Below the pieces are notes generated by a model, which saw only the letters and a program-made list of their open reading frames with translations, was not told the DNA's origin and searched no databases. A stretch of 64,000 bases of DNA from Dehalococcoidia bacterium (lineage in GTDB: Bacteria; Chloroflexota; Dehalococcoidia; UBA2979). Below, one piece after another: positions 1-64,000 of the stretch. Where the stretch lies: NCBI GenBank assembly GCA_965219085.1, contig OZ244720.1, positions 832,001-896,000 on the forward strand, in the 5' to 3' direction. The translations under genes were made by a program, and so were the position numbers. The first letter of the stretch is position 1. Every line of letters begins with the position of its first letter.

Positions 1-8
1 AGGCGCCT

Positions 9-2633
9 GTGGTGACGGGCGAAGTGCGGCCTACCTTCGAAGAGAACGGCAGCACGGCGGCTGCGACGTACACGGCGGACGACCCGGAGCGTGACACGAT
101 CACGTGGACGGTGGACGACACCACCAACTTCTGGATTTCCGAGCAGGGCCAGCTCTACTTCCGCACACCGCCGAGCTTCGAAGGCCAGACGGCGTACCAG
201 GTGACCGTCGCCGCCACCGATGACGACGCAAACACCCCCCTCTCAGACTCACTGTCCGTGACGGTCACGGTGACGGACGCGGAGGAAGAGGGTGTCGTGA
301 CCATCGAGCCGCCCCGCGGCTGGGACGGCACAGTATTCACGGCCGGGCTGGATGACGACGACGGCGGCGTCACGGGCGAGACGTGGCAGTGGGCGCGGTC
401 CTCCAACCGATCGTGCCAGACCAACATCACGAGCGCCACGTCTGACGCCTACACCGCGGATGCCAATGACGTTGGGCAATACCTGTGGGCGACCGTCTCG
501 TACGCAGATGCCGGAGGCGCCGACAAGACGGCCTGTGCAGCGCTGACGGGGCGGATTGAAGACTCGGGCGACAGACCCACAACCAACAACGACCCCGCGT
601 TTGCGGAGACCGCGCCCGAGCGCTCAGTCGGCCAGGGGACGGGCGCAGGACGGAGCGTCGGCGCACCCGTGCGGGCGACCGACGAGGACACGGGTGAGGT
701 GCTCACGTACTCACTCGGCGGGACGCATGCCGCACTCTTCGACATCGACCCGGTCACCGGCCAGATCCGGACGAAGGCCGTCCTGGATTACGACCCTGAG
801 GGGACGAACTCGTACTCGGTGCAGGTACGCGTCCACGATGGCTATGGGCCTGATTATGTGTCCACCGATGTCGGGGTTGACGCCACCATTGAGGTGACCA
901 TCACGGTGACCAGAGTCAGCACGCGGACGCCCACGATCGGTGGCCCCACGGGCGGTGGCGGGCCCTCCGGTCCCTCGCCCAGCGAGCTCGACTTCGAGTG
1001 GACCGTGAAGCACGACATCGAGGCGCTCGCCGCCGCCAACGCGGCCGCCACCGGCGTCTGGTCGGACGGTGAGACGCTGTGGGTGGCCAACAACCCCGAC
1101 GGCGCCGGCGACGGCGTCTACGCCTACGACCTCGAGAGCGGCGAACGCGTCGAGGAGCGCGAGTTCGAGCTCGACGACGCCAACCGCGCGCCGCGCGGCG
1201 TCTGGTCGGACGGCGAGACCGTGTGGGTCTCCGACAGTGGCCGGGACAAGCTCTTTGCACACGACCTCGCCAGCGGCGAGCGGCTCCCCGACTCCGACCT
1301 CACGCTGCACCCCGACAACGACGACCCGCGCGGCCTCTGGTCCGACGGCGAGACGATGTGGGTGCTCGATGGCCGCGACGACGCCCTCTTCGCCTACGAC
1401 CTGGAGAGCGGCCAGTTGCTCGCCGAGTGCGCCCTCGACCCCGCCAACGGCGACCCCCGCGGCCTCTGGTCGGACGGCGTCACGATCTGGGTCTCCGACG
1501 ACGGCGCCAAGCGCCTCTTCGCCTACCGGCTGCCCCTCCTCCCGGAGGAAGCGGAGGACTCGGACGTGGAGGACGCCGATGCGGACGGGAAGGAGCTCGA
1601 GCGCGTCCGCGACGAGGAGTTCACAAAGCTCTCCCGCGCCAGCAACAACAGCCCGCGCGGCATCTGGTCCGACGGCGACGTGATGTACGTCGCCGACGCG
1701 AGCGACGACAAGGTCTACAGCTACAACATGCCCGACGCCATCGACGCCCGGCTTGCGTCGCTTGTGCCGAGCGGCGTCGAGATCGGCGAGTTCTCGCCCG
1801 GCCGGGAGGAGTACGACGGCGTCGCCGACGAGGGCGTGACGGAGACGACGGTCGAGGCCGAGGCCATGCAGCGCCGCACCACCGTCGTCATCGAGCCGCC
1901 CGACGCCGACGACAACGAGGCGAACGGCCACCAGGTGGCGCTCGAGGGAGTCGAGGCGATCACCGTCACCGTCACCTCCGCCGACGACAGCCGCAGGAAG
2001 ACCTACCGCGTGCGCTTCCCCGAGACGGGCTGGGATCCGGCCCGCGATCCCTGGCCACACTGCCTGCGGGGCGCCGTCTCCGAGGGCTTCAGCCTCGTCG
2101 TCTTCGCGGGCGGCAGCGTCGACGACCTCGCCGCATGCGCGGAGAGCCGGGAGATCGTGGCCTTCTACGCCCTGCACGAGGGCGTCTACGTCTCCTACCT
2201 CCTCGTCGCGCCTGACTTCGTCAACGAGCCGTTCCGCGAGCTGTTCGCCGATGGCCTGCCCTCCATCACGCCGCTGCTCGCCGCAAGCAACGGACCGCCC
2301 TCGGCGGACCCCTTCGGCGGCGACCTTGAAGCCGCCGGGCAGCCGTGGCCGCAGTGCCTGCGCGGCGAGATCGCCCCCGGCTTCAGCCTCGTCGTCTTCG
2401 AGGGCGGCAGCATCGAGCAGTTGGTCTCCTGCGCGGAGAGCCGCCACGTCACGGCCCTCTACATCCAGCACAACGGCGAGTGGGTGTCCTACATCCTCGG
2501 GGCGCCGGACTTCGCGAACGTGAGCTTCGTTGAGCTGTACGCCGACGGGCTGCCCGCCGTCACGCCACTGGTCGTCAAGAGCGACGGGCCACCCGCAGGT
2601 GACGCGGACCGCGATGGCTCGGCAAGCAATTGA
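9..2633 (+). CDS. Giant surface protein, 5'-truncated by the window: cadherin/Ig-like repeats, GxWSDGETxWV beta-propeller repeats, cadherin-like sandwich, duplicated C-terminal two-Cys domain
   Basis: Long ORF with strong GC3 bias; cadherin motifs (ATDED, LDYD); about five WSDG repeats; C-terminus paralogous to 32300-33917. Confidence 0.85.
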   Translation: MVTGEVRPTFEENGSTAAATYTADDPERDTITWTVDDTTNFWISEQGQLYFRTPPSFEGQTAYQVTVAATDDDANTPLSDSLSVTVTVTDAEEEGVVTIEPPRGWDGTVFTAGLDDDDGGVTGETWQWARSSNRSCQTNITSATSDAYTADANDVGQYLWATVSYADAGGADKTACAALTGRIEDSGDRPTTNNDPAFAETAPERSVGQGTGAGRSVGAPVRATDEDTGEVLTYSLGGTHAALFDIDPVTGQIRTKAVLDYDPEGTNSYSVQVRVHDGYGPDYVSTDVGVDATIEVTITVTRVSTRTPTIGGPTGGGGPSGPSPSELDFEWTVKHDIEALAAANAAATGVWSDGETLWVANNPDGAGDGVYAYDLESGERVEEREFELDDANRAPRGVWSDGETVWVSDSGRDKLFAHDLASGERLPDSDLTLHPDNDDPRGLWSDGETMWVLDGRDDALFAYDLESGQLLAECALDPANGDPRGLWSDGVTIWVSDDGAKRLFAYRLPLLPEEAEDSDVEDADADGKELERVRDEEFTKLSRASNNSPRGIWSDGDVMYVADASDDKVYSYNMPDAIDARLASLVPSGVEIGEFSPGREEYDGVADEGVTETTVEAEAMQRRTTVVIEPPDADDNEANGHQVALEGVEAITVTVTSADDSRRKTYRVRFPETGWDPARDPWPHCLRGAVSEGFSLVVFAGGSVDDLAACAESREIVAFYALHEGVYVSYLLVAPDFVNEPFRELFADGLPSITPLLAASNGPPSADPFGGDLEAAGQPWPQCLRGEIAPGFSLVVFEGGSIEQLVSCAESRHVTALYIQHNGEWVSYILGAPDFANVSFVELYADGLPAVTPLVVKSDGPPAGDADRDGSASN

Positions 2634-2637
2634 GCCT

Positions 2638-2782
2638 GCATCCCCGGCGGCCTGATGCATGTGGCGCGTTCTATCGCCCGTCACCCCTGACTAGGACCGG
2701 TACGGGCGCCCGCTCTTATCGACTCGACCCTCGGCCAGTTCGCGACGCCCGAGCGTCTCGGCGTCTACAGCAACACCGCCCA
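2638..2782 (+). repeat. Imperfect direct repeat, copy 1 (putative island-end sequence)
   Basis: GCATCCCCGGCGGCCTGATG...GTCACCCCTGACTAGGACCGGTAC...CCAGTTCGCG...GGCGTCTA...CACCGCCCA shared with 5066-5182; this copy has an extra internal segment of about 25 bp. Confidence 0.8.
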
Positions 2783-2922
2783 TCGTCCGCAGCGGTCGTT
2801 TTGGGCTGATTTCGCGCCGGTCGCGAAATCGAAAAACCCAATGTTTCCGGGCTCTACGCCAGCCTCCCGAATGGCTAGTGAGACCCTCATGCCCAGGATT
2901 ATGCATTTTTCATCACCCTGCT

Positions 2923-4484
2923 GAGGCTGTCGCACAAACCCCCGAGCGAGGTGGCATCGCGGTAGGATGAGCATGGCGGCGGGGGCGGAGTGATTCCGGG
3001 GTGCCGCCGTGACCCAGCGCTTCCTGCCGTGCGAGCGTGACCAGCAATACCTGATGCCCGCCAGCCTCCGCGACTGGCTGCCCGAGGACCACCTCGCGTG
3101 GTTCGTGCTCGATGCGGTCAGCCAGCTCGACCTCAGCGCGTTCTACGCGCGCTACCGCGAGGACGGCTGGGGGCGGAAAGCGTACGAGCCGTCGATGATG
3201 GTCGCGCTGCTGCTCTACGCCTACTGCGAGGGCGAGCGCTCGAGCCGCCGGATCGAGCGGCGCTGCCGCGAGGACATCGCCTTCCGCGTGCTGACCGCGA
3301 ACCAGCAGCCCGACCACGCCACGATCTGCCGCTTTCGGCAGCAGCACGAGCAAGCGCTGGCGGGACTGTTCGCCGGGGTGCTCAGGCTGTGCGCCGAGGC
3401 GGGTCTGTTGCGGGTCGGCGTGGTCGCGCTCGACGGCACCAAACTCCGCGCGAACGCCAGCCGTGAGCGCAACCGCACGGATGCGGAGCTTGAGGCCGAG
3501 GTGCGGCGCATCCTCGCCGAGGCGGAGCGGGTGGACGCCGCGGAGCACGCGCGCTTCGGCGACGCGCGGGGCGACGAGTTGCCTGCGGGGTTCAGGGACC
3601 GCGGGGAGCGCCTGCAGCGGCTGCGCGAGGCGCGGGAGCGGCTGGCGGTCCGTGAGCGGGAGCGGCAGGAGGACTACGAGGAACGCCTCAGGAGCCGCGC
3701 GCAGAAGGACCGGCGCGGGCGCCGCCCGCAGCCGCCGCAGCGCGACCCGGGCGCGAAGGTGAACGTCACCGACCCGGACAGCCGCGTGGTGCGCGACTAT
3801 CACGGCTACTTCCAGGGCTACAACGTGCAGGCGGTGACGAGTAGCGACCAGATCATCGTCGCGGCCGAGGTGACACGTGCGGCGACGGACATGCACGAAC
3901 TGCAGCCGATGATCGAGGCAACGAACCGCAACCTGCGGGCCGCACACTGCGGGCCGCCGCGCGTGTTGCTGGCCGACGCCGGCTACTACTCCGAGGCGAA
4001 TGTGCGGCAGGCCGAAGGCAGGGGTCCGGAGCTGCTGATCGCCACCCGCAGCGACCGCAACCGGCGTGGTGCCGCCGCGCCGCCGCGCGGGCGCATCCCG
4101 GCCGGGCTCTCCGTGCGCGAGCGGATGGACCGCAAGCTGGCGACGCAGCGGGGCCAGCGTCTCTACAGGCAGCGGCGCTGGATGATCGAACCCGTCTTCG
4201 GCGACGTCAAGGAGAACCGCGGCATCCGCCGCTTCATGCGGCGCGGGATCGCCACGTGCGCCAGCGAATGGAAGCTGATCGCCGCCACCCACAACCTGAA
4301 GAAGCTCTATCGCCGGGCGCGCCCCTCACCCCGGCCGGCGAACCGCAACCCCCAGCGAGGAGACCGGGCTATCGCCGCGGCCGCCGCGTAGCGCGGCTGC
4401 CCCGCCAGACGCGACCGCTCCGCCCCGACTGCCGGCCGGCTGCCCTTTCGGCACTCCACCCACGCCACTCCGTGCAACAACCTC
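2923..4484 (+). mobile_element. IS1182-family insertion sequence
   Basis: Terminal inverted repeats GAGGCTGTCGCAC / GTGCAACAACCTC bracketing the transposase. Confidence 0.8.
3009..4391 (+). CDS. IS1182-family DDE transposase
   Basis: LPEDHLA, SSRRIE, PDHATI, ALDGTK, TDPDSR, GYNVQ, ADAGY, IEPVFG motifs. Confidence 0.92.
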   Translation: MTQRFLPCERDQQYLMPASLRDWLPEDHLAWFVLDAVSQLDLSAFYARYREDGWGRKAYEPSMMVALLLYAYCEGERSSRRIERRCREDIAFRVLTANQQPDHATICRFRQQHEQALAGLFAGVLRLCAEAGLLRVGVVALDGTKLRANASRERNRTDAELEAEVRRILAEAERVDAAEHARFGDARGDELPAGFRDRGERLQRLREARERLAVRERERQEDYEERLRSRAQKDRRGRRPQPPQRDPGAKVNVTDPDSRVVRDYHGYFQGYNVQAVTSSDQIIVAAEVTRAATDMHELQPMIEATNRNLRAAHCGPPRVLLADAGYYSEANVRQAEGRGPELLIATRSDRNRRGAAAPPRGRIPAGLSVRERMDRKLATQRGQRLYRQRRWMIEPVFGDVKENRGIRRFMRRGIATCASEWKLIAATHNLKKLYRRARPSPRPANRNPQRGDRAIAAAAA

Positions 4485-4574
4485 AGCTAGGTGCCGGGGC
4501 TTCTGTTGCCCGAAAGCTGAGGCCCCGGTACGACTGCGGATGAGGGACTGACTCGGAGTAGGCGAGACTGAAGC

Positions 4575-4859
4575 ATGAATCTGCGGTTCCACATCGACCC
4601 CGACACGGGCGACCTCCACATCTACCGGCATGGGGTGCGCGAGCAGGAAGTCGAGGACGTCATGGCGTCCCCAGCTGAGGATGTGCCGGGGCGGGGCAAC
4701 TCGCGCCTCACCATCGGGCAGACGCTCGGCGGACGCTACCTTCTGGTAGTGTATGTGCGAGACCCGGAGCCAGACAGCGCGTTCGTCATCACCGCCTACG
4801 AGTTGTCCGGCAACGCCCTCGGCGCTTTCCGGCGGCGGAGGCGGAGGAGACAACGATGA
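4575..4859 (+). CDS. DUF4258/BrnT-like putative toxin
   Basis: 94 aa; HGV..EVE, GQT..GRYL.VVY, VITAY pattern; overlaps next gene (ATGA). Confidence 0.7.
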   Translation: MNLRFHIDPDTGDLHIYRHGVREQEVEDVMASPAEDVPGRGNSRLTIGQTLGGRYLLVVYVRDPEPDSAFVITAYELSGNALGAFRRRRRRRQR

Positions 4860-5083
4860 GCGACACGACAGACAAGTTCCCGCCCGGCTGGGACGAAGAG
4901 TGCGTGCGCGACGTCATTGAGCACTACGAAGGGCAGTCGGACGACGAATTGGCGGCGGAGATCGAGGCCGCCTTCGAGGACAGGTCGCAAACGGTGATGG
5001 TGATCCCAAACGACCTCGTCCCCGCCGTGAGGGCGCTCCTTCCTGAGTCTCCCGATCCCGCGCCGGCATCCCCGGCGGCCTGA
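4856..5083 (+). CDS. Putative antitoxin partner
   Basis: Small acidic 75 aa ORF (FPPGWDEE...HYE.QSDDE) translationally coupled to the toxin. Confidence 0.6.
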   Translation: MSDTTDKFPPGWDEECVRDVIEHYEGQSDDELAAEIEAAFEDRSQTVMVIPNDLVPAVRALLPESPDPAPASPAA

Positions 5084-5182
5084 TGTGGGTGGCTGCTCTG
5101 TCGCCTGTCACCCCTGACTAGGACCGGTACCCTAGCCAGTTCGCGGTACCGAGCGGCTAGGCGTCTATAGAGCCACCGCCCA
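5066..5182 (+). repeat. Imperfect direct repeat, copy 2 (overlaps recombinase 3' end)
   Basis: Matches 2638-2782. Confidence 0.8.
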
Positions 5183-6746
5183 CCTGAAAGTTCGCAGTAC
5201 AGTACGTGTAGGCCCACCAGACTTGACGGTAGACAGTACCGGGCCGTCGAGGGCCACCTCCTCGGCCTTTCCGCCGCGCAGTGGACTGTCGTCCGGCATC
5301 GGGATCGTGTAGCGGATCGTGGCCGCGCCGGGGGCGACGGCGATTTCCTTCACGAACGAGCGGATGAAGGCCTTCGACTCGGTGAGCTCGCTGGTGGCGA
5401 GGAACTCGCTCATCTCCTCCGCGTAGGCGGTGATCGTGTTCACGTCGTCGAGCACCTCACGCCGCTCCGAGAGCGCGTCGCGCGCCTCCGAAGCCGCCTG
5501 CTCCAGCCGCTCGCGCCGCTCCTTGTGCTCGCGCACGCGCGGCAGCACGTCGCTGATGTCCAGCTCGGTCGTCTCCATGAGGTGGTAGAGGCGGTCGAGG
5601 CGGCGGCGCACGTCGGCCAGTTCGGACTCGATCGTCTCGAGTTGTTTGCGCGGCTCGCTGGCGACGCCGTCCATCTCCTCGCCGACGAGGCGCACGAGGT
5701 CGCGGATGTTGGACTCGGTGAGGATATTGGCGCGGATCTGGTCGACCACGAGGCCCTCGAAGCGCCGTGCGTTGGCGGGGGGCGTCGCAGGCCCCCCGGC
5801 CGCGCTTCATCAGCGACTGGCAGACGTAGTAGGAGAACTTGCCGCTCTTGGAGTCCTGCCCCGAGAGTGCGCGGCGACAGCTCTTGCATCGCACGAGCCC
5901 GCTCAGCAGGTAGGAGTTGCCGACGCGGCGGGGGGTGGGCGCGCCTCGGGGCGCGCGAGCGCATGAGCGACTGCACGCGGCTGAACAGCTCCTTCGAGAC
6001 GATCGCCGGGAAGGCGTCCTCGACGCGCACCGGCGGCGCGCCGTCTTTCGCGCCCACGCCCCACAGCAGCGTGCCCGTGTAGACGACGTTCGTGAGCAGG
6101 ATGTGCACGCCGTTCTTCGACCAGGGCCGGCCAGTGGGGTTGGCGATGCCGTCGGCGTTGAGGGTGCGCGCGATCTCGGTGATGCCCTTGCCGGCCTCGG
6201 CGAGGGCGAAGATGCGCTCGACGACGGGGGCGGTGTCGGGGTCCGGCTCCAGCCGGGGCCGCTTCTTGGCGCCATCCTGGACGTGGACCTTCTGGTAGCC
6301 GTAGGGCGTGCGGCTGGCGACCCAGAAGCCGCGCGAGACCGCCTCGCGCATCCCCCGCGCGACCTCTTGCGCAAGATTTTCCGAGTAAAATTCGTCCACG
6401 CTCTCGATGATCGCCTCCATGAGCTTGCCGGTAGGAGAGTCGTCGGCGTGCTCGGTGATGGAGACGACGCGGATGCCGCGGCGTCGCAGCATCGACTTGA
6501 AGGCGACGGCGTGCTCGCGCTTGCGGGTGAAGCGGGAGAACTTCCAGACGAGGATCTCCTCGAAGGGCGCATCGTCGGCGCTCGCCTCGTCCAGCATCTT
6601 GCGGAACTGCGGCCTGTCGGCGACGCGTCCGCTCTCGGCCTCGTCCACGTACTCGCGGGCGACGAGGTAGTTGTTCTTCTCGGCGTAGTCGCGCAGGGCG
6701 CGGAGCTGGGCGGCGATGGAGAGGTCGACATCCTGGCGGTGGCGTA
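5165..6746 (-). pseudogene. Large serine recombinase (resolvase + recombinase + Zn ribbon + coiled coil), inactivated
   Basis: Pieces in three frames: RQDVDLSIAAQL/DEAESG/FSRFTR/PYGY; YLLSGLVRCKSC...YYVC; C-terminal coiled coil. Frameshifts near G-runs at ~5780 and ~5930; the YARVSS catalytic motif is reduced to TACGCC|ACCGCCAG. Confidence 0.85.
5209..5219 (+). other. Putative att core resembling a tRNA-Ile 3' end (TAGGCCCACCA)
   Basis: CCA-ending 11-mer lying within the last codons of the serine recombinase. Confidence 0.45.
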
Positions 6747-6790
6747 CTCACACAGTAGCGAGCACTCCCTCCCACCACCCGGATAGAGCG

Positions 6791-6991
6791 ATGCGCACCC
6801 GACCCCGAGGACCCCGACGCCACCTCACCACGGAGCAGGACGAGCAGCGCCTGCGCGGACTGCGCGCCCTCGCGCGGCTGATCGTGCGCGCCCACCTCGC
6901 CGCCGGCGCCGGCGGCGAACCGGGCCGCAACGGCGCGCGCCCCGAGGCGGACCCCGAGCCGCGCGGGGAGGAGGACCGACATGCCGAGTAA
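6791..6991 (+). CDS. Small hypothetical protein, first gene of the island HTH operon
   Basis: ATG-started ORF overlapping the next gene. Confidence 0.5.
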   Translation: MRTRPRGPRRHLTTEQDEQRLRGLRALARLIVRAHLAAGAGGEPGRNGARPEADPEPRGEEDRHAE

Positions 6992-7220
6992 GACCGCCCG
7001 CTCGACGGTCGAGGTCAAACCGCAGGCGATCTGGGAGCGCATGGCGCGCCTCAGCCTGAGCCAGAACGGGCTCGCCCGGCTGCTCGGCATCACCTCCGGC
7101 CACCTCTCGCTGATCCTGAGCGGGCGCAGGCGCCCATCCGCCGCGCTGCGCGCGCGGATGATGCACGTGCTCCGCGCCTCCTTCGACGATCTCTTCTACG
7201 TGGTGCACCCCGATGAGTAG
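6981..7220 (+). CDS. XRE-family HTH protein
   Basis: SQNGLARLLGITSGHLSLILSGRRRP; GGAGG RBS. Confidence 0.8.
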   Translation: MPSKTARSTVEVKPQAIWERMARLSLSQNGLARLLGITSGHLSLILSGRRRPSAALRARMMHVLRASFDDLFYVVHPDE

Positions 7221-7503
7221 GGTGCGGGCCCGGGAGGCGGACTTCCCGCCCGGCGTGGCGCTCATGCCCGAGGACTTCGCGCAGCGGCTCGCGGCGGTCA
7301 GGGAGCGCAGCGAGCTGCCCTGGGAGCGGATGGCGGTCTGCATGGGCGTGGACCCGCGCCAGCTCTGGCGCTGGCGCCACGGCGCCTCGCCCGGGGGCGG
7401 GGCGATGCTCTCGCTCGTGCGCTTCGCGACCCGGGTGCCCGGCGGCCTCGGGGCCTTGCTCGGCGAGGAGTTGACCGTGGTGCGCCCGGAGCGGAGGCGC
7501 TGA
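7213..7503 (+). CDS. HTH-domain protein
   Basis: FAQRL...WERMAVCMGVDPRQLWRWRHG..P. Confidence 0.7.
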   Translation: MSRVRAREADFPPGVALMPEDFAQRLAAVRERSELPWERMAVCMGVDPRQLWRWRHGASPGGGAMLSLVRFATRVPGGLGALLGEELTVVRPERRR

Positions 7504-7845
7504 ATGGGACGCCCGCAGCGCCACGTCTATCGTGTCGAGCCGGCGCGCTTCCCGCCCGACTTCCCCGAGCGCCTCGAGCGCCTGCGGGGCGCGACGGGGC
7601 TGAGCGGGCGCGCCCTGGCGCGGGCGCTGCGCGTCGACGCGCGTACGCTGCGGCGCTGGCGCACGGGCACGAAGCCCGGCCCCGGCCACCTCTACCGGCT
7701 GTTCTGCTTCGCGCTCGAACGCGGGCTCCTGCACTGCCTGCTGCCGCGCGCGGCGGGAGCGTGCATGCGGGCGGGAGAACGCTGCCGAACGCCGCCTCGC
7801 AGCGACGACCAGGCCGGAACTGCAGGTTCAGGAGGCGGACGGTGA
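7504..7845 (+). CDS. HTH-domain protein (paralogue of the previous gene)
   Basis: [35 protein letters not shown]. Confidence 0.7.
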   Translation: MGRPQRHVYRVEPARFPPDFPERLERLRGATGLSGRALARALRVDARTLRRWRTGTKPGPGHLYRLFCFALERGLLHCLLPRAAGACMRAGERCRTPPRSDDQAGTAGSGGGR

Positions 7846-8132
7846 GGAAGTCGAGGCTGCGGAAGAAGCGGATGCGCGAGGTGGTCGGGGCGATTGCCCG
7901 CCACCAGGCCCTGCACGGCTATGCGCCGAGCGTGCGCGAACTGGTGGCGGCGACCGGGTTCTCCTCCACCTCGCACGCGGCGCACTGGCTGCGGGTCTGC
8001 GAGCAGGCGGGGTTGATCGTGCGCGCGCCGTGGCGCGCTCGCGCGATCACGCTGACGGCGGCGGGACGGGCGCTCGCCGGCGCGCTTGCGGAGGCGGAAG
8101 CGCTCCCCGCGGCTGACGGGCGGGTGGCGTAG
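7842..8132 (+). CDS. Stand-alone LexA DNA-binding-domain protein (no peptidase domain)
   Basis: HGYAPSVREL...GFSSTS.AAHWL...ARAI; GGAGG RBS before GTG. Confidence 0.7.
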   Translation: MRKSRLRKKRMREVVGAIARHQALHGYAPSVRELVAATGFSSTSHAAHWLRVCEQAGLIVRAPWRARAITLTAAGRALAGALAEAEALPAADGRVA

Positions 8133-8155
8133 GCGGGCCACCGGCGGCGGCCGCT

Positions 8156-8522
8156 TCAGCGCCCGCCGCGTCCCTGCCTGCGGCGCTCGGCCCGGACGAA
8201 GCGGATGTAGTTGTGGATCGACTCGATGTCCTCCAGGAGCAGGCCTTCCAGGGCGTTGCGGAAGGCGGCCTCCGCCTCCTTGATCCGCTCCCCCTCGATG
8301 GCGTCGCGTCCTTCCAGTTCCTCCGGGCTGGTACCGGTGTGGAAGGCGATCTCGACCAGGTTGTGGCGCAGCGGCCGCATCCGCCCCGCTTCCCAGCACC
8401 AGGCCGTGTGCGGGCGCACGCCGACGAGCTCGGCGAGCCGCTTTCTGGGTGAGGCCGGCGCGGGTGCGGGCCTCGCGGATGCGCGCCCCGAACGCCTTCC
8501 AGCGATACCCGTCGTCGCTCAT
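8156..8522 (-). pseudogene. XRE-family repressor, frameshifted
   Basis: GARIREARTRAGLTQK continues in another frame as LAELVGV...WEAGRMRP. Confidence 0.7.
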
Positions 8523-9034
8523 CCCCGTGCTCCCGGCGTCTCCCCGCGCCTACCAGCATAGAACGTGCGTTTCGCGCGATGCATCCCGCCGCTGCCAGCG
8601 GCAGCTTCCGTTGCCGCACCCAGACCCGTGTGCCCCTCGTTGAGGGTTCACCGTTGGTGACGGTCTGGCTTGCCAAAAACTTGCTCGAGCGTGTCGACGC
8701 GCCGGTCTACGCTGGCCCTGAGGACACCCTGACGGAGCGCAGACCATGCCTCTCGGTGACCGCGAGGACGCCACCGAGGTTGACGCCGGGATCGAGCGGG
8801 TCTTCCGCGCACCGTCCGAGGAACGCACGGCCGCGATTTCGGCGGCTGTTCGTCGAAGCGCCGGACTTCAACCCCGCCCAAGGCAGCCTGAGCCTCTCCG
8901 GCACGCCCGTCGGCGTCGAGTTGCCGGACGCCGCAGAGCGCGTGGCGGCGCTTGAGGGGGTGCATGTCCTGGAAGGCGAGGCGGCCATCTTCGTCACACT
9001 CCCGCATCGCAGGCGTGCGCGGGGAGAACCAGCC

Positions 9035-9290
9035 ATGACCACAGCCGTGAAGGCCACTACGCGAACGGCGTGCTTACACCCTCGGGAGCCCCTCGACCTC
9101 GAGGAGGGCAAGGAGGTGACGCTGTCGATCGAGGACGCGGCGTCGCCCAGGCGAGGGCTGGCTGGAATCGTTGAGGCGGTCCAGGAACTCCACACGACCC
9201 ATCCCGCCGGACGCGTGGGATGGTCTGCTGGCGGATGGCGCCACGAACTACAAGCACTACCTGTACGGCAGCCCGAAGGAAGAGGACTGA
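9035..9290 (+). pseudogene. DUF104/AF2212-like antitoxin remnant
   Basis: PREPLDLEEGKEVTLSI, then a shifted frame ending ADGATNYKHYLYG.PKEED. Confidence 0.55.
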
Positions 9291-9350
9291 TGAGAGTGAT
9301 CTTCGCGGACGCCGGCTACTGGATCGCGCGGTGGAATCCGGGGGACGCAG
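9290..9350 (+). pseudogene. Truncated VapC/PIN toxin N-terminus
   Basis: MRVIFADAGYWIA..NPGD, coupled to the antitoxin stop, then breaks off. Confidence 0.5.
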
Positions 9351-10099
9351 GGCCGCATGAACGGGGGAGGCCGCCGCCCTGCTTGCCGAAGGGTGGCGGC
9401 CTCCCCGGGTCGGCGGTCGGCGTGAAGATCCTCCGAGGACGCTCGTGACGCCGGGGCCGTCCTGCTCGTTCCGCGTTGCCGACGGCGACGAAGGTCGCCT
9501 ACGGCGTGGCCGGGGTGTTGATGTGGTACCAGCGCGAGCGCTCGCTCACCCCGTACTCGTTGATGGCCCTGATGCGATAGGTGTACGTGAGGCTGGCCGC
9601 CACCGTGTCGTCGGTGTAGGTGGTCGCGGCGCTGCCCGTGTCCGCGACCAAGACACTGAAGTCGCCCCCGGTATTGTTCTCGCGGACGCGCCTCAGGATG
9701 ACGTAGCCGGTGATGGAGTCGTCGCCGGGGTCGTCCCAGGTGAGCACGACCGGGCCGTTGGTCGCCGTTGCTTCGAGGCCCGTGGGCTTGTCGGGTACGG
9801 GGGCTGCCGGAGTGTCGATGTGGGACCAGCGCGAGCGTTCACTCGTGCCGGCCCCGTTGCTGGCCTTAATGCGGTAGGTATAGCGAGTCTCAGCCGCCAC
9901 CGTGTCGTCGGTGTAGGTCAGCGCCGCCGTGCCGGTGTCCGCCACCAGCTCATCGAAGTGGCCCTCCGGGTCGACCCCGGGAATGCGGCGCAGGATGACG
10001 TAGCCGGTGATCGTGTCGTCGCCGGGGTCGTCCCAGGTGAGGGTCACCGAGTCATGCGACGCCGTGGCGGAGAGGTTCTTGGGCTTGTCGGGCGGCTCC

Positions 10100-10980
10100 G
10101 CGGGTTGCGCACCGGCCTCCACGTCCGTTGCCGCGCTGGTCAGTGTCTCTTCATTGCCCGCGTCGTCGGTGAAGGAGACGCTGACGCTGATGGCCTTACC
10201 TTCGTCGTCGGCAACCGGGGTGTAGGTGGCGTTGGTCGCTCCTGCGATGTCGGAGTCGTCCGCAAGCCACTGGTACTCGTATTGGAGGTTGCTAAGCCCG
10301 TCGGCGTCGGCAATGCCCGACGTGTGCGCCGCCAGCGTCTCGCCCACCTGTGCGGTGCCGCTGATGGCGGGCGTGCCGGTGGCGGGAGAATTGGACTGGG
10401 GCGCTGCTGCCACAGCATCCGTTGCAGCGCTGGTCAGCGTCTCCTCGTTATCGGCGTCGTCGGTGAAGCTCACCTGCACGGTGATGACCTTGCCCTCGTC
10501 GGCAGCCACCAGGGTGTAGGCGGCGTTGGTCGCTCCCGTGATGCCGGAGTCGTCCGCTAGCCACTGGTAGCTGAGGGTGGCATTTGCAAGACCGTCGGCA
10601 TCGGCGATGCCCGACGTGCCGGCGGTGAGTGTCTCCCCCACCTGCGCCGTTCCGCTGATGGCGGGCGCTCCTGTCGCCGGGCTGTTGGGCGTGGGCGCTG
10701 CCGCCACCGCGTCCGTTGCTCCGCTGGTCAGCGTCTCCTCGTTGTCGGCGTCGTCGGTGAAGCTCACCTGCACGGTGATGACCTTGCCCTCGTCGGCGTC
10801 GACCAGGGTGTAGGTAGCGTTGGTGGCGCCTGTGATTTCGGAGTCGTCGGCCAGCCACTGGTACTCGTACTGGACGCTGTTCAGACCGTCCGCGTCGGCG
10901 ATGCCCGACGTGCCGGCGGTGAGTGTCTCCCCCACCTGCGCCGTTCCGCTGATGGTGGGCGCGCCCGTGGCAAGGCGGTT
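10100..10980 (-). repeat. Three tandem ~294-bp Ig-like domain repeats (VGETL..TSGIADADGL); further copies near 13200-13750 and 14870-15140
   Basis: Closely similar units with a 294-nt period. Confidence 0.8.
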
Positions 10981-13900
10981 GGAGTGTTCGCGTGGCGCCT
11001 GCCCGGCGCTGAAGACCCAGGGCCGGGCCTGCTTGATCGACAGAATGTTGTCGCTGGTGATCTTGAATTCAATCTCCATGGCGAACTCCTCGCCCGACGC
11101 GATGCCGTACAGCACTGCGAAGCGGTCGTGGATCGCTTCAAGATGACGGCGCAGCTGGTCGAGTTGGACGTCGCTCATGAGGAGCTGTCCCGCGGGAACC
11201 TGATTGGAGCGCGCCGTTAAGGTGTACGTGCTGTCGGGGTGCAGCAGCATCTCCTCGGGCGTCGAGTGCGCCTCAGGATTGGTGATCAGGTCCTCGCCCA
11301 GCTGCGTGTTGACGTAGTAGCTCCCGTCCCTGCGGCCGAAGGGGTCGAAGCTGACGGCGACGCCGTTGGCCAACTCGTCGGAGTAGTTGGGATGCACGAG
11401 CACCCCCATCGCCGCCGCCAGGTGGTCGATGCGGTGGAACTCGCGCTCAGTGAAGGCCCGGAAGTTCCACATGCTCGCCCACACGCCCTTGATGGACTTG
11501 TCGATGCCGTCCTCTGCGGTCTCGTCGGGGTCCTGGGTCTTGGAGTCGTACAGCCCCGCGCCGCTGAACCCCGGCAGGTCCTCGTTGTTGGTGCTGGACC
11601 GGTAGCGCAGCGACTGCCCTTCAGGGTAGTTGGCGTGCATGTCCTCCAGCGCTTCGATGATCCACTCGGGCGTCTCGCCCTTCTTGATCTTCTTGCGCAG
11701 CTTCTTCAGCGCGGACTCCTGGGTGTCGAAGTCCGAGTGGAAATCCGGGTCGGCCAGCATCTCCCTGACGTCAGCGTAGAAGCCGTTGTGCTTCATGAAC
11801 TCGTCGTAGAAGTAGAACGGCACCGCGAACCCCTCCGGCACGGTCCCGTCCCCGAAGCCCAGCGTCCCCAGCACGGCCACGTTCGCCGCCTTGACGCCGA
11901 ACGCGGTCCAGTCGCCGAATCCAATGTCGCTGAGCGCAGTGATCTGCGTGACCGCGAGGTCCCGCTGAGGAGTCTGGGGCTGCGAGGGGCGCGACGCGGC
12001 ATAGTGGGCATCGACCTCCGCAGGGGTAGCGGCACGCAGGGTCCATCCGTACCCGGCCACCGTGTAGTGAACGTAGCTGTCGATGAGATCATCGATGTCG
12101 TCGTCGTCGAGGGCATCGCGGATGAAGGCGTTGGGGACGCCGTCCTGCACAGCTCGCAGGTTGACGTGCGACAGCGGCGTCTGGGGCACGGTGGTGATGA
12201 TGCCGGCGACACGGGAGAGTTCATTGGGCAGGGTCTCATAGATGACGACGTCGCGCGGGTTGGGGCGTTCCTCCAGCGCCATGACCCGGAGGAAACCGTA
12301 CCCCTCCGCTTTGTTCAGGGAGATGAAGTCCACATCGGGGAAGATGTCCTCCTCCAACAGCACATTGACTCGGGAATCGTCGAAGAGCGCCCGTTCCTCG
12401 TGATACAGCGGCAGAGCTCGCGCCGGCATCGGGTAGTACGCGAAGTTGTCGTCGAGCAGCGGCATGCTGGCTGCCAGCACCTCGTACCCATAGGCCACAG
12501 CCTCGAACGAGTAGGCATCCTGAGGCTCGAACTCGAAGCGGTAGACGCCCAGGGAACCGTCGGGAGCGACCACATTGGGGTGGTATACGATCTCACCCTT
12601 CATCGCACCCTGCAACCAGAGTGGGTTGTGCCAAAGACCGATGACATTGCCAAACCAGGAGTGTGCCCGGTGTGTCTCGGTATTCATGAAATAAACAACT
12701 GGGCGGTCGGTGTCCATGCGGAACAGGTAGAACTTGACGAACTCCAGGCCTCTGAGATGTGCATCAACCACGACACGCCTGCCCTGGTAGGAAAGCGCCT
12801 CGAACGTCTCACGGTCGGGAATCGCCACCACGCCGTCAACGAACTCGACAGGCGGCGCGGGGTTCAGCGGGTTCATCCCCGCCGGATCACCGAGTTCGGC
12901 GATATCGTCGACGCAGTCGCCGTCGAGGTCGCCCGGTTCGGCGATGAGAAACTCATCGACCCGGTAGCGCTCTGCTGGGAGAGCCGAGAGCTGCTCGGTC
13001 AGCGTCGTCGTGCCGGCCTGACCCAAAGTCACCGACACCGGGATCTCCACCGCGGTCTCGCCGTTCAACTGGTGCATCACATAGAGCACGTAGTACTTCT
13101 CAACCGTGGACTCGACCGCTACCGGAACCGACCCGACCGCAATCGACCTCGGCGCAGAACCCGAACCCGCTCCCGGACACTCGCTCGCCGGCTGCACCGG
13201 CATAGTCGACAGGCTCGCCCGGGTCTCCCGGTACCGGGCGTCGTCGGTGAAGCTCACCCGCACCCCGACGGCCCGGCCGGCCATGTCCGGCGTCAAGGTG
13301 AGGCTGGCGCCAGCAGCCCCGTCGATGTCGCTGCCCCCGGCCGTCCACTGGTAGGCGAAGCTGGCGCCGGCCATCCCGTCTGGATCGGCGATGCCCGATG
13401 TGTGCGCCCGCAGCACCTGGTTCACCCGGGCCATCCCGCTGATCGTGGGCGCTCCCGTGGCACGATTGTTGGGCCGGGCGGCAACCGCGGCCGTAGGCTC
13501 GCTGGTCAGCGACTCTCTGTTCCCCGCATCGTCGGTGAAGGACACCCGCACCCGGATGGTCCGCCCAACCTCGTTGCGAGTGAGGGTGAGGCTGAGGCCG
13601 TCGGCCCCGGCGATGTCTCTCCCTCGGGCCATCCATTGGTAGGTGAAGCTGGCCCCGGCGAGTCCGTCCGGGTCGGCGATGCCCGACGTATCGGCGGTGA
13701 GCGTCTCTCCCACCTTGGCGGCGCCGCTGATGGTCGGCGCTCCCACGGCGCGACCGTCGGGGGCCGTCGGGAGCAGCCGGACCGCCACGGTATCTCCGTC
13801 GTTCCAGCTCAGGTCCGTTCCTCTCCACTGGTAGAGGTTGCCGTAGCTGTAGGACTGGAAGGACGAGTCGGTGGAGGCGAACTGCTCGCCGTCCAACTCC

Positions 13901-16073
13901 AGCACGAAGCCGAAGGGAAGCTGCCGGTCGAAGCCGATGTACATCCACCCCCGCGTCTCAATCATGGTCACGGTGTAGGTCGTGCCGGCCACCTCGAACC
14001 ACGCCGGGTACAGCGACCCGACCTGCCGGGAGCTGGTCGAGTAGTACCCGTAGCCCCAGTGCACCCACTCCACCGTCATCGTGGCCGACCACACTGCTGT
14101 CAGCTCGTCGGCCAGCGGCTCCTCGCCGTCAGGGGGTTGCTCGCTGACTGGTTCTGGGCCCGCAACGGTGAACACGGGCCGGTTGTGCAGTTGCCTGCCG
14201 TCCGCGGTGCAAATGTCCCCCGCTACCTCACAGGCTACGCCCGCCGGCAGCGCGATGGTTACGTCGCCGGTCGAGGCTGGGACCACGGTGATCTCCCATA
14301 GCCTGTTCAGTCCGTTCACCCTCGCAACGCCGGAAACCGAACCTCCGGTCACCTCAAGGGAATGGTCCCGCAGAGTTTCCGAGTCGGTCGCAATGTCCTC
14401 GCTGAAGTGGAGCCGGAAGGTGAACGGGTCCACTCCATCGTGGGTCTCCGGCGTAAGTCTGAACCACGCCGTCGGAGGCGCCAGCGGCAGCTCGGGCAAC
14501 GAAGCGTCTGGCCCCGCCGCGAGAGTCAGGCTCACCTCCACCCCGTCGCCCGCGGTCCAGTTCCAGTCACGGGCCTCCCACCAGTACGCGTCTGTGAACT
14601 TGGTGCTCGGGCGCGAGCCCTCCCCCCTCTCGTATCGAGCATCCCCAATGCCGAGCGTGAAGTCCGCTTGCAGTTTCCGGTCTACGACCAAGATCAGACC
14701 GTCAGACTGATGAGTGAGGACTCCGACTCGGTAGGTCCTCCCCCCGCGTGCGAAGGTGTCGGTCGAGAGCGTGCCGTCCATTCCCCAGGCCGAGTAGCCG
14801 GATGTTCTGGGAATTACCGATGTGTCCTCGCCCACCGTCAGCGTCGCCGACCAGGTCACTATCGGGTCGGTAGCCGCTCCCGTCAGTGTTTCCGCATTGC
14901 CCGCATCGTCGGTGAAACTCACCCTCACCCTTATGGATTTGCCCGCGTCGGCGTCGGATGGGGCGTAGGTCTGCGCCGTGGCGTCCGTAATCTCGGTATC
15001 GGACATCCCGTCATTGGCCAGCCACTGGTAGCTGAACGTCGCGTTCTCCAGTCCGTCCGCGTCCGCGATGCCCGACGTGTCCGCCGTCAGCGTCTCCCCC
15101 ACTTTTGCGATGCCTCTGATGACCGGCGCGCCCGTGGCCGGACTGATCGCACTCGCAGATACCGTCACCGTGATCGTCTGCGTCGCCGTCTTCTCCCGTG
15201 TCCCCGTGCCGCTGGTCGCCGTAACCTCCACCACGTAGTCGTTGTCGGTGTCCTGGTCCTGCGCGTCCTCGAAGTTCGGCGCGGTCTTGAAGGTCAACTC
15301 TCCGGACGTCGCCCCGATCGAGAAGAAACTCCGGTCCGCCCCGCCGGTGATCGCGTAGCCCGTGATGCTGTCGTCCGCATCGTCGTCCGTCGCCTCTACC
15401 GTTACCACCGCCGTTTGGTTCTCCGCCACGCTGATCGTCGCCGATGATCTGAACGTCGGCGCCACATTGAGGACCTTCAGGATCGTGAAGTCGTCCAGAA
15501 TGTTCCCGGTACTGTCCAGAAACATGGCGTCAAGACGCCTCCCGTTCACGTCGAGCACCATTGACCCCAGAGTCGCCATCGAAGCGGCCATGGCCGGGTG
15601 GCCAAACGGTCCTGCCTTCCGCTTGCCCGAGGAGCCGGCTACGACATACACGGCGCCGGCGTTCGACGTGCCCACTGCTGCGGGCTTCTGATAGGCCCCG
15701 TCGCCTGTTGCGCTGCCGTCGCCGGGACTCTTCTTCATGGCGTCGGTTAGGGTCTCGGACAGCCCGTAGTGGCCATCGATGAGATACGAACGCTCGTAGG
15801 AGTGGCTATGCCCGGCAAGCACCAGATCGACGCCGTACCGCTCGAGAAGGGGCACGGCGTTCTGCCGCATCTCAATCGAGCGCTCTTGGACGTCGGAGTC
15901 GCGCGATCCCCTGGAATAGGGAGGGTGGTGCCAGAACGCGATGACCCATTCCTTGTCGTTCGCCTGCAGATCCGCTTCCAGCCAGGTCATCATCGCCCCG
16001 TCCGGCGAGCGATCAGTTTCGTAGGAGTCCAGGACAATGAAGTGCATGTTCCCGTAGTCGAAGGAGTAATAGG

Positions 16074-17439
16074 GGTCACGTCCCTGCAAGTGGTGTAGCA
16101 GTGCACCATCCTGATCATTTGCTAGCTGGCAGCTTGCAGCAGCACCTCCTCGCCTGAGGCGACCTCGGCCACGGCCGCCGGCAGCGACTGCAGCATCGTC
16201 ATGTAGCGCCTCCCCTCCGCCCACTCGTCGTGCTGCTCGGCGAGCACGGCGCCGACCAGCCGCACGACCGCGGCGCGGTTGGGGAAGATGCCGACGACGT
16301 TGGTGCGCCGCCGGATCTCCTTGTTGAGGCGTTCCAGCGGGTTGTTCGACCAGACCTGCCGCCAGTGCTGGGACGGGAAGGCCGTGAACGCCAGGATCTC
16401 GGGTCCGGCGTCGGCGAGCAGCGCCGCGGCCTCGGGGAAGCGCTCGGCGAGCTGCTCCACCACACGGGCGTGCTGGGCCTGCACCTCGGCCGCAGAGGAC
16501 TGCTCGTAGATCGTCCGCACCGTCGTCGCCACCAGCTTCTCGGCGCTCTTCGGCACCCGGGTGAGCAGGTTGCGCATGAAGTGCGTCCTGCAGCGCTGCC
16601 AGGAGGCGCCGGCGAAGACGGTCGCGATCGCGTCTCTGAGCCCCTGGTGGGCGTCCGAGGTCACCAGCTCGACCCCGGACAGACCGCGCGCCACGAGCCC
16701 GCGCAGGAAGCTCAGCCAGAACGCCCCGTCCTCGGAGGTACCGACGTCGATGCCCAGCAGCTCGCGCTTGCCTGTCGCGTTGACGGCGGTGGCGACGACC
16801 ACGCTCACCTGGACGACGCGGCCCTCCTCGCGCACGAGCTGGGTGAGCGCGTCGAGCCAGAGGTAGCGGTAGGGGCCCGAGTCGAGCGGCCGCTCGAGGA
16901 AGCTCTCCACGACCTCGTCGAGCTCGGCGCAGATGCGCGAGACCTGGCTCTTCGAGATGCCATCACAGCCGAGCGAGCGCACGAGGTCGTCGACGCGGCG
17001 CGTCGAGACGCCCTCGACGTAGGCCTGCGTGACCACGGAGAGGAGGGCGCGCTCCGAGCGCCGCCGCGGCTCGAGCAGCGAGGGGAAGTAGCTGCCCTCG
17101 CGCAGCTTCGGGATGCCCAGTTCGATCGTGCCCACGCGCGTGTCCCAGCGCCTGGGCCGGTAGCCGTTACGCCGGGTGAGGCGCGTCTCGCTGCGCTCGC
17201 CGTGGGCGGCGCCGATCTGCGCCGAGACCTCGGCGTCCATCACCGCCTGGGCGAGCACCGCGACCGCCTCGCGCAGGAAGTCAATGTCAGCTCCGTCCGC
17301 CTGCTTGCGCAGCAACTCCAACAAGTCCACGCTCTCCTTGACCACCGTAGTCCTCCTTCACGTGACTGTTTCCTGTGTGAAGGATGGCGCGGTGGTCTCC
17401 TACGTCCACCTCTGTGACACCACTTCCTGGGACGCTACC
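16074..17439 (-). mobile_element. IS256-family element with 8-bp target duplication GTAATAGG
   Basis: IRs GGTCACGTCCCTGCAAGTGGTGT / ACACCACTTCCTGGGACGCTACC; DR at 16066-16073 and 17440-17447. Confidence 0.95.
16122..17345 (-). CDS. IS256-family transposase
   Basis: RNGYR.R, GVSTRRV, LWLDA, SDAHQGL, QRCRTHF, NNPLERLNKEIRRR. Confidence 0.95.
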   Translation of the reverse strand: MVKESVDLLELLRKQADGADIDFLREAVAVLAQAVMDAEVSAQIGAAHGERSETRLTRRNGYRPRRWDTRVGTIELGIPKLREGSYFPSLLEPRRRSERALLSVVTQAYVEGVSTRRVDDLVRSLGCDGISKSQVSRICAELDEVVESFLERPLDSGPYRYLWLDALTQLVREEGRVVQVSVVVATAVNATGKRELLGIDVGTSEDGAFWLSFLRGLVARGLSGVELVTSDAHQGLRDAIATVFAGASWQRCRTHFMRNLLTRVPKSAEKLVATTVRTIYEQSSAAEVQAQHARVVEQLAERFPEAAALLADAGPEILAFTAFPSQHWRQVWSNNPLERLNKEIRRRTNVVGIFPNRAAVVRLVGAVLAEQHDEWAEGRRYMTMLQSLPAAVAEVASGEEVLLQAAS

Positions 17440-18787
17440 GTAATAGGCTTCTGTCCTTGAGGGGACACCGCCGGCTTCGCCGTTGCGAGGGAACGAAAAG
17501 ATGTCGTAATAGGGCCCACTCTCGGTGGTCGAGTCGGCTGTGGGGCCGTCATGGTTTCCGAGCGCCGACCAGAGCACGGTCCTACGCAGCACCTGCGGGT
17601 AGGTCTCGAAAACTGCCGCCTGGTACTCTGCATCGGTTCCGCTGCCATAGGCGTTGTCGCCCAGCATGATCCAGAGGTCCGGGTCGCGCGACCCCGTGAA
17701 ATTCAGAAAGGCATCCCTGACGGCCCTGGCATTGGCATTTGCGGTGCCGGAATCTCCGATGACCCAGATTCGCGTCGGCTTCGCCGTGCCCGAGACGGGA
17801 GCGGTTACAACGAAATGATCGCCGTCCCCGCCGGTCAGCGTGTCCGATGAAGTGCCCACGGAATAGAAGTACTTGACGCCGGCGGACAAGCCCGTGACTT
17901 CCACTTCGTGCTCGGTTGTGGAGTCGGAGTTCGTTGCCGATAGCGTCAGGCCGTCCGGGGCGAGGCCGTAACGCACGACGCTATCGGTCGCTTCGTAGGT
18001 TCGCTACTTGACGATGACGCTCGACGACGTGCCACTCTGAAGATAGGGGCCTCGAACGACCACCTGGGCGGTTCCGGTGGTGTCCGTTGGCGTGTTGCTC
18101 TGCCGGGGTGGCGTGTCGGGCTCCTCGGCCTGTACCGGGGAGAAGAGCAGGGCCAGGGCCAGGGCCGCCAGAGCGGCGAACGGGACCGGGAGTCGTCCTC
18201 TACCGGCGCGAGTCATTGTCGGTCCGCCCTGTGCCTGTGCGGGGCGAGGCCGTCGCGCACGGTCAGGGCCGCATGCCGGAGACCGGGCCCCGGCTCACGT
18301 CTGCCGCGCGGAGGCGGGAGGTCGGGCGATAGAACGCATGTACGGGGGGCAAGAATGCCCGTGCCGCAGCGGCTGCGGGCGTGGGAGTGGACCGGACGGC
18401 CTGATGCGGCGGTGGAGCGGTCGAGCGCCACGTCACGCCTCCCGGTGCGTGAAGCAGCGTCCCCGCCGGCTGGCCTGGCGGGTTGCTACTCCTCCGAGTG
18501 GGACAAGCGGACAGGATGGGCGCTCAGTGTGTCAATGACATAAGAATCTTTGGTCAAGGTGCCGCACGTGGCCCCCGCAGCGCGGGCGCGTTCTCGATCG
18601 CGAGGCCGCTCCGGCTGGCGCAGGACGCCGTGCCGCATGAACAGGGAAGGACGCGGCAGCGCAGCGCCCTCCCTCTGGTGTCCGTGCCCGGCCGGGCGTC
18701 TCAGGCCAACCGCCCGCTCACGCGTGCGGGCTCGCTCGCTCCTGCTCGCGCGGCGCGGGCTGCGGGTGCTGCTCCGCCGCCGCGCCC

Positions 18788-19249
18788 CTAGTCCCCGCCC
18801 CGCTCCGCCTCTTCCCGCTCCCGCGGTTCGATGTCGTCGCGGATGCCCTCGCGGATGCGGTCCGCCTCCAGCCGCAGTTCCTCGATGCGGCGCAGCGCGT
18901 CCGCGCCGGGCATCGCCAGCACCCCCTCCAGACCCTCGCAGAGCCCGTCGAAGCGCACCCACTCCGCCGCCTCGAACCCCTCCGGCGCGAGCTCGCCCCG
19001 CGACGCCACCCACGAGCACATGGCAAAGGCGCTCTCCTCCGAGTCGAGCAGCTCGCCACAGCCGTCCTCCTCGAGGCACTCCCGCAGGTCCTCGAGGCGC
19101 TCGTCGAAGCGCCGTGCGAGCTTGTCGGAGTCGGCGATCCAGTCCTCGACATCGGGAAACACACTCCCGCAGCCGGCCAGGGCCAGCGCGGCGAGCGCCG
19201 CCGCCACGGCGAGCGCTCCGGTCCGCATCAACCCGCGGCGCCCGCTCAT
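18788..19249 (-). CDS. Putative lipoprotein, helical and Cys-containing
   Basis: Hydrophobic leader ending in lipobox LAGC; acidic helical body. Confidence 0.65.
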   Translation of the reverse strand: MSGRRGLMRTGALAVAAALAALALAGCGSVFPDVEDWIADSDKLARRFDERLEDLRECLEEDGCGELLDSEESAFAMCSWVASRGELAPEGFEAAEWVRFDGLCEGLEGVLAMPGADALRRIEELRLEADRIREGIRDDIEPREREEAERGGD

Positions 19250-19389
19250 CGTTGCGCGCAGGCGCCCGCGCGCCACGCGCCGGGTCCCGCAGCCGGGGTG
19301 GGCCTCCGCGGGCGGTCACGGTCGGCTCGCTTGACGAAGGGGGTTGTCACATTGCAGCTCCCCGCGGCAGTCGATGCGAGGTCGGAGGC

Positions 19390-20613
19390 TCAGTCAAACG
19401 CATGCAGCACGACGCCCGTGGGCAGTTTCGGGACGAAGTAGGTGGACTTCTGCGGCATGAAGCCACCGGCGTCGGCGGTGTCGATCACGTCCTGCAACGT
19501 CGGCGCGGGCAGGATGAAGGCCGCCGCCGCCGAGCCGCGCCGCACGGCATCCAGCGCTTCCCGCGGGTCGTGCGTGTAGCTCACGGCGTCACCGCCCGCG
19601 AGCGCCTGCGCGTCGATGCCGAAGATCGGCTCCAGCACGGCTTCCTGCAGGAGGGCGGGCGCAAGCGCCCGCCACGTGGGCGGGGCCGAAGCGGGTATCG
19701 CCGCACGCGCCTCTTCCCGCGGTTCGAGCGTGTACAGGCCGTCCGCCGTGACGAGTGCGAACGTCGCGCTACCGTCCGGGAGGGCCGCCTGCAGCGCACC
19801 GGCCGCTACCTCGCCGACGACGAATGCAGCCGCGAGCCGCTCTGTCAGCCGTGGCGGAGCGGGCGCGTGCACGACACGGTGCGTCGCCCCGACGGCCAGG
19901 GCCGGGTCGCCGGCGCAGACGATGCCCATCAGGACGCTGCCTGAAGCGGCCCGGTCGTCCCTCGAGGCCAGCGCGGACTCGTAGCGATGATGACCATCAC
20001 CCACGTAGACCCGCTGTGATCGAAACAGCGACTCGATCGCGGCCACCGTCGTCGCATCGTCGATCACGCGCAGGGTGTGCCCGTCTCCGCCCGGATCGAC
20101 ACCCTCATTCCTGGGCGGCTGCAGGCGGACGGCTGCGATGAGGTCTGCCAGTGCGCGATCGCGGTCGGGCACGAAGGCCAGCAGCGGCGAGACGTCGGCC
20201 CCGACGAGCGAGCGCAGGGCCGTGCGCGTTGCGCGCGGGCCCGGCATGGTGCGCTCGTGGCCCATCACGCCCGCCTCGCCCCAGTCCGAGAGTTCGACCG
20301 CGCCGAAGATGGCGCGGCGCGTGCGGGCGCGTCCGCCGGCCACGAAGCGGTGCTCGTGGAGATAGAACGAGGGTTGCTCGTCCCGGACGATGATGCCCCG
20401 TTCCCGCCAGTCCGACAGCCGCCGGGCCGCCTTCGCAATCTCGCTCTCGCCGGTGGCCGTCTCGATGTGCGCGATCTGATACGGGCTCGCCGACCTCAGC
20501 GTCGCCGTCTCGGCTGCGTCGACGATGTCGTACGGCGGCCCGAGCAGCGCTCCCCAGTCGCCGGCGCTCTCGGCGTCGTATCGCAGACCCCGGAACGGCG
20601 CGACGCGTGCCAT
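19390..20613 (-). CDS. DUF1015 family protein
   Basis: PFRGLRY, PPYD, HERT, DGHHRYE, MPQKSTYF.PKLPTG. Confidence 0.9.
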   Translation of the reverse strand: MARVAPFRGLRYDAESAGDWGALLGPPYDIVDAAETATLRSASPYQIAHIETATGESEIAKAARRLSDWRERGIIVRDEQPSFYLHEHRFVAGGRARTRRAIFGAVELSDWGEAGVMGHERTMPGPRATRTALRSLVGADVSPLLAFVPDRDRALADLIAAVRLQPPRNEGVDPGGDGHTLRVIDDATTVAAIESLFRSQRVYVGDGHHRYESALASRDDRAASGSVLMGIVCAGDPALAVGATHRVVHAPAPPRLTERLAAAFVVGEVAAGALQAALPDGSATFALVTADGLYTLEPREEARAAIPASAPPTWRALAPALLQEAVLEPIFGIDAQALAGGDAVSYTHDPREALDAVRRGSAAAAFILPAPTLQDVIDTADAGGFMPQKSTYFVPKLPTGVVLHAFD

Positions 20614-21012
20614 GGTGAACGCTCTCTTCCTACCGGCGCGCCCGTCCGCGTCGCCGCCCCCAGCGGCGGCGGGCGGCTGTTCCGTTGCGTGCGGGGTTCC
20701 GTCTCCCGTCTAACCCGTCGCGCAGTCCGCGAGCAGCAGCACCAGCGCCGTGACCAGGGCGGCCAGCCCCGCCACGACGCCCAGGGCTGCCACCAGGGCT
20801 CAAGAGAACACCTCCTCCGCGAGTGAGGGCCTCGCCACCGCGGGCGCGCCGTCCTCTGCCTCTCACGATCGGACAGGACACCCATGATGAGCGTCAATGG
20901 CATAAACAAAGTTGTGCATACGCGCAGGGTTTCGCTCCAGCTTGCTATGCCACAATGCGCGCCAGCATCGTGCCGTCCCCGGAGGACGACCCCTGTATGA
21001 AGACTCGAGACC

Positions 21013-21942
21013 GTGTCCCGCCTGCCCCCCCTTGAGAGCCTGCGCTTCTTCGAGGCGGCCGCCCGCCACGAGAGCTTCTCCAAGGCCGCGGCCGAGCTGG
21101 GCGTCACGGCGGCGGCCGTCGCCTACCGCGTGCGCGCCCTCGATGAGCATCTCGACGCCGCGCTCTTCGAACGCCGCCAGCGGGGCGTGCTCCTCAATGC
21201 CCGGGGTCGGGCCTACCTGCAGGAGGTGCAGCGCATCCTCGCCGAGTTCCACGGCGTCTCCGAGCGCCACAGCCGCCAGCCGCGCCGTGTCCGCATCATC
21301 TCGGTGGAGGCGGTCGCTGAGAAGTGGCTGCTGCCGAGGCTGGCGGCGCTCGAGGCGGCCCATCCCGGCATCGCCATCGAGCTGGAGACCAACCACCGCG
21401 GTGTCGACCCCGGCAGCCGCGACTTCGACGCCTGGATCGCCTACACCGGCGCGACCGCGGCGCCGCACCCGGCCACGCGGCGCGTCGACACGCTGATCGA
21501 GGAGACGCTCTACGAGGAGCAGCTGCTTCCGGTCTGCAGCCCGGCCTTGCTCGCGGCGCGCGGGCAGCCCCGCGGCGCGGTCGAGCTGGACGGCTGGCCC
21601 CTGCTCTACGACCTGGGCTGGGACACCGACTGGGCGTACTGGTCCGCCTGCCAGCACGAGCCCGCGCCGGACCTCTCGCGGGCCTCGGGCTTCCGCCTCT
21701 ACAGCATGGTGGTCGACGCCGCCGGCCAGGGGCTCGGGGCCGCGATCGGGCGCCCGGCGCTGATTGCGGACGAGCTCGCGAGTGGGGTGCTTGTCCCCGT
21801 CTTGGAGCAGCAGGCCGACGCCCCCGAGCGCTGCTGCCTCATCACCACCGCAGCCTCCCGGCGCAAGCCCGAGGTCCAGGCCTTCCGCCAGTGGATCCTC
21901 CGTCAGGCCCGATCCCCCGCGCATCCAACGCGAGCACGCTGA
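21013..21942 (+). CDS. LysR-family regulator (GcvA-like)
   Basis: LPPLESLRFFEAAARHESFSKAAAELGVT...LFER. Confidence 0.92.
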   Translation: MSRLPPLESLRFFEAAARHESFSKAAAELGVTAAAVAYRVRALDEHLDAALFERRQRGVLLNARGRAYLQEVQRILAEFHGVSERHSRQPRRVRIISVEAVAEKWLLPRLAALEAAHPGIAIELETNHRGVDPGSRDFDAWIAYTGATAAPHPATRRVDTLIEETLYEEQLLPVCSPALLAARGQPRGAVELDGWPLLYDLGWDTDWAYWSACQHEPAPDLSRASGFRLYSMVVDAAGQGLGAAIGRPALIADELASGVLVPVLEQQADAPERCCLITTAASRRKPEVQAFRQWILRQARSPAHPTRAR

Positions 21943-22029
21943 CCCAGGGCCCAGCACGCCGCTGGGCACCCCCAGGGCATCCGCCATGTGACGACAGCGC
22001 GCACGCCTCGGTGAGCTAACGATCACCGA

Positions 22030-22720
22030 CGTGGAGCGTCTCCGCGGGGCCCGGACCGCTCCTCGCGATCCTGGCGCGCGAACGGGCGAAGCTCTCCTGC
22101 CGCTGGCAGCCCGCGGTCGTCCAGCGCCGGGCGACCACCGCGCGCGGGCTCGTGCGCCACGAGGAGACGGGCGCGCCCTTCCGCATGCCGTGCTGCCCGG
22201 ACTGTCATGCGCAGATCGTGGACGTGGACGGCGTGCCGCTCCTCCAGCGCGAGGCATCGCCCCCGGCATGCTCGGCGCCGCCCGCGGCAGGTCGCTCAGC
22301 CTCAGCGGGCACGCTCACGGGCGGCGACTCCTCGGCCCTCTTCCACCTGCTCACCGGTTCAACCCGCAGATCCGGACCGCGTTCGGGCGGGGGGAGGAAA
22401 GCCGCTGGATCGAGCGCTACGGCTTCGTCGAGCACACGATCGGCCGCGACGACGACGCGGCCGGGGAGGACGGGTGCACGAGCCGCCGCCGCAAGTACCG
22501 GAAGGTCGTGCGGGAGCAACCGGGGCTCGCCCCCGCCGCAGTCTCGAAGGGCTCGCGGCGGCTGCTCGCGACCTACCTGCAGGCGCTCCTCGGCATCTCC
22601 CGCCACACCGTTCCGGAGGTACGTCCTCGCCGATGCCCCGCCTCCGCGACGCCCTCCGCTACATCGTCCCGGGTCGAGACCTCCGCCTCGAGTGAGACAT
22701 TCGCTGAGGAGTTGAGGTGA
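22030..22720 (+). pseudogene. Heavily decayed remnant, possibly an ICE-type helicase/methyltransferase gene
   Basis: Fragments in alternating frames (PCCPDC.AQI.D.DGVPL; GTLTGG.SS.LFHLL; RWIERYGF; RKVVREQPG); family recalled from memory. Confidence 0.35.
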
Positions 22721-22894
22721 CATGATCGCTGGACGCCGACAGTGCATGCACCGTCGGTGAGCGCGCGCGTCACGACGCCCGGAGCGCGGCGGGAGCCGCC
22801 ACGGACGGTCGCCTCCACGCTCGTGTTCGGCGCTGTTGACCAAGCCCCCTTATCCCATTGACACCCTCCCCGCGCCCCGCGCTCCCTATGGCCG

Positions 22895-24040
22895 ATGCAC
22901 GGGATGCGAGCACTTCTCGGAGGGGGCGTCCGCCAGGCGGGTGACGCTGTGCCGGCGGTGGGCATACGGCGCGCGGCACGGCGTCGGCCGCCGATCCCAC
23001 GCCGTCTTCCGCCAGCGTGGCGCTGGCCTGCCCCGGGGGCCGGCGGGTCGGCGCTTGTGCTGCTGGCCGTGTGGGCAGCGGTCCTCCTCGCCTGTGGAGA
23101 CGGCGGAGTGCGCGAGCCCCATGCGGGCAGCCCCGCGACCGCGGAGACCGCCAGCCCCGCCGTAATCGCGACGCAGGCCGCGGTCGGGGCGCGCTCACAG
23201 CCGGCGACCACCACCGCTCCCGTCACGGCGACCGCCACCAGTCCGGCCGCGGCAACCGCCACCAGTCCGGCCACGGCGACCGCCACCACGCCAGCTGCGG
23301 CAACCGCCACCACGCCAGCCGCGGCAACCGCCACCAGTCCGGCCACGGCAACCGCCACCACGCCGACCGCCCCTACGCCAGCCGCGGCGACCACCCCTGC
23401 TCCAGCTACGGCGAGCGCCACCACTCCGTCCCCGGAGGCCGACGCCTCGGGCACGCCTGCGTCCTCCGCAGGCACGGAGCGGCCCGCCGCGCCCAGCGGG
23501 GCCCGCGCGCCGAGCGGGGGCGCCCGGCAGGCGCCCGCCGATCCGGCCGGGAACGCGACAACCGTCTCCAAGCCGGCGCCGACGGACGCTGACGCGGGCG
23601 TGCCCTACACCTGGCGGGACGGCGACCGCACGAGGCGCGCCCGGCTGCAGCCCCACCTCGTCCTGCAGCGCAGCAGCGCGAACGCCAAGGACGATGTGGT
23701 CCTGCACGACGACGGGCGCGAGAGCATCGTCGAGCGCCGCGCGCGGCACGCCGAGGGCGGGCCGCCGGTCTTCCGAAATGAAGGCGGATCGCTCGTGACG
23801 CTGCCCGGCGGTGTGCTGCTGGTGCTCGATCCGGGTTGGGACGAGACCCGGATCAACCGCTTCTTTTCGGTCAACGCGATCAAGCCGGACCGCGTCACGG
23901 CGCAGGCCTTCGCCGACAACGCCTTCCTGGTTGCGACCGAGCCCGGCTGGGCCTCGCTGGAGCTGGCCAACGCGCTGGCCGAGCAGGACGGCGTGCTGAT
24001 CGCCAGTCCCAACTGGCGATCGCAGATCACGCTGCGATGA
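22895..24040 (+). CDS. Putative lipoprotein with Thr/Ala/Pro stalk and a C-terminal propeptide-like domain (start uncertain)
   Basis: VLLAC lipobox-like motif, ATATT/SPA repeats, C-terminal LPGGVLL...GVLIASPNW; ATGA overlap with the protease gene. Confidence 0.7.
   Translation: MHGMRALLGGGVRQAGDAVPAVGIRRAARRRPPIPRRLPPAWRWPAPGAGGSALVLLAVWAAVLLACGDGGVREPHAGSPATAETASPAVIATQAAVGARSQPATTTAPVTATATSPAAATATSPATATATTPAAATATTPAAATATSPATATATTPTAPTPAAATTPAPATASATTPSPEADASGTPASSAGTERPAAPSGARAPSGGARQAPADPAGNATTVSKPAPTDADAGVPYTWRDGDRTRRARLQPHLVLQRSSANAKDDVVLHDDGRESIVERRARHAEGGPPVFRNEGGSLVTLPGGVLLVLDPGWDETRINRFFSVNAIKPDRVTAQAFADNAFLVATEPGWASLELANALAEQDGVLIASPNWRSQITLR
23225..23365 (+). repeat. 24-bp tandem repeats encoding ATAT(T/S)PA(A/T)
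   Basis: Repeated GGC(A/G)ACCGCCACCA... units. Confidence 0.8.
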
Positions 24041-27000
24041 GAGCTTGGGTCGCGGTCGCGGTCATCATTGCCTGCGCGCTGGTGGCTTGGGTGGCGGCCA
24101 ATGAGGCGCGCGCCCAGGCCGTGCCGGCGGCGCCGACCGGGATCATGCTGACGGCCACGACGAACTCGCTCAGCGTCGGCTGGACCGTGCCGGCGAGTGA
24201 CGGCGACTCACCGATCACGTTCTACGACCTGCACTACATCGAGAGCGCCGCGACGGACAAGGCCGATGACAAGTGGACACTCGTGACGCGCGTCTGGAGC
24301 GATGGCGAACTCAGCTACACGCTCGCGGAGCTGCTGGACGGGGTCGCCTACGACGTGCGGCTGCGGGCCGTCAACAGCGTCGGTCCCGGCGAGTGGTCGG
24401 CCACGACATCGGCGTCGACCAGCGACCACGGCGGCACCGACGCGACGGCCACGAAGCTGGCGCTGGGTAGGTCACTCCCGGGACGGATCGACACCGGCGG
24501 CGACGAGGATCGCTTCAGGATCGTACTCCAAGAGCAGACCGATCTGTGGCTCTATACGACGGGCGAGGCAGATACCGCGGGCGAACTGACCCGAGGCGGC
24601 ACGGTGTTGCATTCGAATGGCGACGGCCAGCTGCCGCCCAATCCGCGCAACTTCTCTTTGCGCGAGGTAGTTGACGCCGGAACCTACTACGTGATCGTTC
24701 GCGGCCAACAGGGCGCAGCGCCGGTCGACTACCGGCTGCACGCCGCCGCGGTGCAGGCCGTGGGCAGCAGCACCTCGAAGAGGGTCGAGCTGGGCTCGCT
24801 GACGCCTGCTCGCCTGGTCCGGAACGGTTGGGTCGACCGATTCAGGATTGTGCTGACCGAAGCCACCGACCTCTGGGTGATGTCGATCGGCGCGACCGAT
24901 ACGGTGGGCGGGCTATATGACGCCGACGACGAACCGATCGCCGATTCAGACGACGGCTCGCTGCCCGGGAACTACCTCGGGTTCAACCTTCGCGCACAAG
25001 TTGATGCGGGTACCTATTACATCCGGGTCGAGGGCTTCGCTGCCCGAGAGGAGGGGCCCTACATCCTCTACACGGCGGCGGCGGGCGATCCCGGCGACTC
25101 GATCGCTGCCGCCACCCCACTCAGGTTCGACCTGCCGGCAGCCGGCCGGATCGAACCGGCCGGCGACGAAGACTACTTCAGCCTCAGCGTGCCCACGCCT
25201 GGCGAAGTGACGCTATGCGCCCTCAAATTCGACCGCGAGCGGTTCCGGCTCAACATGGCGCTGTCCGACGCGGACGGGAACCCCGTCGGGATCAGCGTCA
25301 CGCGGGGGATAGGCTGCGGCTTATATGCACTGGGCCCATCCAGCGTCGCGAGCATGATCCGCCTGGGCGCGGGCGTCTACCACCTGCGCGTGACGATGAG
25401 CGGCGATCGGACAGAAGCGTACACGCTCGCGGCCCAGCTCGATCCGGAGACGAGAGAAATGGAGCGGGACTGCCTGTCCCGCGGCTCCTCACAGAGCGAC
25501 CCCCTGTACGGCTGCCAGTGGTACCTCAACAACACCGGGCAGTACGGCCGTGGAGCGGGGCAGGACATCAATGTCGAGGAGATCTGGGCGACCAACAAGG
25601 GCGCGGGCGTCAACGTGGCCGTGGTCGACGATGGGCTGGACCTCGATCACGAAGACCTGAGCGCAAACATCAGCCTGGAGGGCAGTCACGACTACACGCC
25701 GGAGGTGCCCTGGGATAGCAGGACCGACTGGCATTCCACGTATGTGGGCGGCGTGATCGGCGCCCGCGACAACGCCCTCGGCGTTCGCGGAATCGCGCCC
25801 AGAGCGACGCTCTACAGCTATCGCGCGCTGCTGGGCACAGGGGCGGATCGGATCGACGCGCTGGTGCACCAGATGGCGGAGGTCGCGGTCTCGAACCACA
25901 GTTACGGTTTCGAGGACAATGGCCAGTACCACTACGCGGGGAGGCCCTGGGAGATGGCGGTCGAGCGCGGGGTGCACGAAGGCTACGGCGGCAAGGGCGT
26001 TTTCTACGTCTGGGCCGCCGGCAACGGCTCCGCTTTTGGCGACACCGCCAACTATGACTCAAAGGCGAATCACTACGGGATCACGGCGGCCTGCGCCGTC
26101 GATTACCTAGACGCGCGGTCGGGCTACTCGGAGCTGGGCGCCAACCTCTGGGTCTGCGCTCCGTCCTCGCCCGGCGGTTTCAGCTTTCTCCCGCGAATCA
26201 CCACGACTGACAACTCCAATCGCTACACACATATCTTCGGCGGGACCTCGGCCACGGCGCCGATTGTCGCCGGGGTGGCGGCGCTGCTGCGCGCCGCCCA
26301 TCGCGAGCTGAGCTGGCGCGATCTGAAGCTGATCCTGGCCGGCTCGGCGCGCCGCAACGACCCTGGACACAGCCACTGGGAAGAGGGCGCGCTGAAGTAC
26401 GGCTCGACCGACGAGCGTTACTGGTTCAGCCACAGTTACGGCTTCGGCGTGGTCGACGCCGGGGCGGCGATGGCGCTGGCCGACGACTGGACCAGCCCGC
26501 CCGCCTGGCGCGAACTCAGCGCGACCTCCAACGAGCAGATCGTGTTTGGCAGCGGCGAGACCGGTAGCAGCAGCATCACGCTCGATCCCCATGTGGACTT
26601 CGTCGAGTTCGTCGCCGTCGAACTCGAAATCAGCCACCTCTACTACCGGCATCTGCGGATCAAGCTGACCTCTCCCAGCGGGGAGACATCCACCCTCGTC
26701 TTTCCGCTCACCATCAGAGGTGAGATCGAGCCCTGGGTGAAGGCGACGCCGCGCTTCGGTTCGGCCAAGCACCTGGGCGAGAACGCGGCCGGCGAATGGA
26801 CCCTGGAAATCGTCAACGAGGGAGTCGTTGGTCCCGCAACACTCCATTCCTGGAAGCTGACCGCCTACGGCCACGGCTACAACCCGGGCTTCGCCGAGCT
26901 GCGCGCGGTCGCGGCCCGCGACCGTGCGATCCTCGTCGTCTGGGAGGCGCCGACCGACACCGGCGCAACGGCCGTCAGCTCCTACGACCTGCGCTACCGG

Positions 27001-29593
27001 CGCAGCGACGCGGCGGGCCAGGCGGAGGGCGGCGGGTGGACGGAGCGGAGCGGCGTCTGGTCCTCGGGATCGTTATCGTTGTCGTATCAGCTCGAGGGGT
27101 TGGTCGCGGGCGGGCGCTACGAACTGCAGCTGCGGGCGGTCAATGAGGCCGGCCCCGGTCCCTGGTCGGAGAGCCTGGAGGCGGCGACCGAGGCGGTCGC
27201 GCCGGAGGCGCCCGCGATTACGCAGGTCGAACCCGGCAACGCCGCGCTCAAGCTGAACTGGACAGCGCCGGCCCACGACGGCGGGGCGGCGATCACCTCC
27301 TACGACGTGCGCTCGATCGCGACCAGCGCCGACGAGACCGTGGACGCCAACTGGACTCCCTCCGCCGGCGCGTGGACGTCAGGCGCGCTCGAACACAGGC
27401 TCACGGGACTGAGCAACGGCGTCTCCTACGACGTGCAGGTGCGGGCGGTCAACCGGGTCGGGGCGGGCGACTGGTCGGCGATATCCGAGGGAACCCCGCG
27501 CACGGTGCCGGGGGCGCCGGCGGTCGAGACGGTGAGCGGGGGCCGGCGCAGTCTCACGGTCGCGTGGAGCGCGCCCGCCGGCGGCGTCGGCGCGGCCATC
27601 AGCTCCTATGCCATGCAGTACATCCGCAGCGACGCCGCGGACAAGAGCGCCGCCCGGTGGTCTCCCGCCCCGGTCGCATGGACCCCCGGCGACACCCTCC
27701 GCGCAACCATCACCGGCCTCGAGGACGGCGCCGGCTACGACGTGCAGGTGCGGGCGCTGAACACGGTCGGCGCGGGCCTCTGGTCGGCCAGCGGCACCGG
27801 CCAGACCCTCCCCTCGGAGGATGCCACGCTCAGCGGCCTGCAGCTGCCCGGGGTGCGGCTGGCGCCCGCGTTCGCGAGCGAGACGACCGAGTACGCGGCG
27901 GCCGTGGGGTACACGGTGCGGCGGGTCACGGTCGAGGCGGCGCGGAGCGACGGCGACGCCACAGTCGCGTACCTCGACGGTAACGGCATGTCACTCAGCG
28001 ACGCCGACGCCGATAGCGCAAACGGCTTCCAGGCCGACCTGTCGGTCGGGGAGAACGTGATCCGGGTACGGGTGACGGCCGAGGACGGCACCACGACGCG
28101 GACCTACCGCGTCACGGTGACGCGCACCAAAGAAGACCTGTCGCTCACGCCGGCGGTAAGCGATCCGTCCGCCCCGTTCGCCTCCACGGCGACCTACAGC
28201 ATCCGCTTCCAGGGTGACTGGAGGACCGCCGTGACGCCCGCGGGCCTGCCCTCGGGCGCGCACTTCTCGCGCCTGATCGGCGGCGTCCACAACGCCGGCG
28301 TGAGCTTCCTCGAGAGCGGCGGGAGGGCCAGTGCGGGTGTCGAGTCGATGGCGGAGGTCGGGGGCTGGACGGGCCTGCGAGACGAGGTCCAGAACGCCGG
28401 CGCGAACGCGCTCGGGGTCCTGGTTGGCGACACCGACAACATCGGGCCGACGACCGCGAAGACGCTGACCGCCGAACTCGCCGGCTCGCACCCGCGGGTC
28501 ACGCTGACGACCATGATCGCGCCCAGCCACGACTGGTTCGTCGGCGTCTCCGGTCTGCCGCTGCTCAACGCCTCCGGTCTCTGGCTGCGCTCGCACGAGC
28601 TGCCGCTCTATCCCTGGGATGCCGGCACCGAGGAGGGCGACGACTTCTCGCTCGAACCCAGCGTCGACACCACGCGCGGTGTCATCACGAGCATCCGCGG
28701 CACGGGCAAGTTCACCACCGAGCGGATCGCCGGCCTCACCTTCACGCTCCAGTCGGTCGAGACCACGCGCAGTCTCGTCGAGAACACGGCCGGGGTCGTG
28801 GACCTGGGGCCGCCGGTCGCGCCCGTGGCGAGCGATGGCGCGGTCGGCTACACGCTCGGCGGCGCCGACGCCGCCTCGTTCGACCTCGACGAGGCGACGG
28901 GCCAGCTGAGCACGAAGGCGGGCGCAACCTTCAACCACGAGGAACAGGGCAGCCACAGCGTGACCGTCACCGCCACGGACACCGACGGCCCGGTCGTCAC
29001 GACCGTGCAGATTCACGTCACCGACCTCGACGAACCGCCGGCCATCGCGGGGCCGGAGGCCAGGGACTATCGGGAGAACGCAACGACCTCCGTGGCCACC
29101 TACCGCGCCAGCGATCCGGAGGAGGCGCCGGTCGAGTGGTCACTCTCGGGAGACGACCGGAGTCACTTCTCCATCTCCGGCGGCGTGCTCAGCTTCGACC
29201 AGCCCCCCGACTACGATGCGCGGGCCGACTCGGACGGAAACAACGACTACGAGGTCACCGTCGAAGCGTCCGACGGTAGCCTCAGCGGGCGCCTCGACGT
29301 GACCGTCACGGTCAGCGACGTCAACGAACCGCCGGAGATCACCCCCGCGGACGACATCGCGGTCGACGAGAACTACGACGGAACGCTTGCCGCCTTCAGC
29401 GCACGCGACCCCGAGAACGAGCCGGGCCTCACCTACACCTGGTCGCTGGCGGGAACCGACGCGGGCGACTTCAACCTCGGCGAGGCCGGCGTGCTTGCGT
29501 TCAAGCACATCCCCGACGCCGACAACCCGGCCGACTCCGGGCGGGACAACGTCTACGACATCACGGTGCGCGCCGAGGACAGCGCGGGCCTTA

Positions 29594-30775
29594 GGGATGG
29601 TCTGAACAGGTGGCGTATCGGGCGCGGTGCGGGTCGATCGGCGTACTGCGCTGCGCTGCGCTGCGGGGGCCGATACCGCGGTCCATGGGTGGTCTCGCCT
29701 CCATGTCGCTCCGGAAGCGCTCCGGCGGGCGATTCGGGACGCACGGCTCCCGCGATCACGCGAGCTGAGGCTCGGCTCGCAACAGGTTCGTGAAACCGAG
29801 CAGCAGCGTGAGACGCTCGCGGTTCTTCTCAAGACCCCGGTAGCGGACCTTCGCGTACCCGAAGTGCCGCTTCACGTAGAGAAACGGATGCTCAACCTTC
29901 GCTCGCACCGAGGCCTTGCGCCGCTCCGCCTGCGCCTCAGCGCCCCCCGGCGCCAGCTGCCGCCTGAGACCCGGACGCAGCGCCACCTGCCAGCTCACCT
30001 CCGACCCCGCGTGCTCCGGGCGCTTCTCCACTCCCTGGTAGCCGGCGTCGCCCCACGCCTCCGTCTCGCCGCCGTGCAAGAGGTGATGCGCCTCGGTCAC
30101 GTCGGAGACGTTCGCCGCCGTCGTGCTCACGCTGTGGACCAGTCCCGTCCGCGCATCCGTGCCGGTGTGCAGCTTCATCCCGAAGTACCACTGCCGGCCC
30201 TTTCTGGTCTGGTGCATCTCGGGGTCGCGCGCACGCTCGCGGTTCTTCGTCGATGACGGCGCGCTGATGATCGTGGAGTCCACGATCGTGCCCTCGCGCA
30301 CCTGCAGCCCCTGCCGTGCGAGGTGCGCGTTGATCGTCGCGAACAGCGCCGTTCCCAGCTGATGACGCTCCAGCAGATGGCGGAAGTTGAGGATCGTCGT
30401 CTCATCGGGAATCGGCTCGGAGAGGCTGAGACCGGCGAACTCGAGCATCGAACGGGAGTCGTAGAGTTCCTGCTCCATGCCAGGGTCGCTGAGGTTGAAC
30501 CAGAGTTGGAGGCAGTGGATGCGCAGCATCACGCGCAGCGGGTAGGGGCGGCGCCCGCGGCCCGGCTTCGGGTAGACGGGCGCGATGCGCTGCTCCAGCT
30601 CAGCCCAGGGGACGAGCCTGTCCATGCGCTCGAGGAACGCCTGCCGCCTCGTCTTGACCTTCTTGTGCTCGTACTCGACGCTGCCGAACGAACGCTGCTG
30701 CATGGGGCGCCCCTCTCCGGGTCGCCCCATGATCGCATCTGCTCACCCGCTCAGGCGAGTTGTTCAGACCATCCC
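29594..30775 (-). mobile_element. IS5-family element
   Basis: Perfect IR GGGATGGTCTGAACA / TGTTCAGACCATCCC; TA (or YTAG) duplication. Confidence 0.92.
29756..30703 (-). CDS. IS5-family (IS5 subgroup) transposase
   Basis: PDETTILNFRH, IVDSTII, FGMKLH, GDAGY, RAKVEHPF. Confidence 0.93.
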   Translation of the reverse strand: MQQRSFGSVEYEHKKVKTRRQAFLERMDRLVPWAELEQRIAPVYPKPGRGRRPYPLRVMLRIHCLQLWFNLSDPGMEQELYDSRSMLEFAGLSLSEPIPDETTILNFRHLLERHQLGTALFATINAHLARQGLQVREGTIVDSTIISAPSSTKNRERARDPEMHQTRKGRQWYFGMKLHTGTDARTGLVHSVSTTAANVSDVTEAHHLLHGGETEAWGDAGYQGVEKRPEHAGSEVSWQVALRPGLRRQLAPGGAEAQAERRKASVRAKVEHPFLYVKRHFGYAKVRYRGLEKNRERLTLLLGFTNLLRAEPQLA

Positions 30776-33700
30776 TAGGGGCAGCATCGACATCACCGTA
30801 ACGGTCAGACCCGTCAACGAGCCGCCCACCATCAACGGCGACGCGACTCCCGGCATCAAGGAGGAGGGTTCGCTCCTCGTCGGGACGTACCGGGCCAGCG
30901 ACCCGGAGGGCGACACCATCGCCTGGCAACCGCTCGGCGGGAGCGACGGCGACAGGTTCGAGTTCACCTCCTCGAACGGCAGGCTCGCGTTCAAGGCGGC
31001 GCCGGACTACGAGTCCCCGACGGACGTAGGGCGCAACAACGAGTACTCGGTGAGGCTGCGCGCCTCCGACGGCTCGAACATGGAGACGCACGACGTGATG
31101 GTGACCGTCACGAACGAGGAGGAGCCCGGAACGCTCGGCCTCTCCTCGGAGCAGCCGCTGGTGGGGACCGTCCTCACGGCCACCTTCGCGGACCCCGACG
31201 GCGTGCTCAGTGAGTCGTGGTCCTGGCAGCGCTCGCCGAACCGCAGCACCTGGAGCGAGATCGGCGGCGCCGCGAGCGAGCGCTACACGCCGCTCGCTGC
31301 CGACCTGAACCACTACCTGCGGGTGACGGTCGACTACACCGACGGCCACGGCCCAGACAAGCGCATCCAGAAGAGGGCGGACGACCGCGTCGAGGAGCCG
31401 CCCCCGGTGAACTACCCACCGGAGTTCCCCGGCTCCACGGCGGAGCGCTCCATCGCCGAGAACGCGGCCGAGGGAACGCCTGTCGGCGACCCGGTCAGCG
31501 CCACCGATGCCAACGACGACACGCTGACCTACGCGCTCGCTGCGGACCCCTTCACGATCGACGACGATGGCCAGATCCGGGTCGCGCGGGGCGCGGCGCT
31601 CGACTACGAGGCGGGAACGCTGTACGTCGTCACCGTGACCGCCACCGATCCCTCCAACGCCAACGCCATTGTTTTCGTCAGCATCAGCGTCACGGACGTG
31701 AACGAGCCGCCGGAGGCCGTGGACGACCCGCGTACGACCGATGAGGACGAGGAGTTGACCATCGACGTCATCGCCAACGACCGCGATCCCGAGAACGACG
31801 ACCTCACCGTCAGCCTCCGGAACAGGCCCCGCAACGGGTCCGCAACGGTCGAGACCGACAACACCGTCACCTATACGCCCAACGCCAACTACCACGGCGC
31901 CGACAGCTTCACCTACAGCATCTCCGATGGCAGTCTCAGCTCCGGGCAGGCCACGGTCGCCGTCACCATCGATCCGGTGAACGACGACCCCGCGTTCGCG
32001 TCTGCAACGGTGGAGCGCACGGTGTCCGAGAGCGCCGGGGAGGGCGACAACGTCGGGGCGCCAGTGACCGCCACGGATGTCGACGAGAACGACACGCTCA
32101 CGTACAGCCTCTTCGGTATCGATGAGCGCTTCTTCGACATCGTGCCGGACAGCGGCCAGATCACGGTTGGCGGGGGTGTCACCTTCGAGATCGCGACGAA
32201 GGACACGTACACCGTCATGGTCGACGCCGAGGACGGCAACGGCGGCAGCGACACCGTCGAGGTGACCATCACCGTCACGGCCGGCCCCACCGGCGGCCCC
32301 GGCCCCACGGGCGGCGGCGGCGGGCCCTCCGGTCCCTCGCCCAGCGAGCTCGACTTCGAGTGGACGGTGAAGCGCGACATCGAAGCGCTCGACGCCGGCA
32401 ATGCGGAGGCCACCGGCGCCTGGTCCGATGGCGAGACGCTTTGGGTGGCCGATAACGCCGACGGCGCCGCCGACGCCATCTACGCCTACGACCTCGAGAC
32501 GGGCGAACGTCGCGAGGAGCTCGAGTTCGAGCTCGCCGAGCGCAACCGCGCCCCGCGCGGCATCTGGTTCGACGGCGAGGTGATGTGGGTCTCCGACAGC
32601 GGCCAGGAACGCCTCTTCGCCTACGACCTCGCGTCCGGCGAGCGCGTCGAGGAGCGCGAGATCGTGCTGGACGCAGACAACGGCGACGCCCGCGGCATCT
32701 GGTCCGATGGCGAGACGATGTGGGTGCTGGACGGTGGCAGGAACGATGCGGTCTACCTCTACGACCTGGAGAGCGGTGAGCTGATCGCCCGGTACGCCCT
32801 GCACAGCAGCAACGGCGACCCCCGTGGTGTCTGGTCGGACGGCGTCTCCGTCTGGGTCTCCGACCACGGCGCCAAGCGCCTCCTCGCCTACCGCCTTGAG
32901 GGCGAGTCGCTCGAGCGCGTCGGCGACGAGGATTTCGGGAATCTGAGCCGGGCGAGCAACAACAGCCCGCGCGGCATCTGGGCCGACGGCGACGTGATGT
33001 ACGTCGCCGACGCGAGCGACGACAAGGTCTACAGCTACAACATGCCCGACGCCATCGACGGACGCCTCGCCTCGCTCACCCTCAGCGGCGTCGACTTCGG
33101 CGAGTTCCTGCCTGGCCGGGAGGAGTACGAGGGCGTCGTCGCCGAGGGCGTGACCGAGACGACGGTCGAGGCCGAGGCCATGCAGCGCCGTACTAGTGTC
33201 GACATCGACCCGCCCGACGCCGGCGAGGAGGCCGAAGGCCACCAGGTGGCGCTCGAGGGACTCGCGGAGATCACCGTCACCGTCATTTCGGCCGACGGCA
33301 ACCGCGGGAAGACCTACCGCGTGCGCTTCCCCGAGACGGGCTGGGACCCGGCCCGCGATCCCTGGCCGCACTGCCTGCGCGGCGCCGTCTCCGAGGGCTT
33401 CAGCCTCGTCGTCTTCGCCGGGGGCGGCGTCGACGAACTCTCCGCCTGCGCGGAGCGTCGGGAGATCGTGGCCTTCTACGCCCTGCACGAGGGCGTCTAC
33501 GTCTCCTACCTCCTCGTCGCGCCTGACTTCGTGAACGAGCCGTTCCGCGAGCTGTTCGCCGATGGCCTGCCCTCCATCACGCCGCTGCTCGCCGCAAGCA
33601 ACGGACCGCCCTCGGCGGACCCCTTCGGCGGCGACCTTGAAGCCGCCGGGCAGCCGTGGCCGCAGTGCCTGCGCGGCGAGATCGCCCCCGGCTTCAGCCT

Positions 33701-33984
33701 CGTCGTCTTCGAGGGCGGCAGGATCGAGCAGTTGGTCTCCTGCGCGGAGAGCCGCCACGTCACGGCCCTCTACATCCAGCACAACGGCGAGTGGGTGTCC
33801 TACATCCTCGGGGCGCCGGAGTTCGCGAACCTCGAGTTCAGGGAGCTGTACGCCGACGGGCTGCCCGCCCTCACGCCGCTGGTCGCCAAGAGTGAGGGGC
33901 CTCCAGAAGCCAACTGACTTCTCTCCCCTGCCCTGCGCCTGTTTGGTTCGAGACCGAGTTGCCGGTCTTTCGGTCGACACCAGG

Positions 33985-34045
33985 AGCTGCGCCTTGCCCG
34001 GTACGATGCGGTTGACGCGTGACAGCGTCTGCACGGCCTGCACCT
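33985..34045 (-). pseudogene. Short HsdR-like fragment
   Basis: QAVQTLSRVNR..PGK matches the type I HsdR helicase motif VI; very short. Confidence 0.4.
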
Positions 34046-34821
34046 GTCGAGGCGCTGTCGACGTACAGCGCCTCAGGAGCGATTGGTCGAAGCCGGTCTG
34101 ATCGCGGTCATCGGCCTCATTCATCTCGCGACCTCAATGCCGACTCCGGGGAAACGAGAGCACCCTGACCCAAAGCCAGCACCCCGCCGACGCCCTCAAC
34201 GCAGTCCTCGACCTGAGGGCAGCCCGCGATACGAGCCGGCAGCCAAGATGTACCCGTGCGGGCGCGGCGGTGTAGCTGTCCCGGGTGCTCGGTGATCTCC
34301 CTGTCCGCAGGAACTTGCTCGCTCTTTGGCAAAGGCATCCTTTGCCTTAGATCCTCATTCATTATTCGATTGACAAAGGTGTGTACGTGAGATCATCTGA
34401 AATATACATGAGAATGCGAGAACCCTCATCACGTGATGGCGGCGCGCATAGCGCTACGGAATAGGGCGCAACGGTAGGCACGGCTGTCCTGGTTCAGTGA
34501 AGCGCGCATTCGTATCACGTCACAAATGGCCCTGGGCAGCGTTCTGCAAGCCGTCGCAGATGAGGCCCGGTGGCGCAAGTAGAGTGGCGTCTTCCTGTCG
34601 ACGGTCAGGTCGGCGCTCTGATCCAGCCTAGAGTCCGTGAGTCGCAGGATCGGCACCCTGGGTTTGGCATCCCACTGGTGGCACTCTGTCCGCTCATCGG
34701 CGCTGGCGAAGGCGCAGAGATCGTCGAGTCGACCCTCACACCCCCGCGGATCCGCCGCCTTGTCGGAGGACTTTCGCATTGAGGTGCCAGGTGAACGTGC
34801 TCCCTCCCCGCAGCCGCCGCA

Positions 34822-34830
34822 TGCTAGGAT
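34822..34830 (+). promoter_or_regulatory. Possible extended -10 (TGCTAGGAT) for a leaderless panE transcript
   Basis: Lies 8 nt before the GTG start; no RBS seen. Confidence 0.3.
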
Positions 34831-34838
34831 CGCCGCCC

Positions 34839-35777
34839 GTGGCCACAGTAGCCGTCATCGGTGCCGGGGCGGTCGGCTCCTACTACGGCGCGCGCCTCGC
34901 GCAGGCCGGGCACGACGTGCGCTTCCTCCTCCGCCGCGACTACGACGCCGTCGCCGAGCGCGGCCTCCGCATCGAGTCGCACCACGGCGACTTCGCACTC
35001 GAACGCCCTGCCATCGCCCGCGACCCCGCCGCTATCGGCACTGTCGACTGGGTGCTCTGCGGCCTCAAGACCACAGCCCTCGACGACGCAGCCGCCCTCA
35101 TCCGCCCCTGCCTCACGCCCGAGACGCGCGTGCTCGCCATCATGAATGGCCTCGGCATCGAGGAGCGGCTCGCCTCCTCACTCGGTACCGAAAACGTCTT
35201 CGGCGGGCTCGCCTTCACCTGTATCAACCGAGGCGAACCGGGCGTCATTCACCACATCGAGTACGGCCAGATCGGCATCGCACACCTCCGCGACGACCCC
35301 GCGGAGCTCGACCGCGCCCTCGCGCTCTGGCAGCACGCGACCGTCGAGGTCACCCGTCAGCCTTCGCTGCTGCGTGCGCGCTGGGAGAAGCTCTGCTGGA
35401 ACGTGCCCTTCAACGGCCTCACCGTAGCCGCCGGCGGCGTGACCACCGAGGTGATCGTCACCGACCCCGCCCTGCGCGCCGAGGCGCGCGCACTCATGGA
35501 GGAGGTCGTCGCTGCCGGCAACGCCGAACTTGCCGCCGCCGGCAGCTCCGATCGCATCGACGGCAAGGCCGTCATCGCGCGCATGTTCGAGCTCACCGAC
35601 GCGATGGGCCCCTACCGCCCCAGCACCCTCATCGATTATCTCGAGGGGCGCGCGATCGAGGTGCACGCCATCTTCGCCGAGCCCGCAAGGCACGCGCGCG
35701 CCCTCGGCGTCCCAACCCCACGCATGGACATGCTCACCGCGCTCCTCGGCCGGCTCGACCCGAGGAGCGAGGGCTGA
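34839..35777 (+). CDS. panE: 2-dehydropantoate 2-reductase (ketopantoate reductase family)
   Basis: GAGAVGSYYG, NGLG.EE, WEKL.WNVPFN, PST..D...GR.IE. Confidence 0.88.
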   Translation: MATVAVIGAGAVGSYYGARLAQAGHDVRFLLRRDYDAVAERGLRIESHHGDFALERPAIARDPAAIGTVDWVLCGLKTTALDDAAALIRPCLTPETRVLAIMNGLGIEERLASSLGTENVFGGLAFTCINRGEPGVIHHIEYGQIGIAHLRDDPAELDRALALWQHATVEVTRQPSLLRARWEKLCWNVPFNGLTVAAGGVTTEVIVTDPALRAEARALMEEVVAAGNAELAAAGSSDRIDGKAVIARMFELTDAMGPYRPSTLIDYLEGRAIEVHAIFAEPARHARALGVPTPRMDMLTALLGRLDPRSEG

Positions 35778-36192
35778 CGGGCTGCCGTCAGGCCGCTCGG
35801 ATCCGAAAGCGGTTCCGCGTGCTCCAGGGCTCGCACGTCAGCCGACGATCGCTCCACGGAGGGACCGTTAGCGAGGGCACACTTGGTGGGACACGCTAGC
35901 TTCGCGGTGCTCGGCTCCCTAGCCCCATGCGACGAACATCGGTATCACTGTTCAGAATCGACCAAATCGAGCGCGTGCCGCTGGTTGTGAGGGCGGAGTT
36001 GCCGCGAGGCAAGGGGCGCGCTCGAGCCTGAGCGAGACGGCGTTCGGCGGTGGTAGCAATGAGCCGACGCCTGGGAGAGGCGCCTAGATGGCTGACGCGA
36101 GGCGTTCGCATACGTCTTGAAGAGCCGACTCTTTCGCGCGAGGACATCCCATCTCGACGGCGTATGGCCCGACTGCAGCTTACGTCGCCGCG

Positions 36193-39100
36193 TTGAAGGG
36201 GATCGTGATCGCTCGCTTGTTCTGGCGTATGATCGTGCTGCGCCCGACGCTCCGGCATCTCCCCGCCTCAGGAGTTCTGCTCGTGGCCGCAAGCGGCCCC
36301 CATTCAACCCACTGCCCTACCCGTATCGTGGACGACGCGCCTGCTGGCGAGGACGTCTTCGGCTCACACGCGCCGATTGCGGATGCCGTCCACGAGGTGA
36401 TCACCACAGAGCCGGGTGGCCGCACGATTGGGCTTGAGGGCAGCTGGGGTTCAGGCAAGTCGACGGTTGTCAGGCTCCTTGCCGAGCGCCTAGACGGGCC
36501 CGAGTCCCAGGTTGTCCTGTTCGACGCATGGGCACATGAGGGCGACCCGTTGCGCCGAGCGTTCCTCGACAAGCTAATCACTAGCCTCGCGCCGACGGGC
36601 TGGGTCGACGAGAAGGCATGGAGTGACCGGCGCGAGGAGCTGGCCCGTCGTCGGCGCGTCGAGCACACACGCCCCGTGCCGAAGCTCGAGGCGCCGGCAA
36701 TTGTGGCAGCCGCACTGGCAGCACTCTTCGCGATTCTCTGTCTGCAGGAGCCGTGCTCCTCGAATTGGGGTACGTAGATGGTGCTAGCTGGCCAAGCTGG
36801 CCGGGCTGGACGATCTACGGAATCCTCGCCGCCGGCGTCGTATTCGGCGCGGCGGGCTTAGTGCTGCGCAGGGCCTTAGGAAATGAGAGCGATACATGGC
36901 TCTCACTGCTCTCCGTCGAGTCTGTGACCGAGTCGACAAGTGAGACGATCGAGACTCCCGACCCGACGTCAATCGAGTTCGAAGCGACATTCAAGGAGCT
37001 GATGCGCGAGGCGCTCAGTGCGAATCGATCAAGGAGGCTCGTTCTGGTTGTCGACAACCTTGACCGTGTGGCGCCGGAGGACGCGCGCTCGATCTGGTCA
37101 ACGCTACAGACGTTCCTGCATCACTCGCACGATGACCGCCCACTTTGGCTCGACTCGCTATGGGTGCTGCTGCCGTACGATCGCTCCGGCATCGCACGAC
37201 TGTGGGACAGGTCGGACGATGCTGAGGGCAGAGGCGCCGAGGCTCGAGGCGAACTGGCAGGATCTTTCATTGATAAGAGTATTCAGGTGGGGTTCGAGGT
37301 CCCTCTGCCCCTGCTTTCGGATTGGCGCGCCTACCTCGAATCGACTCTGCGCTCGGCGCTCCCGGACTGCGGCGAAGCGGACGGCCATACAGCTCACCGC
37401 ATGTACGCACGCAAGGTGGCGAACGCCGAGAAGTCCCCGAGTCCCCGAGAAATAAAGCAGTACGTCAACCGCATCGGTGCGCTCCACCGCCGATGGGAGC
37501 ACGAGATTCCCTTCGTGAGCGTGGCCTACTACGCAAGCCTCGATTCGAGCGGAACGGAGGTGGCCGAGCGCCTCCGGCGAAACGAGCTGCCTCACCCGCT
37601 GTTAGCGGGCCTGCTCCCCGAGGAGGCCGCCGCTCATCTCGCCGCTATTGCGTTCAATACTGATCCGGCCCGCGCCCGCCAGTTGCTGTATGGCCCCCTG
37701 ATCGAGCAAGCGCTCTCGAGCGAGACATCCGAGGATCTCTTAGCTTAGGGCTGGCCGACCGGCCCGGCTTCCGGGAGGCGCTCCCGCAGTCACCGGCCCT
37801 TCTGGTTGGCATGGGCACCCCTGCGCTGCTCACGGCAGCGCGTCGACTGCTGGATGTCCCGGTGGAGCCACCGCCCGGCAGCCGAGTGGCGCGAAGTCAC
37901 CTCGCTGCTCGTACGGCAGGGACTTGCAGTCGAGGACTGGCCGGCACTGACTCTTGAGTTCGCCGACGAACTGTCGGGGTTACTCTCCCTTCTCGACGAG
38001 ACGGTTGCAGCAAGAATCGCCGCCCGCGCGGCTGCTACGGCGATCCCCGACGAAGGTACCGCGCAATGGACTGAGGGCGCGCACGCGCTCCTTGGGCGGT
38101 TCGAGTGGCTGGCCCTGCAACGGCCGGCCCTCCGGAAGCCGTATGCGACGTGCTCGCGCATTCCGCATCCCTCCAAGGATGGGAAGAACGCGTACGTAGG
38201 TTGAAGATCGAGCCCAGCGCCCGAGCTGGGCTCGACGACGTGATCGTCGAGCGGATCGCAGAAGAGCCATTGGACGCCACCAGCGCGCTCTCCGCCCTTC
38301 GTCGGATCGAGCCCGATATCGAGTGGCGCCCCTTCGTTGACGCTGCCGTCAACCGCCTTCGTAACGGTGCTCCGTCGCGAGAGGCAGAGCCGCAGCCGAC
38401 CCCACGCGAATCGCGGTCCCTGCTGAGAATCTTGCGGATTCCGCGCCAAGGCTCACCCGAAGAACGCGCAGCTCTCGTGGAAGAGGGGGTGGCGCTCGAA
38501 TACGTGTGGCTGGCGGATCAGGAGGTTGAGCCTCTTGCATTCGGTGACTGGGTCTACGAGGAACTCCGCCAGTTCGCGCCCGAGTCGTGGGCTAGCCGGA
38601 GCTACCCGGGCTACGCGCCATCGGGCAAGACCTCGTCGACGCCCTGCTCTCCGACCCGTCGAACCAGCCCGTCGACGCGCTCGCTCAGGCGATCGTCCGG
38701 CGTCGCGACTTCGACGTGATCGCATCTGTCGGGGCGCACACTCAAGGCAAGTTGCTGGCGAGCGCGCTCGTCGCGGAACTCCGGGAGTCTGACCGATTCA
38801 AGGTAGCGCTCAACGGCAGCCGCTTTCGCTCGCTTTGGCCGCACATCGCCCGTGCTGCGGCGACGGACGAACTGAATGTCAACGAGCTGGTCCGGGTGCT
38901 GTGTGCGAGTCAATCATTCGTGGAGGAACTCGAATCTGAAGGGTTCGCGGAAGACCAGATGGGGATGTACGAGGCTGTGGTCACAGCTCACCCCGACCAC
39001 GGCAAAGCCGGTCTCCTGGCCGCATGGGTGGCGGAGTCGCTCTCAAACCTCACGCTCGCTCAGTGGCAGGCGGCGGTGGCCGAATCCGACGAGTGGGTGG

Positions 39101-39627
39101 CGCTGCTCGGTGCAGGTCACAACGCCGCCCCGAACGCGCGCATTCGTGGTGCGTACGCGCATGCGCTCGCGAGGTTCCTCGAACAGGTCGCCGAAGGGCG
39201 CGAAGTCACCAGCCACGAGGTCGAGCAGTGGAGTCGCAGCGTGGTTCCACTGCTCGCACCTGCCGTGGCGGGAGCCTACGCCGAGGGCATCGCCCAAGGG
39301 GCGGCGAATGCGGGAGGCGGATTGCCTCAGGGTTTCCTCGACTTGGTTGGAGACACCCTCAAGGAGCCTCGGATCTTCATGCGCCCCAACATCCGCGATG
39401 GGCTCGTCCCTAATCTCGTCATTGAACGAAACGCCGCGGGACTCTCGTGGCTCATCGATGCTCTGCACGACGCCGAGACGGCCCGGAACTCCCCGCCGGA
39501 CGCGTTCGATGCGTTGGCCGAGGTCGTGCGTACGTCGCTCGGCCACGATGAGGACACCGACAAGCAACTGCGGCAGATTGCCGCGCTGATCGGCCTGGAC
39601 CTAGAAGAGCCACAAACCGACCCGTAG
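36193..39627 (+). pseudogene. KAP-family P-loop NTPase with long C-terminal region, multiply frameshifted
   Basis: GLEGSWGSGKST, FDAWAHEGD, TM hairpin, VVDNLDR, SPREIKQYVN; broken into about five ORFs. Confidence 0.8.
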
Positions 39628-39703
39628 CCCGCCCGACCCCGGCCCGCGATGACGTCATTACTCCGACAACCAGACTTGCTGGCGGACTTCGTGACAGGAG
39701 ATG

Positions 39704-42844
<3,141 letters not shown>

Positions 42845-42847
42845 GGA

Positions 42848-43201
42848 TTATTCCCGGAGTCGGATCCGTGAGTGCTCCACGATCCATAGCTGGCCCCTGG
42901 GGGATGACTCTTCCAGTCGCTCAATCAAGATGGGGGTCACCTCCAGGAGAGCATCCCGCGCTGCACTGGGTAGCCGGAACACGATGATGCCGGCATATTC
43001 CGCCGGCGGGTACGTTCGTATGTCTGAGAAATCCAGATCTTGCGTGACGAGCACCCGCTGCTCGGCGATACAGATCGCCGCTATCTCCGTGTCCGGGGCG
43101 CCGCCCAGGCCCTCGTCGACGACCGTGGCCGCGTCATGGCCGGACTCCGTAAACAGGCGCTTGAGCTGAATCGGCAGGTTCTCGTCGAGCTTGACCCGCA
43201 T
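42848..43201 (-). CDS. DUF5615 PIN-like protein
   Basis: KLDENLP...GHDA.TV...VLVTQDLDF. Confidence 0.85.
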   Translation of the reverse strand: MRVKLDENLPIQLKRLFTESGHDAATVVDEGLGGAPDTEIAAICIAEQRVLVTQDLDFSDIRTYPPAEYAGIIVFRLPSAARDALLEVTPILIERLEESSPRGQLWIVEHSRIRLRE

Positions 43202-43210
43202 GGGGCGTCC

Positions 43211-43462
<252 letters not shown>

Positions 43463-43516
43463 TCATGTTCCTCTCGCGTCGTTCCGACTGTCAAACAGTT
43501 GCCGACACGCCGCCCG

Positions 43517-43688
43517 GCCGTGCGAGGGCGTCGCGCAGGCGCTGTTCCAGCACGACGACGCCGTAGTCGGCGCGCTCCTCGCCGGGCGCGCCGGACGCGA
43601 TGTCGGGCCCGTGCGCGGTCTGCCAGCCAAGGTCGCCGAGCCACTCAAGCGCGGCGTCCTCGACATCGGCTTCGGTGAGGGTGGTCAT
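43517..43688 (-). repeat. Diverged duplicate of the first 172 bp of hsdR (copy of 42673-42844)
   Basis: [31 protein letters not shown] versus [31 protein letters not shown]. Confidence 0.88.
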
Positions 43689-43714
43689 GACCCGCTGTTC
43701 ACGCCTTTGACTAG

Positions 43715-45007
43715 CAGGGTGCTGAAAAAGGCGCGGCCATCTGGCAGGATAGCGAAGGCGGCGGGGGCGTAGCCTGGGAGGCAGCCCCGTGCGAGGCGAC
43801 GCCGAGCGCCAGACCAACATGTTGCTGGCGGTGACGCCGGACTCCTTCATCCCGGACGACCACCCGATCCGACGCATCAAGCCGATCGTCGATGCAGCGC
43901 TGCAGCGGCTCTCGCCGCTCTTCGGCACGATGTACGCAACGAGCGGGCGGCCCTCGATCCCGCCCGAGCACCTGCTCAAGGCGAGCCTGCTGATCGCGCT
44001 CTACTCGATCCGCAGCGAGCGCCAGTTCTGCGAGCGGCTGCGCTACGACCTGCTCTTCAAGTGGTTCTTGGACCTCAACATCTCAGACGCGCCGTTCGAC
44101 GCCTCGAGCTTCTCGAAGAACCGCGAGCGCCTGCTCGCAGCCGATGTCGCGCGCGCCTTCTTCGCCGAGGTGGTGGCCGAGGCAAAGCGCCGCCGGCTGC
44201 TCTCCGCCGAGCACTTCACCGTGGACGGGACGCTGCTGGAGGCCTGGGCCTCGCTCAAGAGCTACCGCCCGCGCGACGGGCAGGAGCCACCCCCGGGCGG
44301 ACGCAACCCGGACGTGGACTTCCGCGGGCGGCGGCGCAGCCGCGATACGCATAGCTCCGGCACCGACCCGCAGGCGCAGCTGTACACAAAGGGAGCGGGG
44401 CAGACGGCGAAACTGAGCTACATGGGCCATCTGCTCACCGAGAACCGTCACGGCCTGGTGCTGGACGTGGAGTTGACCGAGGCGAACGGGTACGCCGAGC
44501 GCGAGGCCGCGGTCACGATGCTGGAGCGCAGCGTGAGCGGCTGCGGGACGCTGGGCGCCGACCGCGGCTACGACACGCGCGACTTCGTGGCGGAACTGCG
44601 CGCGCGCGGCGTGACGCCGCACGTGGCGCAAAACGACCGCGGCCGCCGCAGCGCCGTGGACGGGCGCACCACGCGGCATCGCGGCTACAGGCAGAGTCAG
44701 CAGCGGCGCAAGATCGTGGAGCAGGTCTTCGGCTGGATGAAGACCGTGGGCGGCGGGCGCAAGCTGCGTTTCGTGGGCCGCGAGCGCAACCGCGGCTGGC
44801 TGGAGCTCACCGCCGCCGCCTACAACCTCGTGCGCATGGCCAGGCTCGAACTCGCCCCTGCGTAGGCGCAGTGCGCCCTCCGGCCGGTCCGGGAGCCCTC
44901 AGAGGCCCCCGGGGGCAGGTCAGGAGGCCACCATCACGAAGCCGGAGGCGGCTTCAAGCCGCCTCTCGCCACTCCGAGACCCCGGAAGGCGCTTCTTCAG
45001 CACCCTG
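43715..45007 (+). mobile_element. IS5-family element (1293 bp), copy 1, CTAG duplication
   Basis: IR CAGGGTGCTGAA; CTAG at 43711 and 45008. Confidence 0.95.
43789..44865 (+). CDS. IS5-family transposase
   Basis: GRPSIPPE.LL, FSKNR.R, VDGTL, ADRGYD, VEQVFGW.K. Confidence 0.93.
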   Translation: MRGDAERQTNMLLAVTPDSFIPDDHPIRRIKPIVDAALQRLSPLFGTMYATSGRPSIPPEHLLKASLLIALYSIRSERQFCERLRYDLLFKWFLDLNISDAPFDASSFSKNRERLLAADVARAFFAEVVAEAKRRRLLSAEHFTVDGTLLEAWASLKSYRPRDGQEPPPGGRNPDVDFRGRRRSRDTHSSGTDPQAQLYTKGAGQTAKLSYMGHLLTENRHGLVLDVELTEANGYAEREAAVTMLERSVSGCGTLGADRGYDTRDFVAELRARGVTPHVAQNDRGRRSAVDGRTTRHRGYRQSQQRRKIVEQVFGWMKTVGGGRKLRFVGRERNRGWLELTAAAYNLVRMARLELAPA

Positions 45008-46298
45008 CTAGATCCCAAGCGCGATCAGCCACGCTGACGCTCGCGTTACGGACTTCGATACGGACTGGTAGCACGGCCGAGATTGGCTCAGACAGATTCT
45101 CGGCGTGGATGACACACTCAAGCGCCCCTTCGATCTCGGCGTCGGTATAACTGACGAATATCTCGCTCCTGAAATACTCCTCGTCAGCGCCGTGGCGCCA
45201 CTGTGTGCATTCCAGGGCGTAGGAGTCCACCGGATCGTGAGGCAATCCGCCCTTGCAGTAGAAGCCATTCGGATCCCGTCGCTCACCTCCAATCTGCTGC
45301 GATCCCAAGAGTCCGCCCGCGTACAAGGAAGGCATGTCGAGCAGGCTGGGTGGCGACGGAAGGTACGTGCGCTCCCTTGAATCGGCGTAAAAGCTCCATT
45401 CGGAACGATGCGGCCGGATCCTGAAGTCACCCATCGCGGAAATGGCTACGAGCACGTCCTTACCCGGACGCGTGCCTGTGTTCGTCGCCACGATCTCGAA
45501 GGCAACGCCCTCCGACTCCACCTGCATCTCATCGTGAATGCTCCGGAGGATTTGCTCACATTCTGCCAACCAGCTCTGGTAAGCATCTGGTCGCATCAAC
45601 CACCCCACAGGTGGTGCGCGCCTCCTTAGTTCTCGCATGAGGCCAGTCAGTTCGTCGTCCGGAAGCGGGACGGGTACATGGTGAACCGCCCTGAGTTCTC
45701 GGATCTTCTGCCCCTCCTGATCCACGAAAGCCACATCGAAGTCCGGCCCAGCCTGTAGCCTCGCGATCTGCGTCCGGAGTTTCGCGTTCTCCCTCTCTGC
45801 CTGGCTCGGCTCCGGATCGCGTAGCCATGTTTCCGGGATTGAGATGAAGGGCAGACTGAGCGCTTGCGCCGTCATCAGGGCACCCGAGTCATCTGTCAGT
45901 AGCCGCGCGTCGTGCCGCGGGTTCTGTTTGAGATACTCGTACAGATGACCAACTATCGCGTCGTCGGCTTGGGTATAGTCGAGATTGCCCTCTAGCTCGG
46001 GGGCCGGCTTTCCGGGACCGCCCAAAAGAAGCTTGACTTGAGGATTGGCTTCCCGAACCAATACGTGGTTCTGTCCCGAGTCAATGATGCTCCGGAACAG
46101 TTGGTTGGCCTTTCGCGCTCGACGCCCGACGCGGTCGTTACCGCGGTTCTTCTGCTGGTCGATCTCGCGTTGGACCGGGCGGCTCACGATCAAGTGCACT
46201 TCCTGAAATTCTGCCCACGAAGACCAATCGAGCTCATCCAATGCCCGGCACTGGATGAAAAGGTTCGTGTCGGGAAACAGGTGGACGATTTGCTTCAC
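44997..46298 (-). CDS. PIN-domain nuclease inside the RM operon (last 8 codons replaced by IS sequence)
   Basis: FPDTNLF, VQREID, ADDAI, LLTDD acidic PIN tetrad; GTG 4 nt after the hsdS stop. Confidence 0.75.
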   Translation of the reverse strand: MKQIVHLFPDTNLFIQCRALDELDWSSWAEFQEVHLIVSRPVQREIDQQKNRGNDRVGRRARKANQLFRSIIDSGQNHVLVREANPQVKLLLGGPGKPAPELEGNLDYTQADDAIVGHLYEYLKQNPRHDARLLTDDSGALMTAQALSLPFISIPETWLRDPEPSQAERENAKLRTQIARLQAGPDFDVAFVDQEGQKIRELRAVHHVPVPLPDDELTGLMRELRRRAPPVGWLMRPDAYQSWLAECEQILRSIHDEMQVESEGVAFEIVATNTGTRPGKDVLVAISAMGDFRIRPHRSEWSFYADSRERTYLPSPPSLLDMPSLYAGGLLGSQQIGGERRDPNGFYCKGGLPHDPVDSYALECTQWRHGADEEYFRSEIFVSYTDAEIEGALECVIHAENLSEPISAVLPVRIEVRNASVSVADRAWDLAGC

Positions 46299-46302
46299 CG
46301 TC

Positions 46303-47571
46303 TCAAACTTCCGTGCTGCCGCGGGCGAGCTGTAATTCACCCGACACGAGGCGCGGTAGCAGTGCGTCCCGAAGATCAGCGATCGATCTTGAGAGTTCCG
46401 AGTTCGAATCGGACGAGGCGTAGAGAGGGTCGGTCAGGTCAGCGAAGCGGATGAGGACAGAGTCAGGCGGGACCGCGACGGCCTGCGCCTTGAGATCGCG
46501 TTGGGTGATGAGCGGCTGGGTTGAACCGCGGTTCAAGTTCGGCAAGTCTACCTCCCGAACGACCCCAACGAGCCAGCTGAACTCGGCGGGGCGGCTGGGA
46601 ATGATTACTAGAGTGTTGTCTGAAGGCCACACCGGGAAGCTCACGCGGTGCACGATCCCGAGAGTTCCGACACGCCCGGTGATTATGACCGGAGAAGAAT
46701 AGAGCGCCTCGTCTGCGTACGCCATCGCGCCGGCGCCCCCGAATATTGGGACGTTTGCAGTGGCCGAGGGCTGCGCGTGACGCTCGATCGGTCGTTTCCC
46801 GCTTGAGATGTCGGTTAGCTCCCCCAGCGCCTTCACCTCCCACCCTGCCGGTACCTCCCCCAGCTCCGACGCCTCGAACGATGCGGGGAACAGCGCGTCG
46901 AGGTCGGGCGGGAGGCCCGAGGGCCGGCCCTCGGCCTTCGCGCGCACCGGGTCGAAGTCCACGAACCACGACCGGAACAGCGCCCGCGCCATCTCCTCGA
47001 GCGTCTCGCTCATGCGCCGGTTCAGCTCGATCCGGTCGTCGAGCGCGCCGAGCACGCGCGCGATCGCGCGCTGCTCGTCTAGGGGCGGGATGCGGACCGG
47101 TATTGAAGCGAGGATTGACTGATTCAGAAGTGGCTGACCGGAGCCACTCCTGTGGTCGTTCAAGTTGAGGGCACGAAGGAGATAGAACAGAAACTTCGTA
47201 TTGTTCGTCGCGACCGCTCTCGAGCGAATGGCATTATCTGTTACCCAGCAAGACTCCTCGCTGTAGTGCAATGACCCGCAATAGCTTCCCACTCTTCCGA
47301 TAATGATGGTGCCTTCTGGAGAGTTTGCCTTGCTGGTAAACCCCATTACCCCATTGGCTCCGTACACGGGGACGGGCATCTGATCAGAGCGATCTGGACT
47401 TGTCGTGCCATTCGAGAAAGACATCACATCTCCGAGTGTCATCGCCTGCCACTTCCTCGCTGACGACTGACCTCCCTCAGGGACGAGTACTTGCAGCAGC
47501 CGACCAGCGTGAGCACGCTGACCGTCATCGTCTACCATTCGGCCGGTCCGACCAGATCCTAGATCTGTCAC
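46303..47571 (-). CDS. hsdS: Type I RM specificity subunit
   Basis: Two lower-GC TRDs (GRVG, GSGQP/GSTQP) separated by [10 protein letters not shown]...WFVDF; [14 protein letters not shown]. Confidence 0.92.
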
Positions 47572-49124
47572 GCGCCGTACCCCAACGCCTCCAGGTTCGC
47601 CTCGATCTCCGCGTCGAGGCGCTCGGCCTCGGCGCGCTGCTCGCGCCACTGCGCGGCGAGGCGCGTCATCTTCTCCTCAAACGGCTCGCCGTCGTCCTCC
47701 TGCGGCGCTGCGCCGACGTAGCGGCCCGGCGTGAGCACGTGCCCGTGCCGTCGCACCTCCTCGAGGTCCGCCGACTTGCAGAAGCCGGGTACGTCGACGT
47801 ACTCGCCGGCGCCCTCCTCGCCGCGCCACGCGTGGTAGGTGTCGGCGATGAGCGCGATGTCCTCGGTGGTCAGTTCGCGGTGCGTGCGGTCGGTCATGCG
47901 GCCCATCGCGCGGGCGTCGATGAACAGCACCTCGCCGCGGCGGTCGCGGAACCGGCCGTTGCGGCGGTCGCGCGCCAGGAACCACAGGCACGCCGGGATT
48001 TGCGTCGAGTAGAAGAGCTGCCCGGGCATCGCGACCATGCAGTCGACCATGCCCTCCTCGACGAGCCGCTCGCGGATCTCGCCCTCGCCGCGCTGGTTCG
48101 AGGACATCGAGCCGTTGGCGAGCACGAAGCCGGCGATGCCCGCCGGTGCGAGGTGGTGGACGAAGTGCTGCACCCACGCGAAGTTCGCGTTGCCCGCGGG
48201 CGGGACGCCGTACTGCCAGCGCTGGTCGTCGGCGAGGCGTTCGCCGCCCCAGTCCGAGACGTTGAACGGCGGATTCGCGAGGATGTAGTCGGCCCGGAGG
48301 TCCGGGTGGCGGTCGTTGTGGAAGCTGTCACCGTGGGCGATCTGGCCCTCGATGCCCCGGATCGCGAGGTTCATCTTCGCGAGTCGCCAGGTGGTGTGGT
48401 TGGACTCCTGGCCCCAGATCGAGATGGGCGCGCTCGCCTTCCCGCCGTTGCCGTTCCCGGTCGCATGGGCTCGAATGAACTCGAGGGACTGCACGAACAT
48501 CCCCGAAGAGCCGCAGCAGGGATCGTAGACGCGGCCCTCGTACGGTTCGAGCATCTCGACCAGCAGCCGCACCACGCTGCGCGGTGTGTAGAACTCGCCG
48601 CCCCGCTTGCCTTCTGACTCCGCGAAGCGGGAGAGGAAGTACTCGTACACGCGCCCCAGCACGTCCCGCGATCGGGCGTCCTCGTCGCCCACGACGATGT
48701 TGCTGACCTGGTCGATCAACTGGCCCAGGCGCTGCTTGTCGAGCGCTGGGCGGGCATAGTCCTTCGGCAGGACGTCGCGCAGCGCAGGGTTCGCTTCCTC
48801 GATGGCGGTCATTGCTTCGTCGACCGTCTGCCCGATGGTCGACTGGCGGGCCTGCGCCTGCAGCACGGACCAGCGCGCCTCCTTCGGCACCCACAGGATG
48901 TTGCGAGCGAGGTACTCGTCGGGATGATCGGGGTCCGCGCCCTGGTCGCGCTCAGCCTCGAGCTGCGCGCGGGTCTCCTCGAAGGCGTCGGAGACGTACT
49001 TGAGGAAGATGAGCCCGAGCACGACGTGCTTGTACTCACCGGCGTCCATGCTGCCGCGCAGCGCGTCGGCCATCTCCCAGAGTTCGGCCTCGTAGCCCGT
49101 GGTGACGCTGTTGTCGCTGGTCAT
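47568..49124 (-). CDS. hsdM: Type I RM methyltransferase subunit
   Basis: [22 protein letters not shown]; probable start ATG at 49124. Confidence 0.95.
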
Positions 49125-49210
49125 GGCGTGTTCACCTCGGGGCCGGACCGAGCAGGTCTGCAACGGCATCGAGGCCGACGGATGTCGCCTCGAGCCGCTG
49201 GACGGACAGT

Positions 49211-50287
49211 CTACCGGTCCGGGCCCGGACCTCCGTCCCACTGCCTGAATTCCTCGGGCAGGATCGTCAGAAGCGCGTCCGGTTCCATCCCATACACGTC
49301 GTGGGTGCGCTCGAGCTGGTCGAGCACGCGGATCAAGTGGCGGAGACCGCCACGGCTGAAGTTGAAGCCACGCTTCTGCTGCGCACCATGCGTGTACAGG
49401 CGCAGGATCAACGGCACGATTCCGACCGAGTTGAAGACGCGGATGGCGCCAAACGACCTCTGTGCTATATCGCCCCACCACGTCAGGTCCTTGTCGAGGA
49501 GGAACCCCGCGCGCTCCCCCTGCTGTTCGTAGAGACGCCACGACCCCCAGAGGTAGTGCCGGAACCGCAGCTCGTACGAACGGGAGGCGCCATCCCGGCG
49601 ATCGACGACGAACGTCTCGTCCAGCGGCGACAACTGGACGGCGCCGTTCTCCCGGCGCGCCGTCTCCGCGAAGTAGAACAAGCCCAACCACGACCAGACA
49701 CCGGCGTGGTCGGCCACCAGGTGCGCGACCGGTTTCAGCAGCGGCTCGAAGTACTCCGCGACTTCTCGACGCGCCCGGAACGGGCGTCGCTCCACCTCGA
49801 TCTCACCGACGAACCGGGCCGCGTAGCGCTCGTCGTAGAGCAGATCGGGCGGCGGTTCCATCGCGCCGGTGGGGTCGTCGCGGAGGTCCGTGAGGAACTC
49901 GCGTGCACGCTCGATGCCGTCGGGCGTGAGCCGGCGCAGCCGCTGGCGCTCGACCCGGCGGGGCTGGCAAAGACCCGTCCGGGCGGTTTCGGCCAGCTCG
50001 TCGATCTCCCGCGACAACGACTCCCGGGGCTGTGACGGCGTGGAGGGGGTCTCGACGCCGAGGAGCTGGGCGGTGAGCACGTCGATGGCCTGGTTGATCC
50101 GGGCCAGCATGGTCGCCCGGCGCACCTTGTGGCCCGGCACACCTGCTGCCTCGACGAAGGCGCCCCATGCAGGTGTCCCGGGCTCTGCATAGTCCCGGAG
50201 GTTCACCCGCCGGGGTGCGCCTTCCTCCCCCAGTGCGTCGCGGATCTCGCGGAGTCTCGACAGCGCTTCGGGGCCGTGGTCGTTCAT
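49211..50287 (-). CDS. Hypothetical protein, gene C of the GHKL cassette
   Basis: 358 aa; [22 protein letters not shown] motifs; ATGA coupling to gene B. Confidence 0.75.
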
Positions 50288-51063
50288 GAGCTGCGGCCGT
50301 GCAGCGCGTTGTTGTAGGCATCGGCGGCGTCAAGACGAACGTCTGCGAACGCGGCCACCACGCGGTCGACCCAGCGGTTCGCGTCGGCGAGGTCGGTGTC
50401 CGTCGTCCCTTGATGCTGCAAATGAGGAGGCTCCGCGTCGGGGAGCAGTGCGCGGGCGATCTCGAACCATCCTCCCCATGGCCCTTCATCGTCGTCGGGG
50501 TCCTGGCGTTCTACGAGCACGACATGCGCGAGGATCGTTCGCAGCACATCCGGCATCACGAGCGAACGGAACTCCTCGTTGCTGCGAACGATCTCGCTGA
50601 TGCCTTCCACGGACGGGTTGATCAGCAGTTCGGGCCGGTCCATCCCGTCGCCGAAGTCGACGCGCCAGACCTCGTCACCCAGTTCTTCGCTCTCACGCAC
50701 CGGGAGAAGGGACCGGCGCGGTAACACCGGGCGAATATTCGGCGCGTGGCCGAGCAGCAGTCCCGAGCCGTCGCCGGCCACGACGATCACCCGGAACTGC
50801 GCCGAAGCGGGCACATCGGTCAGCTGCCGCTCCTCGTCACTGGGCGGCTCAAGGGCACCGGCCGTGCCGTAGTCCCACCGCTGGACTGCGTTACTGCGCC
50901 ACGCCTCCACGCGCACGCGGGCGCCGTCCGGGAAGCCATAGCTCGACAAGTCGAGGCTCGCGTCGAAGATCGCTGGGTCGTCGCCCTCGGGAGCGCGCAC
51001 GGACACCTGTGCGTGGTTCCGCGTGATCCGCCTCCGCCCCGTGCTATTGAGCCGACTCCTCAT
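50284..51063 (-). CDS. Hypothetical protein, gene B of the GHKL cassette (259 aa)
   Basis: Starts MRSRLNSTGRRRIT; ATGA overlaps at both ends. Confidence 0.75.
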   Translation of the reverse strand: MRSRLNSTGRRRITRNHAQVSVRAPEGDDPAIFDASLDLSSYGFPDGARVRVEAWRSNAVQRWDYGTAGALEPPSDEERQLTDVPASAQFRVIVVAGDGSGLLLGHAPNIRPVLPRRSLLPVRESEELGDEVWRVDFGDGMDRPELLINPSVEGISEIVRSNEEFRSLVMPDVLRTILAHVVLVERQDPDDDEGPWGGWFEIARALLPDAEPPHLQHQGTTDTDLADANRWVDRVVAAFADVRLDAADAYNNALHGRSS

Positions 51064-53039
51064 GAGGAACCGTCCCCATCCGTCGCGTCGTCGGATGACT
51101 CGACACGTTGCATGTCGACGATCACATCTCGATCGTCGAGGCCGGTCACGTCGAGACGCACGGCGTCGGCGAGGACCCGGAACCTGATCATGTTGTCCTC
51201 CGTGCGCTCGACCTCTGCGGAGCGCGAGAGAACCTCGACTTGCCCCGGTTCGATCGAGAAGTCCGGGACACCCCGTCTCGCGCCCTGATCGAACAGGCTG
51301 AACGCGTTGCCGCGGACGACGTCGTAGGCGAATCGCAGCGTCCACTCCGAGCCGACGAGGTCGGCTCCTCGTGGTGTGGTCACGGAGAACCCGGACTCCG
51401 TTCGGCTCGCATTCAGGACGGGCGGCGGGGGCGGCGGAGGTGGCGGTGGGGGAGGGCCGCCGCCCCGGCGGCCGCTCGGAGTGCGGCTGCGGATGTCCGC
51501 TGGATCGGCCGGGAACAGGTCCGCGAGGGCATCGAATTGCTGCTCGTCGGGTCGCTCGGCGAGGCGCTGCAGCAGCAGTACTGCCGCTCGCCTCACTTCC
51601 TGGACGCGGCTGTACCCGCCGACCCAGTGATCCTTGAGACGTTGCTCGTGCGGATCCCACGAGATGTGCGCCGGCCCCTCGGAGTCTCTGAGCAGGTGCG
51701 CCAGCTCCGACTCTCCGTCGACCACTACGAGAACTCGGGCCTTGTAGCGCGTGATGTGATCCATTCTGGGGATGCTGAGGTGACCGCGAACGAAGTAGTC
51801 GTGTCCGCTCGATAGGCCGTCGGCTCGCTCGATGTAGAGCCGGAAGCTGGTAGCCGTACGCTGCGACGTACTCTTCCTCTGGACCCGCGTCTCGAGCGTG
51901 AACGCCAAGCGTTCGCCGCGCTCGTAGCGTTCGCGCAGGTCTTCCAAGTCGAGCAGGTCCAGGGTGTCGTTCGTCCTTGTTGGCACTTGCAGTGTGACGT
52001 GCGCCCCGTCGTCCAGCTGAATTGCCCACTGTGCCAACCGGATGACTCCCGCGAGCGAGTCACGTGACTCCTCGTCGTGAGCGTCCTCACCGGGGGGCAT
52101 CGGGATGTCGACGACTTCGCGAGCGATCGTGTCGGCGCTGATGGTTCGCTGTCGCTCACCGGGCGCGCGGATCTCGACTGTGAGGTCGCCACGCACGATC
52201 GGCAAGAAGTATTGCGTGATGACCGCCCGCGCGATCGAACCGAGTGTGAGTTCTTGCTTCGGGTAGGGCACGATCACCGACAGGCCCGGATGGTCCAGCC
52301 TATCGAGCCCGAAATCCATGAGCGTTTGCAGGACGAAGTCGGGGTCGTCCCGGGAATTGATCGGGAGCGGGAGCCACTCGTCGTCTCGTGTATCCGTCTC
52401 AGCGGCCAACTGGCCATAGGGCGGGTGCTTCGTCCCGTTGACGGTGTGCGTCCTCAGTACCGCCATCCCCATGAGTAGCGTGTGATCTTCGCCTGCACGC
52501 CGGGTCGCGCCGAGGTACGCGTTGACCATCGAGGCATCCGGGAAGACCCACTTTCCCAACCCCCACGACCCGCCGGCGTCCTCGCCCTTGGGTGAGATCC
52601 CGATGCTCCGAAAGAAGCCCCAGAAGTGGTTGTCGGGCTCGTTCGCGTCGTTCGCCTCGATGTCGCCAGCAAGGCCGGTCGTGCCGAAGTCCTCGACCGT
52701 GACCCATGGCATCGGCCCGGCCAGGGAAGCCAAAGCCTCGTCGATGCTTTCACGCTCTGCAGCGTCGGCGCTCGGATCGGCCTGGATGTGAGGGGCGAGC
52801 TCGCCGAGATAGCGGGCAGCGGCATCTACACTGAGGGCGTCGGTCTCGCCGCTGAAGGTGAACCGCACCCTCACGGGTTCATTCCCTTGTCGGGCGTCCA
52901 GCGAATTCTGAAGCGACTCTCGGACAACGCGCTCAGAGAGATCTGAAGCGGAGGTGAAAAACTCACCCTGTACAGGATCCTGGTTGATCTCCGACGGCAT
53001 CATGCGCCGGAATCGCCATCGCGGTTGTCCCGAATCCAC
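51060..53039 (-). CDS. GHKL-type (MORC/HSP90-like) ATPase, gene A of the cassette
   Basis: RESLQNSLDA, EDFGTTG, GGSWGLGK boxes; poly-Pro linker; GGAGG before GTG at 53039. Confidence 0.75.
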   Translation of the reverse strand: MDSGQPRWRFRRMMPSEINQDPVQGEFFTSASDLSERVVRESLQNSLDARQGNEPVRVRFTFSGETDALSVDAAARYLGELAPHIQADPSADAAERESIDEALASLAGPMPWVTVEDFGTTGLAGDIEANDANEPDNHFWGFFRSIGISPKGEDAGGSWGLGKWVFPDASMVNAYLGATRRAGEDHTLLMGMAVLRTHTVNGTKHPPYGQLAAETDTRDDEWLPLPINSRDDPDFVLQTLMDFGLDRLDHPGLSVIVPYPKQELTLGSIARAVITQYFLPIVRGDLTVEIRAPGERQRTISADTIAREVVDIPMPPGEDAHDEESRDSLAGVIRLAQWAIQLDDGAHVTLQVPTRTNDTLDLLDLEDLRERYERGERLAFTLETRVQRKSTSQRTATSFRLYIERADGLSSGHDYFVRGHLSIPRMDHITRYKARVLVVVDGESELAHLLRDSEGPAHISWDPHEQRLKDHWVGGYSRVQEVRRAAVLLLQRLAERPDEQQFDALADLFPADPADIRSRTPSGRRGGGPPPPPPPPPPPPVLNASRTESGFSVTTPRGADLVGSEWTLRFAYDVVRGNAFSLFDQGARRGVPDFSIEPGQVEVLSRSAEVERTEDNMIRFRVLADAVRLDVTGLDDRDVIVDMQRVESSDDATDGDGSS

Positions 53040-53170
53040 TGTTGACCCTCCCCATCCGTCGTCAGTGGGCAACCCTATGCCGTATCACGTACGGAGATCA
53101 ATGTCGCGAGCCTCGGAATAATGCGCGTAGTCGGCGGGCTGCGCCCGCGTCAGTTCATCGTGGTTCGGCG

Positions 53171-54990
53171 CTACCTGACTCCCGCCAATGCACCCTCGCC
53201 GGCCAGCGCCAGCACTTCGGTCTCCGCGTACCGCTTGAACGCCTCGGCGCTCGTGAAGTGGCGGAACCCGTGGTCGTTCGCGATCTGTAGTGTCTCCTGC
53301 TCCTCGCCGAGCAGCAGCGCCACCGGCTCGCTGTAGCCCTGTTGCAGGCCGTTCGGCCAGGCAAGGTCGAGGATGGCGAGCGGGTCGCCGGTATCCGGGT
53401 GTGCAAGTTCGTGCTCGATCTGGCCCTCGGGGAGTCCCTGGCTGCGTACCCAGTCGTTGATGGCTCGGAGGGCAGCCTCCTCCTCGGCGTCTTCGATACC
53501 GCCGGGGATCGTGGCCGGCTCGCTGGCCTTTCCTGCAGCCGCTGCTACCGGCTCCCCCGACTCGATGGCCGGGGCGCCGTGCAAGAGGTCGTCCAGGAGT
53601 GCGTTTGCGGCCTCGGCGAGTAGTCGCTGCCGCTCCTCGAGGAATCGCGGGTAGTTCTCCGTCTCCCAGAGCTCCCGGTCCATCGGTATCCATTGCGACG
53701 CGAGCGCGCCGGGGTGACGCTCCTCGATCTCCGGGAAGTACTCGGCTGGTGGGCGGTCGCTGATCTGGAGATTGGTGTCCTTGGTCAGGAAGCAGAAGTT
53801 AGCGACGGCGTTGACCTGCGACCTCTGGAAGCCCGCGCGGTACAGCAGCGCCTTCGGGAAGATGTGATGCACCTCGAGGGCGTTCATGCGGCCCAGCAGC
53901 GTGTGCTTGAGCGCGAGCCCCGTGCCCCAGTCCTGTGCTTCGCCGACGCGCGTGAGCGCGTACAGGACGGGGTAGAAGCGGGCCCCGAGGCTCCAGCCCC
54001 GGAAGTGCGCTGGCTCGACCCGGAGGCTCCCGTGCCAGAGCCTCAGTTGCTCGATCAGCTGCTCGATGCCGCGGTCGACGTCCTCGATCGCCTCGAAGTC
54101 CTGGTCGAGCACGGTCTCGGTCGAACCGGAGAAGCGGCCCCACATCGCACTCTGGAAATACCAGTAGAGCAGCCGGTCTTGCTCGGCGGCGCCATGTAGG
54201 TGGCCGCCACGACGGTCGATGTACCGAGACATCACGGGCAGTGCGTAGCGCCCGAAGAGCACGCGGTCGTGGTCGAGCCCAAACCGGCCGGCGATGAGGT
54301 TCAGGACGTAGTCGACGCGCTGTTCCGCGCGGGCGAGGCCCTCCCGGACGGCGTCGGTGGACGAGTCGTGGAGGTGCGCGAACCGCGCCTCGCCCGTCAC
54401 GATCGCGTTCACGTTGCGGAGCAGCCAGTCGAGGTTGAAGTCGTACCCACTCTCGCGCCAGCGCTCGAGGATCGACTGCATGCGCTCGCGCCCTTCGGGC
54501 CACGAGCCGCAGATCTTCGCGAGGGCGAGGTCACCCTGCGAGAGCTTCGTGCCGCCGCTGTTGACCCGATTGAAGATGTCCACGACCACTTCGATGGTCT
54601 TGTCGGCACCCGTCACCTCCTCGATGTGAAGGTCGATCTCGCGGATCCCGATGATGTTGTTGAGGCACCCGATGAACTCGCCCTGCATGTCGGCGAACTG
54701 GGGCAGCTGACCGAAGCGGGTGATGTGCTCTCCGAGCCCCGTGTGCCCCGCCTGCATCAGCTCGGAGACATTGATCCAGAGTGGATCGTCCCGCATGAGC
54801 AGCTGCTGGTAGAAACGGAACTCCTCGCTCCCGATGTGAAAGTAGAGGTCGGTGAAGGCTCGCGCGTTGCCGTCAAAGAAGTCCGGCGGCGCGCCCCGGA
54901 TGATGCCGTAGAGCGAAGTGATGCGCTGTTGCCCGTCGAGCAACAGCCGCACGACACCCGGCGCGAGCTCCTGCTCGCCCCGATGCCTTG
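53171..54990 (-). pseudogene. DUF262 / GmrSD-like modification-dependent nuclease, apparently 5'-truncated
   Basis: LDGQQRIT, IFNRVNSGG..L, EVHHIFP, NFCFL...N; the DUF262 N-terminal QR..W segment is missing. Confidence 0.75.
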
Positions 54991-55305
54991 CACCAGGGCG
55001 AAAGCCACGAGCGCGGCCTCATCGAGGGTAGGTCGTCCGAACACCCCGCCGCCTCTCCGCGCAGGAAGCGATCAGCTCAACTCTTGATCAGGAGGAGCCG
55101 CACCACGCGCATGGTACCCACAGTAGCCACCTCACGCAGGTCGTCCGGCATTCCTATCCGCGCGATGCTCGGCCGCCCGGCGTCGACCGTCGGAGAGGCT
55201 TCCCAGCGCGGTAGACTCTCGGCTGGCTCCCCGGACTCGGACTCGCGGCCGAGGTCGCGGAGCAGTCCGCAGTGGCCCTGGCCGCGACGGCTGTCAGGAG
55301 TACGT

Positions 55306-55500
55306 GTGGTCATTCAGAGGTACCTCTTCCGATGGGAAGACGACGACGACGCGCAAGAGCACGGGCACGAGTGCCAGCAGGGCTTTGCGGAGTGTTCGGA
55401 AGAGTGCTTGTCGTGCATCGCCGATGCCGGCGTCGATCCCTGCCGATTCTGCTCTGCGGGCCAAGACGAGAGAAGCACCGCGCGCCCGCAGGAGCGGTGA
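55306..55500 (+). CDS. Small Cys-rich hypothetical protein
   Basis: AGGAG RBS and GTG start; six Cys in 64 aa. Confidence 0.3.
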   Translation: MVIQRYLFRWEDDDDAQEHGHECQQGFAECSEECLSCIADAGVDPCRFCSAGQDERSTARPQER

Positions 55501-55685
55501 CCGCGCACTTCTCCGCGCGAGGGCGGGCTGCGCGTCCTCCTTACGACGTAGCGTTGTGAGCACGGTTCGCCAAGGGGGGCGGCGTGTATGCGCAGCACGC
55601 GCTACGCCTCGCACGACTCCATGTAGTCGTTGAGCTGGGCTCCCCATTCACGGACCGCGGCGCGCGAAACCCGAGCAGCACGCCG

Positions 55686-57650
55686 TCATCCGGCTCCTCC
55701 GCGAAGTCCAGGGCTGGTCAGATCCCGGTGCGAAACGGGGGGTGTGCCGGGGACGCAGCTCCAAGGCTCGCGCTGCATGAGGGTACCGTCGGCGTCGGTG
55801 CCGGCCCAGCTGGCGCTGGCCGGCTCGATCTCGCGGCAATGCTCGATCTTCGCTGTCCTGACGCACTTCCCGTCGAGGACGTAGCTCGTGGCGGACGCGA
55901 CCTTGTGCATCGTTTCGTCCAACGCGATGCGATCGGTCGCGTACATGCCCATCCGCATTTCGTCATCCATCTCGTCGTCGAACGGCCGGCCAAACGCGGC
56001 TTCCGCGTCGGTAACGTCATATAGCAGCACGTGCTCCACGGTGTGGCCCTCGACGATCACGGCGACCCAGCGAACCTGCACGCCGCCGATCTCCACCAAC
56101 CGTTCGGTGACCGATGCCACCTTGCGCACGTCCCTCGGCTCGGGTTCGTAGACGAGGAGCCCGAGCACAAGCTCGTACAGGTCGTCCGCCATCGACGTGA
56201 TCTCATCAGCCATCGTGAGTTGCTCGCGCCACGCGGCCGGAATGCCGTCGACCCCGTAGTACGCCCCGGCGATCTGACCGTAGATCGCGGCAGTCGTATC
56301 GGCGTCGCCGCCGAGGTTCGCCGCGAGCAGGGCGCCTTCGCGGAAGTTGTCCGAGTGGTGGAACGCCCAGAGCGCCGCCTCGATCGACCGAACGACGTAA
56401 CCGGTGCCCCTGATCTCCGGCGGGTTGCGATTCTTGAAGGAGCCGTTGGCGATGCGGGCAATCGCCTCCACCAGCGGATGGCTCTCCCATAACCCCTCGA
56501 CAGGGCAGTAGCCAGCGGAGAGGAGCGTCTCCTTGCCGACGTCACCAAGCGCGCCGACGAGCAGGCCGGCGAAGTAGCGGCAGGCGTCGACCGCCTCCCG
56601 CGCCCCGTGCGTCGTCCGGGAACTATCTGCCGCCTTGGTGATGGCATCGGCCGGGTGGCCCCAGTAGTACATCGGGACCGGCGCAAGCCGCATGAGGGAG
56701 CCGTTCCCCGCGGTCTGCGAGTCCGTGGAACCGGCGTACGGGTCGGCGTCCCGCTCGAAGCGAGACAGCGCATCCCTCACCGTGGTCCCGATGTCGAAGC
56801 ACCGGCCTGTGGAGGACAGGTAGCCCTCCCGCCACCACCGCACGTAACGCTCCATCTGGTCGGTGGGGTCGAAGCCCTTCTGTTCGATCAGGCTTGTCGC
56901 GAGGCACAGTGCCATCGACGTATCGTCGGTCCACTGGCCGGGCTTCAGTCCGAACGGGCCGCCGCCGACCATGTCGTCGATCGCTTCGAACGTGCCCGGC
57001 GGCTGGAACTCGAGCGTGGTGCCGAGGGCGTCGCCCGCAGCCAGACCGAGCAGGCAGCCCCGGAATCGATCCAGTGTGGTGATCTCACTCATTGGGCTCT
57101 CCTCCGGTGAAGGCTCCGTCCATTCGCGGACGTAGCGGAACTGCTCGGATGTCTCGGGCGACTGCGGCTTGCGGCGGGCCTTCGCGACTCCCTGCCACCA
57201 CTCCGCGAGCTGTCTCAGCGCCTCGTCGCCCGTCCGCCCGTGCCGTACCAGCCAGCAGCCGACGACGGTGCCGGTCCGTCCGACCCCGCCCCAGCAGTGG
57301 AGGTAGACGGTCCCTTCTTCGTCCAGAGCGTCGTCGATGGCGTCGAGGATGTCGGCCATCTCCTGGGGGCTGCCGGGCACGCCCACGTCGACGATCGAAT
57401 GCCGCTCATGCGCGACGTCCATGCCAAGACCGTCGGCTTCCGCTTCGGCGATGTCGGTGTATGGCTCCAGCCCTTCGCTGGGCTCGGTCAGATCGATGAA
57501 GTGGTCGATGCCCGCGCTCAGCAGCGTGCGGAGCCTGGCTGCGGCCTCGTTGCGGTGCTTGTCGCCCGGGTACTCGCCGGCGGCGAAGCGGCCGGGGACG
57601 ACCCAGTAGCTGTTGGGGATCGGGCGATCAGAGCTGCCTGCGGGGTTCAA
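55686..57650 (-). CDS. Fusion: dual-specificity/Tyr phosphatase + ADP-ribosylglycohydrolase + unknown C-terminal domain
   Basis: HCWGGVGRTG (CX5R); GDALG, WTDDT, GNGSLMR, GGDADTT. Confidence 0.88.
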   Translation of the reverse strand: MNPAGSSDRPIPNSYWVVPGRFAAGEYPGDKHRNEAAARLRTLLSAGIDHFIDLTEPSEGLEPYTDIAEAEADGLGMDVAHERHSIVDVGVPGSPQEMADILDAIDDALDEEGTVYLHCWGGVGRTGTVVGCWLVRHGRTGDEALRQLAEWWQGVAKARRKPQSPETSEQFRYVREWTEPSPEESPMSEITTLDRFRGCLLGLAAGDALGTTLEFQPPGTFEAIDDMVGGGPFGLKPGQWTDDTSMALCLATSLIEQKGFDPTDQMERYVRWWREGYLSSTGRCFDIGTTVRDALSRFERDADPYAGSTDSQTAGNGSLMRLAPVPMYYWGHPADAITKAADSSRTTHGAREAVDACRYFAGLLVGALGDVGKETLLSAGYCPVEGLWESHPLVEAIARIANGSFKNRNPPEIRGTGYVVRSIEAALWAFHHSDNFREGALLAANLGGDADTTAAIYGQIAGAYYGVDGIPAAWREQLTMADEITSMADDLYELVLGLLVYEPEPRDVRKVASVTERLVEIGGVQVRWVAVIVEGHTVEHVLLYDVTDAEAAFGRPFDDEMDDEMRMGMYATDRIALDETMHKVASATSYVLDGKCVRTAKIEHCREIEPASASWAGTDADGTLMQREPWSCVPGTPPVSHRDLTSPGLRGGAG

Positions 57651-57776
57651 CTGGGCGACCTCCGGTTTGTTTCGACGGGCTCACGGCCATTCGTTCGGGT
57701 GATGTCGGGTGGGAGTGTAGGTTCTGCAATGAACGGGCCGTGCCGCTCGACGCGAGCGCTGAGCCGGTGCTTACGG

Positions 57777-58748
57777 CTAGAACTCGCCCTCCCTGACCGG
57801 TCGGGCTGGGAGGGCGACGACCACCGGCGTCACCGGCTCGTTGCCGGGGACGACCCCATCCCCCACCTTGAGGCTCCTCGCTGCCACGCTGTCCATGCCC
57901 GCGAGCTTCGCGGCGCCGGTCAGGGCTTCCACGTCGCCGCCGTAGTACTCGAACCACGGTAGCCCGGCCGCCGAGTAGTCCTGCGCGCTCACCGGTTCGT
58001 GGGGAGGCTCGCCGCCGGTCACGCCGAGGAACTGGACGCTGTTCAGGATGTGTACGAAGCAGCGGGACCGCACCGACGTCTCCCACGCATCGAAACCGTA
58101 GGGGTCTTCGTAGACCTCCTGGCGCATCAGGCCGCCCGGAGCGAGACTCATCTCGCCGTCCGGGACGGGAGCAAGAGCCAGGACTTCCTCCTCGACGCGG
58201 CGTTCCAGCGCGAGGGCCTCGTAGCTCGACACCTTCATCGGATGGACGGCGATCTGCAGGCCGCCGTGCTGTGCCTCGCCGGTGAGCTGCTCCTCGGCGG
58301 AGTACCCCGCGCCCAGGGGCATCGCCACGAATTGCCGCACCAGTCCTTGCTCGACGCAGAAGCCGTCCAGCCACGGCTGCTCGGGGACCACGAGGTAGTC
58401 CTGCGGCGAATCGGAGAGCTCGTTCGTCCACGGGTCCCCCGTCAGTGCGTTGATCTTCCCGGCCGCCACCTTCACGGCCATCGGGTAGCTCCCGGTGAAG
58501 CTGAGCCACATCGCCTCGGCCTGGTACATCGGGAGAAACACCCCGCCGCGCGCCGCCCACTCCGCGGGCAGTCGCTCCAGGTAGTCGTCGACGTGGCTGA
58601 GCGGGAACGCCCCCGGGCCCTGCGGCAGGGGATAGTCGCGGTTGTCGTCGGGGATGCGCAGTGTGCGCTGGAACTCGACCTCCAGCACGGCGTCGTCATG
58701 GACCTCGGGGAACCGGAATATCAGACGGTTGTGCTGGTGCTCGATCAC
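57777..58748 (-). CDS. Conserved hypothetical protein (FQRTLRIPDD family)
   Basis: FQRTLRIPDD, GVFLPMYQAEAMW, QPWLDGF, RQFVAMPLG.GY; AGGAGA RBS. Confidence 0.8.
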   Translation of the reverse strand: MIEHQHNRLIFRFPEVHDDAVLEVEFQRTLRIPDDNRDYPLPQGPGAFPLSHVDDYLERLPAEWAARGGVFLPMYQAEAMWLSFTGSYPMAVKVAAGKINALTGDPWTNELSDSPQDYLVVPEQPWLDGFCVEQGLVRQFVAMPLGAGYSAEEQLTGEAQHGGLQIAVHPMKVSSYEALALERRVEEEVLALAPVPDGEMSLAPGGLMRQEVYEDPYGFDAWETSVRSRCFVHILNSVQFLGVTGGEPPHEPVSAQDYSAAGLPWFEYYGGDVEALTGAAKLAGMDSVAARSLKVGDGVVPGNEPVTPVVVALPARPVREGEF

Positions 58749-58786
58749 AGATGTCTCCTTCTCGTGGTGGTTGCTTCCTGCCAGCC

Positions 58787-59758
58787 GGAGGGCGTCTCGA
58801 CCCGCCGCGTCGACGACCTCGTGCGCTCGCTCGGCTGTGAGGGCATCTCGAAAAGAGCCAGGTCTCGAGGATCTGCGCAGAGCTCGACACGGTCGTCGCG
58901 AGCTTCCTCGGCCGGCCGCTCGACGGCGGTCCCTACCCCTACCTGTGGCTCGACGCGCTCACGCAGCGGGTGCGCGAGGAGGGCCGCATCGCTCAGGTCA
59001 GCCCTGCGGGGTATCCCCGCGTACGCGGGAAGGGTGGTCGCCACCGCGGTCAACGCCGAGGGCAAGCGCGAGGTGCTGGGCATCGACGTCGGCACCAGCG
59101 AGGACGGGGCGTTCTGGCTAGCGTTTCTGCGCGGGCTCGTGGCACGAGGGCTCTCCGGTGTGGAGTTGGTGACCTCCGACGCCCTCAGGGCCTCAAGGAG
59201 GCGATCGCGACTGTCTTCGGCGGCGCCTCGTGGCAGCGCTGCCGCACGCACTTCATGAGGAATCTGCTGACGCGCGTGCCGAAGAGCGCCGAGGCGCTGG
59301 TGGCGACGACGGTGCGCACGATCTATCAGCAGCCGTCGGCGGAGGCGGTGCACGCCCAGCACGCCCGGGTGGTGGAGCAGCTGGACGCGCGCTTCCCCGA
59401 TGCCGCGGTCATGCTCGCCGACGCGGCCGCGGAGATACTGGCGTTCACGGCCTTCCCGGTCGCGCACTGGAAACAGGTCTGGTCGAACAACCCGCTGGAG
59501 CGGCTCAACAAGGAAATCCGCCGGCGCACCAACGTGGTCGGCATCTTCCCCAACCGCGCCGCGGTGGTCCGGCTGGTCGGCGCCGTGCTCGCCGAGCAGC
59601 ACGACGAGTGGGCGGTCGCGAGGCGCTACATGACGATGGTGACGCTGCTGCCCCCGCCGGGGCTCACGGCCGCGTCAGGCGAGGAGGTGCTGCTGCAGGC
59701 TGCCAGCTAGCAATTGATAAGGATGGTGCACTGTGACACCACCTTGCGGGACGTGACC
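58787..59758 (+). mobile_element. 5'-truncated, frameshifted IS256-family element related to 16074-17439
   Basis: EGVSTRRV...NNPLERLNKEIRRR...EEVLLQAAS; right IR ...GGGACGTGACC. Confidence 0.85.
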
Positions 59759-59895
59759 GGCGCATCCTCGCCCGCGCCCACCAGATGGCATGAGGGCCGG
59801 TCTCCTCCTCAAGGGGGGATACTCGCCCCCGAAACAGCGGCCTCGATGGGCCAGAACGGCTCTCTGCGGAGCCTTGACGAGGTAGGAGACCGGCC

Positions 59896-60984
59896 ATGCA
59901 GCAGGATATCGCAACGACGCGGAGCATCGAGGGCAGGGATGGGCCTGCGTTCACCGTCGGCCTCGACGTAGGAGACCGCTACATCCACGTCTGCGTCCTC
60001 GGCAGCGGCGGCGAGGTGGTGCGCGAGCGGCGCGTCCGCACCACGGCGGCGGCGCTCGGCGGCGCACTGGAGGACCTTCCGCCGGCGCGGGTCGTGCTCG
60101 AGGCGGGGCCGCGCTCGCCGTGGCTGAGCCGCGTCGTGGCGGATCTCGGCCACGAGGCGGTCGTCGCCAACCCTCGCCAGGTCGCGCTGATCGCCCGCAG
60201 CCAGCGCAAGACCGACCGCCTCGACGCCGCATGGCTGGCGCGGCTGGGGCGCTTCGACCCGGAGTTGCTCGCCCCGATCCGCCACCGCAGCGAGCAGAGC
60301 CAGCATGACCTCGCCGTGGTGCGCGCCCGCGACGCGCTGGTGCGCTCGCGCACGCTGCTCATCAACCACATGCGCGGGGCCGTCAAGGCCTGCGGCGCCG
60401 CGCTGCCGTCGTGCACGGCCGAGGCCTTCCACCGCAAGGCGGCGGAGCACATCCCCGATGGGCTGCGCCCGGCGCTGCTGCCGCTGGTGGAGGCGATCGG
60501 CGAGCTGACCGCGCGTATCGCGGCGGCCGGGCGGGAGGTCGAGGCGTTGTGCGAGGCCCACCCCGAGACCGCGGCGCTGCGCCAGGTCACCGGCGTGGGG
60601 CCGATCACCGCGCTCACGTTCGTGCTGACGATCGAGAACCCGGGGCGCTTCCCGAAGAACCGGGAGGTGGGGGCCTACCTCGGGCTCGTACCGCGGCAGC
60701 GCGAGTCTGGAGAGCGCGCGCCACAGCTCCGGATCAGCAAGAGCGGCGACGCGGGCTTGCGGCGGCTGCTGGTGCAGGCCGCGCACTACATCCTCGGTGC
60801 CTTCGGACCCGATACCGACCTGCGCCGCTGGGGTGAGCGCTACGCGGGAACAGGGGCGGGCAACGCGAAGAAGCGCGCGGTTGTGGCTGTCGCACGACGG
60901 CTGGCGGTGCTGCTGCTCGCGCTGTGGAAGACAGGGGAGTTCTACGAGCCGCTGCGCCACGCCGTGGCCCGCGAGGCCGCGTAG
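59896..60984 (+). CDS. IS110/IS1111 DEDD recombinase
   Basis: VGLDVG, LEAG, KTDRLDA, GVGPITA, YLGLVP.Q.ESG. Confidence 0.93.
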   Translation: MQQDIATTRSIEGRDGPAFTVGLDVGDRYIHVCVLGSGGEVVRERRVRTTAAALGGALEDLPPARVVLEAGPRSPWLSRVVADLGHEAVVANPRQVALIARSQRKTDRLDAAWLARLGRFDPELLAPIRHRSEQSQHDLAVVRARDALVRSRTLLINHMRGAVKACGAALPSCTAEAFHRKAAEHIPDGLRPALLPLVEAIGELTARIAAAGREVEALCEAHPETAALRQVTGVGPITALTFVLTIENPGRFPKNREVGAYLGLVPRQRESGERAPQLRISKSGDAGLRRLLVQAAHYILGAFGPDTDLRRWGERYAGTGAGNAKKRAVVAVARRLAVLLLALWKTGEFYEPLRHAVAREAA

Positions 60985-60989
60985 CGGGG

Positions 60990-61240
60990 AGGCGCCGCCG
61001 CCGCCGGCGCAGCAGACCCGGAGATCAGGAAGGAAGACCCGATCGCGAACGAAGCCACGCACGTGATGCCGAACACGGGCGACTGCGGCCGAGCTGCTGT
61101 CCCATCGAGGACGTCCACCAGCTGGCAGCGCCCCCTGGAAGCAGGATGTGCCTTCATGCACCGGGCCCGATGCGCGGCCCACAGACGAGTGCGGATAGAA
61201 GCTCGGCACAGGCTCCTCTGTTCGGAGATAACGCGCAGGC
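60990..61240 (+). ncRNA. Putative bridge/seek RNA (boundaries approximate)
   Basis: Target-matching GAGCTGCTG (61091-61099) and CCACCAGC (61115-61122) flank a GTCC/GGAC hairpin; donor-matching ATAGAAG (61195-61201) lies inside a TGTGCC/GGCACA stem. Confidence 0.7.
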
Positions 61241-61243
61241 GCG

Positions 61244-61395
61244 AGGTGGATGAGGCGCCACGCCGCCCGGGCAGGGAGGCCGCCACGTCGGCCTTGCAGA
61301 TCAGACCGTCCCTCATAGAAGGTGGATGAGGCGCCACGCCGCCCGGGCAGGGAGGCCGCCACGTCGGCCTTGCAGATCAGACCGTCCCTCATAGA
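61244..61395 (+). repeat. Exact 2 x 76-bp tandem repeat of the IS right end
   Basis: 61244-61319 equals 61320-61395. Confidence 0.92.
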
Positions 61396-62631
61396 AGCAG
61401 CTCGTCCGGGACCGCACCCGCCAGACCAAATCTGTACGTGGGTGATGACTGGGCCGAGGAGCACCACGATGTCCACCTCATGAACGAAGTGGGCGGACAG
61501 CTTGCTGCCAGGCAGTTGCCGGAGGGGGTTCGGGGCGTTACCGCGCTGCACGAACTGCTCGCGCAGCATGCATCAGAACCGGGCGAGGTCGTCATCGGTA
61601 TCGAGACCGACCGTGGGCCGTGGGTGTCCTCATTGCTCGCCGCCGGCTACCGCGTCTACGCAGTCAACCCGCGCTCAGTGGCCCGCTATCGCGACCGTCA
61701 CCACGTCGGCGGCGCGAAGTCCGATGCCGGCGACACGAAGCTCTTGGCCGACCTGGTACGCACGGACCGTCACAACCACCGCGAGGTCGCCGGCGACACC
61801 GACGAGGCTGCGGCTGTGCGCATCCTCGCACGCGCCCACCAGCAGTTTATTTGGGACCGCACGCGACAAACCAATCGGCTCCGCAACGGGCTCCGAGAGT
61901 ATTTCCCGGCGGCCCTGGAGGCCTTCCACGACCTCGCTCACGGCGACGCGGTGGGCGTGCTGGCAACGGCCCCGGACCCGCGCGCGGCGGCGCGGCTGAC
62001 CATGCCGCAGATCCGGGCCGCCCTCCGTCGAGGTGGCCGCCAGCGGTACATCGACCGCCGCGCCACCGAGATCCGCGACGCGCTGCGATCCCCGCAGCTC
62101 GAGGTGGCGCCCGTGGTGAGCAGTGCGTTCGCCGCGACCACCAGCGCGGTGGTAGGCCAGATCGGCCAGATCAATCATCGGATTAAGGAACTCGAGGCTG
62201 AACTGGCGAGCCATTTTGAGCAGCACCCGGACGCCACGATCTACCGCTCCATGCCCGGACTCGGTGTCGTGCTCGGCGCCCGGGTGCTCGGCGAGTTCGG
62301 GGATGACCCCGAACGCTACGAGTCGGCGAAGTCCGCAGGAACTACGCCGGCACCTCGCCGCTCACCGTAGCATCGGGGCGCAAGCGCACCGTGAAGGCCC
62401 GCTTCATCCGCAACCGGCGGCTCTCCGACGCCGCCAACCACTGGGCGATGTGCTCGCTGCGCGCGAGCCCGGCTTGCCGCGAGTTCTACGACCCGCGGCG
62501 CGCCGCCGGCGACCTGCACCACCAGGCGCTGCGTGCCCTCGGCAACCGCCTCGTCGGCTACCTCCATGGCTGCCTCAGGAATTGCACCCTCTACGACGAG
62601 GCCATCGCCTGGGCCCACCGTTCGGCTCTAG

Positions 62632-63924
62632 CAGGGTGCTGAAGAAGCGCCTTCCGGGGTCTCGGAGTGGCGAGAGGCGGCTTGAAGCCGCCTCCGGCTT
62701 CGTGATGGTGGCCTCCTGACCTGCCCCCGGGGGCCTCTGAGGGCTCCCGGACCGGCCGGAGGGCGCACTGCGCCTACGCAGGGGCGAGTTCGAGCCTGGC
62801 CATGCGCACGAGGTTGTAGGCGGCGGCGGTGAGCTCCAGCCAGCCGCGGTTGCGCTCGCGGCCCACGAAACGCAGCTTGCGCCCGCCGCCCACGGTCTTC
62901 ATCCAGCCGAAGACCTGCTCCACGATCTTGCGCCGCTGCTGACTCTGCCTGTAGCCGCGATGCCGCGTGGTGCGCCCGTCCACGGCGCTGCGGCGGCCGC
63001 GGTCGTTTTGCGCCACGTGCGGCGTCACGCCGCGCGCGCGCAGTTCCGCCACGAAGTCGCGCGTGTCGTAGCCGCGGTCGGCGCCCAGCGTCCCGCAGCC
63101 GCTCACGCTGCGCTCCAGCATCGTGACCGCGGCCTCGCGCTCGGCGTACCCGTTCGCCTCGGTCAACTCCACGTCCAGCACCAGGCCGTGACGGTTCTCG
63201 GTGAGCAGATGGCCCATGTAGCTCAGTTTCGCCGTCTGCCCCGCTCCCTTTGTGTACAGCTGCGCCTGCGGGTCGGTGCCGGAGCTATGCGTATCGCGGC
63301 TGCGCCGCCGCCCGCGGAAGTCCACGTCCGGGTTGCGTCCGCCCGGGGGTGGCTCCTGCCCGTCGCGCGGGCGGTAGCTCTTGAGCGAGGCCCAGGCCTC
63401 CAGCAGCGTCCCGTCCACGGTGAAGTGCTCGGCGGAGAGCAGCCGGCGGCGCTTTGCCTCGGCCACCACCTCGGCGAAGAAGGCGCGCGCGACATCGGCT
63501 GCGAGCAGGCGCTCGCGGTTCTTCGAGAAGCTCGAGGCGTCGAACGGCGCGTCTGAGATGTTGAGGTCCAAGAACCACTTGAAGAGCAGGTCGTAGCGCA
63601 GCCGCTCGCAGAACTGGCGCTCGCTGCGGATCGAGTAGAGCGCGATCAGCAGGCTCGCCTTGAGCAGGTGCTCGGGCGGGATCGAGGGCCGCCCGCTCGT
63701 TGCGTACATCGTGCCGAAGAGCGGCGAGAGCCGCTGCAGCGCTGCATCGACGATCGGCTTGATGCGTCGGATCGGGTGGTCGTCCGGGATGAAGGAGTCC
63801 GGCGTCACCGCCAGCAACATGTTGGTCTGGCGCTCGGCGTCGCCTCGCACGGGGCTGCCTCCCAGGCTACGCCCCCGCCGCCTTCGCTATCCTGCCAGAT
63901 GGCCGCGCCTTTTTCAGCACCCTG
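62632..63924 (-). mobile_element. IS5-family element (1293 bp), copy 2, inverted relative to copy 1
   Basis: Same IRs, CTAG duplication and length as 43715-45007. Confidence 0.95.
62774..63850 (-). CDS. IS5-family transposase (identical protein to 43789-44865)
   Basis: Identical 358-aa translation. Confidence 0.93.
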   Translation of the reverse strand: MRGDAERQTNMLLAVTPDSFIPDDHPIRRIKPIVDAALQRLSPLFGTMYATSGRPSIPPEHLLKASLLIALYSIRSERQFCERLRYDLLFKWFLDLNISDAPFDASSFSKNRERLLAADVARAFFAEVVAEAKRRRLLSAEHFTVDGTLLEAWASLKSYRPRDGQEPPPGGRNPDVDFRGRRRSRDTHSSGTDPQAQLYTKGAGQTAKLSYMGHLLTENRHGLVLDVELTEANGYAEREAAVTMLERSVSGCGTLGADRGYDTRDFVAELRARGVTPHVAQNDRGRRSAVDGRTTRHRGYRQSQQRRKIVEQVFGWMKTVGGGRKLRFVGRERNRGWLELTAAAYNLVRMARLELAPA

Positions 63925-64000
63925 CTAGAACAACCCGCCGCTTGACGGCTTAGGACCATGGGATGTCTACGCCCGCCCCTACTGCTCCAATGCCGAACGT

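Follow-up and report, generated by a model that had tools for sequence, protein, structure and literature searches.

MzaABCDE, which is attributed to Gao et al. 2020, is reportedly an R-M-like defence system with a MutL-type GHKL protein. The PADLOC candidate PDC-M33 is a three-gene cassette made of a GHKL protein, a B protein and a DUF6339 protein; it is itself a prediction, and a literature search found no papers on PDC-M33 or DUF6339. In the part of Iyer, Abhiman and Aravind (2008; PMC2292703) available to us, MORC and paraMORC proteins are described as GHKL+S5 ATPases of R-M-like operons. For paraMORC2, the same part describes an ExxxH motif at the C-terminal end of the S5-like module, and operons with a superfamily II helicase, a methylase, Vsr or an RE-fold nuclease. 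The available part of a further paper (PMC12137116) presents the GHKL-Shedu protein VcSduA as a single protein, with an N-terminal GHKL ATPase proposed to control the effector and a fused DUF4263 PD-(D/E)xK nuclease.

The locus compared here with these systems lies in the window, by which the whole 64,000-nucleotide stretch of DNA that was analysed is meant, and consists of three genes, designated A, B and C. The reading that we prefer, to which we give slightly less than an even chance, is that of an operon from a sister lineage of PDC-M33, whose products would form an ATP-gated clamp with partners that restrict phage or plasmid DNA.

Gene structure and predicted fold of the trio

A, B and C are three co-oriented minus-strand genes encoding proteins of 659, 259 and 358 aa (Table 1). 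The A/B junction (51060-51063) and the B/C junction (50284-50287) both read TCATGA, and are therefore 4-nt ATGA overlaps. The start codon of A is GTG, and its homologues begin at the same place, with an N-terminus of the form xxxPRWRFxRM. Among the 68 related loci in which all three genes were called, the A/B overlap was of 4 nt in 44 and of 1 nt in 9, and the B/C overlap was of 4 nt in 35. A, B and C form one translationally coupled operon.

Table 1. Positions of the trio, its landmarks and the adjoining genes in the window.
Feature	Coordinates	Strand	Description or basis
hsdM, type I methyltransferase	47571..49124	-	Pfam N6_Mtase 8.5e-105; PADLOC MTase_I 4e-217
Gene C	49211..50287	-	358 aa; translation and alignment
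Gene B	50284..51063	-	259 aa; no family match
Gene A	51060..53039	-	659 aa; predicted GHL-type ATPase (Bergerat fold and transducer), Pro-rich linker, C-terminal beta domain
C-terminal beta-rich domain of A, residues 543-645	51105..51413	-	Predicted secondary structure and invariant columns
12-proline run of A, residues 529-540 (flexible linker)	51420..51455	-	Sequence
Transducer-end family signature of A, L446-x-H448-LLRD452-x-E454-GPA-H458-xx-W461 (ExxxH motif)	51657..51704	-	Invariant or nearly so
GHKL motif III of A (G2 box, ATP lid), G157-SWGLGK-W164	52548..52571	-	Contains GSWGLG
GHKL motif II of A (G1 box), D117-FGTTGLA-G125	52665..52691	-	Fits DxGxxG
GHKL motif I of A (N-box), E41-SLQNSLD-A49	52893..52919	-	Fits ExxQNxxD
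GGAGG ribosome-binding site of A	53047..53051	-	7 nt before the GTG start; read from sequence
5'-truncated DUF262/GmrSD-like gene (GmrSD_N; PADLOC HEC-05), upstream of A	53174..54952	-	Pfam and PADLOC

Gene A is predicted to encode a GHL-type ATPase, with a Bergerat fold followed by a transducer and with its ATP-binding motifs intact. In motif I, which in GHKL ATPases supplies the catalytic Glu and the Mg-binding Asn, residues E41, Q44, N45 and S46 were invariant in 41 sequences; D48 and A49 were invariant in a 20-sequence alignment and reached at least 90% conservation in the larger set. In motif II, D117, T120, G122, L123 and G125 were invariant and G119 was at least 90% conserved, and in motif III, the peptide of which was used as a search pattern for relatives, G157 to G162 and W164 were invariant. 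The transducer-end signature is shared with PDC-M33A-type proteins (consensus 'LR..Epp.H..w'). No Pfam HATPase model matched A in the Pfam scan. The structure model of A had a pLDDT of 84.8, and 194 PDB chains matched it in Foldseek at E <= 0.001, the best being Topo VI-B (E 9e-11), followed by Hsp90/TRAP1, GyrB, MORC2 and SMCHD1. Alignments with the listed Topo VI-B, GyrB 43K, Hsp90 and MORC2 chains covered about 510-590 columns (E 9e-11 to 1e-5). In the linker region, residues 510-513 and 515-531 had a pLDDT of less than 50, and in the C-terminal domain beyond it residues Y572, D593, F594, N616, G633, R637 and D638 were conserved.

B and C belong to no described family, and neither of them gave a match in Pfam, NCBIfam, PADLOC or PDB. 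A search with the profile of B found 2,044 clusters at 50% identity. The conserved core of C comprises residues 117-350 (49238-49939), and only some relatives have the extension of about 115 aa at the N-terminus. C was modelled confidently (pLDDT 91.6), and Foldseek found no match to the model at E <= 0.001 either in PDB (best E 1.5) or in BFVD (best E 0.45). Domain, profile and structure searches with the three proteins revealed neither a nuclease nor any other effector domain.

Most of what an earlier note on this DNA had read from the letters is therefore borne out: three coupled genes with two ATGA overlaps, co-oriented between a DUF262 gene and hsdM; the GHKL boxes of A, the fold of which is now backed by Foldseek; a poly-Pro linker leading to a separate C-terminal domain; and two partners without a nameable motif.

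Relation to PDC-M33 and other GHKL systems

In PADLOC, the window's A matched PDC-M33A with an E of 5.4e-15 over residues 35-200 only, and all 41 of the A-family members scanned also matched (best E 8e-30). When profiles were compared with hhalign, A and PDC-M33A types aligned over 427 columns (E 1e-42) in a match that ended before the C-terminal domain of A, which is unaligned with PDC-M33A. The homologous part covers the N-terminal 450-500 residues, including the LR..E...H..W signature. The window's family and PDC-M33 also have in common three co-oriented, overlapping genes in the same order, with a GHKL ATPase of about 630-660 aa, a B protein of about 260-350 aa and a C protein of about 230-280 aa, and both are found beside R-M and other defence genes. 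A small ORF of about 62-76 aa precedes A in three Actinomycetota and Deinococcus loci of PDC-M33 type.

The other two proteins differ. PDC-M33B models matched neither the window's B nor any of 35 family members at E <= 1, and hhalign gave no significant likeness between B and PDC-M33B (E 0.012, probability 3.6%); the N-terminal signature conserved in the alignment of B is M-x-R-R-x-N-x-T-x-R-x-x-I, whereas that of PDC-M33B is SYPHPVL-like. PDC-M33C models matched neither the window's C nor any of 34 family members. Comparison of C with seven DUF6339-type proteins gave a weak likeness (hhalign E 4.9e-4, probability 32%, 163 colinear columns), and mismatched control pairs gave E 0.47-0.81. The trio of an Arthrobacter agilis plasmid matched PDC-M33A (3.5e-82), PDC-M33B (6.4e-30) and PDC-M33C/DUF6339 (1e-31 and 3.9e-34). 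Since the PDC-M33B and PDC-M33C models miss the window's B and C, the PADLOC scan gave no full match to a catalogued system. The earlier statement that the trio matches no named system thus holds for B and C but not for A, which is homologous to PDC-M33A and stands in the same layout. By its sequence, the trio appears to be a divergent sister lineage, or variant, of the candidate defence family PDC-M33.

With MzaABCDE, the trio has in common a GHKL ATPase in a defence-island setting, and in one plasmid locus of PDC-M33 type an AIPR gene lies directly upstream. No Mza model matched A in PADLOC, in agreement with the separation from Mza that had been proposed.

Topo VI-B, the best structural match of A, aligned over about 580 columns with a TM of 0.44-0.47 on the target, at a sequence identity of only 8-11%. 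Unlike Topo VI, the trio has no Toprim or 5Y-CAP (Topo VI-A/Spo11-like) partner, B and C being without Pfam match, and the model of C has no PDB neighbour.

Judged against the available part of PMC2292703, A resembles MORC and paraMORC in pairing a GHKL domain with an S5-like transducer module, and paraMORC2, compared by its description only, in the ExxxH motif, which in A takes the form of an invariant E454-GPA-H458. PDC-M33-type relatives are, like the paraMORC operons described there, found beside Dcm and Vsr. Unlike those operons, the trio has no conserved superfamily II helicase or RE-fold nuclease partner, and has two proteins of unknown family instead. As far as VcSduA is described in the available part of PMC12137116, A has in common with it the N-terminal GHKL ATPase, whereas the DUF4263 PD-(D/E)xK domain was absent from the trio in Pfam and PADLOC scans.

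Spread, neighbourhood and alternative readings

Both B and C were present in 71 of 75 related loci, or in 71 of 73 when two loci cut by contig ends are excluded; loci with the trio were found in Chloroflexota, Gemmatimonadota, Acidobacteriota, Pseudomonadota, Nitrospirota, Thermodesulfobacteriota and Actinomycetota. The trio is under purifying selection, with dN/dS values against the closest relative, L004, of 0.094 (A), 0.049 (B) and 0.105 (C) at a dS of about 0.8, and of 0.19-0.37 against L002 and L003. The coupled cassette of the earlier note is thus conserved as a unit in other genomes.

One alternative, which we consider unlikely, is that the trio is not an immune system but a lineage-specific DNA-maintenance module, in which a MutL/MORC-like clamp and two accessories would serve in repair, recombination or nucleoid organisation. 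The strength of the purifying selection would fit such a role, as would the tree of A, which for the most part agrees with phylum (8 label changes, where 6 is the minimum); the distribution of the A family is less patchy than that of many defence systems. The layout of A, with an N-terminal GHL module, a Pro-rich linker and a C-terminal domain, is one that we take to recall MutL; MutL was absent among the 50 Foldseek matches of A that were listed, the best 50 of 194. The neighbours also bear on this alternative. When Pfam-recognisable genes were counted up to three genes on each side, 37 of 68 loci had no defence or mobile-element neighbour and lay among housekeeping genes (e.g. SecA, PrfB, fumarase and CoA-transferases). 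In favour of the defence reading, at least one defence-type neighbour was found in 26 of the 68, a raw count without genomic background rate, and mobile-element genes only in 5 further loci. The defence-type neighbours included R-M methylases and hsdR, GmrSD_N, Schlafen, TIR+SLOG, DUF4011, Type ISP, HNH, Abi_C, ParE, Fic and WYL.

Against a maintenance role, the family is rare, with 113 stretches encoding a relative in one-genome-per-species data from 185,579 species, as found with two strict search patterns. Acidobacteriota and Pseudomonadota rows of the A tree are nested in Chloroflexota or Gemmatimonadota clades with support of at least 95. In 54 of 67 loci the trio had a lower GC3 than its flanks, a weak indicator because the caller used for flank genes favoured high GC3. 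Finally, there are plasmid-borne relatives, with R-M, Shedu and AIPR genes next to them. An A relative was found in 9 plasmid records, in all of which two genes follow the A-like gene; the PDC-M33-type three-gene layout is found in eight, and the ninth, from Rhizobium, belongs to the window's own family. The plasmid loci of PDC-M33 type adjoin Dcm in 5 of 9, three of these also Vsr or a type II REase, with Vsr beside Dcm in two; Shedu is adjoined in 1 of 9 and AIPR in 1 of 9. Against the defence reading, in turn, no relative was found among 50,697 phage records.

The plasmid relatives and the lower GC3, read with the same reservation about the caller, would also suit a selfish module linked to mobile elements, that is, a cassette of the addiction or toxin-antitoxin kind, or a means of competition between elements, which would persist by harming cells that lose it. 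ParE, Fic, PIN and transposase genes are among the neighbours, and in the window the trio lies within a 17.6-kb segment bounded by two identical inverted IS copies. However, no known toxin or antitoxin domain was found in A, B or C by Pfam, NCBIfam and PADLOC scans, an ATPase of 659 aa would be unusual for an addiction module, and in many loci the three nearest genes on either side include no mobile-element gene; we regard this account as distinctly improbable.

The immediate surroundings in the window raise the question of whether the trio serves the type I R-M enzyme encoded next to it, for instance by loading, regulating or extending HsdMSR. hsdM starts 86 nt downstream of C on the same strand, the junction is repeated in L004, where hsdM is 93% identical, and in L064, from another phylum, an hsdR 73% identical to that of the window lies beside the trio. 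In the window, L004 and L064 alike, a type I R-M locus is the neighbour of the trio, which also belongs to the defence context. Most loci, however, have no R-M gene nearby, and relatives of the window's hsdR, hsdS or hsdM were found in only 9 of 75, mostly at 23-31% identity, which makes such an accessory role very unlikely. No helicase or Vsr partner of the window's trio was found by Pfam and PADLOC scans of the neighbours. The neighbouring genes had been described as decayed, and this proved true in part: the DUF262 gene is missing its N-terminal part, as its matches cover positions 115-593 of the 600 in the HEC-05 profile and 61-198 of the 199 in the Pfam model, and an IS copy lies between a PIN gene and the DUF5615 gene that adjoins hsdR, but hsdM, hsdS and hsdR match their profiles strongly, hsdR from end to end.

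That A is an Hsp90-like, protein-directed chaperone with B and C as co-chaperones or clients is hardly credible, since Hsp90, GRP94 and TRAP1 chains do match A (E 3e-7 to 1e-5, with the lowest rmsd values, about 10-12 A) but Topo VI-B scores better, no Hsp90 Pfam model matches A and the genes found nearby are DNA-directed (R-M, Dcm/Vsr, GmrSD, Shedu).

Proposed working and significance

Under the preferred reading of a PDC-M33 sister lineage that restricts phage or plasmid DNA, the mechanism is probably that of an ATP-gated DNA clamp. A would dimerise on ATP, like Topo VI-B, MutL and MORC, and act as an ATP-gated clamp on DNA. B and C, made in step with A, would serve as specificity or effector subunits, and the three proteins together would either restrict phage or plasmid DNA that enters the cell or bring about growth arrest, the trio being carried here in a type I R-M island. 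The effector activity might reside in the invariant H448/D452/E454/H458 cluster, in the acidic cluster of the C-terminal domain of A, or in C. We infer the A/B/C complex, DNA as its substrate, the defence role and the location of the effector activity.

As the trio is conserved across several phyla and is a distant cousin of a candidate anti-phage system, the view that it is a new immune module is credible, though unproven. The fullest version of this proposal is tentative and, taken as a whole, rather doubtful: a new clamp-based (Topo VI-B/MORC-like) anti-phage or anti-plasmid system, with two partners of unseen fold and novel effector chemistry in one partner or in the His/Asp/Glu/His cluster of A, would belong with PDC-M33 to a large bacterial and archaeal superfamily missed by current defence finders.

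If the trio does defend against phages, a widespread family that escapes PADLOC's models would be added, and the candidate PDC-M33 would gain a second, very divergent branch. Comparison of the two branches points to the essentials, namely the GHL module of A, the LR..E...H..W signature and the three-gene layout. The structure and activity of C would be new biochemistry, because this protein is confidently modelled without a structural neighbour in PDB or BFVD. GHL clamps such as MORC, SMCHD1 and Topo VI-B/MTOPVIB act, according to the available part of PMC2292703, on eukaryotic chromatin and in meiosis, and a bacterial immune relative would therefore bear on the origin of these clamps.

Organisation of the trio and features of its products

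The three ORFs of the trio (genes A, B and C), read directly from the sequence, lie head to tail on the minus strand, and the A stop/B start and the B stop/C start each share an ATGA, exactly as the earlier note had described. The GTG start of A is supported by its homologues, in which the start falls at the same position. The G+C content of the window is about 65-75%. When the region 48900-53400 was scanned, no promoter-like site was found and the sole terminator-like match (plus strand, 50290-50305) was within chance expectation; a tRNA search of the whole window detected none, and Rfam gave no match near the trio.

Coordinates of the trio and its neighbours in the window, in minus-strand order
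Feature	Position	Strand	Description
Phosphatase-ADP-ribosylglycohydrolase fusion	55689-57650	-	first in the order
DUF262/GmrSD-like gene	53174-54952	-	PADLOC model HEC-05; N-terminal part missing; precedes A
A	51060-53039	-	659 aa ORF, GTG start, GGAGG 7 nt upstream
B	50284-51063	-	259 aa ORF
C	49211-50287	-	358 aa ORF
hsdM	47571-49124	-	next after C
hsdS	46306-47649		after hsdM
PIN_4 protein	45000-46340		after hsdS
IS copy	43711-45018		after PIN_4 gene
DUF5615/PIN-like gene	42851-43201		after IS copy
hsdR	39707-42844		last in the order

Protein A was not matched by Pfam or NCBIfam, and both single-sequence and profile searches against PDB sequences returned only low-complexity or chance matches. 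Its GHKL motifs (E41/N45, D117xGxxG and G157SWGLG) were invariant in an alignment of 41 diverse members, from which a model was built with pLDDT 84.8 and pTM 0.72. A Foldseek search with this model yielded 194 PDB matches at E <= 0.001, of which Topo VI-B came first, at E 9e-11 over ~580 columns (target TM 0.44-0.47), ahead of Hsp90/GRP94/TRAP1, GyrB 43K, MORC2 and SMCHD1. Motifs and modelled fold together identify A, at the level of sequence, as a GHL-type ATPase (Bergerat fold plus transducer) with all catalytic motifs intact, and the GHKL boxes first noticed in the sequence are confirmed.

Past the transducer, A carries the invariant signature L446-x-H-LLRD-x-E-GPA-H-xx-W461 and then two long helices. 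Where the transducer ends, a His/Asp/Glu/His cluster is kept across the whole A family, and the ExxxH motif of paraMORC2, as described by Iyer et al. (PMC2292703), is also found in A of the window. The poly-Pro linker and separate C-terminal domain proposed earlier could both be recognised, the former as 12 prolines (residues 529-540) included in a disordered stretch and the latter as a modelled beta-rich domain at residues 543-645, in which Y572, D593, N616, R637 and D638 are conserved.

For B and C, the claim that no motif could be named was borne out by searches of Pfam, NCBIfam, PADLOC and PDB, none of which gave a match to B; against PDB sequences, single-sequence and profile searches with either protein returned only low-complexity or chance matches. 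In the ESM Atlas, B fell only in nameless 'hypothetical protein' clusters, and C gave no score above 0.80. Conservation of B peaks at its N-terminus (MxRRxNxTxRxxI). The conserved core of C comprises residues 117-350, with N- or C-terminal extensions limited to some lineages, and a Foldseek search with its model (pLDDT 91.6) found nothing within the cutoff of E <= 0.001, the best values being 1.5 in PDB and 0.45 in BFVD. No evident nuclease, Toprim, HEPN or other effector motif was seen in the alignments of B and of C.

Thirteen longer C variants (318-589 aa) were checked for a fused domain, with no Pfam match at E <= 1e-5, and a search for long C fusions (628-2000 aa) found none, which is weak evidence. 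C proteins of 456-589 aa, with extra N- or C-terminal regions without Pfam match, occur in eight loci (L005, L007, L009, L011, L013, L017, L018 and L043). When complexes of B with parts of A (residues 300-659) and C (residues 110-358) were predicted, the score was not separated from that of one control, a result that is neutral as to binding.

Conservation of the trio in other genomes

With A as the query, at least 684 relatives were found when the 8,000 candidates richest in shared words were scored; the 120 listed were 49-91% identical, most of them near full length, and these 120 were all without a Pfam domain or informative name. Across 185,579 species, each represented by one genome, a scan revealed 113 stretches encoding an A relative, and the best 80 of these represented 75 distinct loci. 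The co-occurrence of the three genes in other genomes, proposed beforehand as a check, was evident, as relatives of B and C adjoined A in 71 of the 75 loci. The exceptions were two loci cut at a contig edge (L032 and L041), one with only an A fragment (L051) and one with fragments of B and C (L053).

Among the 68 loci in which all three genes were called automatically, the A/B overlap was 4 nt in 44 and 1 nt in nine, and a 4-nt B/C overlap was present in 35. Internal stops or boundary errors affected eight of the automatically called ORFs, and rows with internal stops were dropped from the alignments. The order of the genes can vary, as C precedes A in two loci (L027, 7219-7935; L035, tblastn match 2999-3847) rather than following B.

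Compared with L004, the locus closest to that of the window, the trio showed dN/dS values of 0.094 (A), 0.049 (B) and 0.105 (C), with dS near 0.8; the values against L002 and L003 were 0.19-0.37. Therefore, from this ratio and their linkage across loci, the three genes are under purifying selection and travel as a unit.

The B family is large: in a search of 1.84 billion representatives, its profile matched 2,044 clusters (50% identity) with E <= 0.001, 894 of these clusters at E <= 1e-30, and nearly all of the 150 clusters listed were ~250-265 aa long. A maximum-likelihood tree of 72 A proteins followed phylum for the most part, requiring 8 label changes where 6 would be the minimum. Three Acidobacteriota rows were placed inside a Chloroflexota clade, and two Pseudomonadota rows within Chloroflexota and Gemmatimonadota clades with support >= 95; some of these off-phylum placements could come from binning errors. 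In 54 of 67 loci, the trio had a lower GC3 than its flanks (median -0.066), which is a weak sign of foreign origin because the flank caller favoured high GC3 in GC-rich loci.

Relation of the trio to PDC-M33

The sole PADLOC match of the trio was that of A (residues 35-200, E 5.4e-15) to PDC-M33A, the GHKL model of a candidate system that also includes PDC-M33B and PDC-M33C (Pfam DUF6339). The same model was matched by all 41 A-family members, at best with 8e-30. The view that the cassette matches no named system holds in part: A has a catalogued relative, and PADLOC gives nothing for B and C. No paper in the library searched mentions 'PDC-M33' or 'DUF6339'.

Of 72,556 plasmids searched by tblastn with A, nine gave a match, with identities of 24-33% across the GHKL part; 50,697 phage records gave no match. 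In all nine plasmids the A-like gene (~630-670 aa) is followed by two genes, of ~280-360 aa and 230-280 aa in eight of them. The trio of the Arthrobacter agilis plasmid pAAG24-152, at L076 5708-9453, matched PDC-M33A end to end (3.5e-82) and PDC-M33B (6.4e-30), its third gene matching PDC-M33C (1e-31) and DUF6339 (3.9e-34). The trio of the ninth record, the Rhizobium leguminosarum plasmid pRlX5, belongs to the window's own type and lies at L078 4788-8350; its A is 29% identical, its B is 260 aa long and its C is 24% identical over residues 117-350. These Arthrobacter and Rhizobium relatives come from cultured strains. The GHKL gene is directly preceded by a small ORF (~62-76 aa), which may be a fourth component, in three PDC-M33-type loci on plasmids of Arthrobacter, Paenarthrobacter and Deinococcus (L076, 5708-5935; L079, 4749-4937; L081, 4747-4977).

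Profile-profile comparison of the trio families with PDC-M33 types
Pair	E	Probability	Columns
A vs PDC-M33A types	1e-42	100%	427
C vs DUF6339 types	4.9e-4	32%	163
B vs PDC-M33B types	0.012	3.6%	80
Mismatched control pairs	0.47-0.81	0.1%	14-58

Judged by these alignments, A is clearly homologous to PDC-M33A, with the LR..E...H..W signature falling within the aligned region, and C is possibly homologous to the DUF6339 types. The N-terminal signatures of PDC-M33B and of the window's B family are unlike, and B would be either a replacement or too diverged for recognition. The homology of A and the identical layout make the trio a divergent sister lineage of PDC-M33.

Two other matches were rejected. 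That of one A-family member to PD-Lambda-2_A (E 0.008) was put down to chance, as PD-lambda-2 is a HigB/HigA-peptidase toxin-antitoxin-like system (PMC9519451), and matches of two C-family members to BrxC (E 0.028) were also judged to be chance.

Genomic company and putative function

The neighbouring genes had been regarded as decayed. This holds for the DUF262 gene, with its N-terminal loss, and for the IS-disrupted stretch, but not for hsdM, hsdS and hsdR. The DUF262/GmrSD-like ORF opens just ahead of its DGQQR motif and is ~60-110 N-terminal residues short of the profiles; upstream of it, no frame matching the absent N-terminus was found. The fusion protein (654 aa) joins a dual-specificity phosphatase domain to an ADP-ribosylglycohydrolase, is apparently intact and has no PADLOC match.

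The IS, with a DUF772 plus DDE_Tnp_1 transposase, is present as two inverted 1308-nt copies that are 100% identical, the second at 62621-63928. Between them lie 17.6 kb with the trio, hsdM and hsdS, the PIN gene, what is left of the DUF262 gene and further IS fragments, an arrangement resembling a composite transposon. At its 5' end, hsdR has a 173-nt stretch (42673-42845) that is repeated with 90% identity at 43517-43689, immediately left of the IS copy at 43711-45018; the repeat may be what remains of a second hsdR 5' end. The stretch 59896-62370 contains two IS110-family transposase ORFs; a 76-nt segment is perfectly duplicated in tandem there (61244-61395), and an Rfam Ms_AS-4 sRNA match lies on the opposite strand (62250-62331). 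Inverted repeats of 85-96% identity (16074-17015 and 58788-59758) correspond to IS256 (Transposase_mut) copies or fragments. Very long ORFs made of ~294-nt repeats occupy 1-2633, 9499-16962, 23782-29793 and 30576-33917; from the 85-96% similarity between 951-2603 and 32313-33914, they appear to encode paralogous repeat-domain proteins.

Neighbours were surveyed in 68 loci, with up to three called ORFs per side. The resulting 399 ORFs were clustered and representatives compared with Pfam (121 proteins, then 78 plus the 13 C variants), singletons at the third position being excluded. At least one defence-type neighbour was found in 26 loci; these included hsdM, hsdR, hsdS, N6_N4 methylases, GmrSD_N, Schlafen, TIR+SLOG, and DUF4011 helicases, and also Type ISP, Eco57I, HNH, PDDEXK_4, Abi_C, ParE, Fic, WYL and Uma2. 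Five loci had mobile-element or regulator genes alone, and 37 had none of these kinds and housekeeping surroundings. From general knowledge of defence-gene density, the share with a defence neighbour (38%) would exceed expectation. Relatives of the window's own neighbours were present in 11 of the 75 loci, two of them close: L004, with hsdM 93% identical at the same junction, and L064, from another phylum, with hsdR 73% identical. Among the nine plasmid loci, Dcm was nearby in five, three of which also had Vsr and/or a type II endonuclease; Shedu and AIPR were each found in one.

The DNA-directed company of both lineages, type I restriction-modification in the window and Dcm, Vsr, restriction endonuclease, Shedu and AIPR around PDC-M33, points to nucleic-acid immunity and not to protein folding. 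By analogy with Topo VI-B, GyrB, MutL and MORC, A would form an ATP-driven dimer that clamps or loops DNA. B and C are partners obligately linked to A; translational coupling would supply them in fixed proportion, and they would provide specificity or effector activity. The proposed clamp and these roles draw on what is established for those four proteins and on PMC2292703. Candidates for the killing or blocking site are the H448/D452/E454/H458 cluster of A, its C-terminal acidic cluster, or C.

The earlier note had put forward a candidate undescribed system. The trio is indeed a genuine, conserved and uncharacterised three-gene module, but one with a catalogued relative, given the homology of A to PDC-M33A and the shared layout, and it is a reasonable candidate for a defence system.
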